DNA from: Dehalococcoidia bacterium
GTDB lineage: Bacteria; Chloroflexota; Dehalococcoidia; Lucifugimonadales; Lucifugimonadaceae
Direction of reading: 5' to 3'
DNA length: 64,000 nt
Assembly (NCBI GenBank): GCA_965220355.1
Contig: OZ244820.1
Span: forward strand, 91,319 to 155,318
Shown: piece by piece, positions 1-64,000 of the stretch
Position numbering within the stretch: the first letter of the stretch is position 1
Layout: each line of letters begins with the position of its first letter
Notes under the pieces: generated by a model
Told to the model about the DNA's origin: nothing
The model's database searches: none
What the model saw: the letters and a program-made list of their open reading frames with translations, nothing else
Made by a program: the position numbers and the translations under genes

Positions 1-587
1 TGGCGGGAGGAGTAGGCGTCGGAGAAGGTTTCTTGGAGGCGTTCGCTGACGGCGTCTAGACGAGCGATGGCTGCTGGCGGGATGTTGCAGGATGTGCTGG
101 AGTTACAGTCGGCGGCAAAGTCGAGTTGGATGTTGTGGAGGTCGGTGCAGGCGCGAGCGATGCCGTCGGTGTATTTGCCGGCGGGGAATTGGCGCAGGTT
201 GGCTTCGTGACAGGGTCCGAGTTTGTAGGAGATACGTCGCCATTCGTACTGGCTCTCGGCGGTCTCCATCTGATCGATGTTTCGTTGCAGATACGGGTAG
301 ACGTAGCTGGGGGTGGAGACTTCAAGGAACTGGATGAAAGGCTCTTGTCTGATTCGCCAGAAGCCTTCTTTAGCGCCGGAATAGAAGCCGGGGAAGACGA
401 TGCCGACCGGTATGGCCAGGATGACGAGCGCCATGACGAAGAATGTCAGCAGCGATGGGTTGCGGATTTGGCGCCGCAGGCGCGCTAACCACCCATCGCT
501 GTCACCGTAGTCGATGGCGCCGATGCGTGTGAGTTTGCCGCGCCGGGGGTCGGAGTCGTCGAGTTCTGATTTGTGATGGAATTCCAC
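1..587 (-). CDS. hypothetical membrane-anchored protein, N-terminal part (gene continues past the left edge)
   Basis: The minus-strand frame is open from the window edge up to an in-frame TGA upstream of a GTG at 585-587. It is absent from the ORF track because no stop lies in the window. Own translation: VEFHHKSELDDSDPRRGKLTRIGAIDYGDSDGWLARLRRQIRNPSLLTFFVMALVILAIPVGIVFPGFYSG..., with one clear hydrophobic helix. The start codon is uncertain and no family was recognised. Confidence 0.4.
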   Translation of the reverse strand, partial: MEFHHKSELDDSDPRRGKLTRIGAIDYGDSDGWLARLRRQIRNPSLLTFFVMALVILAIPVGIVFPGFYSGAKEGFWRIRQEPFIQFLEVSTPSYVYPYLQRNIDQMETAESQYEWRRISYKLGPCHEANLRQFPAGKYTDGIARACTDLHNIQLDFAADCNSSTSCNIPPAAIARLDAVSERLQETFSDAYSSR

Positions 588-913
588 TAGATGCAGAAAA
601 GTGGGAGTGAGAACGCCGCAAGATGCGCGGCGTTTGCAGGGATGGAGGTTTGCGCGCTTTCATTCTACAATCGCGGCGGTTTGCGAACTTAGCGCGGATG
701 GTCGGCTGGGGCGGCGTTGTTCAGTCTCCGCGTGCGGTGGAGATTCACTTGTGGGACTACCGACTTTGGCTGACTTGCCGTTTGGCCGCAGTGTTCTCGT
801 GGCGTGTTCGCACAGATCATCGGGTGATGTACCGTCAACGAGTTGATGGATTCTCACGATTCAATTGGACTAACCAACTCAATCGGCGATCAAGGCGATT
901 AGATAAGATTTCT

Positions 914-2428
914 ATGACTATGCAAGCGCACAAGTGGCGGCCTTTAAAGGGCCTAAATCTCCAATCGACCAATGTCGACTTTCGGGAGATCGATTCGCTG
1001 CAGCAACAGTGGTTGAACTTTCGCAGAGATCGTGAAGAGTTAGATCCCGACGCTTACAAAGGATTCTTGGAGCGGGTGTACCGTCGTTGGGCGATCGAGA
1101 CCGGCATCATTGAAGGAATTTACGACATTGACCGCGGAACCACCCTGACGCTTGTTGAGAAAGGACTCTCTGCTGATCTAATTGAGCGTGGTTCTACCGA
1201 CCGGGACCCTCAAGATTTGATCAAAGTGTTGAGGGACCATCATGAATCGGCAGAGTTCGTGACTGAGTCGATCAGGCGGCAAACTCCGCTCTCCAAGCTG
1301 TACATAAGGGAGTTGCATCAACTGCTTCTCCGAAATCAAGAGTTCTACATTGCTTATGACCGATTCGGCAAGCAAATCGAGACCCCGTTGGATCGAGGCG
1401 GTTTCAAGACCCAGCCCAACAATCCAACCAGGGCCGACGGAATTATTCATGAATACTGCCCTTATATCCAAGTAGATAGCGAGTTAGACAAACTTGTTGA
1501 TCTTTACCGGCGATACGAAGCGAACGGCCGTCGTTATCACTCACTCTTGGTTGCGGCTTGGACGCATCATCGTTTCGCTCAAATCCACCCTTTCCAAGAC
1601 GGAAACGGACGGGTCGCAAGGGCGTTGCTCACATGGCATTTGGCAAAAGGAGAGTACTTGCCCATAGTTGTGTCGCGCGACGATCGCGCGCAGTACATCG
1701 AATCCCTTGAGCGTGCGGACGGCGGCGATCTAGATCCGCTTGTCGAGTTTATCGTCCGATTAGAACGAGAAATGATCTTGGAGGCGTTGGGCGAACCTAT
1801 TCCCGACACTGGTTCACGGATCGTAAGTCAAGTTCTGGAACACCTTACAGATCAAGTGAGGCGGCGGCGCGCAATTGAAACGGAACGAAAAAGGTCGGCC
1901 AACGAAGTTGCCGCTTCTCTGCAAACTGCCGCCGTCGAGTATCTCGAATCGCAAGGTTGCGAAATCTCACAAAGCCTCAACGAAGCTGGTCTGGCCATTG
2001 AATGGACTATTGACTTGGGAGGTCCCGGCGAAAGAGAGCATTGGTATCACCATCAAGTCGTTCGAACCGCCAGGGAAGCGAGACATTGGGCCAACTTGAA
2101 CGAGGACCGATTCTTCATCAAGCTGGCGATCAATCCAGAGGATCAGTCGCAGACACCGCGCTTGATCTTCGTCGTCTCGCTACACCACGTAGGTCGACAA
2201 TTGACCGGCATTATGGCGGCCACGGCCTTCGCTCAGATCGTCAGTTCGCGGTTTGCTGCCTCTGACGACAACGGGGAACCGAATGACCCTGATTTCATAA
2301 ATTGCACTATCGACGCCTTCACGTTCACTGCGAATGTCGACGCAGATTACATGACACGCAGGTTCGTCGCTTGGATGGAGGGTCCGTTGAGCGTGGCATT
2401 GCGCCATTGGAGCGAATTCATTTCGTAA
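914..2428 (+). CDS. Fic family protein (AMPylase-type motif) with N-terminal inhibitory-helix motif and a long C-terminal extension
   Basis: Fic motif HPFQDGNGRVAR is present. Upstream, TGIIEG fits the (S/T)xxxE(G/N) inhibitory motif. ATG at 914 (MTMQAHKWRPLKG) is preferred to the ORF-track start at 623, because the first ~97 codons are Arg/Trp/Cys-rich and look non-coding. Confidence 0.85.
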   Translation: MTMQAHKWRPLKGLNLQSTNVDFREIDSLQQQWLNFRRDREELDPDAYKGFLERVYRRWAIETGIIEGIYDIDRGTTLTLVEKGLSADLIERGSTDRDPQDLIKVLRDHHESAEFVTESIRRQTPLSKLYIRELHQLLLRNQEFYIAYDRFGKQIETPLDRGGFKTQPNNPTRADGIIHEYCPYIQVDSELDKLVDLYRRYEANGRRYHSLLVAAWTHHRFAQIHPFQDGNGRVARALLTWHLAKGEYLPIVVSRDDRAQYIESLERADGGDLDPLVEFIVRLEREMILEALGEPIPDTGSRIVSQVLEHLTDQVRRRRAIETERKRSANEVAASLQTAAVEYLESQGCEISQSLNEAGLAIEWTIDLGGPGEREHWYHHQVVRTAREARHWANLNEDRFFIKLAINPEDQSQTPRLIFVVSLHHVGRQLTGIMAATAFAQIVSSRFAASDDNGEPNDPDFINCTIDAFTFTANVDADYMTRRFVAWMEGPLSVALRHWSEFIS

Positions 2429-2482
2429 GCGCCAGCGATTCAATGATTGCGAGGTTGAATTCGGTCCGAATGCATTAAGGCG

Positions 2483-3355
2483 TCAGTTAAAGATGTTGGC
2501 CATCGCGTCCCCGATGTAGGCAGGGGATTCGACGACGGTGGCGCCAGCGGCTTCTAGGGCTTTATTCTTCTCGGAGGCTTGTGCGGCTTTGCCGGTTATG
2601 ATGGCGCCGGCGTGTCCCATGCGCTTGCCGGGGGGAGCGGTCTGGCCGGCGATGGAGGCGACTACGGGTTTGGTGACGTTTTCTTTGATAAATTGGGCGG
2701 CGGCTTGCTCGCGGGTGCCGCCGATCTCGCCGATCATTACGATGGCCTCGGTCTCGTCGTCGTCTTGGAATTCGGTCAGGACGTCGATGAAGTTTGTACC
2801 GGGTATGGGGTCTCCGCCGATGCCGACGCATGTCGACTGGCCCATTCCGACGGCGCCGAGTTGGGCGACGGCTTCGTATGTGAGGGTTCCAGATCGGGAG
2901 ACGACGCCGACGTTGCCGGGTGAAACGGCGGCTCCGGGGATGATGCCGAGTTTGATGCGTTCTCCGGGGTGGATCAAGCCGGGGCAGTTGGGGCCTAGGA
3001 GTCGGGAGTTGGTGCGGTCGAGGTAGGCTTTGGCCTTCATCATGTCTTGGACGGGCACGCCTTCGGTGATGGAGACGATCAGCGATATTCCGGCGTCGGC
3101 CTGCTCGAGGATGGCGTCGGTGGCGAAGGGTGCGGGGACGAAGACGAGCCCGGTGTTGGCACCGGTTGCGGCTACGGCTTCCCTAGCGGTCTCGAAGTAC
3201 GGGACTTCGTCCATGAACTTGGTCCCGCCGCGGTTGGGGTGTACGGCGGCAACCATGTTGGTGCCGTATTCGACGATCCGCTGTGCCTGGAACGAGCCGT
3301 CACGGCCCAATCCCTGCACCAGCAGTCGGCATGGGTCTTCAACTAGGACTGGCAT
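2483..3355 (-). CDS. sucD: succinyl-CoA synthetase subunit alpha
   Basis: The 290-aa product ([44 protein letters not shown]...) shows full-length SucD-type similarity. It lies directly downstream of sucC. Confidence 0.95.
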
Positions 3356-3370
3356 TGTTTGTTGGGTTCC

Positions 3371-3406
3371 CCCTCACCCTAGCCCTCTCCCACCATGGGA
3401 GAGGGG
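3371..3406. repeat. REP-like GC-rich palindromic element in the sucC-sucD spacer
   Basis: The sequence ccctcaccct agccctctccca-cca-tgggagaggg contains a 10-bp stem (3383-3392 pairing with 3396-3405). The ccctcaccc / ccctctccca modules recur in inverted orientation at 52495-52550. Confidence 0.5.
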
Positions 3407-3409
3407 TCG

Positions 3410-4588
3410 TTAATTGCTCGCGCTCATGCTGGCGAGTTTGTCTCTGAGGATTTCAGCAGCGCTCGCCATGTCGGGCGCTGGCGTGATGTCCATGTCCGAA
3501 TCGTGGAGAAGCCGGAGCCCTTCTTCGGCGTTGGTGCCTCTCATAGCAGCGACTATGGGTTTGGCGGCTCCGAGGTCGCGTGCAGCATTGATGATGCCGG
3601 TCGCCACGACGTCGGATCTGGCGATTCCAGCGAAGAGGTTCACGAGGATGATCTCGACATCGGGGTCAGAGACGATGATCTTGAATGCATGCTCGATGCG
3701 GTCGAGGTCGGCGGATCCACCGATATCGAGGAAGTTTGCGGGTTCTGCACCGGCCCACTTTGTGATGTCCATCGTGGCCATGGCGAGCCCGGCGCCGTTG
3801 ACCATGCATCCGACGCGTCCGCCCTCAAGCTTGACGTACGCGAGATCGTATTTTGACGCTTCGCGCTCAAGCGGGTCCATCTGCGCGGGATCTTGAAGTC
3901 CTCGGAGTTCGGGGTGACGGAACAGCGCGTCGTCTTCGATGGAGACTTTGGCGTCGAGGGCGATGATTTTGCCGTCTTCTGTTTCGATGAGCGGGTTGAT
4001 CTCGACCAGTGAGCAGTCTTTGTCGGTGAAGAGCCGGTAGGCGTTGGCAATCAACACGCTGGCGGGTCGGATGAGCGCAGGTGGAAATTCGAGAGCAAGA
4101 GCAGCATCGCGGGCTTTGTATGGGAGAAGGCCTATAAGCGGATCGCCAACGATGCGGACGATCTTCTCCGGGTGCTCTTCGGCGACCTGCTCGATCTCGA
4201 CGCCGCCTTCGCGGGTTGCGATGATCGATGGAGCGCCTTCGTCGCCGTCCATGACTATTGAGACGTAGTATTCATGGGCGATGTCGGCGGCCGGCGTGAT
4301 CATTACTTTGTCGATCGGAACGCCGCGTGGACCCGTCTGATGTGTCACCATTCGAGTGCCGAGCATGTTGGTCGCGTGCTCGACCGCGTCCTCGGCGGTG
4401 GCTGCGAACTTTACGCCGCCCGCTTTGCCTCTGCCGCCCGCGTGCACCTGTGCTTTGACGATGACAGGAGCGCCGAGCTCCGCGACCGCGTCGGCGACAT
4501 CGTCAGGGTTTTCCACGATGCGCCAAGGCAGAACAGGGATTCCGTAATCTTTGAAGAGCTGCTTGGCTTGATACTCGTGGAGGTTCAT
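3410..4588 (-). CDS. sucC: succinyl-CoA synthetase subunit beta
   Basis: The 392-aa product starts MNLHEYQAKQLFKDYGIPV, the canonical ATP-grasp SucC N-terminus. Confidence 0.95.
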   Translation of the reverse strand: MNLHEYQAKQLFKDYGIPVLPWRIVENPDDVADAVAELGAPVIVKAQVHAGGRGKAGGVKFAATAEDAVEHATNMLGTRMVTHQTGPRGVPIDKVMITPAADIAHEYYVSIVMDGDEGAPSIIATREGGVEIEQVAEEHPEKIVRIVGDPLIGLLPYKARDAALALEFPPALIRPASVLIANAYRLFTDKDCSLVEINPLIETEDGKIIALDAKVSIEDDALFRHPELRGLQDPAQMDPLEREASKYDLAYVKLEGGRVGCMVNGAGLAMATMDITKWAGAEPANFLDIGGSADLDRIEHAFKIIVSDPDVEIILVNLFAGIARSDVVATGIINAARDLGAAKPIVAAMRGTNAEEGLRLLHDSDMDITPAPDMASAAEILRDKLASMSASN

Positions 4589-5000
4589 GTGCTTTTACGG
4601 ACTTCGTTAGCGCAATTTTTGATTTTAGAACGGAAAAATCAACTCGTGAACGACCATTGTTTCGTCTATCGAATCGCTGGTCCAACATTGATGTCGTTCG
4701 TGACGTCCGATGAACACAATCCTAAGGAAAGCCGCGTCGGCTCATTCGTCAATTGCCCAGTTACCTTGCTATGCGCTTGAAGCTGTGTTCGCCAAACCCG
4801 TTAGTCTTTCGGTACGGATATCTATCAACGAGGCTCGACCAAACGAATCAACAACCAACGTGTCCGGATCTGGCTAGTCGGAAAACACCAACCGTTCAAC
4901 TAACCTCAAGCTGTAATAATTGCCTCCCCGATCATCAAGGAGTTCGAAAGTGAATTGCCACGCTCTTGTCGAGTGCGTCACCGGATGAACCAACCTGATC

Positions 5001-5267
5001 CTAAAAACTAAACTCGTCATTTTCGTTATAAAACGAAGACGCGTCGATGGTTTCCGCAAGTCGTTGACCATTGCGGCAAATCCACTCAATGAAATCGTTG
5101 GCGAACCGACGTGAGTTGTCAGGCAGAAAATCGGTGAATCCTGACGAGTTCAACTGAGTCCATGCATCTGGAGGAATGCTGACGACAGGCGGTAGCGGCT
5201 CGATGGAATCCCCGTCGATGTTCTTTAAGCTCACGAACGATCCGAACTCAACGTGTCCATCGTCCAA
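5001..5267 (-). CDS. small acidic hypothetical protein, candidate partner of the Panacea-domain protein
   Basis: This 88-aa ORF overlaps the 3' end of the upstream DUF4065 gene by 37 nt on the same strand. No family was recognised, and coding status is unproven. Confidence 0.35.
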   Translation of the reverse strand: MDDGHVEFGSFVSLKNIDGDSIEPLPPVVSIPPDAWTQLNSSGFTDFLPDNSRRFANDFIEWICRNGQRLAETIDASSFYNENDEFSF

Positions 5268-5767
5268 AGTTCAACGTCGGTTTTTGGCACCAGCCAAGCG
5301 GTTTCATACGGGATGCTTGCTCGTTCTTGCGCCAATATCCATCCCAACTCTTCGTGCGTCATGTCCGACGCCTCTTTCGCGGTCATTAATCGCAAGGCGC
5401 CAAGCACCTCTTCAATGATTGCTCGCTCGTGTTCGCTGAAAGAAGTTGGAAGGACGTCATGTTCACCCTTGGGCACCAATCGGTGTTGCGTGTACCTGAA
5501 CACGTCTCGTCTGCGAATCTCAGCCAGTCCTTCGCCTACCCATGCATTCCGTTCCCCGAGCATTTCGCATGGAACGGGGCCTTCGGGATACTTGACATAT
5601 GTCGCGCCGGTGATCGGCTTCAAGTAGCGGGCGAAAGCGATGAAGTCGCAATAATAAAGGATCTTGTTCAGCTTCACTGCTCCGAACCAAGGGTCCTTAC
5701 GGCTGCGATGCGCGATGTGCAGTGCCAACTCACGAAATTTTTCTCTGTCAAACTGCGGCTGGTACAT
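5231..5767 (-). CDS. Panacea/DUF4065 (SocA/GepA-like) domain protein, putative antitoxin
   Basis: AVKLNKILYYCDFIAFARYLKPITGATYVKYPEGPVP matches the KLxKLLYYxD...G.PITG...GPV core of DUF4065. Confidence 0.7.
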   Translation of the reverse strand: MYQPQFDREKFRELALHIAHRSRKDPWFGAVKLNKILYYCDFIAFARYLKPITGATYVKYPEGPVPCEMLGERNAWVGEGLAEIRRRDVFRYTQHRLVPKGEHDVLPTSFSEHERAIIEEVLGALRLMTAKEASDMTHEELGWILAQERASIPYETAWLVPKTDVELWTMDTLSSDRS

Positions 5768-5870
5768 GATCTCTTATTCTATTGTAGTACTTTTGGTCAA
5801 TTGTTGTCGCCTATCTTACCTTGCTAGCTTGCCAACTCATAAGGTGGTTTGGCAACGCGTTGCCGACAAT

Positions 5871-6767
5871 CTAGGACAACAACCCCGTTTCGCGGAGGAC
5901 GGCTTCGATGGCAGCTTTAGATTCGTCGGAGACTGGAGCCGTTGGCCTTCGCGGATCGCCGTATTCGTAGCCGAGCATGCTTAACGCGGTCTTGGGTGCG
6001 CCGATGGTGTTCATGACGATGGCGTTGAGCTTGGACGCGGTCCGCTGGAGTTCGACCGCGGCCTTGTAGTCGCCGTGGAACCCTGCGCTGATCGTGTCCA
6101 TGCAGAGCGCGGGCGCAATGTTTCCTAGCAGCATGCAAGCGCCGTCGCAGCCGATCATGGTGCCGAACGCGAGGAGCGCACCGCTGCAGATCCACTTGCG
6201 GACGTTGGACGGGATGTTGGGGATGACCTGTTGCTCGAAGAGGATGGAGTGGTCTGTGATGAAGGCAAAGACGTTATCCATACCGCAAAGTTCGGCGATA
6301 ACCGCAGGCGGTGCCGCCGGATCGCCGCCGCGGGCGAACGTCTGGTGGATGACGACGACCGGAACGGGGCAGCGGGATGTGACGTAGCTGTAGTAGGTAA
6401 CGAGGTCGGCGGGTGGCATGTTGCGGGGGATGCGCATTCGTATGAAGTCGGCACCAGCTTTGGCGTAGTTTTCCGAGAGACGCAGCGTCTCGAGGGTTGA
6501 GCGTTCATCTACACCGGCGATGACGAACTTCTGGCCATTGTGCGCGCTGACTACAGTCTTCACCGTCTCGAGGCGCTCGGCTTCGCTCAGCATGGTCTCT
6601 TCACCGTTGGCAGTAACCACGACAAAGCCGGAAAGCGGGGTGTCGAGCCATCGCCCGACGTTGCGTTCGAGCGCGTCGAAGTCGACAGATTGCTCGTCGT
6701 CGTCTCGGAACGGAGTTGGCGTTGGAGCAACTACGATTGGTTGGTCGATAGATGGTATCGTTGACAT
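5871..6767 (-). CDS. dihydrodipicolinate synthase / N-acetylneuraminate lyase family class I aldolase
   Basis: The 298-aa product contains GFVVVTANGEETMLSEAERLETVKTVV, which is DHDPS-family-like. Substrate specificity is unknown. Confidence 0.8.
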   Translation of the reverse strand: MSTIPSIDQPIVVAPTPTPFRDDDEQSVDFDALERNVGRWLDTPLSGFVVVTANGEETMLSEAERLETVKTVVSAHNGQKFVIAGVDERSTLETLRLSENYAKAGADFIRMRIPRNMPPADLVTYYSYVTSRCPVPVVVIHQTFARGGDPAAPPAVIAELCGMDNVFAFITDHSILFEQQVIPNIPSNVRKWICSGALLAFGTMIGCDGACMLLGNIAPALCMDTISAGFHGDYKAAVELQRTASKLNAIVMNTIGAPKTALSMLGYEYGDPRRPTAPVSDESKAAIEAVLRETGLLS

Positions 6768-6799
6768 TGAGGGCTGAACCTTGATCCTGATCTTGCGAG

Positions 6800-7603
6800 A
6801 TGTATGCGAGTTTAACTTTGTTGGGCAAACGCCTCATAACTTCCCGCTCCTTCCTGTCGGCTCTCGCCTTGGGGATTGTTTCGATGGGATTGGTGAGTTG
6901 CGGCGATGATGCTGACGAGGCGGTTGTGCAGGTCGTAGCTTCGCCCACGTCCGAGCCTACAGCTGAGCCGCCGGCGCCAACTGCAACGATTGCTCCTCCT
7001 ACGGTCACAAGTGTCCCACCGACCGCTACGACTGCGCCGACAGAGACGCCATATTGGGCGAAGAAGATTTTGCCGGGAATGGCGATGGAGCAGTATCCGC
7101 CGGTGAATACGCGGACAGATTACGAGTTGAAGAACACGCAGGAGTGGTTGAACGGTGAACCGACTACGATGGCTGCGATCCGAGACAGCGGAAGGATAGT
7201 GTTGGTCGACTTCTGGACCTACACTTGATACAACTGCAAGAACACTTGGCCGGCCCTGAGGGCATGGCATGAGAGCTACGCTGACGCTGGGCTCACCATC
7301 CTAGGAGTGCACACTCCGGAGTTCGAATACGAGAAGAACATCGACAAAGTGCGCACGGCGGCTGAGGAGAACGATCTCGGTTGGCTGATCGTCCAAGACA
7401 ACGAATACACGACTTGGCGGTACTTCACGAACCGCTACTGGCCGGCAAAATACATTTTCGACCCCGAAGGCAACCTCCGCTTCCAACACTTCGGCGAAGG
7501 AGCATACGCCGAGACCGAGCAGTTGATTCGACTACTGCTGGATGAGGCCGGGAATGATGTGACGGGAATAGAGCCGACTTACCGGTTGGACGAAGAGGGT
7601 TAG
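6800..7603 (+). CDS. lipoprotein thioredoxin-fold redoxin (DipZ C-terminal/ResA-like) with in-frame TGA at 7226-7228, probable selenocysteine UxxC
   Basis: ORFs 6800..7228 and 7307..7603 share a frame with no other stop between them. Read-through gives IVLVDFWTYT-U-YNCKNTWPALRAWHESYADAGLTILGVHTPEFEYEK...NRYWPAKYIFDPEGNLRFQHFGEGAY. The TGA sits where the first Cys of CxxC lies in this family. The N-terminus has a lipobox (GLVSC). Confidence 0.65.
7237..7268 (+). promoter_or_regulatory. candidate SECIS-like stem-loop region downstream of the UGA
   Basis: Two candidates were found by eye. One is a mini-hairpin CAAG-AACA-CUUG (7237-7248). The other is a GC-rich imperfect hairpin GCC-G-GCCC-UGA-GGGC-AU-GGC (7249-7268), 21-40 nt after the UGA. 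Neither was computationally folded. Confidence 0.25.
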
Positions 7604-7639
7604 CGTCGAACTTCTTTGAACGCGTCATAGACTTGCCTC

Positions 7640-8332
7640 ATGAGCGTCTATTCGAATGAGCGGATTGGGGCAATAAGCCAAAACGAGCTCCCACGATCCA
7701 TTCTCCGCGATGCGCGGGTGGTGATGGATGGGTTAGAACTTCTGGGACAACTACCTGAGGCTTGTGCGGCGGCGGCGTTTTTCGATCCGCAGTATCGCGG
7801 TGTGTTGGACAAACTGGGTTATGGCAACGAGGGAGTGTTGCGGGGACAGAAGCGGTCTGCGTTGCCGCAGATGTCGTCAGAGGTCATCGGCGAGTTCATT
7901 CGGGGAATTGGTAGGGTTTTGGGACCTAGTGGGCATTTGTTCCTTTGGATCGACAAATATCACCTCTGCTCTGGCATCGGTGAGTGGATCGAAGGGACGA
8001 ACCTCGAGACCGTTGACCTTGTGACCTGGAACAAGGGTCGGATGGGTATGGGCTACCGCACGCGGCGCAAGGCCGAGTATCTAATGGTTCTGCAAAAGGC
8101 TCCCAAGCGGGCGAAAGGCGTATGGACGCGGCACGACATTCCGGATGTTTGGGAGGAGAAGCCGTCGTCGAAGGTTACCCATTCGAAGCCAGTCGGGTTG
8201 CAGCAAGCGTTGCTCGAGGCGGTTACAGCGCCCGGGGATGTAGTCCTGGATCCGGCGGCGGGGAGTTTCAGCGTGATGCAGGCGTGTCAATTGGCGGGGA
8301 GAACGTTCGTGGGTTGTGATGTTAATGGGTGA
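7640..8332 (+). CDS. beta-class N6-adenine/N4-cytosine DNA methyltransferase (orphan)
   Basis: A motif IV variant FFDPQYRG lies near the N-terminus, THSKP lies in the middle, and the AdoMet motif VLDPAAGSFS lies near the C-terminus. The IV-then-I order indicates the beta class. Confidence 0.75.
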   Translation: MSVYSNERIGAISQNELPRSILRDARVVMDGLELLGQLPEACAAAAFFDPQYRGVLDKLGYGNEGVLRGQKRSALPQMSSEVIGEFIRGIGRVLGPSGHLFLWIDKYHLCSGIGEWIEGTNLETVDLVTWNKGRMGMGYRTRRKAEYLMVLQKAPKRAKGVWTRHDIPDVWEEKPSSKVTHSKPVGLQQALLEAVTAPGDVVLDPAAGSFSVMQACQLAGRTFVGCDVNG

Positions 8333-8434
8333 ACTTGACCTGCCGATCTTGGCGCACAACTGACCGATTTCGCTCTATCGAGTTTCGTTTTCCGGCTTTC
8401 CGGCTCTTGGATAGCGCGTTCCAAATTTGGCCTT

Positions 8435-8563
8435 CTTGCAATTGGACGAGCATCTACCTGGCAATCATACGAGTGTTAAACTTGCAATCATACGGGCAAT
8501 AACCTTGCAATTGGACGAACACTAACCTTGCAATTGGACGAGCATCTACCTGGCAATTGGACG
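8435..8563. repeat. array of about 5.5 degenerate ~23-bp tandem repeats ([CT][TG]GCAAT followed by TGGACGA or CATACG)
   Basis: Units start near 8435, 8459, 8481, 8504, 8527 and 8551. The sequence cttgcaattggacgagcatctacctggcaat occurs twice exactly (8435-8465 and 8527-8557). The array ends at the ATG of the ATPase gene. Confidence 0.6.
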
Positions 8564-9862
8564 ATGGGACAGCATCAACTCCGCAGGCGTTTCATCGAGC
8601 CGCGCTTGGTCGAAGCGTTGGAAGATTCGCCCGCTGTCTTGATCCAGGGGCCGCGGCAGTGCGGGAAGACGACGCTCGCACAAATGGTGTGCGCGCCCGA
8701 GCATCTTCCAGAACGCGTGTCGCGGATCGGAGATGGCGAAGACCGAGGCTATGGCTATATCTCCTTCGACGATGACGTCGTCCGATTAGCCGCAGAGGCC
8801 GATCCGATGGGATTTATCGCCGAACTCCCGGAGCGTGTCGTGTTAGACGAGATACAGCGCGTACCGAGGCTTTTCACCGGACTGAAGTTGGCACTTGACC
8901 GCCGAAGAACGCCTGGGCGATTCGTTCTGACGGGCTCAACGAACGTGTTGGCGGTACCGACCGTGCAAGACTCACTTGCGGGACGTCTGGAGATGATTCC
9001 GCTGTACCCTTTGGCGCAAAGCGAACTGCACTTGCCAACCCCGACCGAACGCGGGTTCATCGACGCACTGTTCACGGACGGATTCCCAATACGCCAGACT
9101 GAACGGCTGGGAATGACTTTGATCGATCGCATCGTTGCGGGCGGCTACCCTCCGGCACTGGCACGCCCAACCGGGCGACGGCGGGCTAATTGGTACCGCA
9201 ACTTCATCGAGGCTCAGGTTCAGAGGGACGTCGGCGACGTATCGCGCATCCGAGGGCTCACTTCGCTACCGAGGTTGCTCCAGCTCGTCGCCGCGCAGAC
9301 GGCGCGGCTGTTCAATCTCTCCAACCTTTCCGCTCCTTTCCAACTCAGCCGGACCACCATTGGGGACTACGTCGCGCTACTGGAGCGTGTTTACTTGTTG
9401 GAGCTACTGCCGCCTTGGCACAGCAACTTGGGAAAACGTTTGATCAAGACACCCAAAATCCACATCGGCGACACTGGCCTAGCGTCTTCACTGCTAAGGA
9501 TGACGGAGACTGCGTTGCGGGCGAATAGGAGTTTGATGGGCGCGTTGCTGGAAACTTTTGTGTTTCAAGAGCTGCGCAGACAGGCAAGTTGGCATGACGA
9601 CACCATCGAGTTTTTCCACTATCGCGACAAGGATCAGGTGGAGGTCGATGTCGTGATGGAATCAGGTGGCATGGTTGCGGGTGTAGAAGTCAAAGCATCA
9701 TCTACCGTCACGAACTCGGACTTTCGAGGGTTACGCAAATTAAAGAGTGTTTGCGGGTCGAGTTTCGCGGGCGGCGCGGTGCTTTACGACGGCTCGACCT
9801 GCGTCGGCTTTGGCGGCGGAATGTACGCGGTTCCGATCCGGTTGCTCTGGGAAGGGGTTTAA
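8564..9862 (+). CDS. AAA ATPase with DUF4143-type C-terminal PD-(D/E)xK-like domain
   Basis: Walker A is GPRQCGKTTLA and Walker B is VVLDEIQRVP. The C-terminal YRDKDQVEVDVVME...VAGVEVKAS is nuclease-like. ATG at 8564 is preferred to the TTG at 8528, which lies inside the repeat array. Confidence 0.8.
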   Translation: MGQHQLRRRFIEPRLVEALEDSPAVLIQGPRQCGKTTLAQMVCAPEHLPERVSRIGDGEDRGYGYISFDDDVVRLAAEADPMGFIAELPERVVLDEIQRVPRLFTGLKLALDRRRTPGRFVLTGSTNVLAVPTVQDSLAGRLEMIPLYPLAQSELHLPTPTERGFIDALFTDGFPIRQTERLGMTLIDRIVAGGYPPALARPTGRRRANWYRNFIEAQVQRDVGDVSRIRGLTSLPRLLQLVAAQTARLFNLSNLSAPFQLSRTTIGDYVALLERVYLLELLPPWHSNLGKRLIKTPKIHIGDTGLASSLLRMTETALRANRSLMGALLETFVFQELRRQASWHDDTIEFFHYRDKDQVEVDVVMESGGMVAGVEVKASSTVTNSDFRGLRKLKSVCGSSFAGGAVLYDGSTCVGFGGGMYAVPIRLLWEGV

Positions 9863-10635
9863 GAGTTTTGCTTCACCGCAACGATGATCATCCGTCGAGC
9901 GTTCACGGAATAGTTTTCGCCGCGGAAGCCGCCGTAGACGTTTCGGAGGGTTAGGCCGGCGGCGTTGAGCATCCTGATCATCTCGGTGAGGGTGTAGAGG
10001 CGCATGTTGAGGTCGGACATTATGCGGCGGGTGCCGTCGGGTAGTACCTCGGTATAGGTGAGGTGGTTGATGCTCTTCTCGAGGTCGAGGGCGCGGTGCT
10101 CTAGGACAATGCGGCCGTCTTCGTGTTGGTGCCAGTCGTACTCTTCGTTGTTGATGATGACCCATTCCCGGTTCAGGAGGTCCATCATGAGTTTGCCGCC
10201 GGGTTTCAGCGATTTGGCGACTTGGTGGAGCACATGCTGATCTTCATCTTCGGATTCGAGGTAACCAAATGAAGAGAACATGTTGATGATGGCGTCGAAC
10301 CGACTTTCGAAGTTGTCCGGTAGTTGGCGCATGTCGGCTTGACGGAGGGTGAGATCTACCTCGGCCAACGCGGCCTCGGAGCGCGCAATGTCGAGCATTT
10401 CGGCGCTGAGGTCAACGCCGGTCACATCTAATCCGGTTTTTGCGAGCGCGATGCTGTGTCGGCCCTGTCCGCAGCAGAGATCGAGGACGCGATGGTGAGG
10501 TTGGATATCTAGCGCGTGGATCGCGAACTGGGTTTCAAGATCCGTGCGGTCTTGTTGAAGGGTATGGCCGTAGACGCGGAGGTAATCGCCCTTAAAGAAG
10601 CGGACGTACCAAGGGGTTTCGGCGTCGCTAGTCAT
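9859..10635 (-). CDS. class I SAM-dependent methyltransferase
   Basis: VLDLCCGQGRHSIALAKTGLDVTGVDLS is the motif I region. Confidence 0.8.
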   Translation of the reverse strand: MTSDAETPWYVRFFKGDYLRVYGHTLQQDRTDLETQFAIHALDIQPHHRVLDLCCGQGRHSIALAKTGLDVTGVDLSAEMLDIARSEAALAEVDLTLRQADMRQLPDNFESRFDAIINMFSSFGYLESEDEDQHVLHQVAKSLKPGGKLMMDLLNREWVIINNEEYDWHQHEDGRIVLEHRALDLEKSINHLTYTEVLPDGTRRIMSDLNMRLYTLTEMIRMLNAAGLTLRNVYGGFRGENYSVNARRMIIVAVKQNS

Positions 10636-10644
10636 CGCGCACAG

Positions 10645-11325
10645 TTAGTGTAGCGGTTTGGCGTAAACGGTGTTGTCGGCTATGCCGGCGTCGATGTAGG
10701 CTTCGTGACGTTCGCGACACTTGTTGCAGTTGGCGCAGTGAATGATGGTGTCGTTGTCGCCAGAGTTCGGGTTAGAGCATGTGAGCGTGAGATGTAGCGG
10801 GAGCGTTGACGCGTTCGCGGCGAGGATGACCTCTTTGTGCATGTTGCGCATCGGTGCTTCAACCGTGATTTCATGGTCTAAGCCCATGCCATTAGAGTTG
10901 GCGATGCTCTGAAAGAATTCGGGAGTGGCGTCCGGGAAGGGGTTGCCGGCCAAAGAGCCGATGACGATGCGGTGGACGTCGTTGAGGCTGCACCAGATCG
11001 ATGCTAGCGTTATCAGAATGATGTTTCGGCCGGGGATGTAGACGGTTTCGTCGGGTTCTTCGTAACCGGGGACGGTTTCGCCGGACATCGTCCAATGGGA
11101 AGCGCCGTAGAGGGTTTTAACCGGTAGCGAGAGCGTCGTAACGGGCTTGACGTTCGGGTTATCCAGCGCCGCGATGAAATCCTGGAGCATCCTCTTTTCT
11201 GCCCATTCCCACGGGATGCCGGTCTCGACGTAGATCGGGTATGCAATCCCTTGTTCTGCTTCGTTGGCTAGGAGGATGCAGCTATCCATGCCGCCGCTTG
11301 CGAGAACCGCGGTGGGGAGTTTCAC
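10645..11325 (-). CDS. queC: 7-cyano-7-deazaguanine synthase-like (QueC/ExsB family)
   Basis: The product has the SGGMDS PP-loop, IPGRN, and a C-terminal Cys cluster CSNP...HCANCNKC. A GTG start at 11325 forms a GTGA overlap with the queD stop. The ORF-track start at 11382 overlaps queD by 61 nt. Confidence 0.7.
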   Translation of the reverse strand: MKLPTAVLASGGMDSCILLANEAEQGIAYPIYVETGIPWEWAEKRMLQDFIAALDNPNVKPVTTLSLPVKTLYGASHWTMSGETVPGYEEPDETVYIPGRNIILITLASIWCSLNDVHRIVIGSLAGNPFPDATPEFFQSIANSNGMGLDHEITVEAPMRNMHKEVILAANASTLPLHLTLTCSNPNSGDNDTIIHCANCNKCRERHEAYIDAGIADNTVYAKPLH

Positions 11326-11747
11326 GATGGGTGTCCGTTTTTGTCGGCGCGGTATGTAGCGTACGAGTTGGGAGTCTCCCACAACCGGATCTCGGATATG
11401 CGAAGGGATTCGGACGATGTCATGTCGTGAATATGTGCGGCGATGTTCTCGGCGGTTGGGTTACGGTCGATGGTGTAGTGCGCTTCCCCGAGTTCTGCGA
11501 GCACTGGCACAAGCGGGTCGTCACGATGGAGTATCATCCGGTGGTCGAGATTGTCGTCGATCCACGTCTTCACTATGTCTTTGACGTCTGAGAAGTCGAC
11601 GACCATACCGCGGTAGTCGGTCTCTTCCGACTCGATATCCACCTCCACACGTCCGTTATGTCCGTGAAGGTGACGACATTCTCCCTCATAGTCGAGTAGT
11701 CGATGACCGTAGCAGAAGTCGATGACCCTGGTTACTTTGTATGCCAA
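11322..11747 (-). CDS. queD: 6-carboxy-5,6,7,8-tetrahydropterin synthase / 6-pyruvoyl-tetrahydropterin synthase family
   Basis: The motif CRHLHGHNGRV (Cx3HGH) is present in a 141-aa product. Confidence 0.8.
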   Translation of the reverse strand: MAYKVTRVIDFCYGHRLLDYEGECRHLHGHNGRVEVDIESEETDYRGMVVDFSDVKDIVKTWIDDNLDHRMILHRDDPLVPVLAELGEAHYTIDRNPTAENIAAHIHDMTSSESLRISEIRLWETPNSYATYRADKNGHPS

Positions 11748-11750
11748 CGG

Positions 11751-12509
11751 TTAAACGCCTCTGATGTGCCGACCTGAGTCAACCCTGACTATCTCGCCAG
11801 TGATTGACGAAGTGCGCAGTAGCGTGGCGATGATTTCCGCGATGTCGTTAACTGAAGATTCCAACTGCAAGGGGGCCTTGGCAACGATGTCGCGGTTCCA
11901 AATGGCGGGTGTAATCTCGGGTGGCCGCATCGTCGGACCTGGCGCGACGGCGTTGACTCTGACTCCGAAGTTTGCGACTTCGGCGGCAAGGGCCCGCGTC
12001 ATGAAGTGGATCGAAGCTTTGGCAGTCAGGTACGGCAGATAGTCGGTGTAAGGGGTCTCTTCGGCGGCCCAATCGCCGAACATGATGATGTGGCCCCGGT
12101 TGGGCCCAGGGTTTCTCCGCATTTCGCGGGCGGCGTGCAGCCCGATGAGGTACGATCCCTTGGCCGTTGCCATCGCCTGATCCCACGAGGCGCCATCTAG
12201 GGAATCGAAGGGCGCGTACGGATAGTCAGACGCGAGGTTAACGACGTAATTGAGGCCGCCCAGGGCTCCGATGGTCTCTTTGATCGCTCCGATAACTTGG
12301 TGCTCGTGGCTAAGGTCTGCTTGAATGAGAGCGGTATCGACGGTCGTAATGGAATCGGCGAGTTGCTGCGCTTCGGCTGCGCTGCTCCGGTAGGCGATTG
12401 CGATGTTTATGCCGTCCTCTGCGAGGCGACGGGCGACCACCTGGCCGACGCGCTTGGCTCCGATAATCAGAGCTGCTTTTGGCCTGGTTGGCTGCGTTGG
12501 ATCGAGCAT
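11751..12509 (-). CDS. SDR family oxidoreductase (pteridine-reductase-like)
   Basis: The N-terminus ALIIGAKRVGQVVARRL is a Rossmann motif and the length is typical of an SDR. The gene is co-oriented and adjacent to queD. Confidence 0.75.
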   Translation of the reverse strand: MLDPTQPTRPKAALIIGAKRVGQVVARRLAEDGINIAIAYRSSAAEAQQLADSITTVDTALIQADLSHEHQVIGAIKETIGALGGLNYVVNLASDYPYAPFDSLDGASWDQAMATAKGSYLIGLHAAREMRRNPGPNRGHIIMFGDWAAEETPYTDYLPYLTAKASIHFMTRALAAEVANFGVRVNAVAPGPTMRPPEITPAIWNRDIVAKAPLQLESSVNDIAEIIATLLRTSSITGEIVRVDSGRHIRGV

Positions 12510-12518
12510 TATCGGTGG

Positions 12519-12608
12519 TGGCGGAGGGGACAGGATTCGAACCTGCGGTCACTGTGAAGTGACACTGGTTTTCAAAACCAGCGCATTAAACCGCTCTGCC
12601 ACCCCTCC
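12519..12608 (-). tRNA. tRNA-Ser (anticodon UGA), CCA-encoded, long variable arm
   Basis: The reverse complement reads GGAGGGGTGGCAGAGCGGTTTAATGCGCTGGTTTTGAAAACCAGTGTCACTTCACAGTGACCGCAGGTTCGAATCCTGTCCCCTCCGCCA. The anticodon stem CTGGT/ACCAG encloses the loop TTTGAAA, which gives anticodon TGA. Confidence 0.9.
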
Positions 12609-12640
12609 GTTAACTTTGAATTGGTTAGATTACTTCGATT

Positions 12641-13465
12641 CTAATGCTGGCACGCGGGGCAATAGTATGCGGTTCTGCCGGCGATGCGGCGCGAACTGAC
12701 GGGGTTGCCGCAGTCCGGGCAGGCCGAATTAGGCGAGCGTTGAACACGCATCCGCTCGTCATACGCGTCGACGACGTACGGGCTGCCGTCTTCGCTCGGA
12801 TGCGTCGAGATGAACTCGATGGCGTGCTCCAAGACGGCGATGATAGACGCGTGCAGATTGACGAGCCGTGCGACGCTGATGCGGTTGCAACGTCGCAAAG
12901 GCGAGATCCCGGTGCGATGGAGGGATTCGTCGGCGTAGATGTTGCCGACGCCGGCGATCAGGCTCTGGTCTAGCAGCGTCGATTTGATGCGCGAACGTTT
13001 CGCCCGAAGCTTTGCCGCGAACTCGTCGGCGTTGACGTCCCATGGATCTGGCGCGAGTCGTGGGAACGCTTTTGATGCATCGTCTACGCACCACAACCGG
13101 GCCCATCGGCGAGAATCGTTAAGCTCAATGCGACGTCCGTCGTTCAAGTAGAACGCTGCTCTGCGATATCTGACGGCGGCTTCGTTGGAGTTTCGGACGT
13201 GAAGTGAACCTGTCATGCCCATGTGCAGGACCAGATGCGATGTTGTATCACGCCCGTTCGTCATTGGTGATACAAGGTATTTGCCGCGACGATGCAATGG
13301 CCCGATCTGTTTGTTAGAGACGCCGTTGGCGAAGGCTTCGATGTCGGCGGATGGTGCGGCGACGCTGTCGGGCCATCCGATCTCAACGCGTTCGATGCGC
13401 TTTCCTTCGACGCCGCGCGAAACCAAGTAGCGACGGATAGATTCGATTTCGGGGAGTTCGGGCAT
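12641..13465 (-). CDS. mutM: formamidopyrimidine-DNA glycosylase
   Basis: The N-terminus is MPELPEIE. A C-terminal zinc finger reads CPDCGNPV...YYCPACQ. Confidence 0.9.
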   Translation of the reverse strand: MPELPEIESIRRYLVSRGVEGKRIERVEIGWPDSVAAPSADIEAFANGVSNKQIGPLHRRGKYLVSPMTNGRDTTSHLVLHMGMTGSLHVRNSNEAAVRYRRAAFYLNDGRRIELNDSRRWARLWCVDDASKAFPRLAPDPWDVNADEFAAKLRAKRSRIKSTLLDQSLIAGVGNIYADESLHRTGISPLRRCNRISVARLVNLHASIIAVLEHAIEFISTHPSEDGSPYVVDAYDERMRVQRSPNSACPDCGNPVSSRRIAGRTAYYCPACQH

Positions 13466-13545
13466 CGAATTCGCTCGCCCGCAAGACTTCTGTCGACCGA
13501 TGGAATTGAGTTAACGTGGGTTAAGAAACGTAGATCGGCGACGGG

Positions 13546-13812
13546 TCAATCGTCGGATGAAGCGAAACCTATCGCGCGCCGGTTGGTCTCGATTAGATTG
13601 CGGTTGGATTCGAGCAGGTCGTGGAGGATATCTCGGATCTCGTGCAGTTGATCTTCGAGACGGTCCATGCGCGCTTCAAAGCGATCCATTCTTGCGTTGG
13701 CTGCCAATCCTGTCTGAGTCAACTTCAACAGTGCGTCAGTCACGATGACTTTGAAGTCGGCGACCTCGTCTTTGGTCACCAAATCGTTATGAGTGTGTTC
13801 AGCGGTTGTCAT
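13546..13812 (-). CDS. small coiled-coil hypothetical protein
   Basis: The internal ATG (MTTAEHTHNDLVTKDEV...) avoids overlap with the upstream gene. The sequence is heptad-rich (RMDRFEARMDRLEDQLHEIRDIL). Confidence 0.4.
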   Translation of the reverse strand: MTTAEHTHNDLVTKDEVADFKVIVTDALLKLTQTGLAANARMDRFEARMDRLEDQLHEIRDILHDLLESNRNLIETNRRAIGFASSDD

Positions 13813-13897
13813 AAGCAAGTGAAATGTAGCGGGTTTGCTTTGGATGCTACATGACGCGGATTTACGCGGGACAATGTGGCCATCGTTGGTTGATGCG

Positions 13898-15025
13898 TCA
13901 TTGGCCCGCCTGCCCGCGCCGTCCGGCGCCACGCACGAAGCCTGTGCCACCATCGCCAAGTAGCGATTCCGGTCCAGCTACGATGTTGCGAGCTTGTACG
14001 GCACCACCTTCTTCCGGACCGATCACGATCGCAGCCATTCCTTCGGTTAGATCCGAGACAATCCCATTGGATGTTGAGGTGATAACTGATTCGTCGTTGA
14101 CCGTCAGCCTCAGGGTGCCTTGGTCAGTTTCGAGGTGGATCATGTCCCCCTCGATTGTGGAGATACTGCCTTCCACGCTCGAAATGTTCATGTCGTCTCC
14201 CCCGAAGATCGCTGCGCCTGCACCTCGGCCCAGACCGAAACCTCCACCTCGAACGTCCGGTACAACGCCCAGAGTGACGATGTTGATTTTGCCGCCTTCG
14301 CCACGTTGGACGGCTCCTGCAACGGTGTCTCCCTCCGAGAGATCGGCAATCGTGAGTTCGCTAATGAGGGTTATGTTCGTTTCTTCGCTGACCTGAACGT
14401 CGGTTGTTAGTCCGCTGTCATCGGTATGTTCTACGGTTAGTGCGGATCCGACGATAGACGATATCTTGCCTTGGACGGGTTGGAAGCCGAAACCTCCTTC
14501 GCCACCGCCGGGCGGACCTACACCGGCGTCGGCCAACAACTCTTGCATCAGTTCCCTGAGGCGAGCCTGATCTGCTTGAGACATATCGCCTGTCTGTGCT
14601 TTCTGGATGAGTTCGGCGATTTCCGGGTTGCTTTCGATGGCTTCCTGAATGGCCTGGAAGTTGCCGCCTCCGGGGCCACCAGCTCCGCCACGACCTTCGC
14701 CGGCGACTTCGACAGTTGCGACCACCTGCGCCTCGTCGACGTCGATTCGGGTTTCGATATCTGGAGCCTCGTCGGACGAGACTTTCTCAACGGATACGGA
14801 TGTAGACACTACGACCATTTTGGGCGATGTCTCGTTGCTTTCGGCTCGCGTCCTAGTGGTTTCGTTTCTTGCGCTAGGCGTGGGAAGGTCGCTTTCCGAC
14901 GCGATTTGAATCGTCTCGTCGCCCTGACCCCCGTCGGACGGATCGACGAATAGGATGGCAACCACGCCTATGCCAATGCCGACGAGCACCACGATGGCGA
15001 GGAGAATTGCAAATGGGCTTTTCAT
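13898..15025 (-). CDS. membrane-anchored extracytoplasmic protein with two ~70-aa beta-rich repeats and Gly-rich linkers
   Basis: The N-terminal transmembrane segment is MKSPFAILLAIVVLVGIGIGVVAILFV. Two internal repeats occur: GKISSIVGSALTVEHTDDSGLTTDVQV... and GSISTIEGDMIHLETDQGTLRLTV.... It is the last gene of the MacAB-like operon. Confidence 0.6.
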   Translation of the reverse strand: MKSPFAILLAIVVLVGIGIGVVAILFVDPSDGGQGDETIQIASESDLPTPSARNETTRTRAESNETSPKMVVVSTSVSVEKVSSDEAPDIETRIDVDEAQVVATVEVAGEGRGGAGGPGGGNFQAIQEAIESNPEIAELIQKAQTGDMSQADQARLRELMQELLADAGVGPPGGGEGGFGFQPVQGKISSIVGSALTVEHTDDSGLTTDVQVSEETNITLISELTIADLSEGDTVAGAVQRGEGGKINIVTLGVVPDVRGGGFGLGRGAGAAIFGGDDMNISSVEGSISTIEGDMIHLETDQGTLRLTVNDESVITSTSNGIVSDLTEGMAAIVIGPEEGGAVQARNIVAGPESLLGDGGTGFVRGAGRRGQAGQ

Positions 15026-15055
15026 TTCAAGTCACCATGTTTTTCTGAGATTCGG

Positions 15056-16255
15056 TTATTCGTAGCGGAGGGCCTCGATCGGGTTGAGTCGCGCAGCTCT
15101 GACCGCGGGGTATATGCCGAAGAAAAGACCAACTGCGATCGAGACGACCATAGCGATGATAGGGATGTCACTAGTGACGCGTGTCGACCACTCGGTTCCG
15201 ATCAAGAAACGCCCGTCGATCCCGGTTGCGAGAGCGACACCCGAGATGACCCCGATAATGCCGCCGCCGAAGGTTAGGAACACGGCCTCTGTCACGAATT
15301 GTGCGACGATATCGCGTCGCTTAGCGCCCATAGCCTGTCGAATACCGATCTCGCGGGTGCGCTCGGTAACGGATACCAGCATTATGTTCATAATGCCGAT
15401 GCCGCCAACGAGCAACGAAATACCGGCAACCGTGCCGAGAAACACGACCAGCGTTTGGTTCGCTTCGTCGAAGGTCTCGAGAATCTCCTGCTGGTTGAAG
15501 ACGGTGAAATCGTCGGCCTCGGTTATTCGATGGCTGAGCCGCAGCACTGTTTCGATCTCTTCGATAGCTTGATCAACCGACTCGACGTCGCGCACCTGGA
15601 TGGAAATCTGGTCGACGCTGATGGTCCCGCCCGAGACACGTTCGCGCGCCAAGCGGTACGACGCGGTGGTTATCGGTATCAAGGCTTGGTCGTCCATTGA
15701 TCCGAAGCCGCTCTGGTTGGCGAGAACGCCAATGATCCGGAAACGTCTGCCGTTGATTCGGATCAACGCCCCTGTAGGGTCCTGATTACCGAACAGGGCC
15801 TCCGACACTTGAGCACCTAAAACGACTACTTCGGCCAGTGCCTCGACATGCGGGGCGCCGATGAAGGTACCTGTCGCCATCTCCAAATTGCGGACCTGTA
15901 AAAACTCGGGGGTAATTCCTGCCAAGGATGCCTGTGTGGTGTTGTTGTCGATGTGTATCGTGCCGAACGTGCCGATCTGCGGCGCGACAGCTTTGATGGA
16001 CGGCGTGTAGAGCGGATCTCGGAGCGCGTCCACATCGGCCAAGGTGAGAGGTTCTCCAGTTGGTATCACCGTCAACAGGTTGCTGCCGAGTCCTTGAATC
16101 AGTTCGGTGATGCGGTCGGTCGAGCCGCGGCCAATCGACATCAGCGTGATGACGGAGCAGACGCCGAGCACGATGCCGAGAAGCGCCAATGCCGCCCGCA
16201 ATCGATTCGCGGTGAGCGAGTAGATCGATGTGCGGACTATGTCGAATGGGGACAT
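15056..16255 (-). CDS. ABC transporter permease, MacB/FtsX type
   Basis: The 399-aa product has an N-terminal transmembrane segment, a large extracytoplasmic domain and a C-terminal FtsX-like 3-TM bundle. It is adjacent to a LolD/MacB-type ATPase. Confidence 0.85.
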   Translation of the reverse strand: MSPFDIVRTSIYSLTANRLRAALALLGIVLGVCSVITLMSIGRGSTDRITELIQGLGSNLLTVIPTGEPLTLADVDALRDPLYTPSIKAVAPQIGTFGTIHIDNNTTQASLAGITPEFLQVRNLEMATGTFIGAPHVEALAEVVVLGAQVSEALFGNQDPTGALIRINGRRFRIIGVLANQSGFGSMDDQALIPITTASYRLARERVSGGTISVDQISIQVRDVESVDQAIEEIETVLRLSHRITEADDFTVFNQQEILETFDEANQTLVVFLGTVAGISLLVGGIGIMNIMLVSVTERTREIGIRQAMGAKRRDIVAQFVTEAVFLTFGGGIIGVISGVALATGIDGRFLIGTEWSTRVTSDIPIIAMVVSIAVGLFFGIYPAVRAARLNPIEALRYE

Positions 16256-16270
16256 CGTACGTTTGCGGCG

Positions 16271-16990
16271 TTAACCGACCGGCTCGTGCATCTCCGTTGC
16301 ATCGCTGACCACTCGACCGTCGCTCAGGGTAATCACGCGGTCGGCGCGGGCAGCGACATCTCGTTCATGCGTGACGATGATGACGGTGATGCCGTTATGG
16401 TGGTTCAAGTCAGAGATGATCTGCAAGATCTCAACGGTGTTGGTCGTGTCGAGGTTGCCAGTGGGTTCATCGGCGAGCAAAATCGATGGCTCTTTCACTA
16501 ACGCGCGGGCGATACCTACCCGTTGCTGCTGTCCGCCGGACAGCTCCGTCGGGCGATGACCCATGCGGTCGGCCAATCCGACTAGTCCGAGTGCTTGTTC
16601 GGCGCGTTCGCGCCTGTTGGCCCAACGGCCGTACATCATCGGCAACTCAACGTTCGCTAGCGCGGTGAGACGCGGCAGAAGATTGTTGGTCTGGAACACG
16701 AACCCGACTTTTCGGCTGCGAATGTCGGCGAGCCGGTCGTTGGACATCGCTTCAATCTCCTGCCCATCGATGTGGTAACTCCCGTCGGTTGGGACGTCGA
16801 GGCAACCGATGATGTTCATCAAAGTTGACTTGCCAGACCCCGAAGCGCCCATGATGGCAACGAATTCGCCTTCGTGAACGTCCATCGATACTCCATCGAG
16901 CGCGCGGACTTGGATGGTCCCCATGTCGTAAATCTTCGTGACGTCACGTATGCGGATTACGGGTTCGTCGGTGTTGGATCTGCTGTACAT
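16271..16990 (-). CDS. ABC transporter ATP-binding protein (MacB/LolD family)
   Basis: Walker A is GASGSGKST, the signature is LSGGQQQR and Walker B is ILLADEPT. Confidence 0.9.
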   Translation of the reverse strand: MYSRSNTDEPVIRIRDVTKIYDMGTIQVRALDGVSMDVHEGEFVAIMGASGSGKSTLMNIIGCLDVPTDGSYHIDGQEIEAMSNDRLADIRSRKVGFVFQTNNLLPRLTALANVELPMMYGRWANRRERAEQALGLVGLADRMGHRPTELSGGQQQRVGIARALVKEPSILLADEPTGNLDTTNTVEILQIISDLNHHNGITVIIVTHERDVAARADRVITLSDGRVVSDATEMHEPVG

Positions 16991-17029
16991 TTTTGGCTTG
17001 CGCCGATGAGTTCTCGTGTTCCACGACTT

Positions 17030-20000
17030 CTACCGCCGCGGGGGTCCGCCGCTAACGCTGGTAAAGGTTCTAACCCCTCTGAAACCACCGAATTGGCTGG
17101 TGTCAGCACCGACGACGGTCATCAGTACCGTTTCTCCTTCGGTCACCCCACCCTCGACTACGGTCCAGAAGTCGTCAGATATCCCGAGGGAGACTTTCCG
17201 CGGTTCCAGGGTGCCGTCGGGATTCGAAATCAGGAGTATCGGTTCGTTCACGGAGCCGAATAACGCTTGTATCGGGACGAGCAGCTGATCGCTCTGCTCT
17301 CGGATTATGATCTCCGCCACTGCGCTCAATCCTTCGGGCAGTTGAGTATCGCTTGGCTGGTCGGTCTGGATGGTCACCGGGTACGTAACAACGCCTTGGT
17401 TGGACTCGCCGAACGCGGCAATGTCACTGATGCGGCCAACCAGCTTTTCATCTCCGAGGGCTTCAAGCTCGATCGTTGCGGTGTCACCGACTTGGAGGAA
17501 CAGTACGTCGACCTCGTCGACCGTTCCCGATACCTCGACAATAGACGCGTCTGCGATCTCGACCATCACCGCCCCTTCGCTGGCGACTTCTCCCTCTTCA
17601 GCCATGACGGTCGAGATCAACCCGTCGAACGGCGCCACAATCTGGGCTTGTTCGATCGCCGCTCGAGCCGATTCAAGGTTCTCTCTTGCTGTGGCCACCT
17701 CAGCGCGCCGGAGGGCAACGGTGGCGGGATCAGGATTAACCAGATTATCCAACTCCTCTTGGGACGCTATGAGATCTATCCGGGCGACTTCGATCTTCTG
17801 CCTTGCGATTTGGAATTCCAGTTCATCTCGGTTAGTGAGTCGGTCAAGTTTCTCGATCTTGTCTTGGAGATCCGATCGTGCCACTTCAATTTCCTGTTTC
17901 AGAACTTCAACCTCGTTTCGATCGGGATTGAGCAGCGTTTCCAAAGTCTCGATCTTGTCAGCTAGTTCGGCCTCGGCGCCGCGCGCCTCTAGATCGGCGA
18001 CCTTGATCCCCTCATCGTCTTGCTCATTGGCTTCTTTGAAGGATTCGTGAGCGTCGTTCACAGCTTCATCTGCTTTTTTGATCCGAGATTCCGCGAGCGC
18101 TAGGTCGACGCCGGAGGGTCCAGCGTGAAGGTCTTCAAGTTTTTCCAATGCGTTTTCGAGTTCGTCTTCCGCTACCGTCACTTCGTTCTCGGCGACGTTG
18201 AGCGCTTGTTTAGCCGTGAAGAGATCGGCCTGTCGGTTCCTCGCGCGGTCGTCGAACCCCGTCAATAGTTCGGCTAGACGTTCTTGCGCGTCGATGTGCT
18301 TCAAGTTTGCGACGTCGACTTTGGCTTTCAGGTCTTGAATGACTGCTTCGTCGGTAGGTTCAAGTAATTCATCGAGTTGATCGTTGAGGTCATCTACCAA
18401 CTTCTTCGCCGCATCGAGCGCATCTTCGGCCTTGTCGAACTTCTGTGAGTTGGCGAGGGTGAATGTCCGGTACGCTTCTGATTTGATCACGAGCTCGTCC
18501 CAAGCGTTCTCAAACTCGATATTCACGCACTCGTCCGATATGCCGGTGCCGAGTTCAGAGCAGTCGAACCGTAACGTGCTCAGGAAAAACCTGTTCCATG
18601 TGGCGACAACCGCTTCATTCCAAGGCGTATCGGGGTCGTCCTCGACCCATCCGGATGAAGCGGCGTCATCTTCCCAGATGCTCCTAGTTCCGCGGGGTGC
18701 CATGATCTCGGTCAACGTCTTGCCGATGTGGGCGAAGATCTCGTCTGGCGAGGCTTTCCACTCATACATCGAGATATCCATGCCGAGCCATTTCAGGAAC
18801 ACCTCTTGATACGCGTCTCGCGCGTCTTTCAGAGGCTCTTCCAAGTCTCGCAACTCTGAATCGGTCTCAATCACCAGCTGTGTAAGCTGATCTTCGGCCA
18901 CTGGAATGTCGTTTTCAGCTTCGGTGATCTTTTCGCGCAGTTCCGTCACTTCCTCTTTGTCGTAAGGCTCTTCAGCTTCCGCCAACGCGTCCTCGGAGGT
19001 GACAAGATCGAGTTTTGCGGCGGCGACTTCGGCTTCCGCTTGCGCCACCTCTAAGTTGAAACTCAACTCATCATTAAGCGCGTTCTGCGCGTCTTTCAAT
19101 GTCTTCTCAGCTTCGAAGTCCGCGTTTTCGGCTTCCAGCAGAGCGAGTCGCGCTTTCTCAACATCAAGCTCCGCCTTGTTGATCGCTGGCACGTCAACTT
19201 TGACGAGATCGTCGTACGCCTCGATAGCGTCTTCGCTCTCTTTGATCGCCTCGTTCAACGCGTGTTCTGCGTTCGCGATTTCTGAGTTGTCTAAAACTTG
19301 GAGGTCTGCCCATTTCTGTCTGGCATCGTCTACTGCTTGAAGTGCTTCGGAAACCGCCAATTCGGCCTTCTCGACCTCGATCTGAGGTGGGGCTGTCAGG
19401 TCACCGAGCTTAGTTTCAGCGTCGGCTAGAGATTGTTCAGCCTTAGCGACGGCCAGCGCGGCGTTTTGGATATCGAGATCTGGTGGATCCAAAAGATCGT
19501 TGAGCTTCCCTTCGGCATTTGCCAGTTTCTGGGTTCCCTCGAGAATTTTGAGTGTCGCGTCGTCGATCTTTTTCTGGTCAGGGTTGATGAGATCGTCGAG
19601 AGCCTGTTCGGAGTCTTGCAGAGCAACGCTCGCGTCTTGAAGCTTTTGGTCCGCTGCAACGGCTGCATCGTTTTGTAACGACATCAGCACATCGCCTTCC
19701 GATACGAAGTCACCTACGCCGACATTGACCGATTCGACCGTCCCGCCCAATCCGAATGAAAGCCGCTCCCGATTGGCGTACTCCAAGGTCCCATTGACCG
19801 CAACGGAGTTGACTAAGTCGCCGCGCCGGATGGTGAGTAACTGGGTTTCGGCGTCCTCAGCGACACCGTACTCCGAAAGAACCGCGTCGATCGGCGACTC
19901 CCCTTCGAGTTGGTCTTGGACGTAGGGGTAGAGGTAGTAAGCACCGAAATACGTGCCGGCGGGCACTGCGACCAAGACGATCAGTGCGATCAACCACTGG

Positions 20001-20341
20001 CGAACAGTGATTTGTTTAAGAGGATTTCGGGTGGCGGTTGACGGTTCGCCGACGGACTCGGATGACATGGACTGAGAAGGGTCTGCGCCGCGATTCGGCG
20101 AGCTTACAGTTGATTCTAGGCTTGCGACTTCGCGGAAATTGTCAAGATCGTTACCCCGGTCACGATCAGAAACGCCCTCGAAGTCCGGCACTGAAGTTGA
20201 CGTTTGCCGATGCCCAGGCTGCGAACCGTCCGCGTTTACGCGTTCCCCGCGCCGTCGATTCCTCGAGCCGGCCATCAGGAAAAAACCGACGATCCCTGCC
20301 AACCAGCATTGCGGACAATATCTATGTCTCCTATCGCTCAT
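17030..20341 (-). CDS. HlyD/MacA-family periplasmic adaptor with a hugely extended coiled-coil hairpin
   Basis: There is a transmembrane helix (WLIALIVLVAVPAGTYFGAYYLY) and a lipoyl-like half (LSFGLGGTVESVNVGVGDFVSEGDVLMSL). The C-terminal beta-barrel contains IVAPFDGLISTV.... About 680 aa of Ala/Glu/Leu/Asp heptad sequence lies between them. The start codon is uncertain (alternatives at 20275 and later). Confidence 0.75.
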   Translation of the reverse strand: MSDRRHRYCPQCWLAGIVGFFLMAGSRNRRRGERVNADGSQPGHRQTSTSVPDFEGVSDRDRGNDLDNFREVASLESTVSSPNRGADPSQSMSSESVGEPSTATRNPLKQITVRQWLIALIVLVAVPAGTYFGAYYLYPYVQDQLEGESPIDAVLSEYGVAEDAETQLLTIRRGDLVNSVAVNGTLEYANRERLSFGLGGTVESVNVGVGDFVSEGDVLMSLQNDAAVAADQKLQDASVALQDSEQALDDLINPDQKKIDDATLKILEGTQKLANAEGKLNDLLDPPDLDIQNAALAVAKAEQSLADAETKLGDLTAPPQIEVEKAELAVSEALQAVDDARQKWADLQVLDNSEIANAEHALNEAIKESEDAIEAYDDLVKVDVPAINKAELDVEKARLALLEAENADFEAEKTLKDAQNALNDELSFNLEVAQAEAEVAAAKLDLVTSEDALAEAEEPYDKEEVTELREKITEAENDIPVAEDQLTQLVIETDSELRDLEEPLKDARDAYQEVFLKWLGMDISMYEWKASPDEIFAHIGKTLTEIMAPRGTRSIWEDDAASSGWVEDDPDTPWNEAVVATWNRFFLSTLRFDCSELGTGISDECVNIEFENAWDELVIKSEAYRTFTLANSQKFDKAEDALDAAKKLVDDLNDQLDELLEPTDEAVIQDLKAKVDVANLKHIDAQERLAELLTGFDDRARNRQADLFTAKQALNVAENEVTVAEDELENALEKLEDLHAGPSGVDLALAESRIKKADEAVNDAHESFKEANEQDDEGIKVADLEARGAEAELADKIETLETLLNPDRNEVEVLKQEIEVARSDLQDKIEKLDRLTNRDELEFQIARQKIEVARIDLIASQEELDNLVNPDPATVALRRAEVATARENLESARAAIEQAQIVAPFDGLISTVMAEEGEVASEGAVMVEIADASIVEVSGTVDEVDVLFLQVGDTATIELEALGDEKLVGRISDIAAFGESNQGVVTYPVTIQTDQPSDTQLPEGLSAVAEIIIREQSDQLLVPIQALFGSVNEPILLISNPDGTLEPRKVSLGISDDFWTVVEGGVTEGETVLMTVVGADTSQFGGFRGVRTFTSVSGGPPRR

Positions 20342-20414
20342 GGTCGAGTGTCTTCACGTCGCCTTTAGAGTAACCTTGTTGACGCGGCAACGATCAAGTT
20401 AGCGAGAGATTGCG

Positions 20415-21455
20415 ATGACTGAAGCGAGACTTGCAAGGGATTACGATATTCGATTTGGACACGGTCTATTGAAGGCCAAATCCGCCAAATGGGGGAGATA
20501 TGTTGTGATAACCACGCCATCGGCGTGGGAGGCAACGAAAGACGAACTGGATCACGAACCGGCTGGGATCGGCATCAACGTATGGTTGGACAGAACCCAC
20601 CTCATAGAGGTTTCGGATTCCTTGCCGGACGATATCGACCTTGTCGTCGGCATGGGTGCGGGACGTGCTCTCGACCACGCGAAGTTGGTAGCGGACCGGA
20701 AGGGTAAGCCATTGGTTCAAGTGCCTACGGTGGTCTCCACGGGTGCCATCATCCACGGTTTCGTGGCAGATTGGGACGGGCGTAAGATCATCGGACAACT
20801 CACGGTTGTCAACTGCGAATATGTACTGGTCGATTACGACGTGGTTTTGCGTGCGCCGGAGCGTCTGAACACCGCAGGCTTGGGCGACGTGCTGTGCGGT
20901 TACGCTGGCCTCTCCGAGTGGCGACGTGCCGCCGCATTGGGCAAGACAGGGCCCGTCGAAGACGCCAAAACTGAAAATGCCTTGGCGCTCTACGACCATA
21001 TCGTCACTGAGTTTCCGAAGACGTTAGATGAAAACGGCGAGCTCACGCCGGCGTCGGTCAAAGAGATAATGAACGCGGTGCAGGCGCGCGACGATGCGTT
21101 GGTGAAAGACGACCGAGCACCGGGCGCGGACCACGCGTTCTGTTTCGTAGTCGAGATTGCAGCCGACAAGTATTGGATACATGGCGAAATGTGCGCTTTA
21201 GGCGCCGTCATCATCGCCTGGCGCACTGAACAGAACCCGGAAACCTTGATCGGATGGTTGGACAAGTGCAAGGTGAGGTGGCGCCCGCGCGACGTCGAGA
21301 TCACGCGCGAGGAGCTAGGTGCCGGCATCGCGGTCTGGCCTCAATGGATGGGCGATGGCTCGGACGACAAGCCGGCTTCGCCGTCAATAGTCGTACAGGA
21401 ACCGATGACCGACGAGGAGATCGACGCCTGCTGGGAATGGCTCAACTCGAACTGA
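20415..21455 (+). CDS. iron-containing alcohol dehydrogenase / glycerol(-1-phosphate) dehydrogenase-like family protein
   Basis: VVGMGAGRALDHAKLVA and VPTVVSTGAIIHG are typical of this dehydroquinate-synthase-like fold. The substrate is unknown. Confidence 0.6.
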   Translation: MTEARLARDYDIRFGHGLLKAKSAKWGRYVVITTPSAWEATKDELDHEPAGIGINVWLDRTHLIEVSDSLPDDIDLVVGMGAGRALDHAKLVADRKGKPLVQVPTVVSTGAIIHGFVADWDGRKIIGQLTVVNCEYVLVDYDVVLRAPERLNTAGLGDVLCGYAGLSEWRRAAALGKTGPVEDAKTENALALYDHIVTEFPKTLDENGELTPASVKEIMNAVQARDDALVKDDRAPGADHAFCFVVEIAADKYWIHGEMCALGAVIIAWRTEQNPETLIGWLDKCKVRWRPRDVEITREELGAGIAVWPQWMGDGSDDKPASPSIVVQEPMTDEEIDACWEWLNSN

Positions 21456-21520
21456 TGGCGACTTAGCCTCGGTCCCGGGTCCGTAGAGAATCGAACCGTG
21501 GATCGCGAGGAGGTCTAACC

Positions 21521-22228
21521 ATGTGGGCAATGACAATTGCCGGCGGTCGTGGCGAACGACTTCAACCTTTGACCGACCGCATCTGCAAACCGATGGTTCC
21601 GGTTAACGGCGCGCCTTTGCTCCAACATCAGGCGCATTGGCTCTGCGCCAACGGCGTCACCGACATTGTTTTCCTGACCGGATACATGGCTGAACAGGTC
21701 GAAGATCATTTCGGCGACGGTTCGGGGTTCGGGTTCCGAGCGCACTACTCTCCTGAAGCGCAACCGCTTGGCCGGGGTGGTGCTGTTAAACAAGGCTTCC
21801 AGCTGGTGCCTCAAGACGTTTCGGACATCTTGGTGGTCAACGGCGATGTGTTGACCAATCAGTCGCTCGCGCCGTTGGTTGAGTTGAGGCGCAACAACGA
21901 TGCGGCGGCGGCGATCACGTTGATACCTTATGTCAGCGCGTTCGGCGTGGTTCTGGTTTCCGAAGATGACGTGGTTACCAGCTTCGCCGAAAAGACCGAG
22001 TTGCCATTCTGGATCAACGGCGGTATCTACGTGTTTGAACGCGGCATCGAGAGCGAGTTCCCCGACGTCGGCGACCACGAAATTACCACATTCCCGCAGA
22101 TGGTCAGCGAGGGGCACGTGCGCGCCTTGCGTTCGACCGCGAGTTGGATTTCGGTGGACAGCCACAAAGATTTGCGCGAAGCCGAAGAGATGATGTCTCA
22201 AGGCTTTTTGCCAAGATCCGGAGTTTGA
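21521..22228 (+). CDS. sugar-phosphate nucleotidyltransferase
   Basis: The N-terminal motif is TIAGGRGERLQPLT...KPMVPV. Confidence 0.8.
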   Translation: MWAMTIAGGRGERLQPLTDRICKPMVPVNGAPLLQHQAHWLCANGVTDIVFLTGYMAEQVEDHFGDGSGFGFRAHYSPEAQPLGRGGAVKQGFQLVPQDVSDILVVNGDVLTNQSLAPLVELRRNNDAAAAITLIPYVSAFGVVLVSEDDVVTSFAEKTELPFWINGGIYVFERGIESEFPDVGDHEITTFPQMVSEGHVRALRSTASWISVDSHKDLREAEEMMSQGFLPRSGV

Positions 22229-22248
22229 GTGGCGAACTCGTCCGGCAA

Positions 22249-22716
22249 TCAACTAAACATTCTCAACAAATCGTGACGGGCGATCATTCCGACCGGTTTA
22301 CCGCGTTCCACAACCGGCACGTGGTTTTCGCCTGTCTTCGCCATGATGTCGATCACGTTGTCGATCGTCGTATCGACATGTACGATCGGGGGATCCGATT
22401 CCATCACTTCGTGGACGCGCTTTGAACGGGCTTGGTCGATGGCGTCGTAATACTCCGTCGAATGTTCGCTGCCAACGTTTGTTCCCATCAGACGCGTCAC
22501 AGTGCCGCGCATGAACGGGAAGAAATCCTCCTGCGGCATGAACATCCGTTCGGTCACCAAGCCGCAGATATTACCCTCGCCGTCCACGACAACCACCGAT
22601 CCAATGTTGTGGTCGATCATCATGGTTGCGACGCTAGCGACCACGTCATCGCGATGCACCGTCACGACAGGGCTTTGCATAAACCGCTGAGCGGTGTAGT
22701 CAATATCGTCGCTCAT
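22249..22716 (-). CDS. CBS domain pair protein
   Basis: The 155-aa product contains two CBS-like repeats. Confidence 0.8.
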   Translation of the reverse strand: MSDDIDYTAQRFMQSPVVTVHRDDVVASVATMMIDHNIGSVVVVDGEGNICGLVTERMFMPQEDFFPFMRGTVTRLMGTNVGSEHSTEYYDAIDQARSKRVHEVMESDPPIVHVDTTIDNVIDIMAKTGENHVPVVERGKPVGMIARHDLLRMFS

Positions 22717-22819
22717 TCGTGAATTGCCGTACGCATAATCCGAACACTCCGCGGCGTTTCCAGTGACGCACTCAAGTCGGCTACGCTAACTTGCCGACGA
22801 AACAACCGCGCTACCAAGC

Positions 22820-23509
22820 TTAAACCGCGACGCGGTCACGCGATTTCTTGACGTGTCTAGAAACTTCCAGCGTGGCGATGTTGATGTTGTTGTCGGAAGT
22901 GTTGATGACGAAGTCATAAAGATCTGGGTCTTCGGGATCCGCGCGGTGCATCTCGTAGAAGAATTCCCTTTGCGCCTTTTCCCGTTGAGAAATGATGTGT
23001 TCCGCCTGAGAGACGTCAGTCAACCCCTCACGACTCATAACTCGGGTAACACGATCGTCCCAATTCGCAAAGATCCCGACCCTAGAAACTTCTTCGTTCG
23101 CTGCTAACTCGACAGCCCCTGCCCTGTGCACGATGACTGCGTTGCCGTCTTTAGCCAATTGCGTGAGATCGTAAGCGTTGTCAAGCGTGGTGTTTGCTGA
23201 CGGACCGTTGGCGTCCCAAGTTAGTGGCATATGGATGTCAGCCGCACCCTGCAACAGCGGGTCGTCACCAGCCGCGCCGATAGCAAAATAGGAGGCTGCG
23301 CGCTCGATCCACGCCCAGAGCCGATCGGAGAACTCGGCTCTCTGAAAATCGGTGATTTCGTCAGCGCTAAGATCGGAAGTGCGACCATAAATCGCCGGAA
23401 GACGCACACGGTCGAAGTATCGCCAGCCGAACATCAGAGCGATCTTCTTACCGACATCAAAGGCTCCAGAGCCGATATGCCCATCGATCGTGACTAGCGT
23501 CTTTTGCAT
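22820..23509 (-). CDS. cytidylate kinase-like family protein
   Basis: The start MQKTLVTIDGHIGSGAFDVGKKIA contains a P-loop-like segment. The internal ATG at 23509 is preferred to the ORF-track start. Confidence 0.55.
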   Translation of the reverse strand: MQKTLVTIDGHIGSGAFDVGKKIALMFGWRYFDRVRLPAIYGRTSDLSADEITDFQRAEFSDRLWAWIERAASYFAIGAAGDDPLLQGAADIHMPLTWDANGPSANTTLDNAYDLTQLAKDGNAVIVHRAGAVELAANEEVSRVGIFANWDDRVTRVMSREGLTDVSQAEHIISQREKAQREFFYEMHRADPEDPDLYDFVINTSDNNINIATLEVSRHVKKSRDRVAV

Positions 23510-23620
23510 TGGTCTTTGCAACGAAATCTGCGCTTCGAATGTCGCACAAATTACCGTCTGCGCGTGCGCAAATCTTATACGCGTTCCACGCATCGCGCAA
23601 GAATTCGCCAATTCTGGCGA

Positions 23621-24361
23621 TTAATCCAATGCGCTCAGACCACCGTCAACGACCAAAGAAGCGCCATTGACGTAGTCGTTTTCGATAATGCTGATCACGG
23701 CCTGAGAGACTTCTTCCAATGTGCCTATGCGACGTGCTGGACCGAGCGTGCGAGCCGACATCTCGTGTGAGCCAGCCGAATCGGCGTCGTCCAGAGGCAG
23801 AATCGGGCCCAAACGCAATTCGTTCACCTGTATGTTCGGAGCAAGGCTCGCAGCCAACGATCTTGTCAGACCGCTCAGAGCTTGATTCGAAACGCCGTAA
23901 ACAAACCTGGATTTGTACACACTGCGTCGATCGTTGATGTTGAGGATCTTGCCGATTTCGTCTTGATCCAGATCTTTCGCCATCAATTGGGCCAAGATCA
24001 TCGGCGCACGCACGTTGACCGCCATCGTGCGGTCGAAATCGGCAACCGAAGTTTCGTTTAGGGTTGTGCGCCCGAAAGTTGAGGCGTTGTTGATGACGAT
24101 GTTCGGAGGCTCACCTAGGCCGTCGATGACCGCGCGCCACATGTTGACGCACTCGTCGGCACTTGCGAGATCAGCCTGGAATGCTTCGCTATCGACGCCA
24201 AAACCCAGTGCGCGGTCGCGGGTTTCGATTGCCTCGATCGGGTTGCTGTAGTAGTGAACCGCGACGTTGCACCCGTTCTTCGCGAGCGCGAGTGCCAATG
24301 CGCACCCGATACGCCTCGATGCGCCCGTCACCAGCGCAGTCGATCCTTTGATCTTCATCAC
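23621..24361 (-). CDS. SDR family oxidoreductase
   Basis: The N-terminus contains ALVTGASRRIGCALALALA. The product is 246 aa. Confidence 0.85.
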   Translation of the reverse strand: MMKIKGSTALVTGASRRIGCALALALAKNGCNVAVHYYSNPIEAIETRDRALGFGVDSEAFQADLASADECVNMWRAVIDGLGEPPNIVINNASTFGRTTLNETSVADFDRTMAVNVRAPMILAQLMAKDLDQDEIGKILNINDRRSVYKSRFVYGVSNQALSGLTRSLAASLAPNIQVNELRLGPILPLDDADSAGSHEMSARTLGPARRIGTLEEVSQAVISIIENDYVNGASLVVDGGLSALD

Positions 24362-24519
24362 GATTCCTCCCTTGTAAGAGAAGTTTGCACAACACCGTCA
24401 TTCCGGCGAAAACCGGAACCCACGTAGGTGGTGCAAGCGGGGACTCGCCACTGACTCGCCGTACTCGCCTTCATGTTAGCCTTCGAGCAATCAGAGTTGA
24501 TTCAATCAAGGGACCTAAG

Positions 24520-25137
24520 ATGATCTACGAATTCAGGACGTATGACCTCAAGACGAGAGCTGTGCCCGTGTTCGAGGAGAGGACGGCGGCGAAGATCAAA
24601 GAGGGTCGCCAAAACTACTCGCAACTTTTCGGATTCTGGTTCACCGAAGTAGGGCCGATAAACCAGGTAATCCATGTCTGGCCCTATGATGACTTAGAGC
24701 AACGCAGGAAGGTTCGTGCACAGGTCGCTGAGGATGGAGTGTGGCCGCCGGACAACGCCGAGTTCATAAACAAAATGCGCTCCGAGATATTCCTTCCTGC
24801 ACCGTTCATGAAAAATCGTGGCGAAGCCAAGCTGGGGCCGGTATATGAAATGCGCATCTACACCTATGCGCCCCCGGATATACCGAAAGTGATCGAAATC
24901 TGGGGCAACCATATCGAGGAACGAGAAAAATACTCGCCGCTGGTAGGCGCGTGGTACTCCGAACTCGGAGCACTCAACACGTGGATCCACATGTGGGCAT
25001 ACGAGAGCTACGACCAACGCGCCGCCATCCGCGCTGAAACTCGCGAAAAAGGCGTATGGCCTCCTCCGGGCGGCATCGCTCCGCTCACGCAGAAAAACAA
25101 GCTCTTGCTCCCGATGAGCTTCTCTCCCTTGCAGTAG
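24520..25137 (+). CDS. NIPSNAP family protein (two NIPSNAP repeats)
   Basis: MIYEFRTYDLK... and a second repeat VYEMRIYTY... are present. ATG at 24520 is preferred. The 5' extension of the ORF covers a palindromic repeat. Confidence 0.75.
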   Translation: MIYEFRTYDLKTRAVPVFEERTAAKIKEGRQNYSQLFGFWFTEVGPINQVIHVWPYDDLEQRRKVRAQVAEDGVWPPDNAEFINKMRSEIFLPAPFMKNRGEAKLGPVYEMRIYTYAPPDIPKVIEIWGNHIEEREKYSPLVGAWYSELGALNTWIHMWAYESYDQRAAIRAETREKGVWPPPGGIAPLTQKNKLLLPMSFSPLQ

Positions 25138-25286
25138 AGCGCTCGACGGCAAACATTCGGAATCATCGAATCACGTCTGCAACGCGAACGACCATCCGGG
25201 GTGCGACGGGTGGTTAGATGCCCGCTTGTTGAACTCGCCCCGCGTGCGCGAGAGTGACGAACAACGTTAGTAGCCGCGCCACGCGT

Positions 25287-25985
25287 TTACATGGACGTGT
25301 TGCGGAGGTGTCCCATGAATTCGTCGCGTGTGGCGGCGTTGTTGCGCAGTGACCCCATCATCGCGCTGGTAACCATGCGAGGATCTTGTTTACGCACACC
25401 GCGCATGACAGTGCACATGTGCGTGCCTTCCACAACTACGCCAACTCCTTGAGGATCGATCAGCGTGTCGAGGAAGCTTGCGATCTCCTGCGTCATTCGC
25501 TCCTGGACCTGCAAACGACGCGCAAACATGTCCACGATGCGCGGAATCTTCGAGAGCCCGATCACCTTCTTGTCAGGCAGATAACCAACGTGCGCATACC
25601 CGTAGAAGGGGAGCAGGTGGTGCTCGCAGAGGCTGTAATACTCGATGGACTTTACGACTACAAGTTGGTCGTACTCGACATCGAAGAGGGCGCCGTTCAA
25701 AAGCTGCTCAGGGTCGATCGAGTAGCCGCCAAGGAGTTCGTCAAACATCTCGGCGACCCGTAGCGGAGTGCGCTCCGTGCCCTGCTCGTCAAGGTTTTCG
25801 GGACCGATCGCCGCGAGTATCTGATCCACGCTGTCGGCAATCCGAGCTTTTGTCGCGGGGTCGAGCGTCCGGCCAGCGCCGAACATCGCAGGATCGTAGC
25901 CGTTCAAGTCGCTAAATGCCGGATTGTTAGAAGTTCGTCGCTCGGTGACCATGTCGTTGTTTTCGCCCGTAGAGTTGGTCGGCAC
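25287..25985 (-). CDS. folE: GTP cyclohydrolase I
   Basis: CEHHLLPFYGYAHVGYLP and the VVVEGTHMC motifs are present. The start may be the internal MVTERR. Confidence 0.9.
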   Translation of the reverse strand: MPTNSTGENNDMVTERRTSNNPAFSDLNGYDPAMFGAGRTLDPATKARIADSVDQILAAIGPENLDEQGTERTPLRVAEMFDELLGGYSIDPEQLLNGALFDVEYDQLVVVKSIEYYSLCEHHLLPFYGYAHVGYLPDKKVIGLSKIPRIVDMFARRLQVQERMTQEIASFLDTLIDPQGVGVVVEGTHMCTVMRGVRKQDPRMVTSAMMGSLRNNAATRDEFMGHLRNTSM

Positions 25986-26114
25986 AGGTAGGTGCGAACT
26001 CTTATACGCCCTATTATCGCCGATGGTTCAACTGCGACAGAATGTCGCCTGAGTTAACCTACCATCTAGCCTGTTGACAACCGCTTGTTTAACCCAAAAT
26101 CGAGGAGTTGCGCC

Positions 26115-27305
26115 GTGAAGATTACCGATATTGAGACGTTCGTAGTCGATGCTGGTTGGCGTCCGTGGCAGTTCTGCGCCGTGCGGACCGATGAGGGCAT
26201 AACCGGTTACGGTGAGATGTCGGATGGCCGAAATCCTTATGGCGTCATCGGCACGGTATCCGATTACGAGCCGATTCTGCTGGGTCAAGACCCGTTGGCG
26301 GTCGAGGCGCGCTACTGGGACATGTATCGCATGTCTCGGCAAGCACCCGGGGGCATCGCGGCGAGGGCCATCGCGGGCGTCGAGTTGGCGTTGTGGGACA
26401 TCAAGGGGAAGGCGCTTGGCGTGCCGGTTCATAGCTTGTTCGGCGGGCCGACGCGGCAGCAACAGCAGGTCTATTGGTCGCACTGTGGGTCCTCCCGATC
26501 ACGCAACCACGAGATCATCGGAACACCGCCGATGGACTCTTTCGACGCCGTCACCGAACTGGGACAAGAAGTGAAGGAGCGAGGCTTCAAGGCGCTCAAG
26601 ACGAACATCATCTTTTTCGACGGCGACAACCACGGATACGGATACGGTTTCGGCACCGACGCGCCAGACCAGACGATCAAACCGGGCCTGCTCGGTCACG
26701 TCGAAAAATACATCGGCACCTTCAAAGAGGCCGTCGGCCCTGACGTCGAGATCGCGCTGGACCTTAACTTCAACGTCAAACCCCAAGCCGCCAAGCAGAT
26801 CTGCGCCGTATTGGAGCAATTCAACATGATGTGGATCGAGATCGACATGTACGAGGTCGACGGACTCAAAGAGGTCAAGGACAGCACGAGCTGCCCGATT
26901 ACGTCAGGTGAGAACCTTTTCACGATCCGCGACTACCGTCCGTACTTCGCCGCACGGGCGATGGACATCGCAATGATAGACGTTCCGTGGCAGGGTTTCG
27001 CACGCGGTCGCGACGTGGGGATGTTGGCGGAATCGCACGAGATCAACGTGGCACCGCACAACTACTACTCGCATTTGGCGACGATGCAGGGGATCAACCT
27101 GTGCGCTACGTTGCCGAACGTCCGCATCTGCGAGATCGACATCGACGACGTACCGTGGAAAGACGATCTGACCGGCGGCCCCCTAAACTTCCACGATGGC
27201 GGCGTTCTCGACGTCCCGACGAAACCGGGTTGGGGTGTGGAACTCGACGAGGATGTTGCCCGAGCGCATCGGTGGGAACGCGGTCGCGGGCCCGGATATC
27301 GATGA
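26115..27305 (+). CDS. enolase-superfamily dehydratase (mandelate racemase/muconate lactonizing family, galactonate-dehydratase-like)
   Basis: The product begins VKITDIETFVV and contains VELALWDIKGKALGVPVHSLFGG. A GTG start at 26115 is likely. Confidence 0.85.
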   Translation: MKITDIETFVVDAGWRPWQFCAVRTDEGITGYGEMSDGRNPYGVIGTVSDYEPILLGQDPLAVEARYWDMYRMSRQAPGGIAARAIAGVELALWDIKGKALGVPVHSLFGGPTRQQQQVYWSHCGSSRSRNHEIIGTPPMDSFDAVTELGQEVKERGFKALKTNIIFFDGDNHGYGYGFGTDAPDQTIKPGLLGHVEKYIGTFKEAVGPDVEIALDLNFNVKPQAAKQICAVLEQFNMMWIEIDMYEVDGLKEVKDSTSCPITSGENLFTIRDYRPYFAARAMDIAMIDVPWQGFARGRDVGMLAESHEINVAPHNYYSHLATMQGINLCATLPNVRICEIDIDDVPWKDDLTGGPLNFHDGGVLDVPTKPGWGVELDEDVARAHRWERGRGPGYR

Positions 27306-27739
27306 GCACCGTTGTCGTCGCCCTGATACGCCACGGCGACGAGGTCCTGCTGGTCAAGCAACAAGGCGACGATGACGCCACACCGGGTTGGTCGGTGCCG
27401 GGCGGTGTAGTTGGAGACGGCGAACTGTTAACCGACGCTCTAAAACGCGAGGTGCGCGAAGAGACGGGCATTGAAGTGCTGACCGTCGGCCTGCTTGAGT
27501 ACATCGTCGATTTCGAGCACGACGGCGGCAACTCCATTGCCATGGCCTTCAACGTGATGGAATGGCGCGGCACACCGAAACCCAACGATCCCGATGGTCT
27601 AGTTACTGATTGCCTCTTCGTTCCGATGCCAGAAGCCATTCGGCTCGTCGAACACTTGCCGTATCGAATGATGCGGGAGCCGCTACTCGCGTATCTGAAC
27701 GGCGACGCGGTGCGTGGGATGCTGTGGGAATACGCGTAG
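27302..27739 (+). CDS. NUDIX hydrolase
   Basis: The Nudix box is GGVVGDGELLTDALKREVREETGI. An ATGA overlap with the upstream stop suggests translational coupling. Confidence 0.85.
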   Translation: MSTVVVALIRHGDEVLLVKQQGDDDATPGWSVPGGVVGDGELLTDALKREVREETGIEVLTVGLLEYIVDFEHDGGNSIAMAFNVMEWRGTPKPNDPDGLVTDCLFVPMPEAIRLVEHLPYRMMREPLLAYLNGDAVRGMLWEYA

Positions 27740-27798
27740 GCTACAAAGCCCATCGACGGCTAAATCTTCGCAAGGGATTTTAAAGAAGCAATGTGCGA

Positions 27799-27833
27799 CT
27801 AAATCTTCGTAATGGATCCTTGCGAAGATTTAG
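27799..27833. repeat. hairpin made of two inverted copies of the AAATCTTCG[CT]AA motif, 15 nt beyond the Fic stop
   Basis: The sequence ctaaatcttcgtaa-tggatcc-ttgcgaagatttag has a 14-bp stem with one T/C position. Confidence 0.6.
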
Positions 27834-27847
27834 CGACCAACTGCCGG

Positions 27848-29020
27848 TCACAACGGCTCGGTCCCCACGGCCAGCACGTCCATGTACTGGTCATACGCGA
27901 AAACCCGGTTGCGGGCGTTTCCGGTCACTTCTCGCACGATACCGAGTTCACCCAAAGCGTTCATGCCAGCAGCCGCGCCGGGGCGGGACAGGTTGGTTCG
28001 AGCCAAAACATCATTGATGCGCAGGTATGGCTGTTCCATCAAGATGTCGTGGACTTGAAGCGCCGTGAAACGGCGTCGGCCGGTCTGTTCGATGCGCGCA
28101 CGGTCATCGGCGAATAGGTGCGAAAGTTGGGTTGTAGATTCCACCACTGCATCGGCGGCGTCTTTTATCGCTTCGAAAAAGAAAGACAACCAGGCCTCCC
28201 AATCGCCCTCGAATCGAACATCGTTCAGCAGCTCGCCGTAGCGTCGCCGCTCGTCCTTCAGTCGCAGGCTTAGATAGAGCGTCGGGACCGATAGCAAACC
28301 CGATCTAAGCAGCATCAGCAACACGACTATGCGTCCGACGCGCCCGTTGCCGTCTCGGAACGGGTGAATAGTCTCGAACTGCGCGTGCGCTGCACCCGCG
28401 CGTACCAGCGGATGCGTCGCGTCCGCCCTTTGGCTGTCGCCGGCGATGTAACGCACGAGATCCGTCATGCAATCTTTGACCCGGTTGTGCGGCGGCGGAA
28501 CAAAAACCACGTGCCCCGTGGCCCTGGTGATGTAGTTCTGGCGGTCTCGGAATTCGCCCGGCTGCTTCCAGCTTCCACGCCCGATCTTCAACAAACGTCG
28601 GTGGATCTCTTGGATCAACGACGCGTCTATCTGTGCACCCTCGTCCAACCGCTCGGTTGCGTAACGCAACGCGTTCAAGTAGTTGATGGTCTCTTGTGTG
28701 TCGTCAATCGGCGCGTCGTCAGGACGCCGGCCCATCTCAAGCATCATAAGGTCGGGCAGGCTCGACTGAGTACCTTCGATCTGGGACGACAGCACTGCCT
28801 CTTTGCGAAGGTAGCTGTAGATCAGCATGTCCGCATTGGGCAAGTTTATCGATAGCGTGTTTAGGCCTCCCACCGCCGTCAAGGCATCCGCGAACTTGGC
28901 CAGCAACGGACCATCCATGACCACCGGGGGTTCTGGCGGCAACGGAACCGGCACGAAAGCGCTGAAGCGTTGACCGCGGTCTTTGACGGTCTCGTACTTT
29001 CCAGTGGGACCTCGACGCAT
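27848..29020 (-). CDS. Fic family protein with C-terminal winged-helix domain
   Basis: The Fic motif is HPFRDGNGRVGR. The inhibitory-type motif is SSQIEG. The C-terminal NLSRPGAAAGMNALGELGIVREVTG is wHTH-like. ATG at 29020 is preferred to the TTG at 29050. Confidence 0.85.
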   Translation of the reverse strand: MRRGPTGKYETVKDRGQRFSAFVPVPLPPEPPVVMDGPLLAKFADALTAVGGLNTLSINLPNADMLIYSYLRKEAVLSSQIEGTQSSLPDLMMLEMGRRPDDAPIDDTQETINYLNALRYATERLDEGAQIDASLIQEIHRRLLKIGRGSWKQPGEFRDRQNYITRATGHVVFVPPPHNRVKDCMTDLVRYIAGDSQRADATHPLVRAGAAHAQFETIHPFRDGNGRVGRIVVLLMLLRSGLLSVPTLYLSLRLKDERRRYGELLNDVRFEGDWEAWLSFFFEAIKDAADAVVESTTQLSHLFADDRARIEQTGRRRFTALQVHDILMEQPYLRINDVLARTNLSRPGAAAGMNALGELGIVREVTGNARNRVFAYDQYMDVLAVGTEPL

Positions 29021-29044
29021 AAGGAAATCAACCCCTATTAGAAC

Positions 29045-29073
29045 TCGCAAATCTTCGTAAAGGATATTTGCGA
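29045..29073. promoter_or_regulatory. palindrome tcgcaaat-N13-atttgcga containing a copy of the cassette motif, 25-50 nt upstream of the Fic ATG; candidate operator
   Basis: The palindrome is read directly from the sequence. The operator function is inferred from its position. Confidence 0.3.
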
Positions 29074-29146
29074 TGCAATCATCAGATATTTCTTATTATA
29101 ACAAATATTGCGAAGTGATAACAGCTGAACGCTTCTCTAAAATCCC

Positions 29147-29602
29147 TTACGAAGATTTAGATGTGCTCGATGGCAGCAATCTCAGTTCAACCAAACTGTG
29201 GAAGACGAATTCGATTTCCGGCTTGTGCATCAGCAACCGCAGCTTGTAGCTCTTCATTTCACCCGGCAACCATTCTTCGAAGGCGATCACCACAACCTTT
29301 TCAAGGTCTTTGCCCATCGCGTAACCGAATTCGACCGCGGCGTTAGTCGAACGGTCCGGATGCAAAACGTGAAATTCGTCGCTGGCGTCTAGTTTTCGCC
29401 AGCTCCGATCCCGAACAGCGATCAAGTCAGCTTCAGTTTGGGCTGGGCCCTTGGCAGCGCCGCGGTCGTATTCGATAGCCGGACAGAAGACGTCTTTGTC
29501 GGCAAGCTCATGCTCGATGTACCACTCGCACCACCTCACAATCAGCCGCCGATCTTCTTCGGAGACGCTGGTGATGGGGGTTGCTAGGTAGACGCGTTTC
29601 AT
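29147..29602 (-). CDS. nucleoside 2-deoxyribosyltransferase-like / DUF4406-like fold protein (tentative)
   Basis: The N-terminal VYLATPITS and C-terminal STNAAVEFGYAMGKDLEKVVVIA resemble the YLAGP...GTAxExGYAxxxGKPV pattern of the NDT-like clan. This was recognised by eye only. The last codons (SKSS*) are encoded by the right inverted repeat of the Fic cassette. Confidence 0.4.
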   Translation of the reverse strand: MKRVYLATPITSVSEEDRRLIVRWCEWYIEHELADKDVFCPAIEYDRGAAKGPAQTEADLIAVRDRSWRKLDASDEFHVLHPDRSTNAAVEFGYAMGKDLEKVVVIAFEEWLPGEMKSYKLRLLMHKPEIEFVFHSLVELRLLPSSTSKSS

Positions 29603-29696
29603 CTCACTCTCCCTTCAGTCGGGCGCGCTTCGTCAAATGACGGATTACAGGGGAAGAGATATCGAAGATACTGCGCGAATCGAAACCTCCGGACCC

Positions 29697-30497
29697 TCAA
29701 TCCTCGTCTGGTACGACCAATTGATAGTGCTTCTCTTCGACCACGGCGATGTCGTCGATATCGCACGTTTGCAGTTCAATGAGAGCGATCACTGAATCCG
29801 ATATCGCTTGCACTGCGATACACCGTACTGGCAACCCGGCGAGTTTCGATCGACACACCAATGCGTTTTGCCAAATTTGGACGACGTTAAGGGAATCACT
29901 CTCGCTTTTGGCTTCAACAGGGATCGCAAAGTGCTGCCCATGTTTGTCGATTCCAACGTACAGTTCGTCGGTCTCTACTTGTGTCGATTCGTTGCGTTGC
30001 CGTAGCGGGTTCCAGATTGGAACCGACGTTCTGAGATGGTTCTGCAGCGAGTAACAAGCCAATCCCGTGAAAATGTCGATCAAGCGGTTGTAACGGATGG
30101 TGGCCAATAGCGCTTGTTCGTCGCTCAGGGCATACAACGATATGGCTCCGGGAGTTGCATCCGGGATGTCGGTGCGCGCCAACAGGGCGTTCGGTTTGAT
30201 CTCGCTGAATCTGACCTGACGGAACTCGTACACGGAACGACCAGCGGGGAGGATCGCCCATTGTCTGTCTGGCGCAGCCGTTGCAACGATAGATTCAGGC
30301 ATGGCCATTCGATACCTAATCGAGTAGACCAGATCGCCCAGGTTCTTGGGGACATCGATCCCGAGCCTTCGTGCCATCTCCTCGATTTCGCGACGCTCGA
30401 ATGGTACCGATGTTTCGCCAGTTCGATAGTGAGAGTTGAAAATCTCCTCGATGATGCGCGTGTACGCGTTTCCACTTGCCGAACTGCCGGTGGTCAT
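29697..30497 (-). CDS. putative type II restriction endonuclease (PD-(D/E)xK)
   Basis: ETDELYVGIDKHGQHFAIPVEAKSES fits D...ExK. An ATGA overlap with the methyltransferase stop arises if the start is ATG at 30497 (the ORF track gives 30506). Confidence 0.5.
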   Translation of the reverse strand: MTTGSSASGNAYTRIIEEIFNSHYRTGETSVPFERREIEEMARRLGIDVPKNLGDLVYSIRYRMAMPESIVATAAPDRQWAILPAGRSVYEFRQVRFSEIKPNALLARTDIPDATPGAISLYALSDEQALLATIRYNRLIDIFTGLACYSLQNHLRTSVPIWNPLRQRNESTQVETDELYVGIDKHGQHFAIPVEAKSESDSLNVVQIWQNALVCRSKLAGLPVRCIAVQAISDSVIALIELQTCDIDDIAVVEEKHYQLVVPDED

Positions 30498-31849
30498 CCC
30501 GGCCACCTCAGGAGAAGCACTTCCTCGCGCAATTGTTTTCCTGTTGCGGTTGCGAGACGCGTTCGAAATAGGTCGATACCTTCAACGGTGTATCCGATTT
30601 CTTCGGCTATCTCGGCCAAAAGTTGTCCGGTGCGGATCATGATCCTGAAAAATGACGCTTGGTCGCCGACCACATATGCCAGTTGAGCTCCCGGTTTCAA
30701 CACTTTGGACAGGCTGCTCAAGTGCTGCGCCATTCCTCCGAAATACAATCTCACCACGCGCGAATATTGCTTTTCAAAACCTGATGTCTTGCCCAAATCG
30801 ATGCGCCTAGCTTCGATCCGATCCGCTAGTTGGTGCACGGGAGAATCCGCCGGAAGCCATTCGTCGTCGGTGTCAGCTTTATACACAGTCCTCGAATTCG
30901 AACGCAGGAGATGCTGCTTGGTCGCTCGGAGATCCATTCGATCCTCGAAGAACCCTAGTATCACCGACTCGATACGGACGGTCCGCGTGTAGTCCTTCTC
31001 ATTTGGATATGGCGGCGAAGTTATGACCGCGTCGACAGAATTCGGAGCGATAATTTCGTCGATGCCGCGTGAGTCGCCGACGTGTACGCTGGCCAGCGTT
31101 CCGCTGTCTTGTAGATCGTCCAAGTCCGACGCGATTTTTCCAACCCGCTCGAGCCAAGCAGACACCACCGCAGCATCGTGCTTGATCTTGCCTACGCCTA
31201 CTTCTGGCCCAAACTTCAAGTTTGAGATTTCACCGACCAATGCCGATGCCAACGCCAACATCTCGTGATCTGAATATTCATCGGACCACCGTCGTTGCAA
31301 TTCATCAACCAATACCAAGACCTTGTGGAGTGGTAAGGGGCTGATGGCATCTTTGAAGATCAGTTTGGCTGCGGCAGGCGGCAATTTCCGCAATTTGTCG
31401 GAGTCTATGCCGTCGTTGATCGGATCATCTGAAATGCCGTCGGCGAGTAACTGTCGAATCACGCGCTCGGACGCGCGATCTGCTCTTGCCTTCAAACCTT
31501 TCGAATCGACTGACCAGTTTACCTTGGTGTTGGCAACATAAGCCGAACTCGGTAACGCTTCAACACCGATGCTGGGAATCCCGAGTTTTTTGCACTCAAC
31601 CAAAGTCGTACCGGTCCCACAGAAAGGATCAAGAACAACCTGCTGGGCTGATACATCAAATCGAGCTAAGTAATCGCGCACCAGATGGGGTGGGAACGAC
31701 AACACGAAGCGGTACCAGTCGTGAGCCGCAGCGTCGACCGGCAGCAATGCATTCATACGACCGTTGGCAATCGATTGTGAAACTTGACCGCCAGAAATAG
31801 GGAGCAACGGCTGCCGCGCGCTGGTTGTAGTTGGTGATGGCATGCGCAT
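30494..31849 (-). CDS. N6-adenine/N4-cytosine DNA methyltransferase
   Basis: Motif I (VLDPFCGTGTTLVE) precedes motif IV (ITSPPYPNEKDY). Confidence 0.8.
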   Translation of the reverse strand: MRMPSPTTTSARQPLLPISGGQVSQSIANGRMNALLPVDAAAHDWYRFVLSFPPHLVRDYLARFDVSAQQVVLDPFCGTGTTLVECKKLGIPSIGVEALPSSAYVANTKVNWSVDSKGLKARADRASERVIRQLLADGISDDPINDGIDSDKLRKLPPAAAKLIFKDAISPLPLHKVLVLVDELQRRWSDEYSDHEMLALASALVGEISNLKFGPEVGVGKIKHDAAVVSAWLERVGKIASDLDDLQDSGTLASVHVGDSRGIDEIIAPNSVDAVITSPPYPNEKDYTRTVRIESVILGFFEDRMDLRATKQHLLRSNSRTVYKADTDDEWLPADSPVHQLADRIEARRIDLGKTSGFEKQYSRVVRLYFGGMAQHLSSLSKVLKPGAQLAYVVGDQASFFRIMIRTGQLLAEIAEEIGYTVEGIDLFRTRLATATGKQLREEVLLLRWPG

Positions 31850-32121
31850 TCAATTGAGGTTAAACCCTAGGATAGTCTGTAACCGTATGGTTGTACAACC
31901 GAGTGTCAACCACATCGAATCCCTCGCATTCTCGATGCACGCGCAACTTCGCGCGTACTCGCTAACACTGGCTTAAGGAGTTTCGCGGTCAGCCGGCATC
32001 CCAATTGGTTGGGAAAATTCGGTGTACCTTATCAGGAACTTCGACGTATGCGTCTTGCGGCCTTTTCGACGCTAGATCGTTCGTTTATTCCGTTAGTTTC
32101 GATCAGTGCAGTGTTCCGCCA

Positions 32122-33426
32122 CTAACCCACAACCTCCGCAATCTCGTCCTCCGTCATCCCGGCTTCGCGCAGCACCTCCCAGTTGTGCTCGCCTAGGGCG
32201 GGTGAGGCCTTCATGTCGGGCATGCCGGCGGTGAAGTTTAGAATTGGTCCCGAAGTTCGATAGCGTTGGCCGGTGTGATGTTCGAGCTCGATGATGTAAT
32301 CGTTGGCCGCGGCTTGCTCGTCCCAGACGAGGTCTTCGCTGAAGCGGATGGGGCCGCAGGGAATGTCCTTGGCGTTGAGCTCTTCGACCCACTCGGCTGT
32401 CGTCTTCGAGTCGAAGATGCGCTCAAATGTGTCGATCATGTCTTGAGCGAGCTTGTCGGCTTCAGGTGAGTCGTAGTCGTAGTTGGGATCTGTGACTCGA
32501 GGGTCTTCTAGGTTGAGGTGCTTCAGTAGTCGGGCTCGGGCGGCCCAGTCGAGCGTGCCAAGACACATGCCGCCGTCTTTGGTGCGATACGCCCGGTAGT
32601 AGCAGCGATAGATCGACGGGCGGACAACGCTCTGGTAGTCGCGCTGCAATTCGTCGTAACTCTTACCCTGGGAGACGAGTTGCGGGTAGCGCTCTTGGTA
32701 CCAAGTCATCGAAGGCGTCGGCATGTCGAGCATATGCATGATCCTCATGCACTGCATCGCCAGCGCGTTCATCATGAGGCTGGTCTCCACTTTCTGACCT
32801 TTGCCGCTGTCGCCACGCCCGATGATGCCGGCCATCACGCCCGCAGCGGCGCAGTACGCAGATGACAGATCGATATATGACGAAGACCAGACGACTTCGG
32901 GCTGCCCGTTGGGCGTTATCTTGCCCTCCGACGTAACGGCGCCGGTGAAGCCCTGCATTACGAGGTCGAAACCGGGCGCGCCACCGAGCGGTCCCTTCAT
33001 GCCGTAGGCCGTTATGTCCACGTAGACAATGGCGGGATTAATTGAAGCGAGCGACTCGTAGTCGATGCCCAAAGCGAGGGCGGTGTCTGGCCGGTTGTTG
33101 GATATGACGCCGTCAGACATCTTCACGATCTTGGCCAGAGCCGCCTTACCACGTTCGTTCTTCAAATTGAGGGTTACACTTTTGACGCCGCGGTTCAAAG
33201 GCAGGAAAGTCCGGCTCTCGTTCGGGGCGAAGGGCTGAGAAACACGCCACGGATCGCCAGTCGGCGGTTCCACCTTGATGACTTCGGCTCCCATGTCGGC
33301 GAGGATCTGGCCGGCGAAAGGACCGGCTACGAAATTGCCAAACTCGATCACCTTGATGCCCTCTAGGGGTCCTTTTTGGCGAGCGCCGTTCCTACCCGTC
33401 CCGTTTTGCGATGCGTTCTCAGTCAT
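32122..33426 (-). CDS. CaiB/BaiF family (class III) CoA-transferase
   Basis: GIKVIEFGNFVAGPFAGQILADMGAEVIKVEPP is present. ATG at 33426 is preferred. Confidence 0.85.
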   Translation of the reverse strand: MTENASQNGTGRNGARQKGPLEGIKVIEFGNFVAGPFAGQILADMGAEVIKVEPPTGDPWRVSQPFAPNESRTFLPLNRGVKSVTLNLKNERGKAALAKIVKMSDGVISNNRPDTALALGIDYESLASINPAIVYVDITAYGMKGPLGGAPGFDLVMQGFTGAVTSEGKITPNGQPEVVWSSSYIDLSSAYCAAAGVMAGIIGRGDSGKGQKVETSLMMNALAMQCMRIMHMLDMPTPSMTWYQERYPQLVSQGKSYDELQRDYQSVVRPSIYRCYYRAYRTKDGGMCLGTLDWAARARLLKHLNLEDPRVTDPNYDYDSPEADKLAQDMIDTFERIFDSKTTAEWVEELNAKDIPCGPIRFSEDLVWDEQAAANDYIIELEHHTGQRYRTSGPILNFTAGMPDMKASPALGEHNWEVLREAGMTEDEIAEVVG

Positions 33427-33607
33427 GATGTTGTGGAATATAACACCGAATAACACTCACAGAGTTGCCACGTGCTCCCGTCACGACGGTTTTCCTCGAA
33501 CCGGTTACCTCGGCGCAACAATGTTCCTGTCGTTTGCGTAGTGCCGTAATATCGATATCGTAGCGCCGCACCTAATCCATCGGAGACCCGCCATCTATAC
33601 GACAGAC

Positions 33608-34348
33608 ATGTACGAGGGTATGATCGCTGATACGGTCACCGTACAGACACCAGACGGAACCGCAATAAACGCCTATTTCGCTCGCCCGCTAGGTCCCGGC
33701 CCTCATCCCGGCATGGTGCTCGCGCACCACATGCCCGGTTGGGACGAGTGGTACCGGGAGGCGACGCGCAAATTCGCGCATCACGGATACGCGACCATCT
33801 CGCCGGATCTGTACCATCGCGTCGGCCATGCCTCACCCGAGGATGTCGCCGCCCATGCCCGTTCGGAAGGCGGAATTCCTGACAGTCAGGCTGTCGGTGA
33901 CCTTGCCGCCTCGATGCGGTACCTCCGATCGCTACCGAATTCCAACGGCAAGGTCGGGGCTTTCGGCACCTGCTCTGGGGGACGACATGTCCTTCTAGCG
34001 GCGTCGAGAGAACCGGGTTTCGACGCGGTCGTCGATTGTTGGGGCGGACGAGTCGTGATGAGCGAATCCGAACTGACCGAAAACTCCCCGGTCGCACCCA
34101 TCGACTACACTGCCGACCTTTCGTGTCCGGTGCTCGGTCTCTTCGGGAATGACGACCAGAGCCCGTCCCCCGAACAGGTCACAGTCCACGAGGAAACCCT
34201 GAAAAAGCACGGGAAGGCGTACGAATTCCACAGGTACCCTGACGCCGGGCACGGTTTCTTCTACTACGACCGCTCGGCATACCGCCAAGAACAGGCTGTC
34301 GACGGTTGGCAGAAGATCTTCGCCTTCCTCGCCCAACATCTCGGATAA
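33608..34348 (+). CDS. dienelactone hydrolase family protein
   Basis: The 246-aa alpha/beta hydrolase contains GAFGTCSGG (nucleophile elbow with Cys) and a C-terminal YPDAGHGF. Confidence 0.75.
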   Translation: MYEGMIADTVTVQTPDGTAINAYFARPLGPGPHPGMVLAHHMPGWDEWYREATRKFAHHGYATISPDLYHRVGHASPEDVAAHARSEGGIPDSQAVGDLAASMRYLRSLPNSNGKVGAFGTCSGGRHVLLAASREPGFDAVVDCWGGRVVMSESELTENSPVAPIDYTADLSCPVLGLFGNDDQSPSPEQVTVHEETLKKHGKAYEFHRYPDAGHGFFYYDRSAYRQEQAVDGWQKIFAFLAQHLG

Positions 34349-34381
34349 AGCCCAGTCCGACACCCGCTAGGAGAACAATCT

Positions 34382-34654
34382 ATGTGCACGATGATCGCCG
34401 AGAAAGATGCTGTCACCGGCAGCGGCAAGGGAACGCCCGGTTGGATGCAGGTCAATCAAGTAACTGTGTCCTACGATCACCCTTCTCACATGACGCTGGA
34501 GCACGCACTCAACATCGACTTTGTCGACGCGTCGCAAAAACTCGGCCCGAGAATAGCCATTGAGTTGACGCCTCAGTCGGCACAACGCCTCGTCGAGCTG
34601 ATAACCGTCGCCCTCGACCGCGGCGCGGACGTAGATCCAATCGCGTTCGAATAA
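34382..34654 (+). CDS. small conserved hypothetical protein
   Basis: The 90-aa product begins MCTMIAEKDAVTGSGKGTPGWMQV and contains EHALNIDFVD. It resembles a small family seen in actinobacteria-like genomes, from memory only. Confidence 0.45.
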   Translation: MCTMIAEKDAVTGSGKGTPGWMQVNQVTVSYDHPSHMTLEHALNIDFVDASQKLGPRIAIELTPQSAQRLVELITVALDRGADVDPIAFE

Positions 34655-34935
34655 TCAATCGAACCACCATAACTTCAACGTCGCCGCACGAAACCAGCGG
34701 CGCGAGGCGTGGAAATGGGCGGCAAGTCGTCAATGCGGCGCGAATTGGGAAAGATTCCGCTTTGAACGCAACTTGAATCGTGATTTGAGTGTGGCGGCCT
34801 GATAAGATTGAAATGATGATAGTTCGCGGTTTTTTAAAGACGCGCGCACGCGCGTACGCGAGCGACAAAGAATTATCAACCGTAGATCGGGACGGCTGGC
34901 GGAGAAATGGGGCGGGCTTGCTATGCAGGCAATGA

Positions 34936-37494
<2,559 letters not shown>

Positions 37495-37506
37495 TTGTAG
37501 TTGTGT

Positions 37507-37535
37507 AGATATCTAGAATCCAAATTCTGATATCT
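37507..37535 (+). terminator. hairpin just after the gyrB stop (possible terminator, no clear U-tract)
   Basis: The sequence agatatctagaat-ccaa-attctgatatct forms a ~12-bp stem with one bulge. Confidence 0.25.
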
Positions 37536-37768
37536 AACCACAACAAAGGCGTCCAAACTGTCAAGAACCTAACTTCCGGGCGCATCATTAAACTAGCAAT
37601 GGGCCTCCGATACAAGCGATGTCGTTGTCAATATCCTCGCGAAGTATTGCCAATATCTGGCAACCGATTTGCGATCCGTGGTCACGTAGTGGAAGTGAGC
37701 TGATGAGTTGACGGAAAATCGTCAAGTTCTCGCGCGAATTTCGCGCGGTTGTTGACATCAAACGACCG

Positions 37769-38461
37769 CTATTGGACCTGGAACTTATACGCTTCATTCG
37801 ATTCAGAAGCTACCGGATCAACGGGTGTGGATTCACTATGCTTGGTGGTTATTAGCACAAGAGCGGTTACCACGAGCCAAATGATGAATCCTGCGCTTGA
37901 TGCGCGATGCAGCATTGTAGCCGCATCCCACCACACCAAGATCAATGCGACGCCGATGATGGTGCCCGAGAGTGCCAGCGGCTTCATCATGCCTCCTGAT
38001 CGCCATTGCGTTGGGCCGAGCAAAATGAACGCCAAACCAATCAACGAATTTCCGATGTTTCCGGCAAGGCCTCGATAGTAGTACTGCTCGGGATCAGCGG
38101 AACCGAGCGCTGCGTCGAACACGATGAGGCTCGGTAGCAACGTAGTAATCACCCCGGACGCGATAAAAGCGATACCCCCGAGTGCAAGGCATGCCTTGGC
38201 CAGCCCAGAACCGAAACCACGACCGGATGCCAACGCGGTACCGATGAAGCACTGCGAGGTCAGGAGCATTGCCCCGAACCAGATACGCGCAGTGCCGTGC
38301 CAGTTGAACCACGTCGAATTGTGATCGCTCGCTCGAAACGTTTCCTCAAATGTTGGTTGATCGGTGTTGGACTCTAGTCGCGTACAGACCGTTACCGCCG
38401 CGGCGATGGCCGTTAACAATAGGAGGGAGCCCAAAGACCACCGCCTTGATGGTTGCCCCAC
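37769..38461 (-). CDS. hypothetical polytopic membrane protein
   Basis: The 230-aa product has several hydrophobic helices. No family was recognised with confidence. Confidence 0.5.
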   Translation of the reverse strand: MGQPSRRWSLGSLLLLTAIAAAVTVCTRLESNTDQPTFEETFRASDHNSTWFNWHGTARIWFGAMLLTSQCFIGTALASGRGFGSGLAKACLALGGIAFIASGVITTLLPSLIVFDAALGSADPEQYYYRGLAGNIGNSLIGLAFILLGPTQWRSGGMMKPLALSGTIIGVALILVWWDAATMLHRASSAGFIIWLVVTALVLITTKHSESTPVDPVASESNEAYKFQVQ

Positions 38462-38499
38462 GTTGAGGCTCCCGGTTGAGCACGGGCTTAATGAACCAG

Positions 38500-39099
38500 T
38501 TAGTCAAACCACTCTCGCAAAGTTGCATGATCGACCTCTACTACTCCGTCGGAGTTGCTTGACAGAATGCTGAACAGAGTGATCGACCGGTCTTTCAACT
38601 TCTCGCTTCCGCCTTGATTGCGGTTCAAGATGGTTAATGCGACCTCTATGTGAGCAGGCACCGCGGTCACCGCGTCGATAGCGTTGAACAGCGAACCGCC
38701 CGTCGAAATCGCGTCGTCCCAAACCGCTACTCTGTCGCCGATTGCGATGTGCCCCTCAACCAACTTGCCCATGCCGTACTTCTTGGCTTCTGATCGAACG
38801 AAATACCCCTTAAGGTCGTAGCCCTTCATGTGCGCCATCAGCGCCATGCCTCCGATAATCGGCACTGCGGCGACTGCGGGCCCGCCAAATCGGTGCACGC
38901 CACGATTCGCAAGTACATGAAGGAACATGCCCGCGACTATTTCCACGCTCTCCCCGTCGGTCGTCAAAAGGCGTCCGTCGAAGTAATAGCTCGACGTCGC
39001 GCCGGATGCTAGAGTGAATTCGCCATATTCCAACGCACCGAGTTCAATTGATCGCTCCAGAAGGCGCTCGGCGCTCGCTATGGCTTCGGCGTATTGCAT
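38500..39099 (-). CDS. pyrE: orotate phosphoribosyltransferase
   Basis: GEFTLASGATSSYYFDGRLL and the PRPP motif VAVWDDAISTGGS are present. Confidence 0.85.
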   Translation of the reverse strand: MQYAEAIASAERLLERSIELGALEYGEFTLASGATSSYYFDGRLLTTDGESVEIVAGMFLHVLANRGVHRFGGPAVAAVPIIGGMALMAHMKGYDLKGYFVRSEAKKYGMGKLVEGHIAIGDRVAVWDDAISTGGSLFNAIDAVTAVPAHIEVALTILNRNQGGSEKLKDRSITLFSILSSNSDGVVEVDHATLREWFD

Positions 39100-39701
39100 C
39101 GGTACAGACCTTTTTCGATGATAAATCTGTGCGTCAAATCTGGCACAAGATTCGCCGCTGCCGCCAGGTCGCTCTGTGAATACATCGACCTGATCTGAGA
39201 CGCGCTGACATCGACCATCGGCCCACGAACCAAAAGCGTGCCATCGGACAACGCCGTGCCATTATCGATTGACGTTCCCGGACGGTGGACCACCGCGAAT
39301 CTGCATGCCCTAGTAAGTTCTTCGTACCGGTGCCAACGGTGGAGTTCGGCCGCGGCGTCTGATCCAATGGCTAGGATGTATTCGCAATCTTCGCCGTAGA
39401 CCCTCCGTAGGTCGCGAATGGTGTCGATCGAGTAGGTGGTCTTGTCTCGGATCACGTCGACGTCCGATACGTCGATTCCGGGTTCGTTCTCGGTCGCGAG
39501 TTCCAGCATACGCAATCGGTCTTCGGGTGACGCGACAGGTGGCCCAGCTCTCAACCAGGGCCGCCCGGTCGGGATCATGATCACAACGTCCGCTTCAAGT
39601 TCGTGAGATAGGCTACGCGCGATGGCGATGTGTCCCACGTGGACCGGGTCGAAGGTGCCTCCGAATACGACGATCCGATTCACTGCCACTCGAACTCCCA
39701 A
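39078..39701 (-). CDS. nadD: nicotinate-nucleotide adenylyltransferase
   Basis: VFGGTFDPVHVGH is present. The start is uncertain because the ORF overlaps the obg 3' end. Confidence 0.85.
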   Translation of the reverse strand: MGVRVAVNRIVVFGGTFDPVHVGHIAIARSLSHELEADVVIMIPTGRPWLRAGPPVASPEDRLRMLELATENEPGIDVSDVDVIRDKTTYSIDTIRDLRRVYGEDCEYILAIGSDAAAELHRWHRYEELTRACRFAVVHRPGTSIDNGTALSDGTLLVRGPMVDVSASQIRSMYSQSDLAAAANLVPDLTHRFIIEKGLYRCNTPKP

Positions 39702-41011
39702 CCGCCTACGAGAACAACGTCACCGTTTTGGGCGCCGGCACGCCGCAGGGCATTCGTGACATTCATCCGTTCAAGCCTTTGGTGATACTGGACCAGCGCA
39801 TCCCAGTTGTCTAGGTTAGAACCCAGCGCCAGCCTCACCGCTCGTTCGTGGACGATCCGAAAGCTATCGGCACCGGTACGGACGACCATGCGAGGATTGG
39901 TCATCCGAGGTCGAAAGACCGGCAGATTTTCGTCCTCCAAGGGGTCGTATTCCTCCCCACTAGCGGACTCAAGCGCCAGCGCAGGCGATGCCGCTTCTTG
40001 GTTCCGCATGTCGGCTAAACGGTACGAAATGGCGGCGACCAGATCGTCTATGTCTTGACGGGTTGCTGCCGATATGAAATAAATTGCAGTATCTTCGCCG
40101 ATAGCGGCCCGGATATCTTCCAAGATCTCATCCCGTAGCAGCTCAACCTCCTCGAGATCGACTTTGTTAACAGCGATGATTTGCGGTGTGCGTGCTAGCC
40201 GCGTGTCAAAGGCCTCGAGTTCTTGATTGATCGCGCGAACTCGTTCACCAGGCTCGCCCTCGCTGCCATCTACGACGTGAACCAGCAACCGCGTCCGCTG
40301 CATGTGTTTCAGGAATTCGTGACCGAGGCCCACGCCTTCGGACGCGCCCTCGATCAATCCTGGAATGTCGACCGCCGCGAATGCGTCGAAACCGTGCTCG
40401 ACAATCCCGAGCACCGGCTCCAGAGTGGTGAACGGGTAGTCCGCGATCTTCGGTCGCGCCGCGCTGATGGTCGTGAGCAGACTTGATTTGCCGGCGTTCG
40501 GCATCCCAACGAACCCAACATCAGCCAAGATCTTCAGGTTGAGACGCAACCGCGCGATCTGTCCCGCTTCGCCCGCCTCCGCCAACAGCGGTTCACGGTT
40601 GACGGGCGTCACGAACGCCGCGTTACCCAATCCTCCACGACCACCCTGCGCGACCTCAAGTCGTTGGCCCGGATGCACCAGATCGCCTAGAAAGATCTCA
40701 GATTCACCCACGGTCTCGGAAATCTGCCAGACCTCAGTGCCAACGGGCACAGTAACATCGACGCTTTCCCCGTTCGCGCCATGTCGCCGATTACGGGCCC
40801 CATTGCCGCCGTTCTTGGCGATGAAATGGCGCCGCCAGCGGAATTTCAAAAGCGTGTTCAACGATGGATCGGCTACTAACGAGACTGAACCGCCGTTGCC
40901 CCCATTACCACCTGCAGGCCCGCCGAGTGGTCGCAACGCCTCCCGCAGGAACGTTACAATCCCGTTCCCGCCGTTCCCCGCTCTCGCCTCGATGGTCGCT
41001 TCATCGATCAT
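39680..41011 (-). CDS. obg: GTPase Obg/CgtA
   Basis: The product has a glycine-rich Obg fold (AGNGGNGIVTF, GGNGGNGG), a G domain (GMPNAGKSS) and a C-terminal OCT-like domain. Confidence 0.95.
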   Translation of the reverse strand: MIDEATIEARAGNGGNGIVTFLREALRPLGGPAGGNGGNGGSVSLVADPSLNTLLKFRWRRHFIAKNGGNGARNRRHGANGESVDVTVPVGTEVWQISETVGESEIFLGDLVHPGQRLEVAQGGRGGLGNAAFVTPVNREPLLAEAGEAGQIARLRLNLKILADVGFVGMPNAGKSSLLTTISAARPKIADYPFTTLEPVLGIVEHGFDAFAAVDIPGLIEGASEGVGLGHEFLKHMQRTRLLVHVVDGSEGEPGERVRAINQELEAFDTRLARTPQIIAVNKVDLEEVELLRDEILEDIRAAIGEDTAIYFISAATRQDIDDLVAAISYRLADMRNQEAASPALALESASGEEYDPLEDENLPVFRPRMTNPRMVVRTGADSFRIVHERAVRLALGSNLDNWDALVQYHQRLERMNVTNALRRAGAQNGDVVLVGGWEFEWQ

Positions 41012-41086
41012 GCCGAGATTCTAAACGGGCGCATACCAAACGTCGTGGTGCGACCTCGTCTGCGTGAGGGTAGTGGCGCGCTCCAC

Positions 41087-41518
41087 TTACCGAATTCGAC
41101 GCATCAAGTTGATGAATCCTTCTTGCTCGAAGTCGCGGTCGGTCGCGATAACTTCGTCGATGCCGTTGCGTCGCATGATGGTCATACCGATACAGTCGAC
41201 CATGCTGTAACGCTTGTCAAGGCGTGATTCGTATAAGTCGAGCGCGGCCAAATAAAGTGCGTCGTCCACGGATTCGACGCGATATTTTGGGTCCGCAATA
41301 GTGATTCTGGCGAAACGCGCGACCCTCTGCCTCAAAGCAGGCCCTTGGCGGCTGAAATGTGCCAGAAACTCATTGATTACATCTCGGGTTGTTGTGAGTA
41401 CCGCCCGATCATCACTGTGAAGTTGCGAACGGAGTCGATGGGCCGGCAGGCAAGAATCGTCCTTTGGGTCGAACAGAGCAACGAAAAACCCGGAGTCTAC
41501 GAAAATCACTCTTCCCAT
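41087..41518 (-). CDS. PIN domain ribonuclease (VapC-like toxin)
   Basis: VIFVDSGFFVAL, INEF, SMVDC and TDRDF supply acidic residues in PIN order. Confidence 0.75.
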   Translation of the reverse strand: MGRVIFVDSGFFVALFDPKDDSCLPAHRLRSQLHSDDRAVLTTTRDVINEFLAHFSRQGPALRQRVARFARITIADPKYRVESVDDALYLAALDLYESRLDKRYSMVDCIGMTIMRRNGIDEVIATDRDFEQEGFINLMRRIR

Positions 41519-41880
41519 TCAGGTCTCTCGCGTTTTGGCAAACCATAGAGGTAATGGTCAAGATTCAAGGACCCATCGTGCGGCATGGCATCAACCTCTT
41601 CCTGCGGAATGTCGGACCACAGCACTTGCACCATGCCGTAGAGGTCGCCTTGCAGAAACTCGCCGTCGCGCGCGAATACGTGATCGACATCGGTCAGGCG
41701 CTCTTTCAACGCTTCCAGAGCGATGTAGCCGTCTTTGTGGACCTCGTACTCGCCGGAGTTGACGTCGATTACAATCCACTGACCGTCGATGTCGTCGCCG
41801 AGTTCATCCTTGATGCGCTCGTGGTACATCTTCTGGGCGCGCTCGATCGCCAAGGCGTAGCGATTTTTTCGTGGAGACAT
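41506..41880 (-). CDS. putative cognate antitoxin (unrecognised family)
   Basis: This 124-aa ORF lies immediately upstream of the PIN gene and overlaps it by 13 nt. The C-terminal NLDHYLYGLPKRE resembles tails seen on some PIN-associated antitoxins, from memory only. Confidence 0.45.
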   Translation of the reverse strand: MSPRKNRYALAIERAQKMYHERIKDELGDDIDGQWIVIDVNSGEYEVHKDGYIALEALKERLTDVDHVFARDGEFLQGDLYGMVQVLWSDIPQEEVDAMPHDGSLNLDHYLYGLPKRERPEWEE

Positions 41881-42086
41881 GAAAAACCTAACAAGTTATT
41901 TAACCCGTAACGACATTCTAAACGCGCAAGAAACGTCGCTCATCCCGCGAGGTCGACGCAAACCAACATTTGCTGGCGTCAAACCGACTTCATAGGCAGT
42001 TATGCAATAAGATATTCGCGATGCGGTCAACGTCGTGTGATCTGGTCGCGTATTCGGTACATGTGCAGAAAAGGGGAGCAGTTGAG

Positions 42087-43079
42087 TTGGAGAATGTGAG
42101 CAAAGAAAGACTGGAGCGGATGTTGGAGCGGATGTGGCTTATTCGGCACTTCGAGATGCGCGTGATGGAGGTACACTCGGCCGGCGAGTTCACTGGCGCG
42201 GCACACCCGTACATCGGCGAAGAAGCTGTGGCGGTCGGAGCATGTGCGGCGCTCGAAGACACCGATTACATCGCGGGTAACCACCGTTCACATGGACACC
42301 CGCTGGCGAAGGGCGGCAGTGTCAAGCGAGCGATGGCAGAGCTTTACGGGCGAGTAGACGGTTATTGCAAAGGCAAGGGTGGCTCGATGCACCTCGCCGA
42401 TTTCTCGATCGGCATCTTGGGCGAATCAGGCATCGTAGCTTCCTCGGTCCCTGTGGCCACGGGCGCAGCGTTGGCCGCCAAGATCAAGGGCGAGGACTTT
42501 GTTTCGATGGTCTTCTTCGGCGACGGCGCCTCCAATCAAGGCGCTTGCCACGAGTCGATGAACCTTGCGTCGCTTTGGAATCTGCCGGTCATTTTCCTCT
42601 GCGAGAACAATCAGTTCGCAGTCACGACTTCCTACCACGACTCGGTGTCCGTCGAACACATCTCCGATCGCGCCACCGCTTACGACATGCCCGGCGTGCT
42701 GGTTGACGGTCAAGACGCAGTGGCGATGTACGAGGCGACGCGCGAGGCCGTGGCTCGAGGCCGCGCCGGCGAAGGGCCGACGCTGATCGAAGCGCTAACC
42801 TACAGATACGAGGAACACTCGTTGGGTTTGGGCCGCGTTCGCCGGGGCGAGTACCGAACCGAGGAGCAGATCAACGAGTGGCGCGAGCGCGACCCGATCG
42901 ATGTCCTCGAGCGGACGCTGACCACACAAGGAATCTTGACCCGAGAAGAATGCGACGCGATTTCGAAAGCCAAAGAGGCCGAAGTCGAAGAAGCCGTCGA
43001 GTTCGCCCGTAACAGCCCGTATCCAGAGCCCGAAGCTCTGTTCGATGACATGTGGGCCGACCCTATTCCTGCGCCCTAA
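42087..43079 (+). CDS. thiamine-diphosphate-dependent 2-oxoacid dehydrogenase E1 component, alpha subunit
   Basis: GAAHPYIGEEAVAVG and the TPP motif FFGDGASNQG...LPVIFLCENNQFA are present. The start is uncertain: TTG at 42087 follows aaggggag, and the ORF track starts at 41970. Confidence 0.85.
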   Translation: MENVSKERLERMLERMWLIRHFEMRVMEVHSAGEFTGAAHPYIGEEAVAVGACAALEDTDYIAGNHRSHGHPLAKGGSVKRAMAELYGRVDGYCKGKGGSMHLADFSIGILGESGIVASSVPVATGAALAAKIKGEDFVSMVFFGDGASNQGACHESMNLASLWNLPVIFLCENNQFAVTTSYHDSVSVEHISDRATAYDMPGVLVDGQDAVAMYEATREAVARGRAGEGPTLIEALTYRYEEHSLGLGRVRRGEYRTEEQINEWRERDPIDVLERTLTTQGILTREECDAISKAKEAEVEEAVEFARNSPYPEPEALFDDMWADPIPAP

Positions 43080-43143
43080 ACGCCAGTCAGCAAGGTCATC
43101 TTGCGAACGAACTAAACGTACCCAACACGAAAGCACCATCGAA

Positions 43144-44118
43144 ATGGCATCCAACGCAATCTACATAGAGGCTATCAACCAGGCGATCATCGAGGAGATG
43201 ACGCGGGACGAAAACGTCTTCATCATGGGAGAAGACATTCGGCGGTCTGTTTATGGCGCGACAGCCGGACTGCTGACGCAGTTCGGTGAAAACCGCGTAT
43301 TGGACACCCCACTATCCGAAAACGGATTCTTCGGTGCCGCAATCGGCGCCTCTTTGGTGGGAATGCGACCGATCGTCGAGACGCTGACAAGCTTCATGTG
43401 GGTCGCCATGGACCAACTGGTGAGCCAAGCCGCCAAGATGCGCTACATGTTCGGCGGTCAGGCGACCCTGCCGGTGGTCTTTCGCGCCACTATGTTCTAC
43501 GGCGGTGGTTCCGCAGCTCACCACTCAGACCGTTCCTACCCAATGTTTATGAACATGCCCGGTTTCAAGATCCTCGTGCCGGCGACACCGAGAGATGCGA
43601 AGGGACTGCTGAAAACCGCAATTCGTGACAACGACCCTTGCATCGTGTTCGAGGACGGAACTTTGGGCGGTTCTACCAGCGAAGTCGAAGAGGGCGATGC
43701 GGCACTGATTCCGTTTGGCGTTGCCGATGTACCGCGTTCCGGCTCCGATGTTACGGTCGTCGCGATCGCTGGTGCTGTGCCGATGGCGTTGCGCGCGGCT
43801 GAAGAACTGGAAGACGAAGGCGTATCGGTCGAGGTTATCGATCCCCGGACGCTCGTGCCACTAGACAAGGACGCGATCTTGGAATCGGTCAGCAAGACCG
43901 GCCGCCTCGTAATCGCCGACCCGGCGCACAAGGTGTGCAGCGCAGCTTCCGAGATCGCATCAATCGTGTCCCAAGACGGATTCTGGGATCTCCAAGCGCC
44001 CATCATGAAGGTGGCAGCAGAGCAGGTCCATATTCCTTACACACCGGTGCTTGAACGGCTGGTCTACCCGTCATCCGAGAAGATAGCAGACGCGGTGCGA
44101 GCGACGTTGGAGGACTAA
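43144..44118 (+). CDS. 2-oxoacid dehydrogenase E1 component, beta subunit
   Basis: The start MASNAIYIEAINQAIIEEMTRDENVFIMGEDI is typical of E1-beta. Confidence 0.9.
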   Translation: MASNAIYIEAINQAIIEEMTRDENVFIMGEDIRRSVYGATAGLLTQFGENRVLDTPLSENGFFGAAIGASLVGMRPIVETLTSFMWVAMDQLVSQAAKMRYMFGGQATLPVVFRATMFYGGGSAAHHSDRSYPMFMNMPGFKILVPATPRDAKGLLKTAIRDNDPCIVFEDGTLGGSTSEVEEGDAALIPFGVADVPRSGSDVTVVAIAGAVPMALRAAEELEDEGVSVEVIDPRTLVPLDKDAILESVSKTGRLVIADPAHKVCSAASEIASIVSQDGFWDLQAPIMKVAAEQVHIPYTPVLERLVYPSSEKIADAVRATLED

Positions 44119-44122
44119 ACGT

Positions 44123-44590
44123 ATGCCGCGTTCACCAGAGTCGATTGTCGCTGCGCTGGTCGAGCAACAGATACGCGTTACCGGTCCGCGGCGAGAGATC
44201 ATCGACTACATATCTGTCGTGCCGAGAACTTTCACCGCCGAAGAAGTGTGCTCCAAGTTACCTGACATTGGACGCGCCACGGTTTACCGCACGTTGAAGA
44301 TGTTGCAGGACGAGGACATCATATGCAAAGTCGTCATGCCTACCGACGATATGGTTTACAGCGTTTCAGCGGCCATCGACCCGGAAAGGGGAGCAATCAG
44401 CGATGCGGCGCACCATCATCACGCCGTCTGCACGGTCTGCGGCATAGTTCGGCGTTTCACGGCCGAGGCTATTGAGGGCGCGATCAACACTCTCAGCTCG
44501 TCTGTCGATGGTGTAATGGGAGAGGTAATGGATCATCGCATCGAGGTATATGACATCTGTCCTCGGTGCAGCGCCGAAAGCGCAGCCTAG
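44123..44590 (+). CDS. Fur family transcriptional regulator (probable Zur)
   Basis: There is a winged helix (GRATVYRTLKMLQDEDII), a His cluster with CTVCG, and CPRC. It is adjacent to znuABC. Confidence 0.75.
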   Translation: MPRSPESIVAALVEQQIRVTGPRREIIDYISVVPRTFTAEEVCSKLPDIGRATVYRTLKMLQDEDIICKVVMPTDDMVYSVSAAIDPERGAISDAAHHHHAVCTVCGIVRRFTAEAIEGAINTLSSSVDGVMGEVMDHRIEVYDICPRCSAESAA

Positions 44591-44880
44591 CCCTTCGTTA
44601 TTCACATCCACTCGCGTTCGCCTGACATCTCAGGATTTACTCATGCGTACCGCCGTGTTTACACGAGTTAAGCGTCGACGCGTCACCAACGGGCAAGAAC
44701 CACAACAATTTCGTGCCGAACAGTCAGGCGGAAGCATTACGTGGCTAAGAAGCTGGATGAACAGCAATCACCAGTTGCCGCTAGGTGGTTTGGTGTTCCA
44801 TGCATGCGTTTACACGCCGCTCAAAAGCATCTAATCTCATCTGACCAGAGTCCCGAGAGTAGATTCAGCCAACGTTTCGC

Positions 44881-45207
44881 ATGGCCGAATCAAGACACAG
44901 TCACCATCACGACCATCATGACCATTCCCACGACTATCGTGAAGCGGGTCGGCGCAACCTGCTCATCTCGCTGTCCCTGATCGGCGGATTCATGATCGCC
45001 GAGGTGATCGGTGGCGTCCTGTGTGGCTCGCTCGCGCTTTTGGGTAACGCTGGCCACACGATTACCGACGCCATGGCGCTCGCGCTCGCTTTGATTGCAT
45101 TGTGGATTGGCGATCGGGTTGAGGACGCCGCCCGAGCATATGGGTTCAAGCGCGCGGAAGTGCTCGCCGCGTTGGTGGTGACGGCCAAAAGGGCTCGCTC
45201 CCGTTAA
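44881..45207 (+). pseudogene. truncated cation diffusion facilitator (CzcD/ZitB-like) gene fragment
   Basis: A His-rich N-terminus is followed by TM1-TM3 (LLISLSLIGGFMIAEVIGG...GHTITDAMALALALIA...GFKRAEVLAALV). The ORF then ends after about 100 aa, whereas CDF proteins are about 300 aa. The fragment abuts the znuB 3' end. Confidence 0.6.
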
Positions 45208-45268
45208 ACCTTCGAAATTCACGTGGAAGCCGGCGTCGCGACATCGCGTCGCCGGCCCCATTTTGGGG

Positions 45269-46093
45269 TCAAGATATCCGGCGTCGAATCGCGGCGATTA
45301 TCGCAAAGATAATGCCCGACGCCAAAGCGATCGACGCACCAGATGGGAGGTTGCCGTAGTAGGAGGCGTACAGGCCGGTTATCGAAGCAATCAATGCGAA
45401 ACCGATGCCAAACGCGATTATGTGGAGGATCTTGCGCGCGGCCAGAGAGGCCGCGGCCGCCGGTGCGATCAACATCGCCAGAACCAATATCACTCCCACA
45501 GCTTGGATCGTGACGACGACGACTACCGATATCAGCGCAAGTAACAGATAATCGATCATCGCGACCCGTATCCCCGCGACTTCTGCACCGATCGGATCGA
45601 AGCTGACGAAAACGAGCTCCTTGAAGTACCCCGCAAAGACGATGAGCGTCAGCAACGTAACTCCCAGCGTCACCAATATGTCGCCGGTCGTTACCGCCAG
45701 TATTTGCCCTAGGAGAATGTCTTCCAGGTTGACCGTAACTCGAGTCCCCCATATCGAGATCATCACGATACCGAGTGCGAACAAGCTGGCAAACAAAATC
45801 CCAATCGCGGCATCCGCATGAAGTCCAGTCTTGCGGATCACGTAACCGATCAAGAATGCGAACACCAAAGCAGCCGGCAACATACCGAACCAAGTGCTCA
45901 GGCCGAAGATCAACGCAAGTGCCATCCCCGGGAATATGGAGTGCGCCATCGCGTCGCCCATGAAGCCGTAGCCGCGGGTGATTATGAACACGCCCACCAA
46001 CGGGCAAGTGATGCTGATGATGATCGCGACGACGAGAGCTCGCATCAAGAAGCCGTATTGGAACGGCTCGATAATGTAGGAAATCGGATCCAT
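45269..46093 (-). CDS. znuB: metal ABC transporter permease (ZnuB/MntB family)
   Basis: The 274-aa polytopic product begins MDPISYIIEPFQYGFLMRAL, typical of this family. Confidence 0.8.
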   Translation of the reverse strand: MDPISYIIEPFQYGFLMRALVVAIIISITCPLVGVFIITRGYGFMGDAMAHSIFPGMALALIFGLSTWFGMLPAALVFAFLIGYVIRKTGLHADAAIGILFASLFALGIVMISIWGTRVTVNLEDILLGQILAVTTGDILVTLGVTLLTLIVFAGYFKELVFVSFDPIGAEVAGIRVAMIDYLLLALISVVVVVTIQAVGVILVLAMLIAPAAAASLAARKILHIIAFGIGFALIASITGLYASYYGNLPSGASIALASGIIFAIIAAIRRRIS

Positions 46094-46117
46094 CAGAATC
46101 TGCGAGAAGCAGCCGGG

Positions 46118-46879
46118 TCAGTGCGAGTTGGGAGGAACGTCCTCGATCGATGCCACGTGAGGTCCGTAGAGTTCGACTAGGACCTCCGGCGTAAAAGCTT
46201 CATCAGGTGGTCCCCACGCGCAAACGTGGCCGTTGAGGCAAAGTACTAGATCCATGTTGCGCGCCATATTCGCCAAATCGTGAGTCGACAACAGAATCGT
46301 CTCGCCCTCCTCGCATAACTGCCTCAAAACTGCGACCAACTCGTACTGCGAGCCTACGTCTACCCCGCTAAAGGCCTCGTCCAAGAGCAGTACCCGAGCG
46401 TCTTGCGCCAACGCCCGAGCGACAAATACGCGCTGCCGTTGGCCACCGGACAGCGAATAGATCATGTCGTCCCGGCGGTGCAGCAAGCCGACTCGGTGCA
46501 GCGCATCGCCCACGGCCTGCCGGTCGTCTTTAGAAACGTACTGGAACGCGCCGAGGCCGGGTGTCCGCCCCATCATCACGACATCCCAAACCGTCACCGG
46601 AAATTGCCAGTTGACGTTCTCCGACTGCGGAACGTATCCCACCAAACCCCGCGAACGGGCCGGGTCTGTCCCGTAAATGTGGACCGAACCCGATGTCGGG
46701 CGAATGATGCCGACGAGGGTTTTGAGCAATGTCGATTTGCCGGCTCCATTCGGACCAACCACCCCGACGAATGATCCAGACGGCACCGTGAACGTGACAT
46801 CGTTTAAAACGATGTTTTCGCCGTATGAAACCCGCGCATCGTGTGCGTCGACGGCAGGTAATGGCGCGCTGTGAACCAT
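46118..46879 (-). CDS. znuC: metal ABC transporter ATP-binding protein
   Basis: Motifs GPNGAGKSTLLK, LSGGQRQRV and LLLDEAFSGVD are present. The internal ATG at 46879 is preferred. Confidence 0.8.
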   Translation of the reverse strand: MVHSAPLPAVDAHDARVSYGENIVLNDVTFTVPSGSFVGVVGPNGAGKSTLLKTLVGIIRPTSGSVHIYGTDPARSRGLVGYVPQSENVNWQFPVTVWDVVMMGRTPGLGAFQYVSKDDRQAVGDALHRVGLLHRRDDMIYSLSGGQRQRVFVARALAQDARVLLLDEAFSGVDVGSQYELVAVLRQLCEEGETILLSTHDLANMARNMDLVLCLNGHVCAWGPPDEAFTPEVLVELYGPHVASIEDVPPNSH

Positions 46880-46916
46880 ATCGTCCGATTTGCGGCAATC
46901 GAGCCGCAAACACGAA

Positions 46917-48023
46917 TCACTCCTCCAATGCCTCGACGATTATATCTACATTGTTGCGCATCATATCGATGTAGGTCGATGCGCCGCTACCATCGTCGCC
47001 CAAAGAACCGACGTACAACCCCCCGACGAATTCGATACCGGCCTCGCGCGCCAGAGTGTTGGCGAGACGGTCGCTAAGTTGCTCCTCGGCGAAAACCACG
47101 CTGGCACCTTGTTCCTCGACCTCCTCAACAAGCTGTGCAAGCTCTTGAGGCGACCGTTCCAACTCCGTGCTTCCGCCTGGGATGATTACACCCGCCACTG
47201 TGAAACCGTATCGGTTCGCGAAATAACCCAATGAATCATGGGTCGTAACCAATAGGCGATCATGCTCGTCTATTTCCGACACACGCTCGATGATCCATTC
47301 ATCCAACTCTTCCAGCTCGACGACGTACGAATCGCGATTAGCGTTGTAGTAATCGGCAGAACCCGGATCGATCGCCCGCAACTCCTTGGCGATCTGACGA
47401 ACCGCGACGATCACCCGTTGAGGGTCGAACCAGAAGTGCGGATCCAACGCGCCGTGGCCGTGACCATCGTCCTCGTGGTGTTGCTCTACCTCGTCTTCGT
47501 CGTGGATTTCATCTTCGTCCTCATCCGCTTCGTGGTGCTCACCATCTTCTTCCTCTTCGCCCTCATCCTCTTCACCGTGGTCGTCACCCTCGTCTTCCTC
47601 ACCGTGATCATCGCTCTCGAAACTGAACTCGATGGGGTCGATGCGCTCACCTATTTCGATGACCAAGTCATGGTCGGCGGCAGCATTGTCGACCAAGTCT
47701 TCCAGCCACTCTCGTTCCAGTGATAAACCGACTGCGAACACAGTTTCTGCATCGGCGACCCGAGCTATATCGCGAGCGCCCGGCTGAAACGAGTGAGGGT
47801 CGACGCCCCTGGGAACAAGATCCATTACTTCGACGCGGTCTCCGCCGACAATCCTCACCCACTCACCGACGATGTTGCTGGTCGTCACAATCTGAAGCGG
47901 CGCAGTTGTAGGCGACTTCGTAGTCGCCGTCGGTTCCTGTTCGTTGCATGCGAACGACAAAACCAATAGGATGGCCGCCGAAACGGGCATCAACTTGACT
48001 ACTTTCGAGCGTTGAATCGACAT
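46917..48023 (-). CDS. znuA: metal ABC transporter substrate-binding lipoprotein with His/Asp/Glu-rich loop (ZnuA-like)
   Basis: The lipobox is LSFAC. The loop DDHGEEDEGDDHGEEDEGEEEEDGEHHEADEDEDEIHDEDEVEQHHEDDGHGHG is characteristic of Zn-specific cluster A-I binding proteins. ATG at 48023 is preferred. Confidence 0.8.
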   Translation of the reverse strand: MSIQRSKVVKLMPVSAAILLVLSFACNEQEPTATTKSPTTAPLQIVTTSNIVGEWVRIVGGDRVEVMDLVPRGVDPHSFQPGARDIARVADAETVFAVGLSLEREWLEDLVDNAAADHDLVIEIGERIDPIEFSFESDDHGEEDEGDDHGEEDEGEEEEDGEHHEADEDEDEIHDEDEVEQHHEDDGHGHGALDPHFWFDPQRVIVAVRQIAKELRAIDPGSADYYNANRDSYVVELEELDEWIIERVSEIDEHDRLLVTTHDSLGYFANRYGFTVAGVIIPGGSTELERSPQELAQLVEEVEEQGASVVFAEEQLSDRLANTLAREAGIEFVGGLYVGSLGDDGSGASTYIDMMRNNVDIIVEALEE

Positions 48024-48047
48024 TTGCCGTGCCTTTGCCAAATCAGG

Positions 48048-48089
48048 TTATGATACTATGTATCGTAAGTAATATGATATAGCGTATCA
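48048..48089. promoter_or_regulatory. two AT-rich palindromes upstream of znuA (candidate Zur boxes)
   Basis: The first is ttatGATACtatGTATCgtaa (48048-48068). The second is TGATAtagcgTATCA (48075-48089). They lie 25-66 nt upstream of the znuA ATG in the divergent spacer. Confidence 0.35.
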
Positions 48090-48139
48090 CATAGGTCGTG
48101 CAACAACCGGCGCCTCATTGGTCACCGTAGAATCAAACC

Positions 48140-48961
48140 ATGGTTACCAGGGAACCAGCAGACAATTTTGACCCAGATACAGTTCGCCGTCAATGGGACG
48201 CCGCATCTGAAGCATACGCCGACGCCCAAGACCGCGGCGTGGACTACTATCGGTTGAACTTCTTCGGGCCGGCGATGGTCGAGGCATGCGGAGACGTGCA
48301 AGGCTTTGACGTGCTCGACGTCGGGTGTGGCGCCGGTTACTTCAGCCGCGAGATGGCAAAGGGTGGAGCCAAACGGGTGGTTGGCATCGATATCTCCCCC
48401 AACCAACTGGCGCACGCGAAGCGTCTGGAGATGCAAGAACAACAAGGCATCGAGTACATTTTGGGCGATGCCACAAATATCGTCGATGAAACGCCCGAAG
48501 CATCTTGCGACCTCGTCACCGCCTGCGTCTCGCTAGTAGACATGCCCGACCCGGGTCGCGTCATAAGAGGCGCGTATCGCGTCTTGCGAGACCAAGGCCG
48601 CTTAGTGTTCACGAACACCCATCCGGTTACAGACGTAATGGACCGATCATGGGTCAGAAAACCGAACCGCGACAAGATCGCATTGCAAATCGCCGGTTAC
48701 TTCGACGAAACGCCGTTTGTTTGCAAGTGGACCAACGATCGCTACAAATACGACTTCGAGACCACCGGCAACAGCTTCACCCTCGAACGATGGATGCGCT
48801 GGGTCATTCGCGCCGGTTTCGTGATCGAAGATTTCGCCGAACCGCACGCCACCGAACAAGCCATCGCCGAATGGCCCGGCCTCGACGACACCCTCATCGT
48901 ACCGACATTCCTCATCATCGTCGCTAGGAAGGACGGGCGTTTAAATCCCCGTAACAGCTGA
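48140..48961 (+). CDS. class I SAM-dependent methyltransferase
   Basis: VLDVGCGAGYFSREMAKGGAKRVVGIDIS is present. Confidence 0.8.
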   Translation: MVTREPADNFDPDTVRRQWDAASEAYADAQDRGVDYYRLNFFGPAMVEACGDVQGFDVLDVGCGAGYFSREMAKGGAKRVVGIDISPNQLAHAKRLEMQEQQGIEYILGDATNIVDETPEASCDLVTACVSLVDMPDPGRVIRGAYRVLRDQGRLVFTNTHPVTDVMDRSWVRKPNRDKIALQIAGYFDETPFVCKWTNDRYKYDFETTGNSFTLERWMRWVIRAGFVIEDFAEPHATEQAIAEWPGLDDTLIVPTFLIIVARKDGRLNPRNS

Positions 48962-48981
48962 AACTATCGTCCGCAAAGCCC

Positions 48982-49710
48982 TCACGGCAGCGGGTCCCCA
49001 GCATCCCGCCGGACGATCCGATTCACATAAACCCCCGGCGTGCCAACGCGCTCCGGATCGATCTCACCCGGCTCCACGACCTCATCCACCTCCGCGATCG
49101 TCACATCCGCGGCGGGCGCCATCACCGGATTGAACGCCCGCGATGTGCCCACATACTCCAGATTGCCGTACGTATCAGCCCGCTTCGCGCGGATGAGGGC
49201 GAAGTCTGCGCGCAACGCGTGCTCCAAAAGATGTGGGCGCCCATTGAATTCCCGCACCTCTTTATCCTCCTGCACCGGTGTACCAACCCCGGTGGGCGTG
49301 TAAAACGCAGCAATTCCGGCTCCTCCGGCTCGGATACGCTCCGCCAAAGTGCCTTGCGGTATCACGCTCACCTCCGCGCGACCCTCGCGCCAAGCCTTCT
49401 CGATCTCGCACAACGGACGCGTCTGACCCGGTATCGGAAACGAGCAGATGATCCGGTTGGCCAACCCCAGTTCGAAAAAGATGCCTTGATCGATAGGTTC
49501 GAGATGCGGCGGCCAGCCGTAACCCGTCGTCTTGGAAATCCCTGCGACGTTGCCAATGATCGTCAGTTCATGCGGACCGTGATCCGCGAGAGCGAGCATC
49601 AACCTCGTCGGCTGACCGCCCGAGCCGCCGAAACCACCGATCATTACCGTTGCGCCGTCAGGCACATCGGAGACCGCGTCCGCGAAACTATCCACAACGA
49701 CCGGCAGCAT
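48982..49710 (-). CDS. 3-oxoacid CoA-transferase family, subunit A
   Basis: FADAVSDVPDGATVMIGGFGGSGGQP and RAKRADTYGNL are present. Confidence 0.8.
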   Translation of the reverse strand: MLPVVVDSFADAVSDVPDGATVMIGGFGGSGGQPTRLMLALADHGPHELTIIGNVAGISKTTGYGWPPHLEPIDQGIFFELGLANRIICSFPIPGQTRPLCEIEKAWREGRAEVSVIPQGTLAERIRAGGAGIAAFYTPTGVGTPVQEDKEVREFNGRPHLLEHALRADFALIRAKRADTYGNLEYVGTSRAFNPVMAPAADVTIAEVDEVVEPGEIDPERVGTPGVYVNRIVRRDAGDPLP

Positions 49711-49712
49711 CG

Positions 49713-50603
49713 CTAGACTGGCATTGTCCGCTTCGTGTGCGCCCGACCGATACCGGCGACCTCAGGATTAGAACCCGATACCACCCGGATTCCGCTGTCG
49801 ATCCTCTCCGTGATGGTGTCAGCAGTGCCACCGCCGAGGAAAGCGACACCGTTCTCTTCGCAAGCCTTCTGCACTCGCTCGCTCGCCTCTTGGACACGAG
49901 GGTCAAATGGTGTGTGCGGTGCGCCGCGGTCTACGCCGTATGACATGTGCAGGTCACCGGGACCGCACTCCGCGAACGAGAGACCAGGAACTGCCAACAT
50001 CGTCTCGATGTTTGAGACGCCGCGCACTGATTCGACCTTGATGCCAAGCATCAGTTCGCCGTCGGGATTCAGAGGCCACGGGTCGGCTTTGGCGATGTAA
50101 TTGGGGTTGTCGAGACCCCATATCGACGCCGCGCCGGGTTCCGATCCTACGCCGCGTGTACCACGCTGCAACCCATAACCTACGCCGTTTGCGGCGCGCG
50201 GATAACGGCACGACTCCACGAATGCACGCACCGCGTCAGCTGTTTCGGCTTGGCACATCAATATGCCGTGAACACCCCGCGCGAGTATCTGGCGGAATTG
50301 CCAACCGTTGTACCGCACCGTGTCTTCCGTTGTGCCGTCTATTGGAGCTTCTACGATGACCGTGGGCGTGCGATGTCCGCTGTTCGTCGGTCCGCCGGCC
50401 GCCATGCCCTCCATGTAGCGCTGCAGCCCACCGAGGTCGAACGGCCCGTGCTCCATGCCCACGTTGATGTAATCCGCCCAAGTGTGAGCATCCTTCATGC
50501 CCTGCTCATGCGTGAGAATCGCCCCCGTGTGACCTCCCGTGTAATAAATCGGCTGGTCATCAGCCAGCAGCTCAATCGCCCTGTTAACCCGTTTCGCAGA
50601 CAT
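49713..50603 (-). CDS. HpcH/HpaI aldolase / citrate-lyase-like family protein
   Basis: The 296-aa product contains YINVGMEHGPFD and IKVESVRGVSNIE, motifs typical of the family. Confidence 0.7.
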   Translation of the reverse strand: MSAKRVNRAIELLADDQPIYYTGGHTGAILTHEQGMKDAHTWADYINVGMEHGPFDLGGLQRYMEGMAAGGPTNSGHRTPTVIVEAPIDGTTEDTVRYNGWQFRQILARGVHGILMCQAETADAVRAFVESCRYPRAANGVGYGLQRGTRGVGSEPGAASIWGLDNPNYIAKADPWPLNPDGELMLGIKVESVRGVSNIETMLAVPGLSFAECGPGDLHMSYGVDRGAPHTPFDPRVQEASERVQKACEENGVAFLGGGTADTITERIDSGIRVVSGSNPEVAGIGRAHTKRTMPV

Positions 50604-50706
50604 GTACCTCGACTCCTTGGTTCGCGAATGGAACCTGCTTGATCAGCTCCTAGCAGCGGAGAAAACCACGGTTCCGACTTTCAACCCATGAGTTTACACT
50701 TAGCTC

Positions 50707-51261
50707 ATGTCAGAACATTCGACACTGCAGGAATTACAATCCGCCCTCCAACACATCTTGGCGTCTCCATCCGATGGTGGAAAGCTTGAGATGATTACGG
50801 CTAGGCCAACTGTCAACATGCGCGAGTCGCTGGACGTGGCCACACTGGACGACGAACAAGGCCTCCTCGGCGACAACTGGAAAGACCGAGGCAGCACCAG
50901 CACCGGGGACGGATCAGCGAACCCAGACGCGCAGCTGACGATCATCAACACCCGTTTGGTCGATTCAGTGGCAGGAACCAAATCCCGTTGGCAGTTGTCA
51001 GGCGACCAATTGGTAATTGACATCGATCTGAGCCATGACAACTTGCCTCCAGGTTCGCGACTCAAAATCGGATCGGCCATCGTCGAACTCACAGCAGCGC
51101 CGCATACCGGATGCGCCAAGTTCATGTCGCGATACGGGAACGACGCGCTTAGATTCGTCAGCGGACCCGAGGCCATGCGACAACGAAGGCGCGGGGCAAA
51201 CGCCAAAATCGTCCAGTCCGGAACCATACGCGTCGGCGATGTCGCCACGAAAGTCGCCTAA
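50707..51261 (+). CDS. MOSC domain-containing protein
   Basis: LKIGSAIVELTAAPHTGCAKF and GANAKIVQSGTIRVGD are present. Confidence 0.7.
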   Translation: MSEHSTLQELQSALQHILASPSDGGKLEMITARPTVNMRESLDVATLDDEQGLLGDNWKDRGSTSTGDGSANPDAQLTIINTRLVDSVAGTKSRWQLSGDQLVIDIDLSHDNLPPGSRLKIGSAIVELTAAPHTGCAKFMSRYGNDALRFVSGPEAMRQRRRGANAKIVQSGTIRVGDVATKVA

Positions 51262-51445
51262 TCAAGCAACTTGACCTCGGCGTAGCGGAGTCTTTCCCAG
51301 TCGACCACGAGACCGGCACTGGCGTCTTCGGCATCTAATACCTCTTCCATTGCGACATGATCGGCGCCGCTGCCAACCACGTTGTAAAACCCCTGTTTCG
51401 CAAATCGAGTGAGTGGAAATCGATCCCGTTAAATAGGATTAAACG

Positions 51446-52252
51446 ATGACCTCTAAAGAACAATTGTCTAACGCTTCGAGTGCCCAATCGACCGCGAACA
51501 AGGCGGTCATTCAAGTCCGTGACCTTCGAAAAAGCTACAAAGATATCGTCGCGGTTGACGGCATCTCCTTCGAAGTGCATCACGGCGAGATCTTCGGCAT
51601 GCTAGGTCCTAACGGCGCCGGCAAGACCACCACGGTAGAAATCCTCGAAGGCCTGCGCGATCTCGATAGCGGCGAAGCCTACATCAACGGCCTCGACGTA
51701 ACCAAAAATGCGAAACGCGTCAAAGGCATGATCGGGGTCCAGCTCCAACAAAACGCCTTCTTCGACAATCTCAACCTCCGCGAAACGATCCAACTATTCG
51801 CAACGCTCTATGGCTCGGACATGCAGCCGGAAGACGCGCTCGAGAAGGTCGACCTCGCAGAGCGTGCCAAGTCGCAGTACCGGCACCTTTCAGGCGGCCA
51901 GAAGCAACGCCTCTCAATCGCCGTCGCCCTCGTAAACACCCCTGTAGCCATGTTCCTCGACGAGCCCACGACCGGACTCGACCCGCAAGCCCGCCGGAGA
52001 ATGTGGGACCTCATCGACAACCTACGATCCGAAGGCATGGCCATCATGCTAACGACCCACTATATGGAAGAAGCCGAAGTCCTCTGCGACCGCGTAGCCG
52101 TCATCGACCACGGCAACATCGTCGCCCTAGACACCCCACAAGCCCTAGTCGATCAACTAACCGAACGCGGTGCCGTTGCCGTCCGCAAAGATGGCGTCCT
52201 AACCCTAGAAGACGTCTTCATAGACCTAACCGGGCGGAGTCTCATCGAGTAG
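51446..52252 (+). CDS. ABC-2 type exporter ATP-binding protein
   Basis: Motifs GPNGAGKTT, LSGGQKQRL and MFLDEPTTGLD are present. Confidence 0.9.
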   Translation: MTSKEQLSNASSAQSTANKAVIQVRDLRKSYKDIVAVDGISFEVHHGEIFGMLGPNGAGKTTTVEILEGLRDLDSGEAYINGLDVTKNAKRVKGMIGVQLQQNAFFDNLNLRETIQLFATLYGSDMQPEDALEKVDLAERAKSQYRHLSGGQKQRLSIAVALVNTPVAMFLDEPTTGLDPQARRRMWDLIDNLRSEGMAIMLTTHYMEEAEVLCDRVAVIDHGNIVALDTPQALVDQLTERGAVAVRKDGVLTLEDVFIDLTGRSLIE

Positions 52253-52289
52253 AAATCACGTGACCTTTTGTCCCCTCGCCCCACCGTGA

Positions 52290-52560
52290 GACCATTGCAA
52301 AACTCCCGTCATTCCCGCGGACGCGGGAATCCAGAATCAACAAAGCACGCCTTTTCACTCCATCCCGGCGACAACCACCGTCCCATTCGCTCGGCGAAGG
52401 GGACGCGAGCAAGCGGAGCGTCGCTCGCAGGGGATGTACAAATTCCTGACCACAAACCATTGGCGATCTTCAGCGAGGGTTTCGCATCGGTCTCCACCGT
52501 GGGAGAGGGTTAGAACCTGCCCCGGACTTGATCCGGGGGTGAGGGGGCGCCGAAACGATC
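52290..52560. repeat. composite dispersed-repeat element inside the ATPase-permease spacer
   Basis: It contains the palindrome cgtcATTCCCGCGgaCGCGGGAATcc (52308-52332). It also contains the module gcgaaggggacgcgagcaagcggagcg (52394-52420), the hairpin CCCCGGActtgaTCCGGGG (52520-52538) and gtgagggggcg. Related modules occur at 62800-62930, 24397-24420 and 3371-3406. Confidence 0.55.
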
Positions 52561-52564
52561 CACC

Positions 52565-53683
52565 ATGCGCATCTACCAAGCATTCATAATCGCCGAACTC
52601 AAAATGTTCTTCCGCGACCGCGCAGCGCTCTTCTGGACGCTCGCGTTCCCCACCGTAATGATGGTCGTATTCGGACTCTTCAACTTCGGCGGGTTCGAAC
52701 CGCCCGAAGTCGGAATCGTCGACAACGCGAAGAACGACGCGTCAAAGGTCTTGGTCTCGGTTTTGAAAGGCGAGTTCGACGGCGAACCCCTCTACAACGT
52801 GCCCGAATCCGAGGACCCGGAGCAACTGCGAGCCGAGATCCTGGGAGGCGACATCACCGCCTTGATGGTGATCCCGGAGGGCTTCGGCGAAAGTGGGGCA
52901 GCTTCGGTGATAGATCTCACATTCGACGGCAGAAAAGCGCAGGAAGCTGAGGCCGCCCGAGCCATCTTGGGCCAAGTGCTCGACGGGGTATTCAAGACAG
53001 TCGCTGACGTTCCATCCGAATATCGCGTCGAAAACTGGGCGACGGTATCACTCACCGAAGTCGCCGGGCGAGGGCAGGGCTACAAAGGCTTCGTGGTCCC
53101 CGGCATCATATCGCTATCCATCATGCAGAGCGCACTCTTCGGCGTTGTCTTCACCCTCGTCAGACTCCGCAATCAAGGCGTCCTCAAACGACTCCACGCC
53201 ACACCCATCAACCCCAGACACTTCCTAGCTGGAGCGCTCTTCACACGCATGCTGCTGCTGATAATGCAGACTTACGTCCTTCTCCTAGTCGGCATCTTCG
53301 TATCCGGAGTCGAAGTCGCGCCCGGCTACGCCATGTTTTGGTTAGAAGTAATTCCGCTCATCTTCCTCGGAGGCATCGTATTCGCCTCCCTCGGACTCGC
53401 TGTATCCGGCATCGCCAAAACCGAAAACACCGCCGCTCCCCTCGCCAACATCATCTCACTACCGATGATGTTCTTGTCCGGCGTCTTCATCCCACACTCC
53501 GTCATCCCCGACTGGGTAGTCGCCTTCGCCAAATGGCTCCCCCTCACCTTCCTCGCCGACGCCATGCGAGAAATGGTCAACAGCGGCGAAACCCTCTTCA
53601 TCCAAGGCGCATCCATCCTAGGCCTCGCAGCCTGGGCAATAATCTGCTTCGGCCTCGCCGTCCGCGCCTTTAGGTGGGAGTAG
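52565..53683 (+). CDS. ABC-2 type exporter permease
   Basis: The 372-aa product has an N-terminal transmembrane segment, an extracytoplasmic loop and a 5-TM C-terminal ABC2_membrane-like region. It is paired with the upstream ATPase. Confidence 0.85.
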   Translation: MRIYQAFIIAELKMFFRDRAALFWTLAFPTVMMVVFGLFNFGGFEPPEVGIVDNAKNDASKVLVSVLKGEFDGEPLYNVPESEDPEQLRAEILGGDITALMVIPEGFGESGAASVIDLTFDGRKAQEAEAARAILGQVLDGVFKTVADVPSEYRVENWATVSLTEVAGRGQGYKGFVVPGIISLSIMQSALFGVVFTLVRLRNQGVLKRLHATPINPRHFLAGALFTRMLLLIMQTYVLLLVGIFVSGVEVAPGYAMFWLEVIPLIFLGGIVFASLGLAVSGIAKTENTAAPLANIISLPMMFLSGVFIPHSVIPDWVVAFAKWLPLTFLADAMREMVNSGETLFIQGASILGLAAWAIICFGLAVRAFRWE

Positions 53684-53924
53684 CAGCATTATTATTGCGC
53701 GTCAACCTAGTCGGACGGATTTCTGCGACAAAGAATGACAGTGCATTCGGCGGGGCAAGAGGCCGAACCGACAGATGCTTGCCGGTCAGTGATCGACGTT
53801 CTGATTGACCGCAAGTAAAGAAAAATCGTATTTTTGGTTGGCACGGCACGGCGAACCCTGAATTGCTGGCAAGGACGATACTTGCGGTTGACTCAGTTGG
53901 TATCGTGAACTTAGAGCGTTGGTA

Positions 53925-53942
53925 ACATCAACTGATTGATGT
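53925..53942. promoter_or_regulatory. palindrome ACATCAActgaTTGATGT 19 nt upstream of the HTH-ImmA/IrrE start; candidate operator
   Basis: The palindrome is read directly from the sequence. Its function is inferred. Confidence 0.25.
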
Positions 53943-53960
53943 GTTGGAAATTCATGGTTT

Positions 53961-55142
53961 ATGGCACGCGGGAGTTTACAAGCGACAGTTGAATTACAGC
54001 CGTCGGTGCTGCGATGGGCGCGCGAGCGAGCTGGGCTTGATGAAGAACAACTCGCGGCGAAACTCAGGATAGGGTCCGAGGCCGTCACTGGTTGGGAAGA
54101 AACGGGTTCGATTACTTTCGCAAAGGTCGATGCGTTGTCGAAGTCGACTTATACGCCAGTCGGATACCTATTTTTGGCCGAGCCACCAGACGAAGGTCTA
54201 CCGATTACAGACTTTCGGGTGCGGCAGGGCGCCGATCCGTTGCGAGCGAGTCCCGATCTACTTGAGACGGTATACCAAATGCAGCGACGGCAGCTTTGGA
54301 TGAGAGAAGAACTCATTTTCCATGAAATGCCAGCCTTAGACTTCGTCGGTTCATTCGATTTGAGTTCGCCGCCGCAGGTGGTTTCTGCGGCTATGGTCGA
54401 AACATTGGGTCTCGATGGCGGTTGGGCCGCGACCGAAGGCAGTTGGACCGATGCTTTGCGCAATTTGCGCAACCACATCGAATCTGCTGGTGTGCTGGTC
54501 GTGTTCAACGGCGTCGTAGGCAACGATACACATCGAATATTGAATCCTCATGAATTTCAGGGATTTGCCTTGGCTGACGATTACGCTCCCTTGATCTTTG
54601 TCAACAACGCGGATTACAAAACTGCTCAGATTTTCACGTTGGCTCATGAGTTGGCTCATCTATTCGTGAATCAACCTGGTCTGTCCAAACTAGAAAATCT
54701 ACAACCCACAGATCACGAAACGGAAGAGGTGTGCAACCAAATCGCCGCTGAATTCCTCGTGCCCGAAATGGAACTACGCCGGTTTTGGCGGTCTGCCGAT
54801 TTCGCCGAAGATCTGTACCAAGCAGTAGCTCGACGTTTCAAAGTAAGTACGGTGGTCGCGGCTCGGCGCGCTCTTGACACTCAACTGATAGCGCGGGAAG
54901 AATTTTTCGACTATTACGAAGAGAACAAGGAAAAGAATTGGGCTGGATCATATCCAACTGCATCGCAACGTGGCGGCGACTTTTGGATCAACCAACAATG
55001 GCGTTTAGGTTTCCGTTTTGGCGCATCGGTGTTTCGCGCCGTTAAAGAAGGTCGGTTGTCGTATCGCGAGGCGTATAACCTTACGGGTTTGAAGGGTGAT
55101 ACTTTTGCCAACATGGCGGACAAGATGGGGTTTGTGCATTGA
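53961..55142 (+). CDS. XRE-type HTH fused to ImmA/IrrE family zinc metallopeptidase (COG2856-like)
   Basis: The N-terminal HTH reads LRWARERAGLDEEQLAAKLRIGSEAVTGWE. The HExxH motif lies in FTLAHELAHLF. Confidence 0.8.
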   Translation: MARGSLQATVELQPSVLRWARERAGLDEEQLAAKLRIGSEAVTGWEETGSITFAKVDALSKSTYTPVGYLFLAEPPDEGLPITDFRVRQGADPLRASPDLLETVYQMQRRQLWMREELIFHEMPALDFVGSFDLSSPPQVVSAAMVETLGLDGGWAATEGSWTDALRNLRNHIESAGVLVVFNGVVGNDTHRILNPHEFQGFALADDYAPLIFVNNADYKTAQIFTLAHELAHLFVNQPGLSKLENLQPTDHETEEVCNQIAAEFLVPEMELRRFWRSADFAEDLYQAVARRFKVSTVVAARRALDTQLIAREEFFDYYEENKEKNWAGSYPTASQRGGDFWINQQWRLGFRFGASVFRAVKEGRLSYREAYNLTGLKGDTFANMADKMGFVH

Positions 55143-55663
55143 CACACCCACGACGCCGTGACGATGTTGGGAGGTCATTTACGTTGGACGCCAACGTCTT
55201 TATGGCCGCGTGGCACGACCATTACCCACCAGACCTTTATCCAGGCTTCTGGGAGTGCCTTGAGCGTTATTCATGTGCTGGAAATCTGGTAATTATCGAT
55301 CGAGTTAACAACGAGATCATCAGCCCAAGTGGGTTAATCGGTTGGTTAGATCGAAATTGGCGCGGATCGTTGGGTTCGACGAGGGAGCGAGGGGTAGTCG
55401 CAGTTTTCAGCCAGATGCAGAGATGGGTGCAAACCAATCCTCAGTTCCTACCGGCGGGCAAAAACGAGTTCGCGGGAACAGCAGATGGGTGGTTGGCTGC
55501 TTATGCCAAAGTCCACGGCACCATCGTCGTGACCAACGAAGTTTTTGACGCCAACATCCGACGGCGTGTGCCGCTACCAAATCTGTGCAGGCAATTTGGA
55601 GTCCCGTACGTCAACACGCTTGGCATGTTGCGTGGACTCGGCGTCAGGTTTGATCTTAGGTAG
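55139..55663 (+). CDS. DUF4411 (PIN-like) family protein
   Basis: LDANVFMAAW...YPGFWECLE...ADGWLAAYAKVHGTIVVTNE...VPLPNLCRQFGVPYVNTLGMLRGLG matches the DUF4411 pattern as remembered. The gene overlaps the upstream stop. The exact start is uncertain. Confidence 0.65.
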   Translation: MTHPRRRDDVGRSFTLDANVFMAAWHDHYPPDLYPGFWECLERYSCAGNLVIIDRVNNEIISPSGLIGWLDRNWRGSLGSTRERGVVAVFSQMQRWVQTNPQFLPAGKNEFAGTADGWLAAYAKVHGTIVVTNEVFDANIRRRVPLPNLCRQFGVPYVNTLGMLRGLGVRFDLR

Positions 55664-55698
55664 ACGGCAACAGACCGACCGTTCACGCCGTTGGCTAG

Positions 55699-55920
55699 GG
55701 ACAGCGCAAGAGGATTTCGGTGATTGAACTGAACGATACTTAAATGCTGGAACACCCGAACCAAGACCGATACCCAGGGCAGTTTATATACCTAGTGGAG
55801 ATCGACAGCTACGTACACCTAGTTCCTTTCGTGATGCAGACTGACGGCACCCGTTTTCTGAAGACGATCATTCCCAGCCGTAAGGCGACGAGAGACTATC
55901 TGAGGGACCGCCCAACATGA
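55699..55920 (+). pseudogene. decayed BrnT-like toxin gene (N-terminal loss plus in-frame TAA at 55741)
   Basis: The frame reads GQRKRISVIELNDT*MLEHPNQDRYPGQFIYLVEIDSYVHLVPFVMQTDGTRFLKTIIPSRKATRDYL. The tail (FLKTIIPSRKAT) is typical of the short toxin family paired with BrnA-like antitoxins. Only the 58-aa C-terminal piece has an ATG, and that piece ends in an ATGA overlap with brnA. Confidence 0.5.
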
Positions 55921-56192
55921 ACGACAAATTGAGCCCAGAAGAGCGTGACATTCTCGAAAGATTCGAGCAAAACGAGCTACGTCCAATTCCTGACGCTGAA
56001 CGCGAGGCCGAGTTTGCCCGCCAGGCCGCACAAAACACGTTCAAGAAAACCAAGCGCGTGAATCTGCGAGTAACCGAACGCGACTTCAATCTCGCACATG
56101 CAAGAGCAAGGGAAGAAGGAATACCCTATCAAACACTACTCTCAAGCGTCATCCACAAGTACCTCTCCGGACGGTTGACTGACAAGAGATAA
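55917..56192 (+). CDS. BrnA-like (CopG/RHH) antitoxin
   Basis: The 91-aa product contains ...KRVNLRVTERDFNLAHARAREEGIPYQTLLSSVIHKYLSGRL, typical of the BrnA family. Confidence 0.7.
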   Translation: MNDKLSPEERDILERFEQNELRPIPDAEREAEFARQAAQNTFKKTKRVNLRVTERDFNLAHARAREEGIPYQTLLSSVIHKYLSGRLTDKR

Positions 56193-56197
56193 ATGCA

Positions 56198-56328
56198 CCT
56201 CGCCGACGCCACGCGAGGAATGGTCAAGGCGGCGAAACCCTCTTTCCAGGGCCGCTCCACCCGCGGCCTAACCATCTGGGCGATAATCAGCCTACGCCTC
56301 GACGTCCGTGCCTTCAATTTGGGAGTAG
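56198..56328 (+). pseudogene. second, decayed copy of the ABC-2 permease 3' end
   Basis: It aligns by eye to 53551-53683: cctcgccgacgccacgcgaggaatggtcaag...gggcgataatc...ttgggagtag. One codon is deleted and a +1 shift occurs near the end. Confidence 0.75.
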
Positions 56329-56342
56329 TTTCTCGCGTCGGG

Positions 56343-56747
56343 CTATGAGATCACAGGGCCCTTCAATTCCGGAAAATACGTGGAGAAGAAACCCCGGTCG
56401 CGTGTGAGGAAAACATCAGCAGTCGCGACGGCGTGAGCGCCGATTAGAAAGTCGGTTATTATTCGTTCCCGCGGTCCGCCAGCTGCGCGGTAGAGTTTCC
56501 AACGCATTCCCGCTTCGTAGGCGATTGCTGAATCGATGGGCGAGAGCGCGGCACCTATCTCGCGCACGGCATCGTCTAGCAACACGCGTTCGGCGAAATG
56601 GGGGGCTACCTCGGCGTACACAACATCGCAAATCACGATAGCGCCGCCGTCATAGGCCTGCCTAAGCAGTTCTCTCGATTTTGAATGATGCGGCGAATTC
56701 GTTCGAAACAGATCTATCAATACATTGGTGTCAATCGCAGTTATCAA
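56343..56747 (-). CDS. vapC: PIN domain toxin VapC
   Basis: The start is MITAIDTNVLIDLF. The 134-aa product has a 4-nt overlap with the upstream antitoxin. Confidence 0.85.
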   Translation of the reverse strand: MITAIDTNVLIDLFRTNSPHHSKSRELLRQAYDGGAIVICDVVYAEVAPHFAERVLLDDAVREIGAALSPIDSAIAYEAGMRWKLYRAAGGPRERIITDFLIGAHAVATADVFLTRDRGFFSTYFPELKGPVIS

Positions 56748-56962
56748 CGTCCCCTGATTTCCTCAATGTATTCATCGACGTCGAAATCGGAGCCGTCCAG
56801 TATTCCAGCGACTCTGTCCACCGGGTGTTGCCCGTCCACGCGCTTACGTATCAGCAAACCCTCGTCGGTGGGAGTGACCTCGACCTCTACGTCGTGATGC
56901 ATTCCGAAGCGTTCCCGCAATTTCTTGGGGATGGTTATCTGGCCACGCTCAGATATTCGCAT
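56744..56962 (-). CDS. vapB: AbrB/SpoVT/MazE-type antitoxin VapB
   Basis: The start is MRISERGQITIPKKLRERFG. The internal ATG at 56962 is preferred to the ORF-track start at 57088. Confidence 0.8.
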   Translation of the reverse strand: MRISERGQITIPKKLRERFGMHHDVEVEVTPTDEGLLIRKRVDGQHPVDRVAGILDGSDFDVDEYIEEIRGR

Positions 56963-57060
56963 ATCGACCTCCCATGGATTTCTGAATATCCAAATCATAC
57001 CAAACAATACGTACCAACCCATCGCCCTTTGCCCCAGGTTGCGCCCGCGTATTTCCGGTA

Positions 57061-57152
57061 CCCCCTTTAATCCAAGGCGCGTCCACACTGGGCCTAGCTG
57101 CCTGTTCCGCGATCACCTTCGCCCTTGCCGCCCAGGCCTTTAGGTGGCAGTA
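57061..57152 (+). pseudogene. third copy of the ABC-2 permease 3' end (probable ancestral end)
   Basis: It translates in frame to LIQGASTLGLAACSAITFALAAQAFRWQ*, compared with FIQGASILGLAAWAIICFGLAVRAFRWE* in the intact gene. Its stop (57150-57152) overlaps the 3' end of the convergent hydrolase gene. Confidence 0.7.
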
Positions 57153-57967
57153 ACGCCCTGCACCAAATCACAATCGGCCAAAAACTCCTCCATCGCCGCG
57201 TAATACCCCTCCGGATCGTAGTAATCCGCCCCATTATGCGGCGCACCCTTGATCACGTAGAAACGCTTCGGCCCCCTCACCGCGTCGTACACCTTCCGAC
57301 CAGAATCAATCGACACGATCTCATCGAACTCCGAGTGCATCACCAGCACCGGACACAGTACGTCGCCAGCGTGAGACACCGTATCGAACCGGTTGTGAAT
57401 GAACCTCTCGATCGGCAAGAACCGCCACGGCGTCATCGTCTTCGCCAAATCCGGTATCGACGATATCGGACACTCCAATATCAAGGCGTCCGGCGACACC
57501 TCAGACGCCAACCTCGTTGCAACCGCACCTCCCAAGCTCCGACCGAAATAGACGATTGATGGACGTTCCTCAAAAGGCAGTCCGATCACATACTCATCGA
57601 TCCAACGCCGAGCCGCAATCGCGTCCATCGCAAATCCCTCCTCGCTCGGACTACCCTCGCTCAACCCATAACCTCGATACTCCATCGCAAAAATGTCGAT
57701 AAACCGGAATCGCGTCACGAACTCCCGATACTGGTCCAACCGAACGCTGATGTTCCCACCATTGCCATGCGTGATCAACATAACAATGCGACGTTGTGTC
57801 GGCTCCTCACTATCCTCACCCCTGATGAACCAAGCGTGCGTCTTCACGCCGTCATCAGCCGTCAACCATACGTCCTCGTACTCCAGGCCGACATGCGACG
57901 GGTCGCCCCGCAACTGTGGCTGCGGAAAGAAGATGAACGATGCTTCAAATGCGCTGGGCGTATGCAT
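57140..57967 (-). CDS. alpha/beta hydrolase
   Basis: LITHGNGGN, the YRGYGLSEG region and the nucleophile elbow GRSLGG are present. Confidence 0.8.
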   Translation of the reverse strand: MHTPSAFEASFIFFPQPQLRGDPSHVGLEYEDVWLTADDGVKTHAWFIRGEDSEEPTQRRIVMLITHGNGGNISVRLDQYREFVTRFRFIDIFAMEYRGYGLSEGSPSEEGFAMDAIAARRWIDEYVIGLPFEERPSIVYFGRSLGGAVATRLASEVSPDALILECPISSIPDLAKTMTPWRFLPIERFIHNRFDTVSHAGDVLCPVLVMHSEFDEIVSIDSGRKVYDAVRGPKRFYVIKGAPHNGADYYDPEGYYAAMEEFLADCDLVQGVTAT

Positions 57968-57991
57968 TTTTACTGTCGCCCACGCCGGGGC

Positions 57992-58774
57992 TTAGGCCCG
58001 ATGGACCTTCGGAACCTCAACCTTCATGTGCGTCATCGGCTTCCAACCTAGGTCGCGCTCAGCCTTAGATAGGTTGTGCTCAACGTGGTCCTCATCCCCG
58101 GCGATAAAGAAAGGTTCGAACGAACCGTGCCCAACCTGGACGAAGTTGGCCGCTGCCATGTAAGCATTCGCCAAGTCCTCCTCGTCAGTTACAAGTAGAG
58201 GCCGTGCGTCACTCGGGTCGACCTCATACGCCGCGCTCCGATAATCAATCCACTGCTCCCGAGTTCGCGGTCCCGTGATCCGCAACGCCGCCAAATTCAT
58301 ATCGAAATGCCGCGCGAAATACCGGCATATCAACTCGCCGAAACCCTTCGACAATCCATAAGCGCTCGGCGTATCCAACGGCACCTCGTCTTCCGACGCA
58401 TACCAGTCGCGATATCGAAAGTGAACGCTCATCGTGCTCGTGTAGACGCCGTTCCGCAACCCGTTGTTGTAACCCGTCCACAAGAACAGATGCAAACCCA
58501 TGTTGTTTACCGTGTAGTTCTCCCGGATCACCTTCTCATCTTGGTCCGTCACCGAACCTCCCTGCGGACTCTGCATCACCAACCAGATGAAGGTATCGAC
58601 CCCATCAACCGCCTCCTTGATCGCACCCGTATCTGTAACTGACCCCTGCACGAACTCAACTCCATCATGCCGCGGCGGCACCAAATCGAACACCCGCAGA
58701 TCATGCACCTCCCGAAGATAAGGAGTGATAAACGTCCCGACGTGCCCAGAACCGCCGACTAGGAGAATTTTCAT
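57992..58774 (-). CDS. NAD(P)-dependent epimerase/dehydratase family protein
   Basis: MKILLVGGSGHVGTFI is a Rossmann motif. Confidence 0.8.
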   Translation of the reverse strand: MKILLVGGSGHVGTFITPYLREVHDLRVFDLVPPRHDGVEFVQGSVTDTGAIKEAVDGVDTFIWLVMQSPQGGSVTDQDEKVIRENYTVNNMGLHLFLWTGYNNGLRNGVYTSTMSVHFRYRDWYASEDEVPLDTPSAYGLSKGFGELICRYFARHFDMNLAALRITGPRTREQWIDYRSAAYEVDPSDARPLLVTDEEDLANAYMAAANFVQVGHGSFEPFFIAGDEDHVEHNLSKAERDLGWKPMTHMKVEVPKVHRA

Positions 58775-58878
58775 GGCCGATTTGCCTCGCCTCGGTTGGT
58801 TGATAGTCTGCGGTGGATTATACGGCGATGCGCGCTCCGCCCCACAACCATCTCGATCACGAGTAGATTCGTCTCTTC

Positions 58879-59262
58879 CTACGTGGAAACGGCCGAGGGT
58901 TCGGCAACATCGACCTCGACTCCATCTGTGGATGCTGCACCGTTTACACGCGTCTCATCCTCATCCGCAGGCGATTGATCATCCGGAACAGGTTCAAAAC
59001 TAATCCTCAACCGCGTACCTGTGGCTTTGGCGTACTTGGAAAGCGTCTTCATCGACGGATTCGACCTACCACCCTCAAGCCGAGCCACCGCCGATTGCGT
59101 GGTCTTCATTCGCTCGGCAAGCTCTGATTGAGTCAGCGCCGCACCGGCCCGCGCGCCAATCAAAGCGCCCACGAGTTGATAAACCTCGCCGGATGCTTCA
59201 TGCGCTTCGCGGTACGCACTTGATTTCATCATGTCTTTGTGCAGATCTTCGATGTACGTCAT
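58879..59262 (-). CDS. XRE-family HTH antitoxin (HigA-like)
   Basis: The HTH is LTQSELAERMKTTQSAVARLEGG. There is an ATGA overlap with the upstream toxin gene. Confidence 0.8.
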   Translation of the reverse strand: MTYIEDLHKDMMKSSAYREAHEASGEVYQLVGALIGARAGAALTQSELAERMKTTQSAVARLEGGRSNPSMKTLSKYAKATGTRLRISFEPVPDDQSPADEDETRVNGAASTDGVEVDVAEPSAVST

Positions 59263-59594
59263 TTCTCGATCTCCCTTGCGCGGCGCAGAGCCAAAGCAAT
59301 CTCGCGTCTCGGTGTTCGTTGCGACTTTTTGACAAATGCCCTCAATATGACGACTCGACGTTCACGAACGGTCACGTATAGAGCCCGCGCGATGCCGCTT
59401 CGCCCTCTCAAACGAATCTCCCACAGCGCACCAGACAAATGCCGGACATGCGGCATGCTGACGAACTCGATACCGTGATTCTCGATCAATCGGGAGATCC
59501 GGACGAATTCATTGATCATATCGTCAGGTAACGATCTGATCTCCCTGCGAACCGTCGCGTTGACAATCTCAACAGTCCACCTATTCGAAACCAT
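59259..59594 (-). CDS. RelE/HigB superfamily toxin (phage Gp49-like)
   Basis: The 111-aa product contains ...LWEIRLRGRSGIARALYVTVRERRVVILRAFVKKSQRTP, typical of the family. The gene order is toxin first. Confidence 0.75.
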   Translation of the reverse strand: MVSNRWTVEIVNATVRREIRSLPDDMINEFVRISRLIENHGIEFVSMPHVRHLSGALWEIRLRGRSGIARALYVTVRERRVVILRAFVKKSQRTPRREIALALRRAREIEK

Positions 59595-59696
59595 AATATA
59601 TCACTTCTGCTATATTGACGCGTGCCAAGGCGATCACGTCCTGCCGTGAAAAAACGTCCAACTCCGAACCCTACCTCAACGTCCGATTTACGCCAA

Positions 59697-60101
59697 CTAA
59701 GAGTGGCGAAGGCTTCGTCTACGCGTAACCTCAACTCTCGCCTCAGCCTTCCCAAACCCGGCCAGCGCCAACGGCTTAAACACCTCAACCCTCACCGAAG
59801 TGATGCACGAATGCGTCTCCAGAACCGCCTGCGCGATCCGGTCCGCCAACGTCTCCACCAAACGGTATTCCGCCTCCGTCGCCACCTCAGCCGCTTTGAT
59901 ACAGGGCGTTCGATAATCCAGCGCATCCGACAAATCATCCGAATTCGCCGCCGCCGAGAAGTCGCCCCGCAACTCGATATCCACCACCACCCTCTGCGGC
60001 ATCCGACGTTCCCAATCCTCGACACCCACGACGCAGCGCAACTCCAAGCCGCGGATCATCAGCCGATCCCTACCATCGCGTGATCCTTCCGAGATACTCA
60101 T
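59697..60101 (-). CDS. folB: dihydroneopterin aldolase
   Basis: DRLMIRGLELRCVVGVEDWERRMPQRVVVDIEL is present. Confidence 0.85.
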   Translation of the reverse strand: MSISEGSRDGRDRLMIRGLELRCVVGVEDWERRMPQRVVVDIELRGDFSAAANSDDLSDALDYRTPCIKAAEVATEAEYRLVETLADRIAQAVLETHSCITSVRVEVFKPLALAGFGKAEARVEVTRRRSLRHS

Positions 60102-61693
60102 GGTTCGATGCTACCCGCGAGCCGCTCAATGATGCCGAGCACCACCGCGACGGCCTGACCCATCGGTTCGGCGTTAAGGTGCTCGATGGTGTCCGACGGA
60201 TGGTTGATGTAAGTCAAGTCATCAGCGTAGACCATCACAACCGAAACGCCTAATTCGTCGAACGGCGCATGGTCCGATGACGCCCCGTCGAGACCATCCG
60301 TCGCGTTGATCTCGATATTCAACGCTTCCGCCGCATCAATCGCATATTCAATCAGCGATTCAGAACCCAACGCCGACAGTTCACCGGTTGCTACAACATC
60401 AAGGTTGATCATCGCCTCGATTCGACCAAGCTGCGACACCGAAAGGTCGTTCGCATAGTAGGTGCTACCGTGCAACCCCGTCTCTTCCGAACCGAAGAAT
60501 ACGAAGCGCAGATCGAACGGAAGCTCGTCGTCCGCCAACTCGTCCGCCACCACCATCGCCGCCGCGACACCGCTCCCGTTATCGTTCGCACCCGATGACC
60601 AAGGCGTCGTGTCGTAGTGCGCGCCGACCAAAACCACTTGGTCCCCATCGATATCGTTGTTCAACTCCGCGATCACGTTACGAGAAGGCCCATTGCCCAG
60701 CGGATAGACAATCAACTCCACATCAAACTCCTCGCCGTCTTCAAGCGCGTCGAACAAGAGTCCACCGTCGACACGAGTTATGCTGCTCGCCAAGATGTCG
60801 GGATCGCCGTCGAGTTGACCTCGGAAATAATACCTCGGCTCGTTGTTGTAAACTACCGCCGCAATCGCACCGTTCTCCGCCGCGTTCGTCTCCTTCTCCT
60901 CGAATGAGATCTCGCCGCGACCCATCAACGCGATCTTCCCTTCGACATCTAAACCCTCGAAATCCTCATCCGAACCCAAACCGACATCGACAAGCTCACC
61001 TTCAACAATCCCAACCTTTAACGGTTCGAAGGGCAGCACCGGTATACGAGCCGTGTTTCCATCGCGACGCCTAAACGTCACGTCCAGCTCGTCGCCGTCT
61101 TCATCGGGCAAAACCTCCAACGATCCAGACGCCCACGCCTCGGTCACTTCGAATTCCTGCACCGACGTCTCGTAACCCAACCGATCCATCGCGCCAGACA
61201 AGAACATCGCGGCTTCCAACTCTTCATCGGTAGCGCTTTGCCTTGGACTATGTTCGTCCGCCAACGTAAGCGCCATGCCGTAGGCCCTGTACCCCAGCTT
61301 ATCCAGACGCGCAGCGTTGTATGCCGCTTCGGTGGTTGACGCCTCATCGAGCGTCGGAGTCGGAGAAGCTGCATAAACAATCGTCGGAATCGGAGTCGCC
61401 GTCGCGTTGGGCATCAGCGTCGCGGTCGGAACCACAGCTGTTGATACCGGCGCAGTCGACGTTGGACGCACAACAGAAACCACCGCCGCTGTAGGTTCGG
61501 GCGATGGAACGATCATCGGAACCGCCTCAACAGTCGCAGTCGCCGGGGCAACGGCAGTCGGAGCAACCGTCGCAACCACCGCCGCAGTAGGTTCCGGCGT
61601 AGATTCTGACGAACACGCCGCGAACCCGACCAACAACGCCGCCAAACCCGTTGCGAGCCCAACGCTGTAAAGCAAATGTCTTCGAAGTTCCAT
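60098..61693 (-). CDS. M28 family metallopeptidase lipoprotein with PA domain
   Basis: The lipobox is GFAACS. A Thr/Pro/Ala-rich linker follows. Motifs VLVGAHYDT, NDNGSGVAA, FVFFGSEETGLHGS and SDHAPF are present. ATG at 61693 is preferred (the ORF track gives 61717). Confidence 0.8.
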   Translation of the reverse strand: MELRRHLLYSVGLATGLAALLVGFAACSSESTPEPTAAVVATVAPTAVAPATATVEAVPMIVPSPEPTAAVVSVVRPTSTAPVSTAVVPTATLMPNATATPIPTIVYAASPTPTLDEASTTEAAYNAARLDKLGYRAYGMALTLADEHSPRQSATDEELEAAMFLSGAMDRLGYETSVQEFEVTEAWASGSLEVLPDEDGDELDVTFRRRDGNTARIPVLPFEPLKVGIVEGELVDVGLGSDEDFEGLDVEGKIALMGRGEISFEEKETNAAENGAIAAVVYNNEPRYYFRGQLDGDPDILASSITRVDGGLLFDALEDGEEFDVELIVYPLGNGPSRNVIAELNNDIDGDQVVLVGAHYDTTPWSSGANDNGSGVAAAMVVADELADDELPFDLRFVFFGSEETGLHGSTYYANDLSVSQLGRIEAMINLDVVATGELSALGSESLIEYAIDAAEALNIEINATDGLDGASSDHAPFDELGVSVVMVYADDLTYINHPSDTIEHLNAEPMGQAVAVVLGIIERLAGSIEP

Positions 61694-61748
61694 CACGCAG
61701 CCAGTTTCAATTATCAAGACCCTGAATCTTCATACGAACGCGGGTAAA

Positions 61749-62771
61749 GTGATGTTTGGTAATCAACCAAGAATCGAGATCGGCGCCAGAAGTTTGAACC
61801 GAATAGAGACACCACACACCTTCGCCGGAAATCCTATCGACCGCGGTGACGTGCTGAGACGCGACGAGGCCGAAATCGCCGAGTTAATGTGCTCGGAAAA
61901 TGCTCATGTTCTGATCCTCGCCGGACTAGACCCCCTGATTTCCACAACCCACGATTCATCGGCCAAACTTGGCTGGCTCAGCTACAAGTCCGCCAACAAT
62001 CTGGTTGAAACCGAACAAAAACTCACCACATTCCTTGGTGTCAACCCCGATGGCGACCCGCTGGTCGCATGGAACACCAAAGGCAGCGCCCGCCATGGCT
62101 CAGAACAGATCTCTGATGCCAAGGCGTCAAAACTCGGACTCGAGCTCTGCGACGCCCGCGAGTCCGCAATGATGCTCTCCGGTTCCGAAACCGGAATCCT
62201 CTCACAAGCAAGGGCCAACCTCGGATGGCACTCAACTCACCAATTCTGCGCACGATGCGGCGACCCCACCGAGATGCGACGCGGCGGACTCATGCGACAG
62301 TGCACCGGGTGCTCCGCCCAGCACTTCCCACGCACCGACCCGGTCATCATCACAGTAGTCACGGACGGCGATCGCTGCCTGCTCGGTCAGTCCGCCGGCC
62401 GCCTCAGCGCGATGAAGATGTACTCCGCACTCGCCGGATTCATGGACCACGGCGAATCCATGGAAGAAGCGGTCCGACGCGAAGTAAAAGAAGAAGCCGG
62501 CATCACCGTGGGTCGTGTCCAATACCACTCCACACAGCCTTGGCCATTCCCATCATCCCTCATGATCGGCAGCCACTCCGAAGCAATATCTACCGACATA
62601 GCAATGGACGACTTCGAGATGACAGACGTCCGATGGTTCGACCGCGACGAGGTCAAGCTCGCGCTCGCCGAAAAAAGCGAAGCCCTGCGAGTGCCGGGAC
62701 CAATCGCCATCGCCCATCACCTCATCAAAGCATGGGCAACCGGAAAAGCAGGCAATTTCCGTACAAGTTAG
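61749..62771 (+). CDS. nudC: NAD+ diphosphatase (NADH pyrophosphatase) NudC-like
   Basis: The zinc ribbon is CARCGDPT...CTGC. The Nudix box is GFMDHGESMEEAVRREVKEEAGI, followed by SQPWPFPSSLM. The start is GTG at 61749 or ATG at 61752. Confidence 0.8.
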   Translation: MMFGNQPRIEIGARSLNRIETPHTFAGNPIDRGDVLRRDEAEIAELMCSENAHVLILAGLDPLISTTHDSSAKLGWLSYKSANNLVETEQKLTTFLGVNPDGDPLVAWNTKGSARHGSEQISDAKASKLGLELCDARESAMMLSGSETGILSQARANLGWHSTHQFCARCGDPTEMRRGGLMRQCTGCSAQHFPRTDPVIITVVTDGDRCLLGQSAGRLSAMKMYSALAGFMDHGESMEEAVRREVKEEAGITVGRVQYHSTQPWPFPSSLMIGSHSEAISTDIAMDDFEMTDVRWFDRDEVKLALAEKSEALRVPGPIAIAHHLIKAWATGKAGNFRTS

Positions 62772-62799
62772 ACATCAAACAAAGCAAAAACCGTCATCA

Positions 62800-63010
62800 C
62801 CAACACAACCCCCGGTCGCCGAACGAATACACCGTGATTACCAACAAACGCCCCTTTCGCAAAGCGAAGGGGGCGCGAAAGAGCGAAGCGATTTTCGCGG
62901 GGGATGCCCGCGCCAACCAACCACCCCATCCACAACAACCACCCCAAAACCTCCCCCTTGATGCCCAAGGGGCGCGTACCCCTCCCCTTTTTGCGCCAGC
63001 AAAAGGGGGT
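62800..63010. repeat. GC-rich dispersed-repeat element with multiple hairpins in the nudC-dehydratase spacer
   Basis: The sequence gcgaagggggcgcgaaagagcgaagcgattttcgcgggggatgcccg parallels 52394-52440 (gcgaaggggacgcgagcaagcggagcgtcgctcgcaggggatgtaca). Local hairpins include cccctttcgc/gcgaaggggg and ccccttttt-gcgccagc-aaaaggggg. Confidence 0.5.
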
Positions 63011-63028
63011 TCAGGAGGCTCTAAACCA

Positions 63029-64000
63029 ATGAAACTCAAAACCCTCCGAGCAGTCCACATCGACATCCCCCCGTCGCAACCCAAAACCCCAGCGCGCCGC
63101 GCCCCATGGCCCACAAAGTCGCCGCGCGCAATGCCAATAAACTTCTACCCTCAGTTCTCAAGGCTCCCCCAAGAGATGCCCGGCCATCGCGGGCTGTCCG
63201 AAGTCTGGGTCCAAGCCATCGCCGAAGACGGCACCTTCGGACTCGGCCACTGCTCCTTCGGTCAACCCGTCGCTTCCTACATCGACCACGTCATCGCACC
63301 TCTGCTCGAAGGCCAAAACTGCATGGCCATCGAACTCATGAACGACCTCGTCATGCGCGCCGGCCACCGACACGGACTCGCCGGCATCGTCGCCACCGCA
63401 ATGTCCGGAGTCGACATCGCACTCTGGGACCTCAAAGGAAAACTCCTAGACAGACCAGTCTACGAACTCCTCGGCGGACCCGTCCGAGACAAGATACCTC
63501 TCTACGCCACCGGCGACGACCTCGACTGGTTCCAAGAACTCGGCTTCACTCGCTTCAAAATCACCAACCCCGCCCACTACTCCCAAGGCGACGAAGGACT
63601 GCACCTCATCGAAGAGCACGTAGCCAAATCCCGCGAATTCGTCGGCGACCGCGCCGAACTCATGATCAACCCCGTGATGTCCTTCAACGTCGAGTTCACC
63701 CTCCGCCTCGCCGAACGACTCCGACCCTACAACCTCCGTTGGCTCGAAGAACCCCTACCGCCTCACGACATCGAAGGTCACGCAGAACTCAAGCGAAGCA
63801 TCACTTGGATACCCCTCGCCACCGGCGAAGACCACCGCGGCAGACACGCATTCGCCCAACTCATCGAACGCCGAGCCATCGACATCGTCCAACCCGACAT
63901 CGGCTGGAGCGGCGGCGTCACCGAAACCATGAAGGTCTACACCATCGCCGAGACCGCCGGCATCCAAACAATCCCCCACGGCGGCGGCGGAACCCCATGG
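63029..64000 (+). CDS. enolase-superfamily dehydratase, L-rhamnonate-dehydratase-like (3' end beyond the window)
   Basis: This ORF is not in the ORF track because it has no stop in the window. An aggagg RBS lies 9 nt before ATG 63029. Own translation: MKLKTLRAVHIDIPPSQPKTPARRAPW...VDIALWDLKGKLLDRPVYELLGG...WLEEPLPPHDIEGHAELK...ATGEDH...VQPDIGWSGG. Confidence 0.85.
   Translation, partial: MKLKTLRAVHIDIPPSQPKTPARRAPWPTKSPRAMPINFYPQFSRLPQEMPGHRGLSEVWVQAIAEDGTFGLGHCSFGQPVASYIDHVIAPLLEGQNCMAIELMNDLVMRAGHRHGLAGIVATAMSGVDIALWDLKGKLLDRPVYELLGGPVRDKIPLYATGDDLDWFQELGFTRFKITNPAHYSQGDEGLHLIEEHVAKSREFVGDRAELMINPVMSFNVEFTLRLAERLRPYNLRWLEEPLPPHDIEGHAELKRSITWIPLATGEDHRGRHAFAQLIERRAIDIVQPDIGWSGGVTETMKVYTIAETAGIQTIPHGGGGTPW

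Follow-up and report, generated by a model that had tools for sequence, protein, structure and literature searches.

Bacterial selenoproteins that combine a thioredoxin fold with a UxxC active site have been catalogued from marine metagenomes since 2005, under names such as "thiol-disulfide isomerase-like," "Prx-like thiol:disulfide oxidoreductase," and "redoxin family protein." The replacement of cysteine by selenocysteine (Sec) in thioredoxin-fold proteins of marine metagenomes, which the original prediction for the present locus had cited as a precedent, is thus on record. Here, we describe a locus at positions 6800 to 7603 of a 64,000-nucleotide stretch of DNA (referred to as the window), the host of which is a marine, probably sponge-associated Dehalococcoidia bacterium. 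We regard it as very probable that this locus is one functional gene encoding a lipid-anchored, Sec-containing thiol-disulfide oxidoreductase, a function predicted on the basis of features observed directly at the locus, namely, one reading frame, a conserved TGA, purifying selection on both halves, a SECIS-like hairpin, the fold, and a lipobox. The catalogued UxxC selenoproteins resemble the window protein in their AhpC-TSA and Thioredoxin_8 assignments (Redoxin in homologues), in their N-terminal Sec, in having a bacterial SECIS (bSECIS) element directly 3' of the UGA, and in their marine metagenomic origin. For the families of MGB1650493.1, MAK15852.1, WP_010940744.1, and MBA3499694.1, domain and motif agree with those of the window protein, as compared by table entries only. 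The reviews consulted on the catalogued UxxC families mention neither a DipZ-C-like subtype nor a lipoprotein form nor Dehalococcoidia.

Several cysteine-containing proteins share this architecture in part. Mycobacterium tuberculosis DipZ (Rv2874), which is extracytoplasmic, as the window protein is predicted to be, aligns with it over about 150 residues, including the DFW..C.NC, GVHTPE, NRYWPA, and FGEG motifs. However, DipZ contains Cys instead of Sec and carries an N-terminal CcdA-type membrane domain and a C-terminal PF17991 domain, whereas the window protein is a stand-alone lipoprotein with a signal peptide, a lipobox, and a linker; Pfam searches of the window protein gave no match to a CcdA membrane domain or to PF17991. 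Judging from the alignment, the window protein is predicted to work like the thioredoxin module of DipZ and is no DipZ orthologue. ResA, TlpA, StoA, and DsbE (CcmG) are likewise membrane-tethered proteins with a TlpA-like thioredoxin fold and a CxxC motif, and they serve as reductants that receive their electrons from CcdA or DsbD. Unlike the window protein, they use Cys, and the window gene does not lie in a cytochrome c maturation or sporulation gene context. Etrx1 and Etrx2 of Streptococcus pneumoniae (2YP6 and 4HQZ), which act as electron donors for a methionine sulfoxide reductase outside the cell, are also lipoproteins with a TlpA-like thioredoxin domain on the exterior of a single-membrane cell, but they contain Cys, their similarity to the window protein is distant (E of about 3e-6), and the window gene has no adjoining msrAB. 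Finally, human NHLRC2 and Arabidopsis SOQ1 contain the same thioredoxin-domain subtype (6GC1 and 7DJJ; E of about 1e-20 to 1e-22). These two proteins and the bacterial Trx+NHL proteins are about 500 amino acids long, carry an NHL beta-propeller, and lack a lipobox, whereas the window protein consists of the thioredoxin module only.

Gene frame, start site, and lipoprotein signal

A single + strand frame extends from 6800 to 7603 and encodes 267 residues followed by a TAG stop codon (7601 to 7603), its sole internal stop being the TGA at 7226 to 7228. The predicted complete selenoprotein gene (6800 to 7603, + strand), as delimited by this frame, the Pfam and 2HYX matches, dN/dS values, and the comparison of starts, encodes a signal peptide that ends in a lipobox; a linker rich in Pro, Thr, and Ala connects it to a thioredoxin-fold domain of the TlpA/DipZ-C type, which carries the UxxC motif. 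The list of open reading frames (ORFs) breaks it into two pieces, one from 6800 to 7228 (142 amino acids, starting with ATG) and one from 7307 to 7603 (98 amino acids, starting with GTG). The claim that both belong to one gene split at the TGA was borne out, since the two pieces share one frame and the 26 codons separating 7228 from 7307 are free of stops. Likewise, the downstream piece had been said to lack an ATG, and indeed no in-frame ATG occurs 3' of the TGA through the gene end at 7603, the ORF list having resorted to GTG. In the public protein collection, all the members listed, out of about 100 in the clusters of this gene, are truncated pieces, and the few named entries among these are called "hypothetical protein." The ORF list and the public databases thus both carry two fragments, in line with the expectation that gene callers would easily miss such a gene.

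The ATG at 6800 had been taken as the start of the gene, an assignment that we revise. This codon is probably not the start, because the equivalent triplet is disrupted in two orthologues (L006 and L039), where it is found either as ATA or as an ATG with a TAA directly after it. Comparison of the orthologues points to TTG 6818 or TTG 6821 as the probable true start, and initiation at either codon retains both the signal peptide and the lipobox. The region also contains a conserved 23-nt motif, tGCGAGATGTATGCGAGTTTAAC (6794 to 6816, + strand), which is located at the gene start or a short distance 5' of it and is near-invariant in 11 orthologous loci. Since the ATG embedded in this motif is disrupted in the two orthologues mentioned above while the motif itself is near-invariant, it is probably noncoding and may represent a 5' leader or a regulatory site; a consensus scan of the motif region showed a weak hairpin and a T-run and nothing more.

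The gene product is predicted to be a bacterial lipoprotein whose signal peptide ends in a lipobox. The PROSITE-type pattern {DERK}(6)-[LIVMFWSTAG](2)-[LIVMFYSTAGCQ]-[AGS]-C is matched by LGIVSMGLVSC in the window, placing the lipobox L-V-S-C at 6890 to 6901 (+ strand) and the predicted lipid-modified Cys, residue 1 of the mature protein, at codon 6899 to 6901. All 11 loci encoding the DFWTYT-U-YNC motif, the window included, show the same pattern, as do 5 of the 8 short Sec forms that are more distantly related. An extracytoplasmic lipoprotein had been postulated from the LVSC sequence, and the fit of this sequence to the lipobox pattern, together with its conservation in all orthologues, agrees with that prediction. 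According to the translation, a low-complexity tether rich in Pro, Thr, and Ala (6902 to 7051, + strand) leads from the lipid anchor to the catalytic domain. Both the length and the sequence of this tether vary among the orthologues, and the domain encoded 3' of it is conserved.

Fold and conservation of the in-frame TGA

The residues around the TGA read ...IVLVDFWTYT-[TGA]-YNCKNTWPALRAW..GVHTPEF..NRYWPAKY..FGEG. When the joined protein was submitted to a Pfam search, with U replaced by C, AhpC-TSA was matched with 41.7 bits versus a cut-off of 26 (1.3e-10), and Thioredoxin_8 scored slightly below its cut-off (26.3 bits versus 27). The best match among solved structures was the C-terminal domain of M. 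tuberculosis DipZ (2HYX/5CYY; E = 3.9e-37), followed by SOQ1, NHLRC2, and Bacillus subtilis YkuV. The alignment with 2HYX is unbroken across TGA 7226, the TGA taking the place of the first Cys of CxxC, and we consider the fold to be settled by this match at the level of sequence. The protein ends about 20 residues past the thioredoxin domain. The NCBIfam models ResA, StoA, TlpA, and DsbE gave weak, subthreshold matches, the best reaching 31.6 bits versus 170 (ResA). As all these scores lie far under the respective cut-offs, the protein is, by sequence comparison, a TlpA-like/DipZ-C-like thioredoxin module and the orthologue of no named enzyme. The placement in a DipZ-C-terminal/ResA-like family that had been put forward therefore stands, carried by the 2HYX match and by NCBIfam matches that are weak but specific.

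The predicted Sec-encoding UGA (7226 to 7228, + strand) lies at the N-terminal nucleophile position of UxxC. It aligns with the first Cys of CxxC both in the Cys-containing homologues and in DipZ 2HYX, precisely the residue that the TGA had been claimed to replace. The resolving Cys of the U-Y-N-C motif is encoded by a TGC codon at 7235 to 7237 (+ strand) and is invariant in alignment A1.

TGA 7226 is kept in 10 of 10 distinct orthologous sequences. The best matches in the protein database are truncated pieces of 112 to 132 amino acids with 73 to 82% identity to the downstream half, and in the contigs behind these pieces (L001 to L006) a TGA is present in frame at exactly the same codon. The longer of these contigs display a common gene order, DHDPS (- strand), redoxin (+ strand), and N6_N4 methyltransferase (+ strand), and a locus almost identical to that of the window is found on the 3.08-Mb chromosome of a Dehalococcoidia metagenome-assembled genome (MAG) (L075; OZ240225.1). 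We assign a negligible probability to the alternative that faulty sequencing or assembly turned a TGC or TGT codon into TGA. Metagenome assemblies are not free of single-base errors, and nothing specific suggests one here. The TGA and its flanks are identical in four assemblies obtained independently for the strain of the window (long-read assemblies from ENA and short-read assemblies from Logan), and diverged orthologues, whose sources include Tara Oceans and sponge samples, have the same codon.

Among the 10 orthologues, the median dN/dS was 0.078 on the 5' side of the TGA and 0.135 on its 3' side, with mean pairwise dS values of 1.28 and 0.75, respectively. These low ratios on either side of the TGA indicate that both halves are translated and constrained. 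The 26 codons 3' of the TGA, which hold the remaining part of the active site, are under purifying selection like the rest of the gene. No decay of the frame downstream, which the original prediction had named as a sign of a pseudogene, is thus apparent, the TGA being present in all 10 orthologues and dN/dS being close to 0.1 in both halves of the gene at a dS of about 1. These data bear on the alternative that the locus is a nonsense-mutated pseudogene or that it encodes two small proteins, an N-terminal one of 142 amino acids and a reinitiated C-terminal one, as the two "hypothetical protein" fragments given by gene callers and public databases would imply. This alternative is effectively refuted, and we hold it to be very improbable: the TGA is conserved in every orthologue at a dS of about 1 and in at least 118 species, the 26 codons following it are constrained and contribute to the active site, there is no downstream ATG for reinitiation, and a break within CxxC would destroy a thioredoxin fold that is continuous with 2HYX.

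A single gene with a Sec codon is also consistent with the nearest Cys-containing homologues. These are about 60% identical, come from Chloroflexi MAGs, read DFWTYTCINC or DFWTYSCYNC, and have TGC at the codon in question without the hairpin described below, so that the alternation of Cys and Sec anticipated in the original prediction is indeed observed.

Downstream hairpin and probable selenocysteine decoding

A bSECIS-like hairpin is located at 7245 to 7273 (+ strand), as defined by the RNAalifold consensus and published bSECIS constraints, with a Delta-G of -13.6 kcal/mol. In its core, 7249 to 7256 pair with 7260 to 7268, A7264 being bulged, which gives a stem of 4 + 4 bp; the apical loop, U-G-A (7257 to 7259), lies 28 nt past the UGA codon, and three outer pairs are formed between 7245 to 7247 and 7271 to 7273. 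The GC-rich hairpins that had been noticed after the UGA could thus be narrowed down to a core at 7249 to 7268 and an extended structure at 7245 to 7273. RNAalifold, applied to 10 orthologous segments reaching from the UGA to +60, returned one hairpin, in columns 24 to 43, corresponding to 7249 to 7268. Its pairing is retained in 96% of the cells across the orthologues, and sliding the partners by 1 to 3 columns lowers this value to 12 to 42%. The loop-closing pair is changed from C-G to U-A in three sequences, a compensatory change, and to U-G in one, while four further pairs show one-sided changes that retain pairing (G-U to A-U, G-C to G-U, and C-G to U-G). Three pairs are broken in the most diverged orthologue (L005), in which a separate 7-bp hairpin with the loop CGGGCU lies 3 nt farther downstream. 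As read from these sequences, which are closely related, the covariation amounts to one fully compensatory pair. Synonymous-site conservation was 0.14 to 0.26 near the UGA, lower than the 0.45 to 0.58 found upstream and similar to dips elsewhere in the gene, a pattern that gives weak support to a SECIS element.

We compared the hairpin with the bSECIS constraint set published in PMC13188914, which specifies a loop of 3 to 9 nt with a G at its first or second position, an upper stem of 4 to 16 bp, a distance of 16 to 37 nt from the UGA, and a minimum free energy (MFE) of -7.5 kcal/mol or lower. The window hairpin lies within all these limits (loop UGA, with G second; 28 nt; -13.6 kcal/mol). Its loop G is followed by A, the commonest consensus being G followed by G or U. 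Hairpins within the same limits were found in 108 of 117 distinct Sec-form genes (92%), a set in which one family dominates, versus 28 of 119 Cys forms (24%; Fisher P = 3e-29). The loops of the Sec forms cluster at +29 (AGUU, NHL type) and at +32 (UGA, the clade of the window). By comparison, the three closest Cys forms fall outside the constraints, with best values of -0.9 to -2.1 kcal/mol, despite encoding a near-identical peptide at the hairpin region, including the same PALRAW in two of them, thus indicating that the codon choice that makes the hairpin goes with the TGA.

Folding of 7226 to 7300, a check proposed along with the original prediction, gave a mixed outcome. As a single sequence, this segment had an MFE of -22.1 kcal/mol and a z-score of -0.83 (-0.5 in a second test) and did not stand out, but the comparative and model-based tests do find the hairpin, and the conserved stem-loop that had been anticipated is recovered across the orthologues by RNAalifold in a form compatible with the bSECIS constraints. 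When the window peptide was randomly recoded with synonymous codons, 44% of the recodings reached -7.5 kcal/mol and 6.9% reached the native -13.6 kcal/mol. An Rfam scan of 7150 to 7350 by E value gave chance matches only, with no bacterial SECIS family at either threshold, and a scan of the whole window at the gathering threshold detected only a tRNA-Ser. Taken together, these data make the hairpin good supporting evidence and no proof by itself.

Regarding the decoding machinery, ARAGORN found no tRNA-Sec in the 64-kb window or in 124 related loci (about 1 Mb), and tblastn, with Escherichia coli SelA, SelB, and SelD sequences as queries, found no selA, selB, or selD in the window or the related loci. 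The tRNA at 12519 to 12608 was considered as a candidate tRNA-Sec and rejected, since its anticodon is UGA, which reads UCA (Ser), and not UCA. Two scans for in-frame TGA codons, the second of which added a codon usage score and the bSECIS model, revealed no convincing candidate for another selenoprotein gene in the window. Reassignment of TGA in the genetic code is ruled out, as TGA is the ordinary stop codon of 25 of the 70 nonoverlapping window ORFs of at least 80 amino acids.

[quoted passage not shown] In the metagenome of the sponge Aplysina aerophoba, SelA and SelB are enriched in the symbiont bins (Slaby et al. 2017, PMC5649159), and five of the five SAR202 bins contain SelA, SelB, and SelD (supplementary COG table, PMC5649159). 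A fragment orthologous to the window gene is recorded in the same A. aerophoba metagenome assembly (MKWU01), and the G+C content of the window, 56 to 57%, agrees with that of two of the five SAR202 bins. BSepDB, which takes in only species with a Sec pathway, searched with SelA, SelB, and SelD as queries, has two Dehalococcoidia MAGs among its top ten; 49 selenoprotein genes are recorded for Dehalococcoidia bacterium UBA1141 and 46 for the other (PMC13326102).

It might be argued that a standard amino acid is inserted at UGA 7226 by a near-cognate Trp, Cys, or Arg tRNA or by a suppressor tRNA and that the hairpin merely acts as a general stimulator of read-through, with no involvement of selenium. 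This would fit with the lack of Sec machinery in the window and the related loci and with a hairpin that, taken alone, is moderately unusual. However, the codon specifies the catalytic nucleophile, a position at which only Cys or Sec would keep the activity and for which the Cys forms use TGC, and the Sec-specific SECIS model is matched far more often by Sec forms than by Cys forms. Furthermore, TGA is a regular stop in this genome, and related Dehalococcoidia are documented users of Sec with dozens of selenoproteins. We therefore judge read-through with a standard amino acid to be improbable and favor the insertion of Sec at UGA 7226.

Proposed activity, wider family, and significance

With Sec as the inserted residue, we propose that SelB in complex with Sec-tRNA(Sec) would bind the hairpin at 7245 to 7273, 20 nt downstream, and that the UGA at 7226 to 7228 would thereby be decoded as selenocysteine, yielding a product with a U-Y-N-C active site on a thioredoxin fold of the TlpA/DipZ C-terminal type. 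The preprotein would be exported and then lipidated at Cys34 (numbering from ATG 6800), leaving the enzyme on the outer face of the cytoplasmic membrane. There, the selenolate could attack disulfides or other oxidized sulfur of extracytoplasmic substrates, and the resulting selenenyl-sulfide would be resolved by the Cys encoded at 7235 to 7237. Such a U-Y-N-C site would be expected to form a strongly nucleophilic disulfide reductase that is resistant to overoxidation. Rereduction may be ensured by a membrane electron shuttle of the CcdA/DsbD type whose gene would lie elsewhere in the genome. The neighborhood of the window gene consists of sucCD and genes for a DHDPS-family protein, a DNA methyltransferase, and an AAA_14/DUF4143 ATPase; no gene for a partner or substrate (CcdA/DsbD or msrAB) adjoins it.

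A wider survey was carried out by scanning one genome per species with the DNA pattern GAYTTYTGGACNTAYNNNTGANNNAAYTGY, corresponding to an in-frame DFWTYxUxNC. This motif, with TGA at the U codon, is present in at least 118 species genomes, and all 118 of the 118 matches listed are in frame and open on both sides. Among the matches listed, most come from Dehalococcoidia, and the others include Chloroflexia, Gemmatimonadota, Thermoleophilia, NC10, Armatimonadota, and Fervidibacter sacchari PD1. The same matches fall into two groups, short forms that are mostly lipoproteins and proteins of about 500 amino acids with Trx and NHL domains. At least 90 bacterial species genomes encode a Trx+NHL form that has Sec at this codon and a canonical bSECIS after it, and the UBA1141 genome encodes one such Sec form (L035). 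A metagenome scan for the same flanking motif provided the 119 Cys-form genes used above. A search of the literature found no publication linking DipZ-like or NHL-thioredoxin proteins with Sec. We raise only tentatively, as a somewhat unlikely possibility, that the DFWTYT-U-YNC lipoproteins and the sister Trx+NHL clade with DFWTY[C/G]-U-INC are subfamilies that have so far not been catalogued separately.

The window gene belongs to an already recognized class of bacterial selenoproteins, and its description, useful for annotation, will not surprise a specialist. The understanding of Sec decoding and of thioredoxin-fold selenoproteins is left unchanged by it, the gain being one of annotation. 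Because the gene is annotated in two parts, reconstructions of the proteomes and metabolism of these Dehalococcoidia lack an extracytoplasmic redox enzyme and underestimate the dependence on selenium. A predicted outward-facing, lipid-anchored UxxC selenoenzyme is thus added to a lineage that has been reported to be unusually rich in selenoproteins. The survey also indicates a much larger set of Sec-containing relatives of NHLRC2 and SOQ1, one of them in a cultivable organism (F. sacchari PD1; L027). Should the two clades prove to be separate subfamilies, the window member would be an exported selenoenzyme held by a lipid at the exterior of a single-membrane cell and, as such, a means of approaching the redox chemistry of selenium outside the cytoplasm of sponge symbionts.

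5' motif and start of the redoxin gene

A 23-nt motif, tGCGAGATGTATGCGAGTTTAAC, was delineated at window positions 6794-6816 by its near-invariance across 11 orthologous loci. It overlaps the 5' end of the predicted selenocysteine (Sec) lipoprotein gene (redoxin gene, 6800-7603, plus strand), and the ATG at 6800 lies within it. Comparison of the orthologues showed that this ATG reads ATA in L006, an orthologous redoxin contig, and that in the related locus L039 the equivalent ATG is directly followed by TAA. Disruption of the ATG in both loci suggests that the motif is probably non-coding, serving as a leader or regulatory site, and that the true start of the gene is probably the TTG at 6818 or 6821. 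The motif contains a direct repeat, GCGAG, and a consensus scan of the region returned a weak hairpin and a T-run, and nothing else.

3' end and neighborhood of the redoxin gene

L075 (OZ240225.1), a nearly identical genome, differs from the window (7560-7640) by an indel close to where the gene ends. The window product ends in ...TYRLDEEG, whereas that of L075 ends in ...TYRLDEASNFFERVIDLPHERLFE, is 16 residues longer and extends towards the methyltransferase start. One of the two sequences may be misassembled or may contain a genuine frameshift.

The redoxin gene lies at the border of a variable stretch with mobile or defense-type genes, segments of which occupy 5231-5767 and 7640-9862. In the window, these encode a SocA_Panacea-domain protein, an N6/N4 DNA methyltransferase and an AAA_14/DUF4143 ATPase, while the flanks of the orthologous loci L001, L002 and L006 carry either DUF2283/DUF4258 pairs or a restriction fusion of the Mrr type; conservation is seen on the side of sucCD and DHDPS. 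The leftmost part of the window (623-2428, plus strand) encodes a Fic-domain protein of 601 aa. A tRNA of 90 nt whose variable arm is long (12519-12608, minus strand) was rejected as a tRNA-Sec, since its anticodon, UGA, reads the serine codon UCA and that of tRNA-Sec is UCA; the same tRNA-Ser is found near the redoxin gene in L075 and L082.

Related selenoprotein forms

The in-frame TGA is kept in short Sec forms with a lipobox that make up a clade further removed from the window gene (L051, L085, L098 and L109; DFWTYI-U-INCRRT...) and in a separate locus, L121 (DFWTYS-U-INCKRT), in which the lipobox pattern was unmatched. None of these five loci fits the canonical bSECIS model, the best hairpins under it reaching -3.3 kcal/mol in L051 and +2.3 kcal/mol in L121 (threshold, -7.5 kcal/mol); they may use a non-canonical SECIS.

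A sister Sec family of about 500 aa, combining a thioredoxin domain with NHL repeats (Trx+NHL; for example, L027 2503, L014, L035 and L056), was found in at least 90 species genomes among loci L007-L124. These proteins, whose homologues include NHLRC2 in humans and SOQ1 in plants, carry Sec at the same catalytic codon as the window redoxin (DFWTY[C/G]-U-INC). Their bSECIS is highly uniform, with a CCGC/GCGG stem and an AGUU loop at +29. Both forms are encoded on OY761846.1 (Trx+NHL, L068; lipoprotein, L039). Because the carriers include the cultured Fervidibacter sacchari PD1 (NZ_CP130454.1), the Trx+NHL Sec form is experimentally testable.

Follow-up and report, generated by a model that had tools for sequence, protein, structure and literature searches.

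Palindromic repeats flanking a SoFic-type Fic gene of a Dehalococcoidia bacterium as putative operators

The Fic gene and its neighbours

The window, the 64-kb stretch of Dehalococcoidia DNA analysed here (genome G000), carries a 390-aa Fic gene on the minus strand at 27848..29020, which matches in Pfam, PADLOC and structure chains, together with its orthologues, mark as SoFic-type class II. The start codon is the ATG at 29018-29020 and not the TTG at 29050, giving the 390 aa called in 16 orthologue clusters. The translation contains HPFRDGNGRVGR and matches Pfam Fic at 4.7e-21, and SSQIEG within the Fic_N region fits the N-terminal inhibitory helix pattern (S/T)xxxE(G/N). PADLOC's SoFic model matches at 3e-106, covering 29-393. 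Full-length matches to SoFic (3EQX and others), EcSofic-like and 7cb8 chains take in the C-terminal winged helix, with the alignment to SoFic and 9vjc chains reaching residue 371-383 of 390. The Pfam SoFic-like_C match is weak (6e-4, below gathering), and against NCBIfam NF046030, the S. oneidensis SoFic equivalog, the protein scores 163.9, below the cut-off of 550. By its sequence, then, the protein is a member of the SoFic-type class II family with a winged-helix tail, and not an equivalog. A type II restriction-modification pair called by PADLOC adjoins the gene, a defence neighbourhood of the kind that also surrounds the single-gene ‘SoFic’ anti-phage system. An AS1-like 47-aa gene has been reported downstream of E. 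coli Sofic; here there is no room for such a small antitoxin gene downstream of Fic, and no ORF.

On its promoter side the Fic gene is adjoined by a gene for a 151-aa protein (29147..29602, minus strand) that ends ...TSKSS*. Its 70 homologues are all at least 62% identical and restricted to the genus, and it has no match in Pfam, NCBIfam or PADLOC. A structure model (pLDDT 86; Foldseek TM ~0.6) predicts a fold like that of nucleoside 2-deoxyribosyltransferases, MilB and DNPH1. A role as regulator is unlikely for an NDT/MilB-like enzyme fold with no HTH, and the gene persists with no adjoining copy of the repeat motif described below in at least 14 genomes examined. The 151-aa gene is a neighbour, outside the regulatory system.

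Repeat units and the predicted promoter

A half-site motif, CTAAATCTTCGYAA, occurs in 5 copies within 1.4 kb around Fic and is absent elsewhere in the 2.8-Mb genome. An earlier note on this DNA had claimed five motif copies, which a pattern search of the window bears out. Exact AAATCTTCGYAA stands at 27762(+), 27801(+), 27831(-), 29049(+) and 29158(-), and with at most one mismatch there are 6 matches in the window against 0.52 expected, a number that 0/100 shuffles reach. A search of the whole 2.82-Mb genome confined exact matches to the 14-mer to the Fic locus, looser matches elsewhere behaving like those of a control pattern. Its half-site core, TTGCGAAG, exists in two variants, ...GATTT and ...GCGAT. 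Half-sites pair into a palindromic unit of a 12-nt arm, 7 nt and a second 12-nt arm, with 19 bp between the arm centres. Arms are conserved, the spacer measures 7 nt in all species compared, and the distance from unit to unit is fixed at 39 nt.

Read along the Fic coding strand, the order is a distal unit, a lone half-site with a predicted extended -10, a full unit, the Shine-Dalgarno sequence and ATG, the gene itself and then two more palindromic units starting 14 nt past the stop. The promoter-distal unit (29128..29160, inverted orientation) contains what the earlier note called the right terminal inverted repeat. Its arm at 29145-29160 is one partner of a 16-nt direct repeat and, as that note had recognised, supplies the final codons of the 151-aa gene, whose TAA lies within the motif. 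The protein's tail reads KSS or KSSQGxxxx depending on which motif copy abuts the gene, and of the proposal that a cassette had landed in the gene's 3' end only a C-terminal tail encoded by the abutting copy survives, not the mobile cassette. The predicted extended -10 of Fic is TGTTATAAT on the minus strand (29095..29103). Abutting it on the upstream side, in the -35/spacer region, is the lone half-site (TTGCGAAGTGAT on the plus strand, ATCACTTCGCAA on the coding strand), a partial copy noticed before and better placed at 29108..29119. The palindrome that had been seen upstream of the ATG is the unit at 29049..29079, reading AAATCTTCGTAA, AGGATAT, TTGCGATGCAAT on the plus strand; it falls in the predicted Fic 5' leader at about +10 to +40, 29-61 nt 5' of the ATG.

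Behind the gene, the inner unit of the downstream module (27799..27833; CTAAATCTTCGTAA, 7 nt, TTGCGAAGATTTAG) begins 14 nt past the Fic stop and contains the 14-bp hairpin described earlier, and its right arm at 27818-27833 is the other partner of the 16-nt direct repeat and the site of a deletion discussed below. The outer unit (27760..27792) reads AAATCTTCGCAA, 7 nt, TAAAGAAGCAAT on the plus strand and supplied the ‘left TIR’. The left end at 27760-27789, CTAAATCTTCGCAAGGGATTTTAAAGAAGC, does have 28/30 identity with the reverse complement of 29131-29160, and BLAST recovers the pair as a 93% self-match. These 30-bp ‘terminal inverted repeats’ are simply one palindromic unit per side in opposite orientation, a lineage-specific detail.

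Much of this layout recurs when the upstream regions of 7 orthologues are aligned. All share TATAA, and 6/7 have TGnTATAAT; variants are the TG immediately 5' of TATAAT in G050 and TGCTATAAA in L178. The CTTCG of the lone half-site is conserved just upstream of the -10, as are the palindromic unit downstream of the -10 and a GGAGG 5' of the ATG, and the spacers vary in sequence. An inverted repeat overlapping the gene's own predicted promoter, the arrangement of the CccR operator, was found in all 7 orthologues. A generic sigma-70 scan did not call the predicted Fic promoter because the -35 is absent. The downstream module shows 0 indels over 75 nt in 11 sequences, between flanks that cannot be aligned. 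The promoter-distal position holds a symmetric unit instead in G041, G050, L178 and L179. In G020, the orthologue that has diverged furthest (63%), the motif copies are all degenerate and the downstream module is missing. The motif is absent beside distant Fic homologues (80 loci, other phyla). By a crude and insensitive test, an exact match of at least 11 nt common to the upstream and downstream regions was found at 3/53 distant homologue loci against 0/53 in the control, so bracketing of the gene is, by that test, not a family-wide rule.

Locus history and the question of mobility

About 12 orthologous Fic genes are known to us from these comparisons, and all lie at one locus with the order enolase-family gene, Fic, 151-aa gene. 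Distances between Fic genes follow those between flanks (r = 0.90). The pair G047 and G007 is recovered in both the Fic and the flank tree (bootstrap 100 and 91); the flank tree gives G050 with G041 weak support (53), and the placement of G020 differs between trees. In the flank tree each genome with Fic is sister to one that lacks it. G005, the nearest relative, is 93-96% identical apart from a missing 1327-bp segment (27834..29160). Its BLAST alignment joins query 1-834 to query 2146 with a 16-nt overlap, and a three-way alignment reads G005 as the left and right junctions of this genome put together, with the crossover within CGAAGATTTAG. The outer downstream unit is retained in the Fic-less G005, G018 and G019, and G007 carries a tandem module together with a 3' remnant of another Fic allele.

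These alleles suggest how the gene may be lost. The units on both sides share direct repeats of 16 to ~75 nt, and recombination between them would remove Fic cleanly and leave one module, which would account for the precise 1327-bp Fic-less allele of G005. From the alleles compared, such loss appears to have occurred in at least three clades: having sites on both sides of Fic, relatives would readily shed it, with one of the site sets left behind as a scar. The outcome resembles a solo-LTR-type deletion, in which a gene is lost between flanking repeats and one copy is left, but here the repeats are putative regulatory sites of 16 to ~75 nt and not element termini, and nothing points to their having arrived by transposition. 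Fic is no mobile gene but a long-standing occupant of the slot, itself variable, that separates the enolase-family gene from the 151-aa gene.

The appearance of a cassette nevertheless deserves a hearing, as the unit might be a non-autonomous MITE-like element or a site-specific-recombinase cassette using the 12-7-12 units as core sites of the loxP, FRT or dif kind. In its favour are the inverted ends, the arrangement of arm, 7 nt and arm, with a third copy close by, that recalls recombinase core sites, a precise occupied/empty polymorphism ending at TTTAG, the tandem module of G007 with its remnant of another Fic allele, a locus that is a hotspot with varied cargo, and a Fic paralogue with its own repeats in at least three different contexts. 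Yet this genome and 35 congeners each have the motif and module at no more than a single locus, the same two genes flank Fic in all ~12 independent orthologue contexts, and exact-match scans of JGI metagenome and IMG/VR contigs, which are insensitive, did not find the pattern. The copy-number check across this and related genomes that the earlier note had proposed found no second copy. No target duplication is present at 27760 or 29160, no integrase or transposase lies within ~8 kb, and the sites interleave with the predicted promoter. The ends themselves do not behave as mobile termini: the ‘empty’ allele keeps the whole left module, and the end units are direct repeats, not inverted ones, in the other species G041 and G050. 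Fic divergence, moreover, tracks that of the flanks. Pattern and BLAST searches of the genome and genus rule out a dispersed repeat, and we found neither the multiple copies nor the terminal inverted repeats with target-site duplication and clean empty site that define a MITE, nor, for a site-specific cassette, more than a single context or an attC core such as GTTRRRY visible by eye. Short inverted repeats bracketing a single gene, and arm-spacer-arm geometry, are shared with MITEs and pdif/Xer modules, but here the element is single-copy and confined to a single locus, with no partner recombinase or target duplication, and its end units do not keep a constant orientation. The MITE-like reading offered earlier is not supported, and we regard mobility of either kind as very improbable.

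Candidate binders of the repeat units

We think it probable that the repeated motif represents operator half-sites of a self-regulated SoFic-type Fic gene, which was the other reading in the earlier note. This reading draws support from the layout of the motif around a conserved predicted promoter and from published precedent. CccR of Yersinia pseudotuberculosis represses its own gene via inverted repeats at -35/-10, with DNA-binding helices ~70 A apart (PMC9755527), and the SoFic dimer binds the AT-rich stretch of 100 bp that precedes its own gene's start codon (bioRxiv 10.64898/2026.07.09.737422). The earlier note's statement that neither arrangement had been described for Fic genes is therefore wrong for operators, and a self-operator is not new. 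Both proteins resemble the one studied here. Like it, CccR has a class II inhibitory helix, a Fic core and a C-terminal DNA-binding domain, and CccR acts as a dimer that is toxin and regulator in one protein (PMC9755527), as proposed for this Fic; 7cb8, presumably the CccR structure chain, is a distant match (E 5e-27). SoFic of Shewanella oneidensis (mloA; PDB 3EQX) has the same domain order of N-terminal helix, Fic and wHTH, its solved chains being similarly distant in sequence (E ~1e-32). By analogy with these two systems, a Fic dimer would bind the palindromic units via the C-terminal winged helix and repress its own promoter, keeping levels of a toxic AMP-transferase low. This analogy, which has its limits, suggests Fic itself as the binder. 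The CccR footprint covers a single pair of 10-bp boxes separated by 26 bp, whereas here 7 nt separate the arms and there is a lone half-site besides several 12-7-12 units; the difference in spacing counts against Fic as binder. Unlike CccR, this gene also has two units behind it, and CccR is a T6SS-secreted effector, whereas the Fic locus has no secretion context. With SoFic a comparison of half-sites is precluded, as its operator sequence has not been defined.

The sites could instead serve another DNA-binding protein, be it a host regulator or a paralogous Fic, and solo modules are indeed well conserved in genomes that do not have this Fic (G019, G018), self-binding is a prediction, and 2-5 further Fic paralogues are present per genome across the genus. 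Against a foreign regulator, every copy of the motif lies next to a member of this orthologue group or is a leftover of one, and self-binding is published for both CccR and SoFic. Members of this orthologue group share a conserved recognition helix and wing, whereas in a paralogue group with 47% identity both are different and the palindrome is another one, AATTAATATTT-N8-AAATGTTAATT. Helix and palindrome thus both differ between the two groups, a comparison that bears on the predicted pairing of HTH and operator, and we consider another binder unlikely. Somewhat less likely still is that the palindromes act as RNA hairpins, serving between the convergent enolase/NUDIX and Fic genes as a stabiliser or a terminator for both directions, together with a translation-controlling hairpin in the leader. 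The downstream module, which lies between convergent genes 14 nt past the stop, forms a strong fold on either strand (-36 to -37 kcal/mol, z ~-5), but strong folding is expected of any inverted repeat. Its stems have no following T-run, an intrinsic terminator scan called none at the module, and there is no Rfam match. The predicted leader alone folds like shuffles (z = -0.57), and a lone half-site at the -10 would make no sense in RNA. Compensatory change was not found in the palindromes: the share of cells that pair is 77.7%, compared with 78.2% in shuffles, variation breaks pairs, and one arm is far better conserved. This lack of covariation speaks against an RNA helix and fits sites read as DNA sequence.

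Returning to self-regulation, the two units past the stop would be further binding sites, for which looping, blocking of convergent enolase/NUDIX transcription or keeping the dimer on DNA are conceivable roles. Whether they form a working second operator, with the Fic dimer bracketing its own gene, is a more doubtful proposition, which we put forward tentatively. If true, it might permit a loop with the promoter units or a roadblock to convergent transcription, or else a DNA tether holding the enzyme in a harmless dimeric state until infection disturbs the dimer, and two paralogous SoFic lineages in the genus would each have evolved their own upstream and downstream site sets.

Overall, this is an ordinary case, with a mildly interesting downstream operator module. 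For SoFic itself no operator sequence has been published, and the locus offers a comparative definition of a putative operator grammar for a SoFic-type defence toxin, in terms of half-site, 7-nt spacer and position relative to the extended -10. Regulatory repeats flanking a costly gene may ease its loss and leave ‘solo operator’ scars. Like 30-bp inverted ends of the kind seen here, these scars can be misread as mobile-element termini, so the cassette-like look of single defence genes need not imply mobility.

The solo module of the Fic-less G019 is nearer the consensus than the module of its Fic-positive sister G050, which is odd if the sites serve a local Fic only.

The Fic locus and its repeats

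The Fic gene (27848-29020, minus strand) encodes a 390-aa protein with Fic_N and Fic domains, the HPFRDGNGRVGR motif and the class II inhibitory motif SSQIEG, and its start codon, the ATG at 29018-29020, is shared by 16 orthologue clusters. The PADLOC SoFic model matches this protein at 3e-106, and nearly the whole protein, C-terminal winged helix included, aligns to solved SoFic chains, to 9vjc and to 7cb8. A 47-aa antitoxin gene has been reported downstream of the E. coli Sofic (PMC12249575), but the window locus has no counterpart to it.

An earlier note described this gene as enclosed by terminal inverted repeats built from a recurring motif. The 28/30 identity between 27760-27789 and the reverse complement of 29131-29160 is borne out (a self-hit at 93%), as are five exact copies of AAATCTTCGYAA, all within 27762-29158. 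When up to one mismatch is allowed, the 64-kb window holds six AAATCTTCGYAA matches against 0.52 expected, a count reached by 0 of 100 shuffles. Throughout the assembly, a single contig of 2,818,147 bases, exact matches to the 14-mer CTAAATCTTCGYAA are confined to the Fic locus, and those with one or two mismatches elsewhere equal the control pattern in number.

The core half-site reads TTGCGAAG on the plus strand and CTTCGCAA on the Fic coding strand, and occurs in the flavors ...GATTT (coding-strand reading AAATCTTCGCAA) and ...GCGAT (ATCGCTTCGCAA). Inverted pairs of half-sites around a 7-nt spacer form units whose arm centers lie 19 bp, or ~65 A, apart. Along the Fic coding strand of the window's own genome, a distal unit (29160-29128) is followed by a lone half-site (29119-29108) that abuts TGTTATAAT (29103-29095), then by another unit (29079-29049), a Shine-Dalgarno sequence, the ATG at 29020 and the Fic gene itself, with its stop at 27848. 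A symmetric unit (27833-27799) lies 14 nt past that stop, and a further unit (27792-27760) sits 6 nt (27793-27798) beyond it, completing a two-unit downstream module.

Conservation of the sites and their probable reader

Across seven orthologous upstream regions, the half-site and unit are conserved, TATAA is invariant and preceded by TG, GGAGG stands ahead of the ATG, and the spacer sequences are free. In 11 sequences the downstream module aligns over 75 nt with zero indels, and its flanking DNA on both sides is unalignable. Distances are likewise constant, at 7 nt for the spacer and 39 nt from unit to unit. One Fic-bearing genome, G020, has only degenerate motif copies and lacks the downstream module. 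Farther afield, the motif adjoins 0 of 80 distant Fic homologues, and an exact match of at least 11 nt is common to the upstream and downstream regions in 3 of 53 distant loci and in none of the control; by this crude 11-mer test, bracketing appears to be a trait of some lineages and not of the whole Fic family.

Such repeats could act as an RNA helix or as DNA sites. The strength of the predicted folds comes from the palindromes as such, and the predicted leader, taken by itself, shows no folding advantage over shuffles. The two downstream units comprise 22 pairs, in which 77.7% of cells are paired, compared with 78.2% after column shuffling; the covariation score lies under the mean of the shuffles, and changes mostly break pairs. 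This lack of covariation, the far better conservation of one arm than of its partner, the absence of any Rfam match or terminator-like T-run, and the lone half-site at the predicted -10 together favor DNA sites read by a protein over an RNA helix.

The earlier note had offered two readings, a MITE-like cassette or a set of operators, and the conserved upstream layout of half-site, unit and TATAA supports the latter. From CccR and SoFic, we infer that the binder is probably Fic's own protein. The class II Fic protein CccR, whose HTH is C-terminal, is an autorepressor that acts as a dimer; it binds two inverted 10-bp boxes in the -35/-10 region, with ~70 A between its DNA-binding helices (PMC9755527). 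Dimeric SoFic shows specific binding to the 100 bp immediately preceding the start codon of its own gene (bioRxiv 10.64898/2026.07.09.737422). Outside the window, the genus encodes a Fic paralogue at 47% identity that has a conserved palindrome, AATTAATATTT-N8-AAATGTTAATT, ~35 nt before its ATG, and its own repeated units past the stop. The recognition helix consistently differs between the two Fic groups (LSRPGAxAG vs LSFPAASSA), as does the wing (TGNARNR vs TGRSAGR), the pattern expected of proteins that each recognize their own sites. A Fic gene with its own operators is already known in kind, and novelty is limited to the conserved two-unit module behind Fic, itself only mildly new.

This SoFic-type paralogue lies at G000:C1:351296-352453 in the window's genome (locus L152, ~740-2110; orthologues in L154 and L158-L171) and, across the genus, is found in three or more distinct genomic settings. 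Past its stop are a hairpin, GATTCAAAAAAGTTGAATC, and AT-rich units, with 2-3 tandem repeats in some species.

Probable long residence and repeated loss of the Fic gene

Among 36 species-level genomes of the genus, six carry an orthologous Fic (63-87% aa identity; G000, which is the window's own, G047, G007, G050, G041 and G020), always beside an enolase-superfamily gene and, except in G020, with the 151-aa gene on the other side. Five further orthologue loci (three further orthologue clusters, from metagenome and NCBI assembly contigs) occupy the same place and differ beyond the 151-aa gene, where R-M, SIR2_2 or CoA-transferase genes are found. With Fic orthologues at one locus and no integrase or transposase within ~8 kb, we reject the MITE reading of the Fic cassette. 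A MITE-like element is also rejected on the repeats themselves. The Fic-less genomes G005, G018 and G019 keep the left-end module as a solo 75-nt copy directly abutting the 3' end of the 151-aa gene. In G041, G050 and the loci L178 and L179, the two sides of Fic are direct repeats that differ by a ~37-nt insert bearing the predicted promoter; because the symmetric unit type occupies the distal upstream position there, the inverted-end geometry is a lineage detail.

Only part of the solo module is present in G013 and G010, and G023 has a degenerate version; at least 14 genomes among those examined have no motif copy beside the 151-aa gene. The solo module in G019 departs less from the consensus than does the one in its Fic-positive sister. 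G005, the nearest relative of the window's genome (flanks 93-96% identical), matches it to ...CCTTGCGAAGATTTAG at 27833 and resumes with the sequence after 29160; thus exactly 1327 bp are absent, with the crossover within the shared CGAAGATTTAG. A flanking-gene tree pairs each Fic-positive genome with a Fic-negative sister (bootstrap 98-100), and Fic distance tracks flank distance (r = 0.90). Both six-taxon trees, of Fic and of flank, recover G047 with G007; G050 and G041 group at only 53% in the flank tree, and the placement of G020 differs. The simplest account is that Fic is an old resident that has been lost repeatedly; its re-acquisition through homologous exchange between species is also conceivable. 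G007 carries, in order, a module, a 75-nt remnant left by another Fic allele, a module and Fic. This pattern is expected of unequal crossing-over between modules, and the remnant looks like a trace of such an event or of allele replacement. It corresponds to a Fic 3' end and lies upstream of the intact gene (L048 / G007:C88, oriented-locus positions ~2375-2450).

Neighboring genes and the variable interval

Upstream of Fic on the same strand lie genes for a type II methyltransferase, a type II restriction enzyme and the 151-aa protein. The R-M pair (29697-31849, minus strand) consists of a 269-aa protein (PADLOC REase_II, 1.6e-93, without a Pfam match) and an overlapping 451-aa N6/N4 methyltransferase, and is type II. 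The 151-aa ORF (29147-29602, minus strand) does end within the right-hand repeat, as the earlier note had it: its terminus is ...TSKSS*, and the stop codon falls in that motif copy. The C-terminal tail varies among homologues (147-161 aa), and in many cases the putative operator motif next to the gene encodes it (KSS or KSSQGxxxx endings). The protein has no family match and is genus-restricted, with 70 homologues each at least 62% identical, and its predicted fold (model, pLDDT 86) resembles nucleoside 2-deoxyribosyltransferase / MilB / DNPH1.

The interval between the enolase-superfamily and CoA-transferase genes (27306-31849, and the same slot in L037-L071 and L174-L179) is variable. Its cargo differs by species and includes NUDIX, Fic, the 151-aa gene, the type II R-M pair, a SIR2_2 protein, a 585-665-aa repeat lipoprotein, a 1237-aa helicase with a DUF559-like end, and membrane proteins. 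One genome, G045 (listed assembly contamination 3%), holds the GTP cyclohydrolase, enolase and 151-aa gene locus twice (L066 on contig C3 and L067 on contig C1), at ~82-84% identity to the window, which could reflect duplication or a mixed bin.

Follow-up and report, generated by a model that had tools for sequence, protein, structure and literature searches.

Recurrent permease gene ends between toxin-antitoxin modules of a Dehalococcoidia genome look like scars of allele stacking by ordinary recombination

The window, a 64,000-nucleotide stretch of Dehalococcoidia DNA, carries an ABC-2 permease gene whose 3' end recurs twice downstream in the same orientation, each time directly after accessory genes. 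Between the convergent permease and hydrolase genes lies a hotspot that holds alternative alleles in related genomes. The recurrent gene ends look like the scars of ordinary recombination and not like sites where some unknown mobile element would attach. They are probably fossils of allele stacking, in which a homologous crossover in a flank was combined with an illegitimate join.

The copies were compared by blastn and by Smith-Waterman alignment with shuffled sequences. Copy 1 (53551-53683), the end of the working gene, was 78.4% identical to copy 2 (56198-56328) over 134 columns (E = 3e-24, z = 44), while positions 53592-53682 of copy 1 were 75.8% identical to 57063-57152 in copy 3 over 91 nt (E = 2.6e-12, z = 22), so that the recurrence of the last ~130 nt of the gene, originally noticed in the sequence-only reading, was confirmed. 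Copies 2 and 3 compared directly were hardly alike beyond chance (z = 2.4), and a profile built from 31 functional gene ends detected both copy 2 (E = 6e-18) and copy 3 (E = 1e-11). Self-comparison of the whole window revealed no permease-end copies besides these two.

Copy 2 was indeed alignable, but its damage went beyond the loss of one codon plus a +1 shift described formerly: when it was aligned locally to copy 1, five small indels were apparent. Its substitutions were distributed evenly across codon positions, and exact blocks of 14 and 16 nt were shared with copy 1. The spacing between its (pseudo)stop and the vapC stop was 13-14 nt, the same as in loci with a single islet, and consequently copy 2 was assigned as a gene end that once adjoined vapBC. 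Consistent with this assignment, 56198-57015 was colinear with the permease end and vapBC of one relative, L010 (71% over 828 nt). Copy 3 could be translated in frame (LIQGASTLGLAACSAITFALAAQAFRWQ) up to a stop codon at 57151-57153, one base beyond the end initially assigned to it, and overlapped the hydrolase open reading frame (57140-57967, minus strand) by 14 nt. The permease and hydrolase genes also overlap by 14 nt at the empty site of L008. Since this native overlap was kept, copy 3 represents the original gene end, as had been proposed. It was 100% identical in a relative, L001, and differed from the working end mostly at third codon positions (11 of 21, P = 0.056). The retention of both native junctions bears out the proposal of displaced gene ends.

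Remnants of paralogous permease genes had been considered as another source of the copies. No permease homology was found upstream of copy 2 or copy 3, both of which directly adjoin cargo genes; the brnA stop lies at 56192 and copy 2 begins at 56198. The gene order of the locus was also present in the ERR13605531 Logan assembly, which may share the window's source. The two-copy layout was found as well in L001, a separate complete MAG, and the copies are therefore not an assembly artefact. The three permease ends are real.

Pfam searches confirmed the original gene calls for the HTH-ImmA/IrrE protein, DUF4411, the brnT remnant, brnA, vapBC and the hydrolase (Table 1). The remnant corresponds to residues 38-95 of full-length BrnT, and the L009 BrnT protein used to identify it matched BrnT_toxin in Pfam. 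The window BrnA had 92% amino acid identity to BrnA of L028 but no more than 78% to the protein of L001, a close relative. The flanking genes are conserved: permease proteins at 62 genome loci were 75-98% identical, the position of the ATPase gene was kept in all Dehalococcoidia loci compared, and the hydrolase gene was syntenic among relatives.

Table 1. Features of the permease-hydrolase locus (positions in the window; distances are relative to the permease gene end)
Feature	Coordinates	Strand	Basis and context
ABC transporter ATPase gene	51446-52252	+	Pfam ABC_tran, E 1e-29; upstream partner of permease gene
ABC-2 permease gene, 372 aa	52565-53683	+	Pfam ABC2_membrane_3, E 2e-42; conserved left flank of hotspot
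Copy 1, working permease 3' end	53551-53683	+	Alignment; profile of gene ends
ImmA-DUF4411 insertion block	53686-55752	+	Colinearity with L001 lost at 53685, regained at 55753
HTH-M78 peptidase (ImmA/IrrE), RmrA-like	53961-55142	+	Pfam Peptidase_M78; PADLOC RmrA, E 7e-18
DUF4411 PIN-like protein	55139-55663	+	Pfam DUF4411
brnT remnant, 58 aa	55744-55920	+	tblastn against intact 95-aa BrnT of L009
brnA antitoxin gene, 91 aa	55917-56192	+	Pfam CopG_antitoxin, E 2e-4, under curated cut-off
Copy 2, decayed permease end, about -131 to 0	56198-56328	+	Alignment to copy 1; colinearity with L010
vapC, PIN toxin, 134 aa	56343-56747	-	Pfam PIN, E 1.5e-13
vapB, AbrB/MazE-type antitoxin, 72 aa	56744-56962	-	Pfam MazE_antitoxin, E 4e-6
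Copy 3, original permease end, about -88 to 0	57063-57153	+	Alignment; profile; in-frame translation
Alpha/beta hydrolase gene	57140-57967	-	Pfam Hydrolase_4 / Abhydrolase_1; conserved right flank of hotspot
NAD-dependent epimerase-family gene	57992-58774	-	Pfam Epimerase; second conserved gene of right flank

The comparison set comprised 31 orthologous loci from sponge-associated Dehalococcoidia, with 21 kb examined per relative. The permease-hydrolase gap was empty in L008 and in L056, where the genes are 59 nt apart. Occupied loci contained vapBC only, Phd-PIN only, BrnTA only, restriction-modification or Fic islands, or stacks (L001, L010, L011/L015, L026, L028 and L003), and vapC was found at the same site in about 20 relatives. 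The serial arrival of islets at a reusable hotspot, as suggested in the sequence-only reading, is thus matched by empty, single and stacked alleles among relatives. In the permease tree the empty L008 was nested within occupied relatives. Most single-islet loci had no detectable second permease-end copy. Representative cargo open reading frames were scanned with Pfam and the remainder assigned to them by tblastn; these proteins of the 31 loci yielded no integrase, resolvase or transposase domain, in agreement with the initial finding of recombinase-free islets. None of the viral contigs searched carried the permease gene, nor did any have an extended permease end.

Outside the region the window and L001 were 97-100% identical, but the stretch that starts ~70 nt before the permease stop and runs through copy 2 reached only 52-90%. 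The identity fell to 75-85% across 53587-53676, and the last ~70 nt of copy 1 belong to a different allele than that of this closest relative. The brnTA genes of the window were 87.5% identical in nucleotide sequence to those of the distant L028, which together with the divergence from L001 shows that modules were exchanged by recombination. The homology to L028 ended at the brnA stop, and the gene-end copy is therefore no part of the brnTA unit. The ImmA-DUF4411 pair was absent from a relative with 95% nucleotide identity; the block stands in place of 231 bp of L001, including the 5' part of brnT, and came without a gene-end copy. To judge from the sequence, this pair is probably a separate, third and most recent insertion. 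The stacked events recognised earlier thus stand as two copy-leaving islets, but their count had missed this separate entry.

Duplications at the other loci differed in extent and in the flank involved. The permease-end boundaries varied by event (about -160/-147, -131, -88/-83 and about -35). On the opposite flank, a 1111-nt fragment of hydrolase plus epimerase was duplicated around vapBC in L028 (96% identity), 251 nt of hydrolase around a methyltransferase gene in L010 (85%), and 162 nt of hydrolase in L003. In L048, 189 nt were duplicated around PIN and p321 (93%). Fragments of the epimerase gene were duplicated in L010 as well as in L028. The L028 join, in which ~190 nt separate the epimerase fragment from the permease remnant, was no simple two-parent junction. 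A recent join in L011 could be resolved (a slash marks the junction): an L007-like hydrolase 3' end (...CACCCAAAAACTCCCCC/ATCGCC) and permease sequence (...ATGGCTCCCCC/TCACCTTCC) gave the product ...AAAAACTCCCCC/TCACCTTCC. The join falls inside a 7-nt microhomology, CTCCCCC, shared by the hydrolase end and the permease end of two different alleles; in L026 the same Phd-PIN/hydrolase-end sequence is broken elsewhere. The L011 copy differed from that genome's own gene end at 12 positions, 10 of which were third codon positions (P = 5e-4), with no indel. This bias indicates that the copy is another functional allele and no in-place duplicate.

Taken together, 1) the lack of a recombinase among the cargo proteins scanned or matched to them, 2) the varying boundaries, 3) the opposite-flank fragments and 4) the L011 microhomology indicate general recombination, homologous and illegitimate, between alleles. 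DNA with a different allele of the locus would undergo one homologous crossover, either within the permease gene or upstream of it, and its other end would be joined illegitimately, at a microhomology, within the 3' part of the resident permease gene. The incoming piece would consequently provide a complete gene end and its own cargo, and the resident truncated gene end would be displaced downstream with its cargo. The window may have begun as an empty site with the 14-nt permease/hydrolase overlap. Entry of vapBC with a new gene end at about -88 would have left copy 3, and entry of BrnTA with another gene end at about -131 would have left copy 2. Finally, the ImmA(RmrA-like)-DUF4411 pair would have taken the place of the 231 bp that contained the 5' part of brnT, crossing over about 70 nt short of the permease stop. 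We infer this order of events and the one-sided homologous anchor; by analogy, the mechanism seen in L011 may extend to the two older joins in the window. Allele exchange would account for the stacking, not for the very first arrival of each module beside the permease gene.

An unlikely alternative is that the gene-end copies serve as portable homology arms. Recombination of copy 1 with a downstream copy would excise a circle of cargo plus one copy, which would enter the permease end of another strain by a single RecA crossover of the Campbell type, with no dedicated recombinase. The cargo is indeed bordered by direct repeats, 90-160 nt long and in L028 as much as 1.1 kb, the gene geometry of L008, nested among occupied relatives, is perfectly restored as repeat-mediated deletion would give, and the divergent block between the window and L001 has the permease end as its left limit and the end of copy 2 as its right limit. 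However, neither a circular form nor a hybrid junction was observed, most single-islet loci show no detectable second copy, and the window repeats, only 76-78% identical and interrupted by indels, are now poor RecA substrates. The first duplication would still require an illegitimate event, making this process an addition to allele stacking and not its replacement.

The layout had first been likened to site-specific integration at a tRNA-like target, or attributed to unknown trans-acting mobilisation. It is quite improbable that the islets are degenerate elements of this kind, resembling CIMEs, that brought the gene end as attP and whose integrase was lost or acted in trans from elsewhere in the genome. 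Same-orientation repeats of a gene 3' end do enclose accessory cargo, the 14- and 16-nt blocks shared by copies 1 and 2 could act as a core, and there is precedent in ICESt1/ICESt3 and CIMEs. Moreover, the BrnTA-linked copy begins at about -131, 5-6 nt past the brnA stop, in the window, L001, L005 and L009, despite BrnA proteins that are only 76-78% identical; this common start could stem from a single early event with later allele exchange, though a site-specific element would give it as well. Both proposals nevertheless conflict with the lack of recombinase domains in the cargo scanned at the 31 loci and of viral contigs carrying the permease gene or its extended end, with repeat boundaries that differ between events, and with the hydrolase/epimerase duplications of up to 1.1 kb, which would require several target specificities. 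The L011 join at a microhomology and the end of the window/L028 homology at the brnA stop, which implies that the copy was not carried with the module, argue likewise against site-specific integration.

Formation in place, by local tandem duplication and decay or from paralogous genes, would suit the tandem orientation of the copies within 3.6 kb and the plain decay of copy 2, but is very improbable and already largely refuted by the cargo genes that adjoin the copies where permease homology should continue, the junctions of copies 2 and 3 that are true gene-end contexts in other genomes, the predominance of third-codon-position differences in copy 3 and in the L011 copy, which thus diverged as functional alleles, and the scant likeness of copies 2 and 3.

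Allele stacking can be compared with several known systems. ICESt1 and ICESt3 target the 3' end of fda, and CIMEs are their integrase-less derivatives. The permease locus shares with them direct repeats of a gene 3' end around cargo, tandem accretion and an element-supplied replacement end. It differs in that the site yielded no recombinase in 31 relatives, in its variable boundaries, in the duplication of the other flank as well, and in one junction that lies in a microhomology. Integrase-less defence and toxin-antitoxin hotspots between core genes, such as the core defence hotspots of Pseudomonas aeruginosa and those found in E. coli surveys, also have a fixed intergenic position, alternative cargo by strain and no mobility genes, and their turnover is ascribed to recombination in the flanks. 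Here, in contrast, alleles are stacked in tandem, with datable gene-end fossils at each join.

In homology-facilitated illegitimate recombination (de Vries & Wackernagel 2002; Prudhomme et al. 2002; Meier & Wackernagel 2003, as cited in PMC5361080 and PMC2884548), as those citing papers present it, one conserved flank likewise acts as an anchor, the other end is joined at a short microhomology (7 nt in L011), and foreign DNA is trapped beside conserved genes. That process was demonstrated experimentally in naturally transformable bacteria, whereas these Dehalococcoidia are uncultured. Sequential displacement arrays comprise Rhs C-terminal displacement, CDI orphan modules and the T6SS effector-immunity arrays of Vibrio cholerae (Kirchberger et al. 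2017, PMC5361080). The stacking at the permease locus resembles them in that 3' fragments of a full-length gene lie behind it in the same orientation, each adjoining older cargo, the newest module would be closest to the gene, modules come from other strains with no dedicated recombinase, and the proposed route combines a homologous anchor with an illegitimate join. Unlike those arrays, the repeated piece is the end of a conserved housekeeping transporter gene, a mere scar with no polymorphic toxin domain, the cargo consists of type II toxin-antitoxin pairs that are self-contained and lie on either strand, and hydrolase and epimerase fragments from the opposite flank are trapped as well.

The 3' end of the ABC-2 permease gene (copy 1) had been reported by the sequence-only reading to recur twice downstream, and pairwise alignment confirmed both recurrences. 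Copy 2 was 78.4% identical to the permease end over 134 aligned columns (blastn E 3e-24), with a local score 44 s.d. above shuffles, and for copy 3 the identity was 75.8% across 91 nt, with E 2.6e-12 and a score 22 s.d. above shuffles. Both copies were also recovered by a profile of 31 functional gene ends, and comparison of the whole 64-kb window with itself revealed no further copy. What recurs encodes the final, conserved transmembrane segment of an ABC-2 permease (Pfam). All matches of copies 2 and 3 to functional ends lay between 76 and 84%, with no informative best match for their origin.

Positions of the features discussed, in window coordinates
Feature	Position	Remark
DNA methylase gene	7640-8332	adjoins the AAA_14/DUF4143 ATPase gene
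Perfect 31-nt direct repeat	8435-8465 and 8527-8557	upstream of and at the start of the AAA_14/DUF4143 ATPase gene
AAA_14/DUF4143 ATPase gene	8528-9862	
ATPase-permease pair	51446-53683	
ATPase-permease spacer	52253-52564	312 nt
Hairpin of the spacer palindrome	52308-52331	GTCATTCCCGCGGACGCGGGAATC
ABC-2 permease gene	52565-53683	last ~130 nt found twice more downstream, same orientation
Conserved permease segment	about 53465-53523	gene nt 900-959
Copy 1	53551-53683	working gene end
Segment replacing 231 bp of L001	53686-55752	ImmA + DUF4411
HTH-M78 protein and DUF4411 genes	53961-55663	
Copy 2	56198-56328	
Copy 2 + vapBC	56198-57015	colinear with L010
vapC		PIN (Pfam); after brnA
vapB		AbrB/MazE type (Pfam)
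Copy 3	57063-57152	stop 57151-57153
Hydrolase ORF	57140-57967	minus strand (Pfam)
Epimerase-family gene		after the hydrolase gene (Pfam)
Epimerase-folB gap	58775-59696	second hotspot

Copy 2 is older and decayed; its local alignment contained five small indels and its differences were distributed 6/7/9 over the codon positions. In all genomes vapC ends 13-14 nt past a permease stop, either the true one or a copy's pseudo-stop, and copy 2 with vapBC is colinear with the permease end and vapBC of another locus, L010 (71% over 828 nt); copy 2 is therefore the gene end that formerly abutted vapBC. Copy 3 retains the open frame LIQGASTLGLAACSAITFALAAQAFRWQ and, as had been seen from the sequence, its stop overlaps the hydrolase gene end as in a native context; the overlap is 14 nt, the same as in an empty relative, L008. 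Since this tail-to-tail arrangement was kept, copy 3 is the original permease end left in place. It departs from two residues invariant across the 31 functional genes, and 11 of its 21 differences are at third codon positions (P=0.056). The two-copy layout was also found in L001, the closest relative and a separate complete MAG, where copy 3 is 100% identical. The Logan assembly of run ERR13605531 has the identical gene order, and may share the source of the window; exact look-up of the ImmA and VapC proteins for strain variants returned solely the same contig from this run.

The gene content proposed for the islets, the accessory blocks between the copies, was borne out by Pfam: an HTH protein with an M78 ImmA/IrrE domain, DUF4411, a brnT remnant, brnA, vapC and vapB. 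The adjacent PIN and MazE/AbrB genes identify vapBC as a type II toxin-antitoxin (TA) pair. BrnA matched a CopG-type antitoxin below the curated cut-off, as did BrnT_toxin in the intact relatives, the brnT of the window being truncated. RmrA models of PADLOC matched the HTH-M78 protein (393 aa), the best with E 7e-18 and a nearly full-length match with E 4e-10. No RmrT partner was found beside this RmrA-like gene and the DUF4411 protein matched no PADLOC model; the two genes may together form a Rosmer-like pair in which the toxin is PIN-like.

The window and L001 are about 95% identical at the nucleotide level. Identity was 97-100% outside the region and 98-100% again from vapC onward, whereas it ranged from 52 to 90% between the final ~70 nt of the permease gene and the end of copy 2, both included. 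The ImmA-DUF4411 block stands in place of 231 bp of L001 that include the 5' part of brnT; it came without a gene-end copy and is a third event relative to L001. The brnTA genes of the window were 87.5% identical in nucleotides to those of the distant locus L028, compared with about 70-75% for other genes. This homology reaches no further than the brnA stop; beyond it L028 has a ThsB-type TIR gene in place of a permease copy.

Observations were also made on the transporter genes themselves. Some relatives, for instance L005 and L007, have an ATPase-permease spacer of 60-70 nt. In the window the spacer carries a palindromic repeat that also occurs in L001, L009, L011, L013 and L015; window positions 52329-52436 were 89% identical to L001 19938-20046. 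In L011, L015 and L026 a palindromic repeat of this type adjoins the region upstream of vapB, and the palindrome looks like a dispersed REP- or MITE-like element. The conserved permease segment showed 86-100% nucleotide identity in the window and all Dehalococcoidia loci, with unusually strong conservation of synonymous sites, while the rest of the gene is only 67-80% identical in some of these genomes, such as L028.

A scan of one genome per species gave 62 loci with this permease, 30 of them in MAGs of Dehalococcoidia, of which many bear sponge or SAR202 bin labels. The flanks common to these 30 were MOSC protein, ATPase and permease on one side and hydrolase and epimerase on the other; the interval between the convergent permease and hydrolase genes is a hotspot with alternative contents. 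A metagenome scan with the permease gave three loci and nothing new.

Alleles of the permease-hydrolase hotspot in other genomes
State	Loci	Content
Empty	L008	permease-hydrolase overlap
Empty	L056	59-nt gap
vapBC only	L006, L012, L016-L020, L023, L025	
Phd-PIN pair only	L004, L007, L027, L029	
BrnTA + partial copy	L005, L009	48-nt partial copy
Large islands	L032, L048	restriction-modification, Fic or PaREP1, about 8 kb
Stacked	L001	BrnTA, copy, vapBC, copy
Stacked	L011/L015	Phd-PIN, 160-nt copy at 92%, vapBC, Fn3 protein
Stacked	L010	vapBC, copy, Phd-PIN, hydrolase fragment, methyltransferase
Stacked	L026, L028, L003	

The sequence-only reading had proposed a search of relatives for empty and single-islet versions of the locus, and both were present. 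The cargo states were patchy on a permease tree built without the last 170 nt of the gene; the empty L008 lies among occupied relatives that are 91-95% identical in nucleotides. By eye, and also in a weak alignment with a mean column identity of 40%, apparent eroded remnants of the copy 3 region were seen upstream of vapB in L006, L010, L012, L028 and L003, which would suggest that the vapBC insertion is old and shared.

The hotspot is also a breakpoint of chromosomal rearrangement, because hydrolase/epimerase synteny ends directly after vapBC in L002 and directly after the permease gene in L013, with core genes beyond, long ORFs of 1235 and 950 aa that may encode DNA polymerases. The gap separating epimerase from folB is a second hotspot and contains a HigB(Gp49)/HigA-HTH pair whose alleles in the window and L001 are 62-71% identical in amino acid sequence, compared with 94-98% for the flanks. 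It is empty in L020 (13469-13525, a 56-nt gap) and nearly empty in L006, and in L010 a 5' fragment of the epimerase gene is duplicated there (156 nt, 97%; 15235-15390 and 17191-17346). The region of the 31-nt repeat may be another accessory islet. Outside the Dehalococcoidia, the ATPase-permease pair is 72-84% identical (amino acids) in Acidobacteriota MAGs (L021, L024, L030-L062) of the Thermoanaerobaculia, 'Ca. Multivorans' and Holophagales, several of them sponge-derived. In these MAGs about 14 nt separate the two genes, and the MOSC and hydrolase flanks of the Dehalococcoidia are absent, which suggests transfer of a two-gene operon across phyla between co-resident symbionts.

The fragments left at the hotspot came from both flanks. 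The boundaries of the permease copies, counted from the permease stop, varied by event (about -160/-147, -131, -88/-83 and about -35); the single one that recurs, -131, is linked to BrnTA and may reflect one event. In L028, vapBC is surrounded by a 1111-nt repeat (96%) that covers hydrolase sequence and the 3' third of the epimerase gene; in L010, a methyltransferase gene lies between duplicated 251-nt pieces of the hydrolase gene (85%), and fragments of the opposite flank are duplicated in L003 (162 nt) and L048 (189 nt, 93%, around a PIN pair).

One recent junction could be read against parent-like sequences. Past the Phd-PIN pair, L007 runs on into the end of the hydrolase gene with '...CACCCAAAAACTCCCCC|ATCGCCGC', the permease sequence is '...GATGGCTCCCCC|TCACCTTCCTCGCC', and the L011 junction reads '...CACCCAAAAACTCCCCC|TCACCTTCCTCGCC'. 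The join lies inside a 7-nt microhomology, CTCCCCC, and connects the hydrolase end of one allele to permease position -147 of another. In L026 the same Phd-PIN/hydrolase-end sequence is broken at another point. The L011 copy differs from its own working end at 12 positions, 10 of which are third codon positions, with no indel (P=5e-4), and is therefore a further functional allele rather than a local duplicate in decay. A clean two-parent join was not seen in L028, where the junction includes about 190 nt without an assigned source.

As the sequence-only reading had stated for the islets, no recombinase was found among the scanned cargo. No integrase, resolvase or transposase domain was present in any cargo ORF submitted to Pfam (the window islets and the large islands L032, L048, L026, L028 and L010), and no tyrosine or serine recombinase was found at the site across 31 orthologous loci, examined over 21 kb per genome, the remaining cargo being matched by tblastn to the scanned representatives. 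The ORFs beside the only tRNA of the window (tRNA-Ser) encode Fpg and an SDR, not an integrase. IMG/VR contained no relative of the permease protein and no viral contig with the gene or an extended gene end; its 95 exact matches to a 17-mer of the copy are chance, none being extended by the gene-end profile. An integron cassette array does not fit: among the inverted repeats listed for 51000-59000, none with closely spaced arms coincided with a cassette boundary as an attC-like palindrome would, the unit repeated here is a directly oriented gene end, and no recombinase domain that could represent an adjacent intI was found among the ORFs scanned around the islets.

The lack of a recombinase among the scanned cargo, the duplication of flanks, the varied boundaries, the L011 join and the allele-type divergence favor general recombination between alternative alleles of the locus, which is probably the origin of the arrays, over site-specific integration. 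Incoming DNA with another hotspot allele would undergo one homologous crossover in a conserved flank, and its other end would be joined illegitimately within the terminal part of a flanking gene. This DNA would bring a complete gene end with its own cargo, and the truncated resident end and its cargo would be kept downstream. Extended to the two older joins of the window, this scheme would order the events as 1) an empty site, 2) vapBC, leaving copy 3, 3) BrnTA, leaving copy 2, and 4) ImmA-DUF4411, which eliminated the 5' part of brnT.

An addition to this model, rather unlikely in our view, is that the gene-end copies, far from being inert, are portable homology arms by which TA cassettes propagate without a recombinase. 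Through RecA, the working end would recombine with a downstream copy and set free a circle of cargo with one copy, which could integrate anew in other strains at the conserved gene end, and conserved convergent gene ends would then be reusable docking sites across the symbiont community. The data fit this scheme, but no circles or hybrid junctions were seen. Degenerate integrative elements served by a trans-acting integrase, close to the site-specific integration originally proposed, are unlikely. In their favor are mainly the recurrence of the -131 boundary beside divergent BrnTA alleles and the coverage of 21 kb per genome; the gene-end repeats also resemble attL/attR in their direct orientation (copies 1/2, 78%; copies 1/3, 76%). 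Against them, the scanned cargo yielded no recombinase and IMG/VR no carrier, the boundaries other than the BrnTA-linked one are not shared, and, with hydrolase and epimerase fragments trapped as well, there is no single target. In-place duplication or paralog remnants are very improbable and largely refuted by the lack of upstream permease homology, the native junctions and the third-position bias.

The locus is a natural record, clear and datable, of accessory modules piling up at a hotspot without mobility genes; it is no new mechanism of mobilisation. A fossil core-gene end marks each join, and at one recent join the microhomology is visible; turnover of a hotspot can therefore be traced stepwise in uncultured sponge symbionts, organisms known to be rich in toxin-antitoxin and defence genes. 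Gene-end repeats in direct orientation need not be attachment (att) sites. An initial literature search returned nothing specific on flank duplication at TA insertions.

Integrase-less defence hotspots between core genes are a recognised kind of locus, which this one resembles. It also resembles the sequential displacement arrays of Rhs, CDI and T6SS effector-immunity loci, in which a full gene is followed by 3' fragments interleaved with displaced cargo, as in the window, L001, L010 and L011/L015, and the fragments derive from horizontally acquired alleles, as indicated here by the third-position differences of the L011 copy (10/12) and copy 3 (11/21) and by the brnTA identity of the window and L028. 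However, the displaced 3' part in those systems is a polymorphic toxin domain with its immunity gene, whereas here it is the conserved end of a transporter gene and the cargo is a set of independent type II TA pairs, so that the locus falls outside those toxin families. Homology-facilitated illegitimate recombination, with its join at a microhomology, was read here at L011 only; such homology-assisted recombination has been assigned a role at dimorphic variable segments (PMC2884548), and the features of the present locus match.
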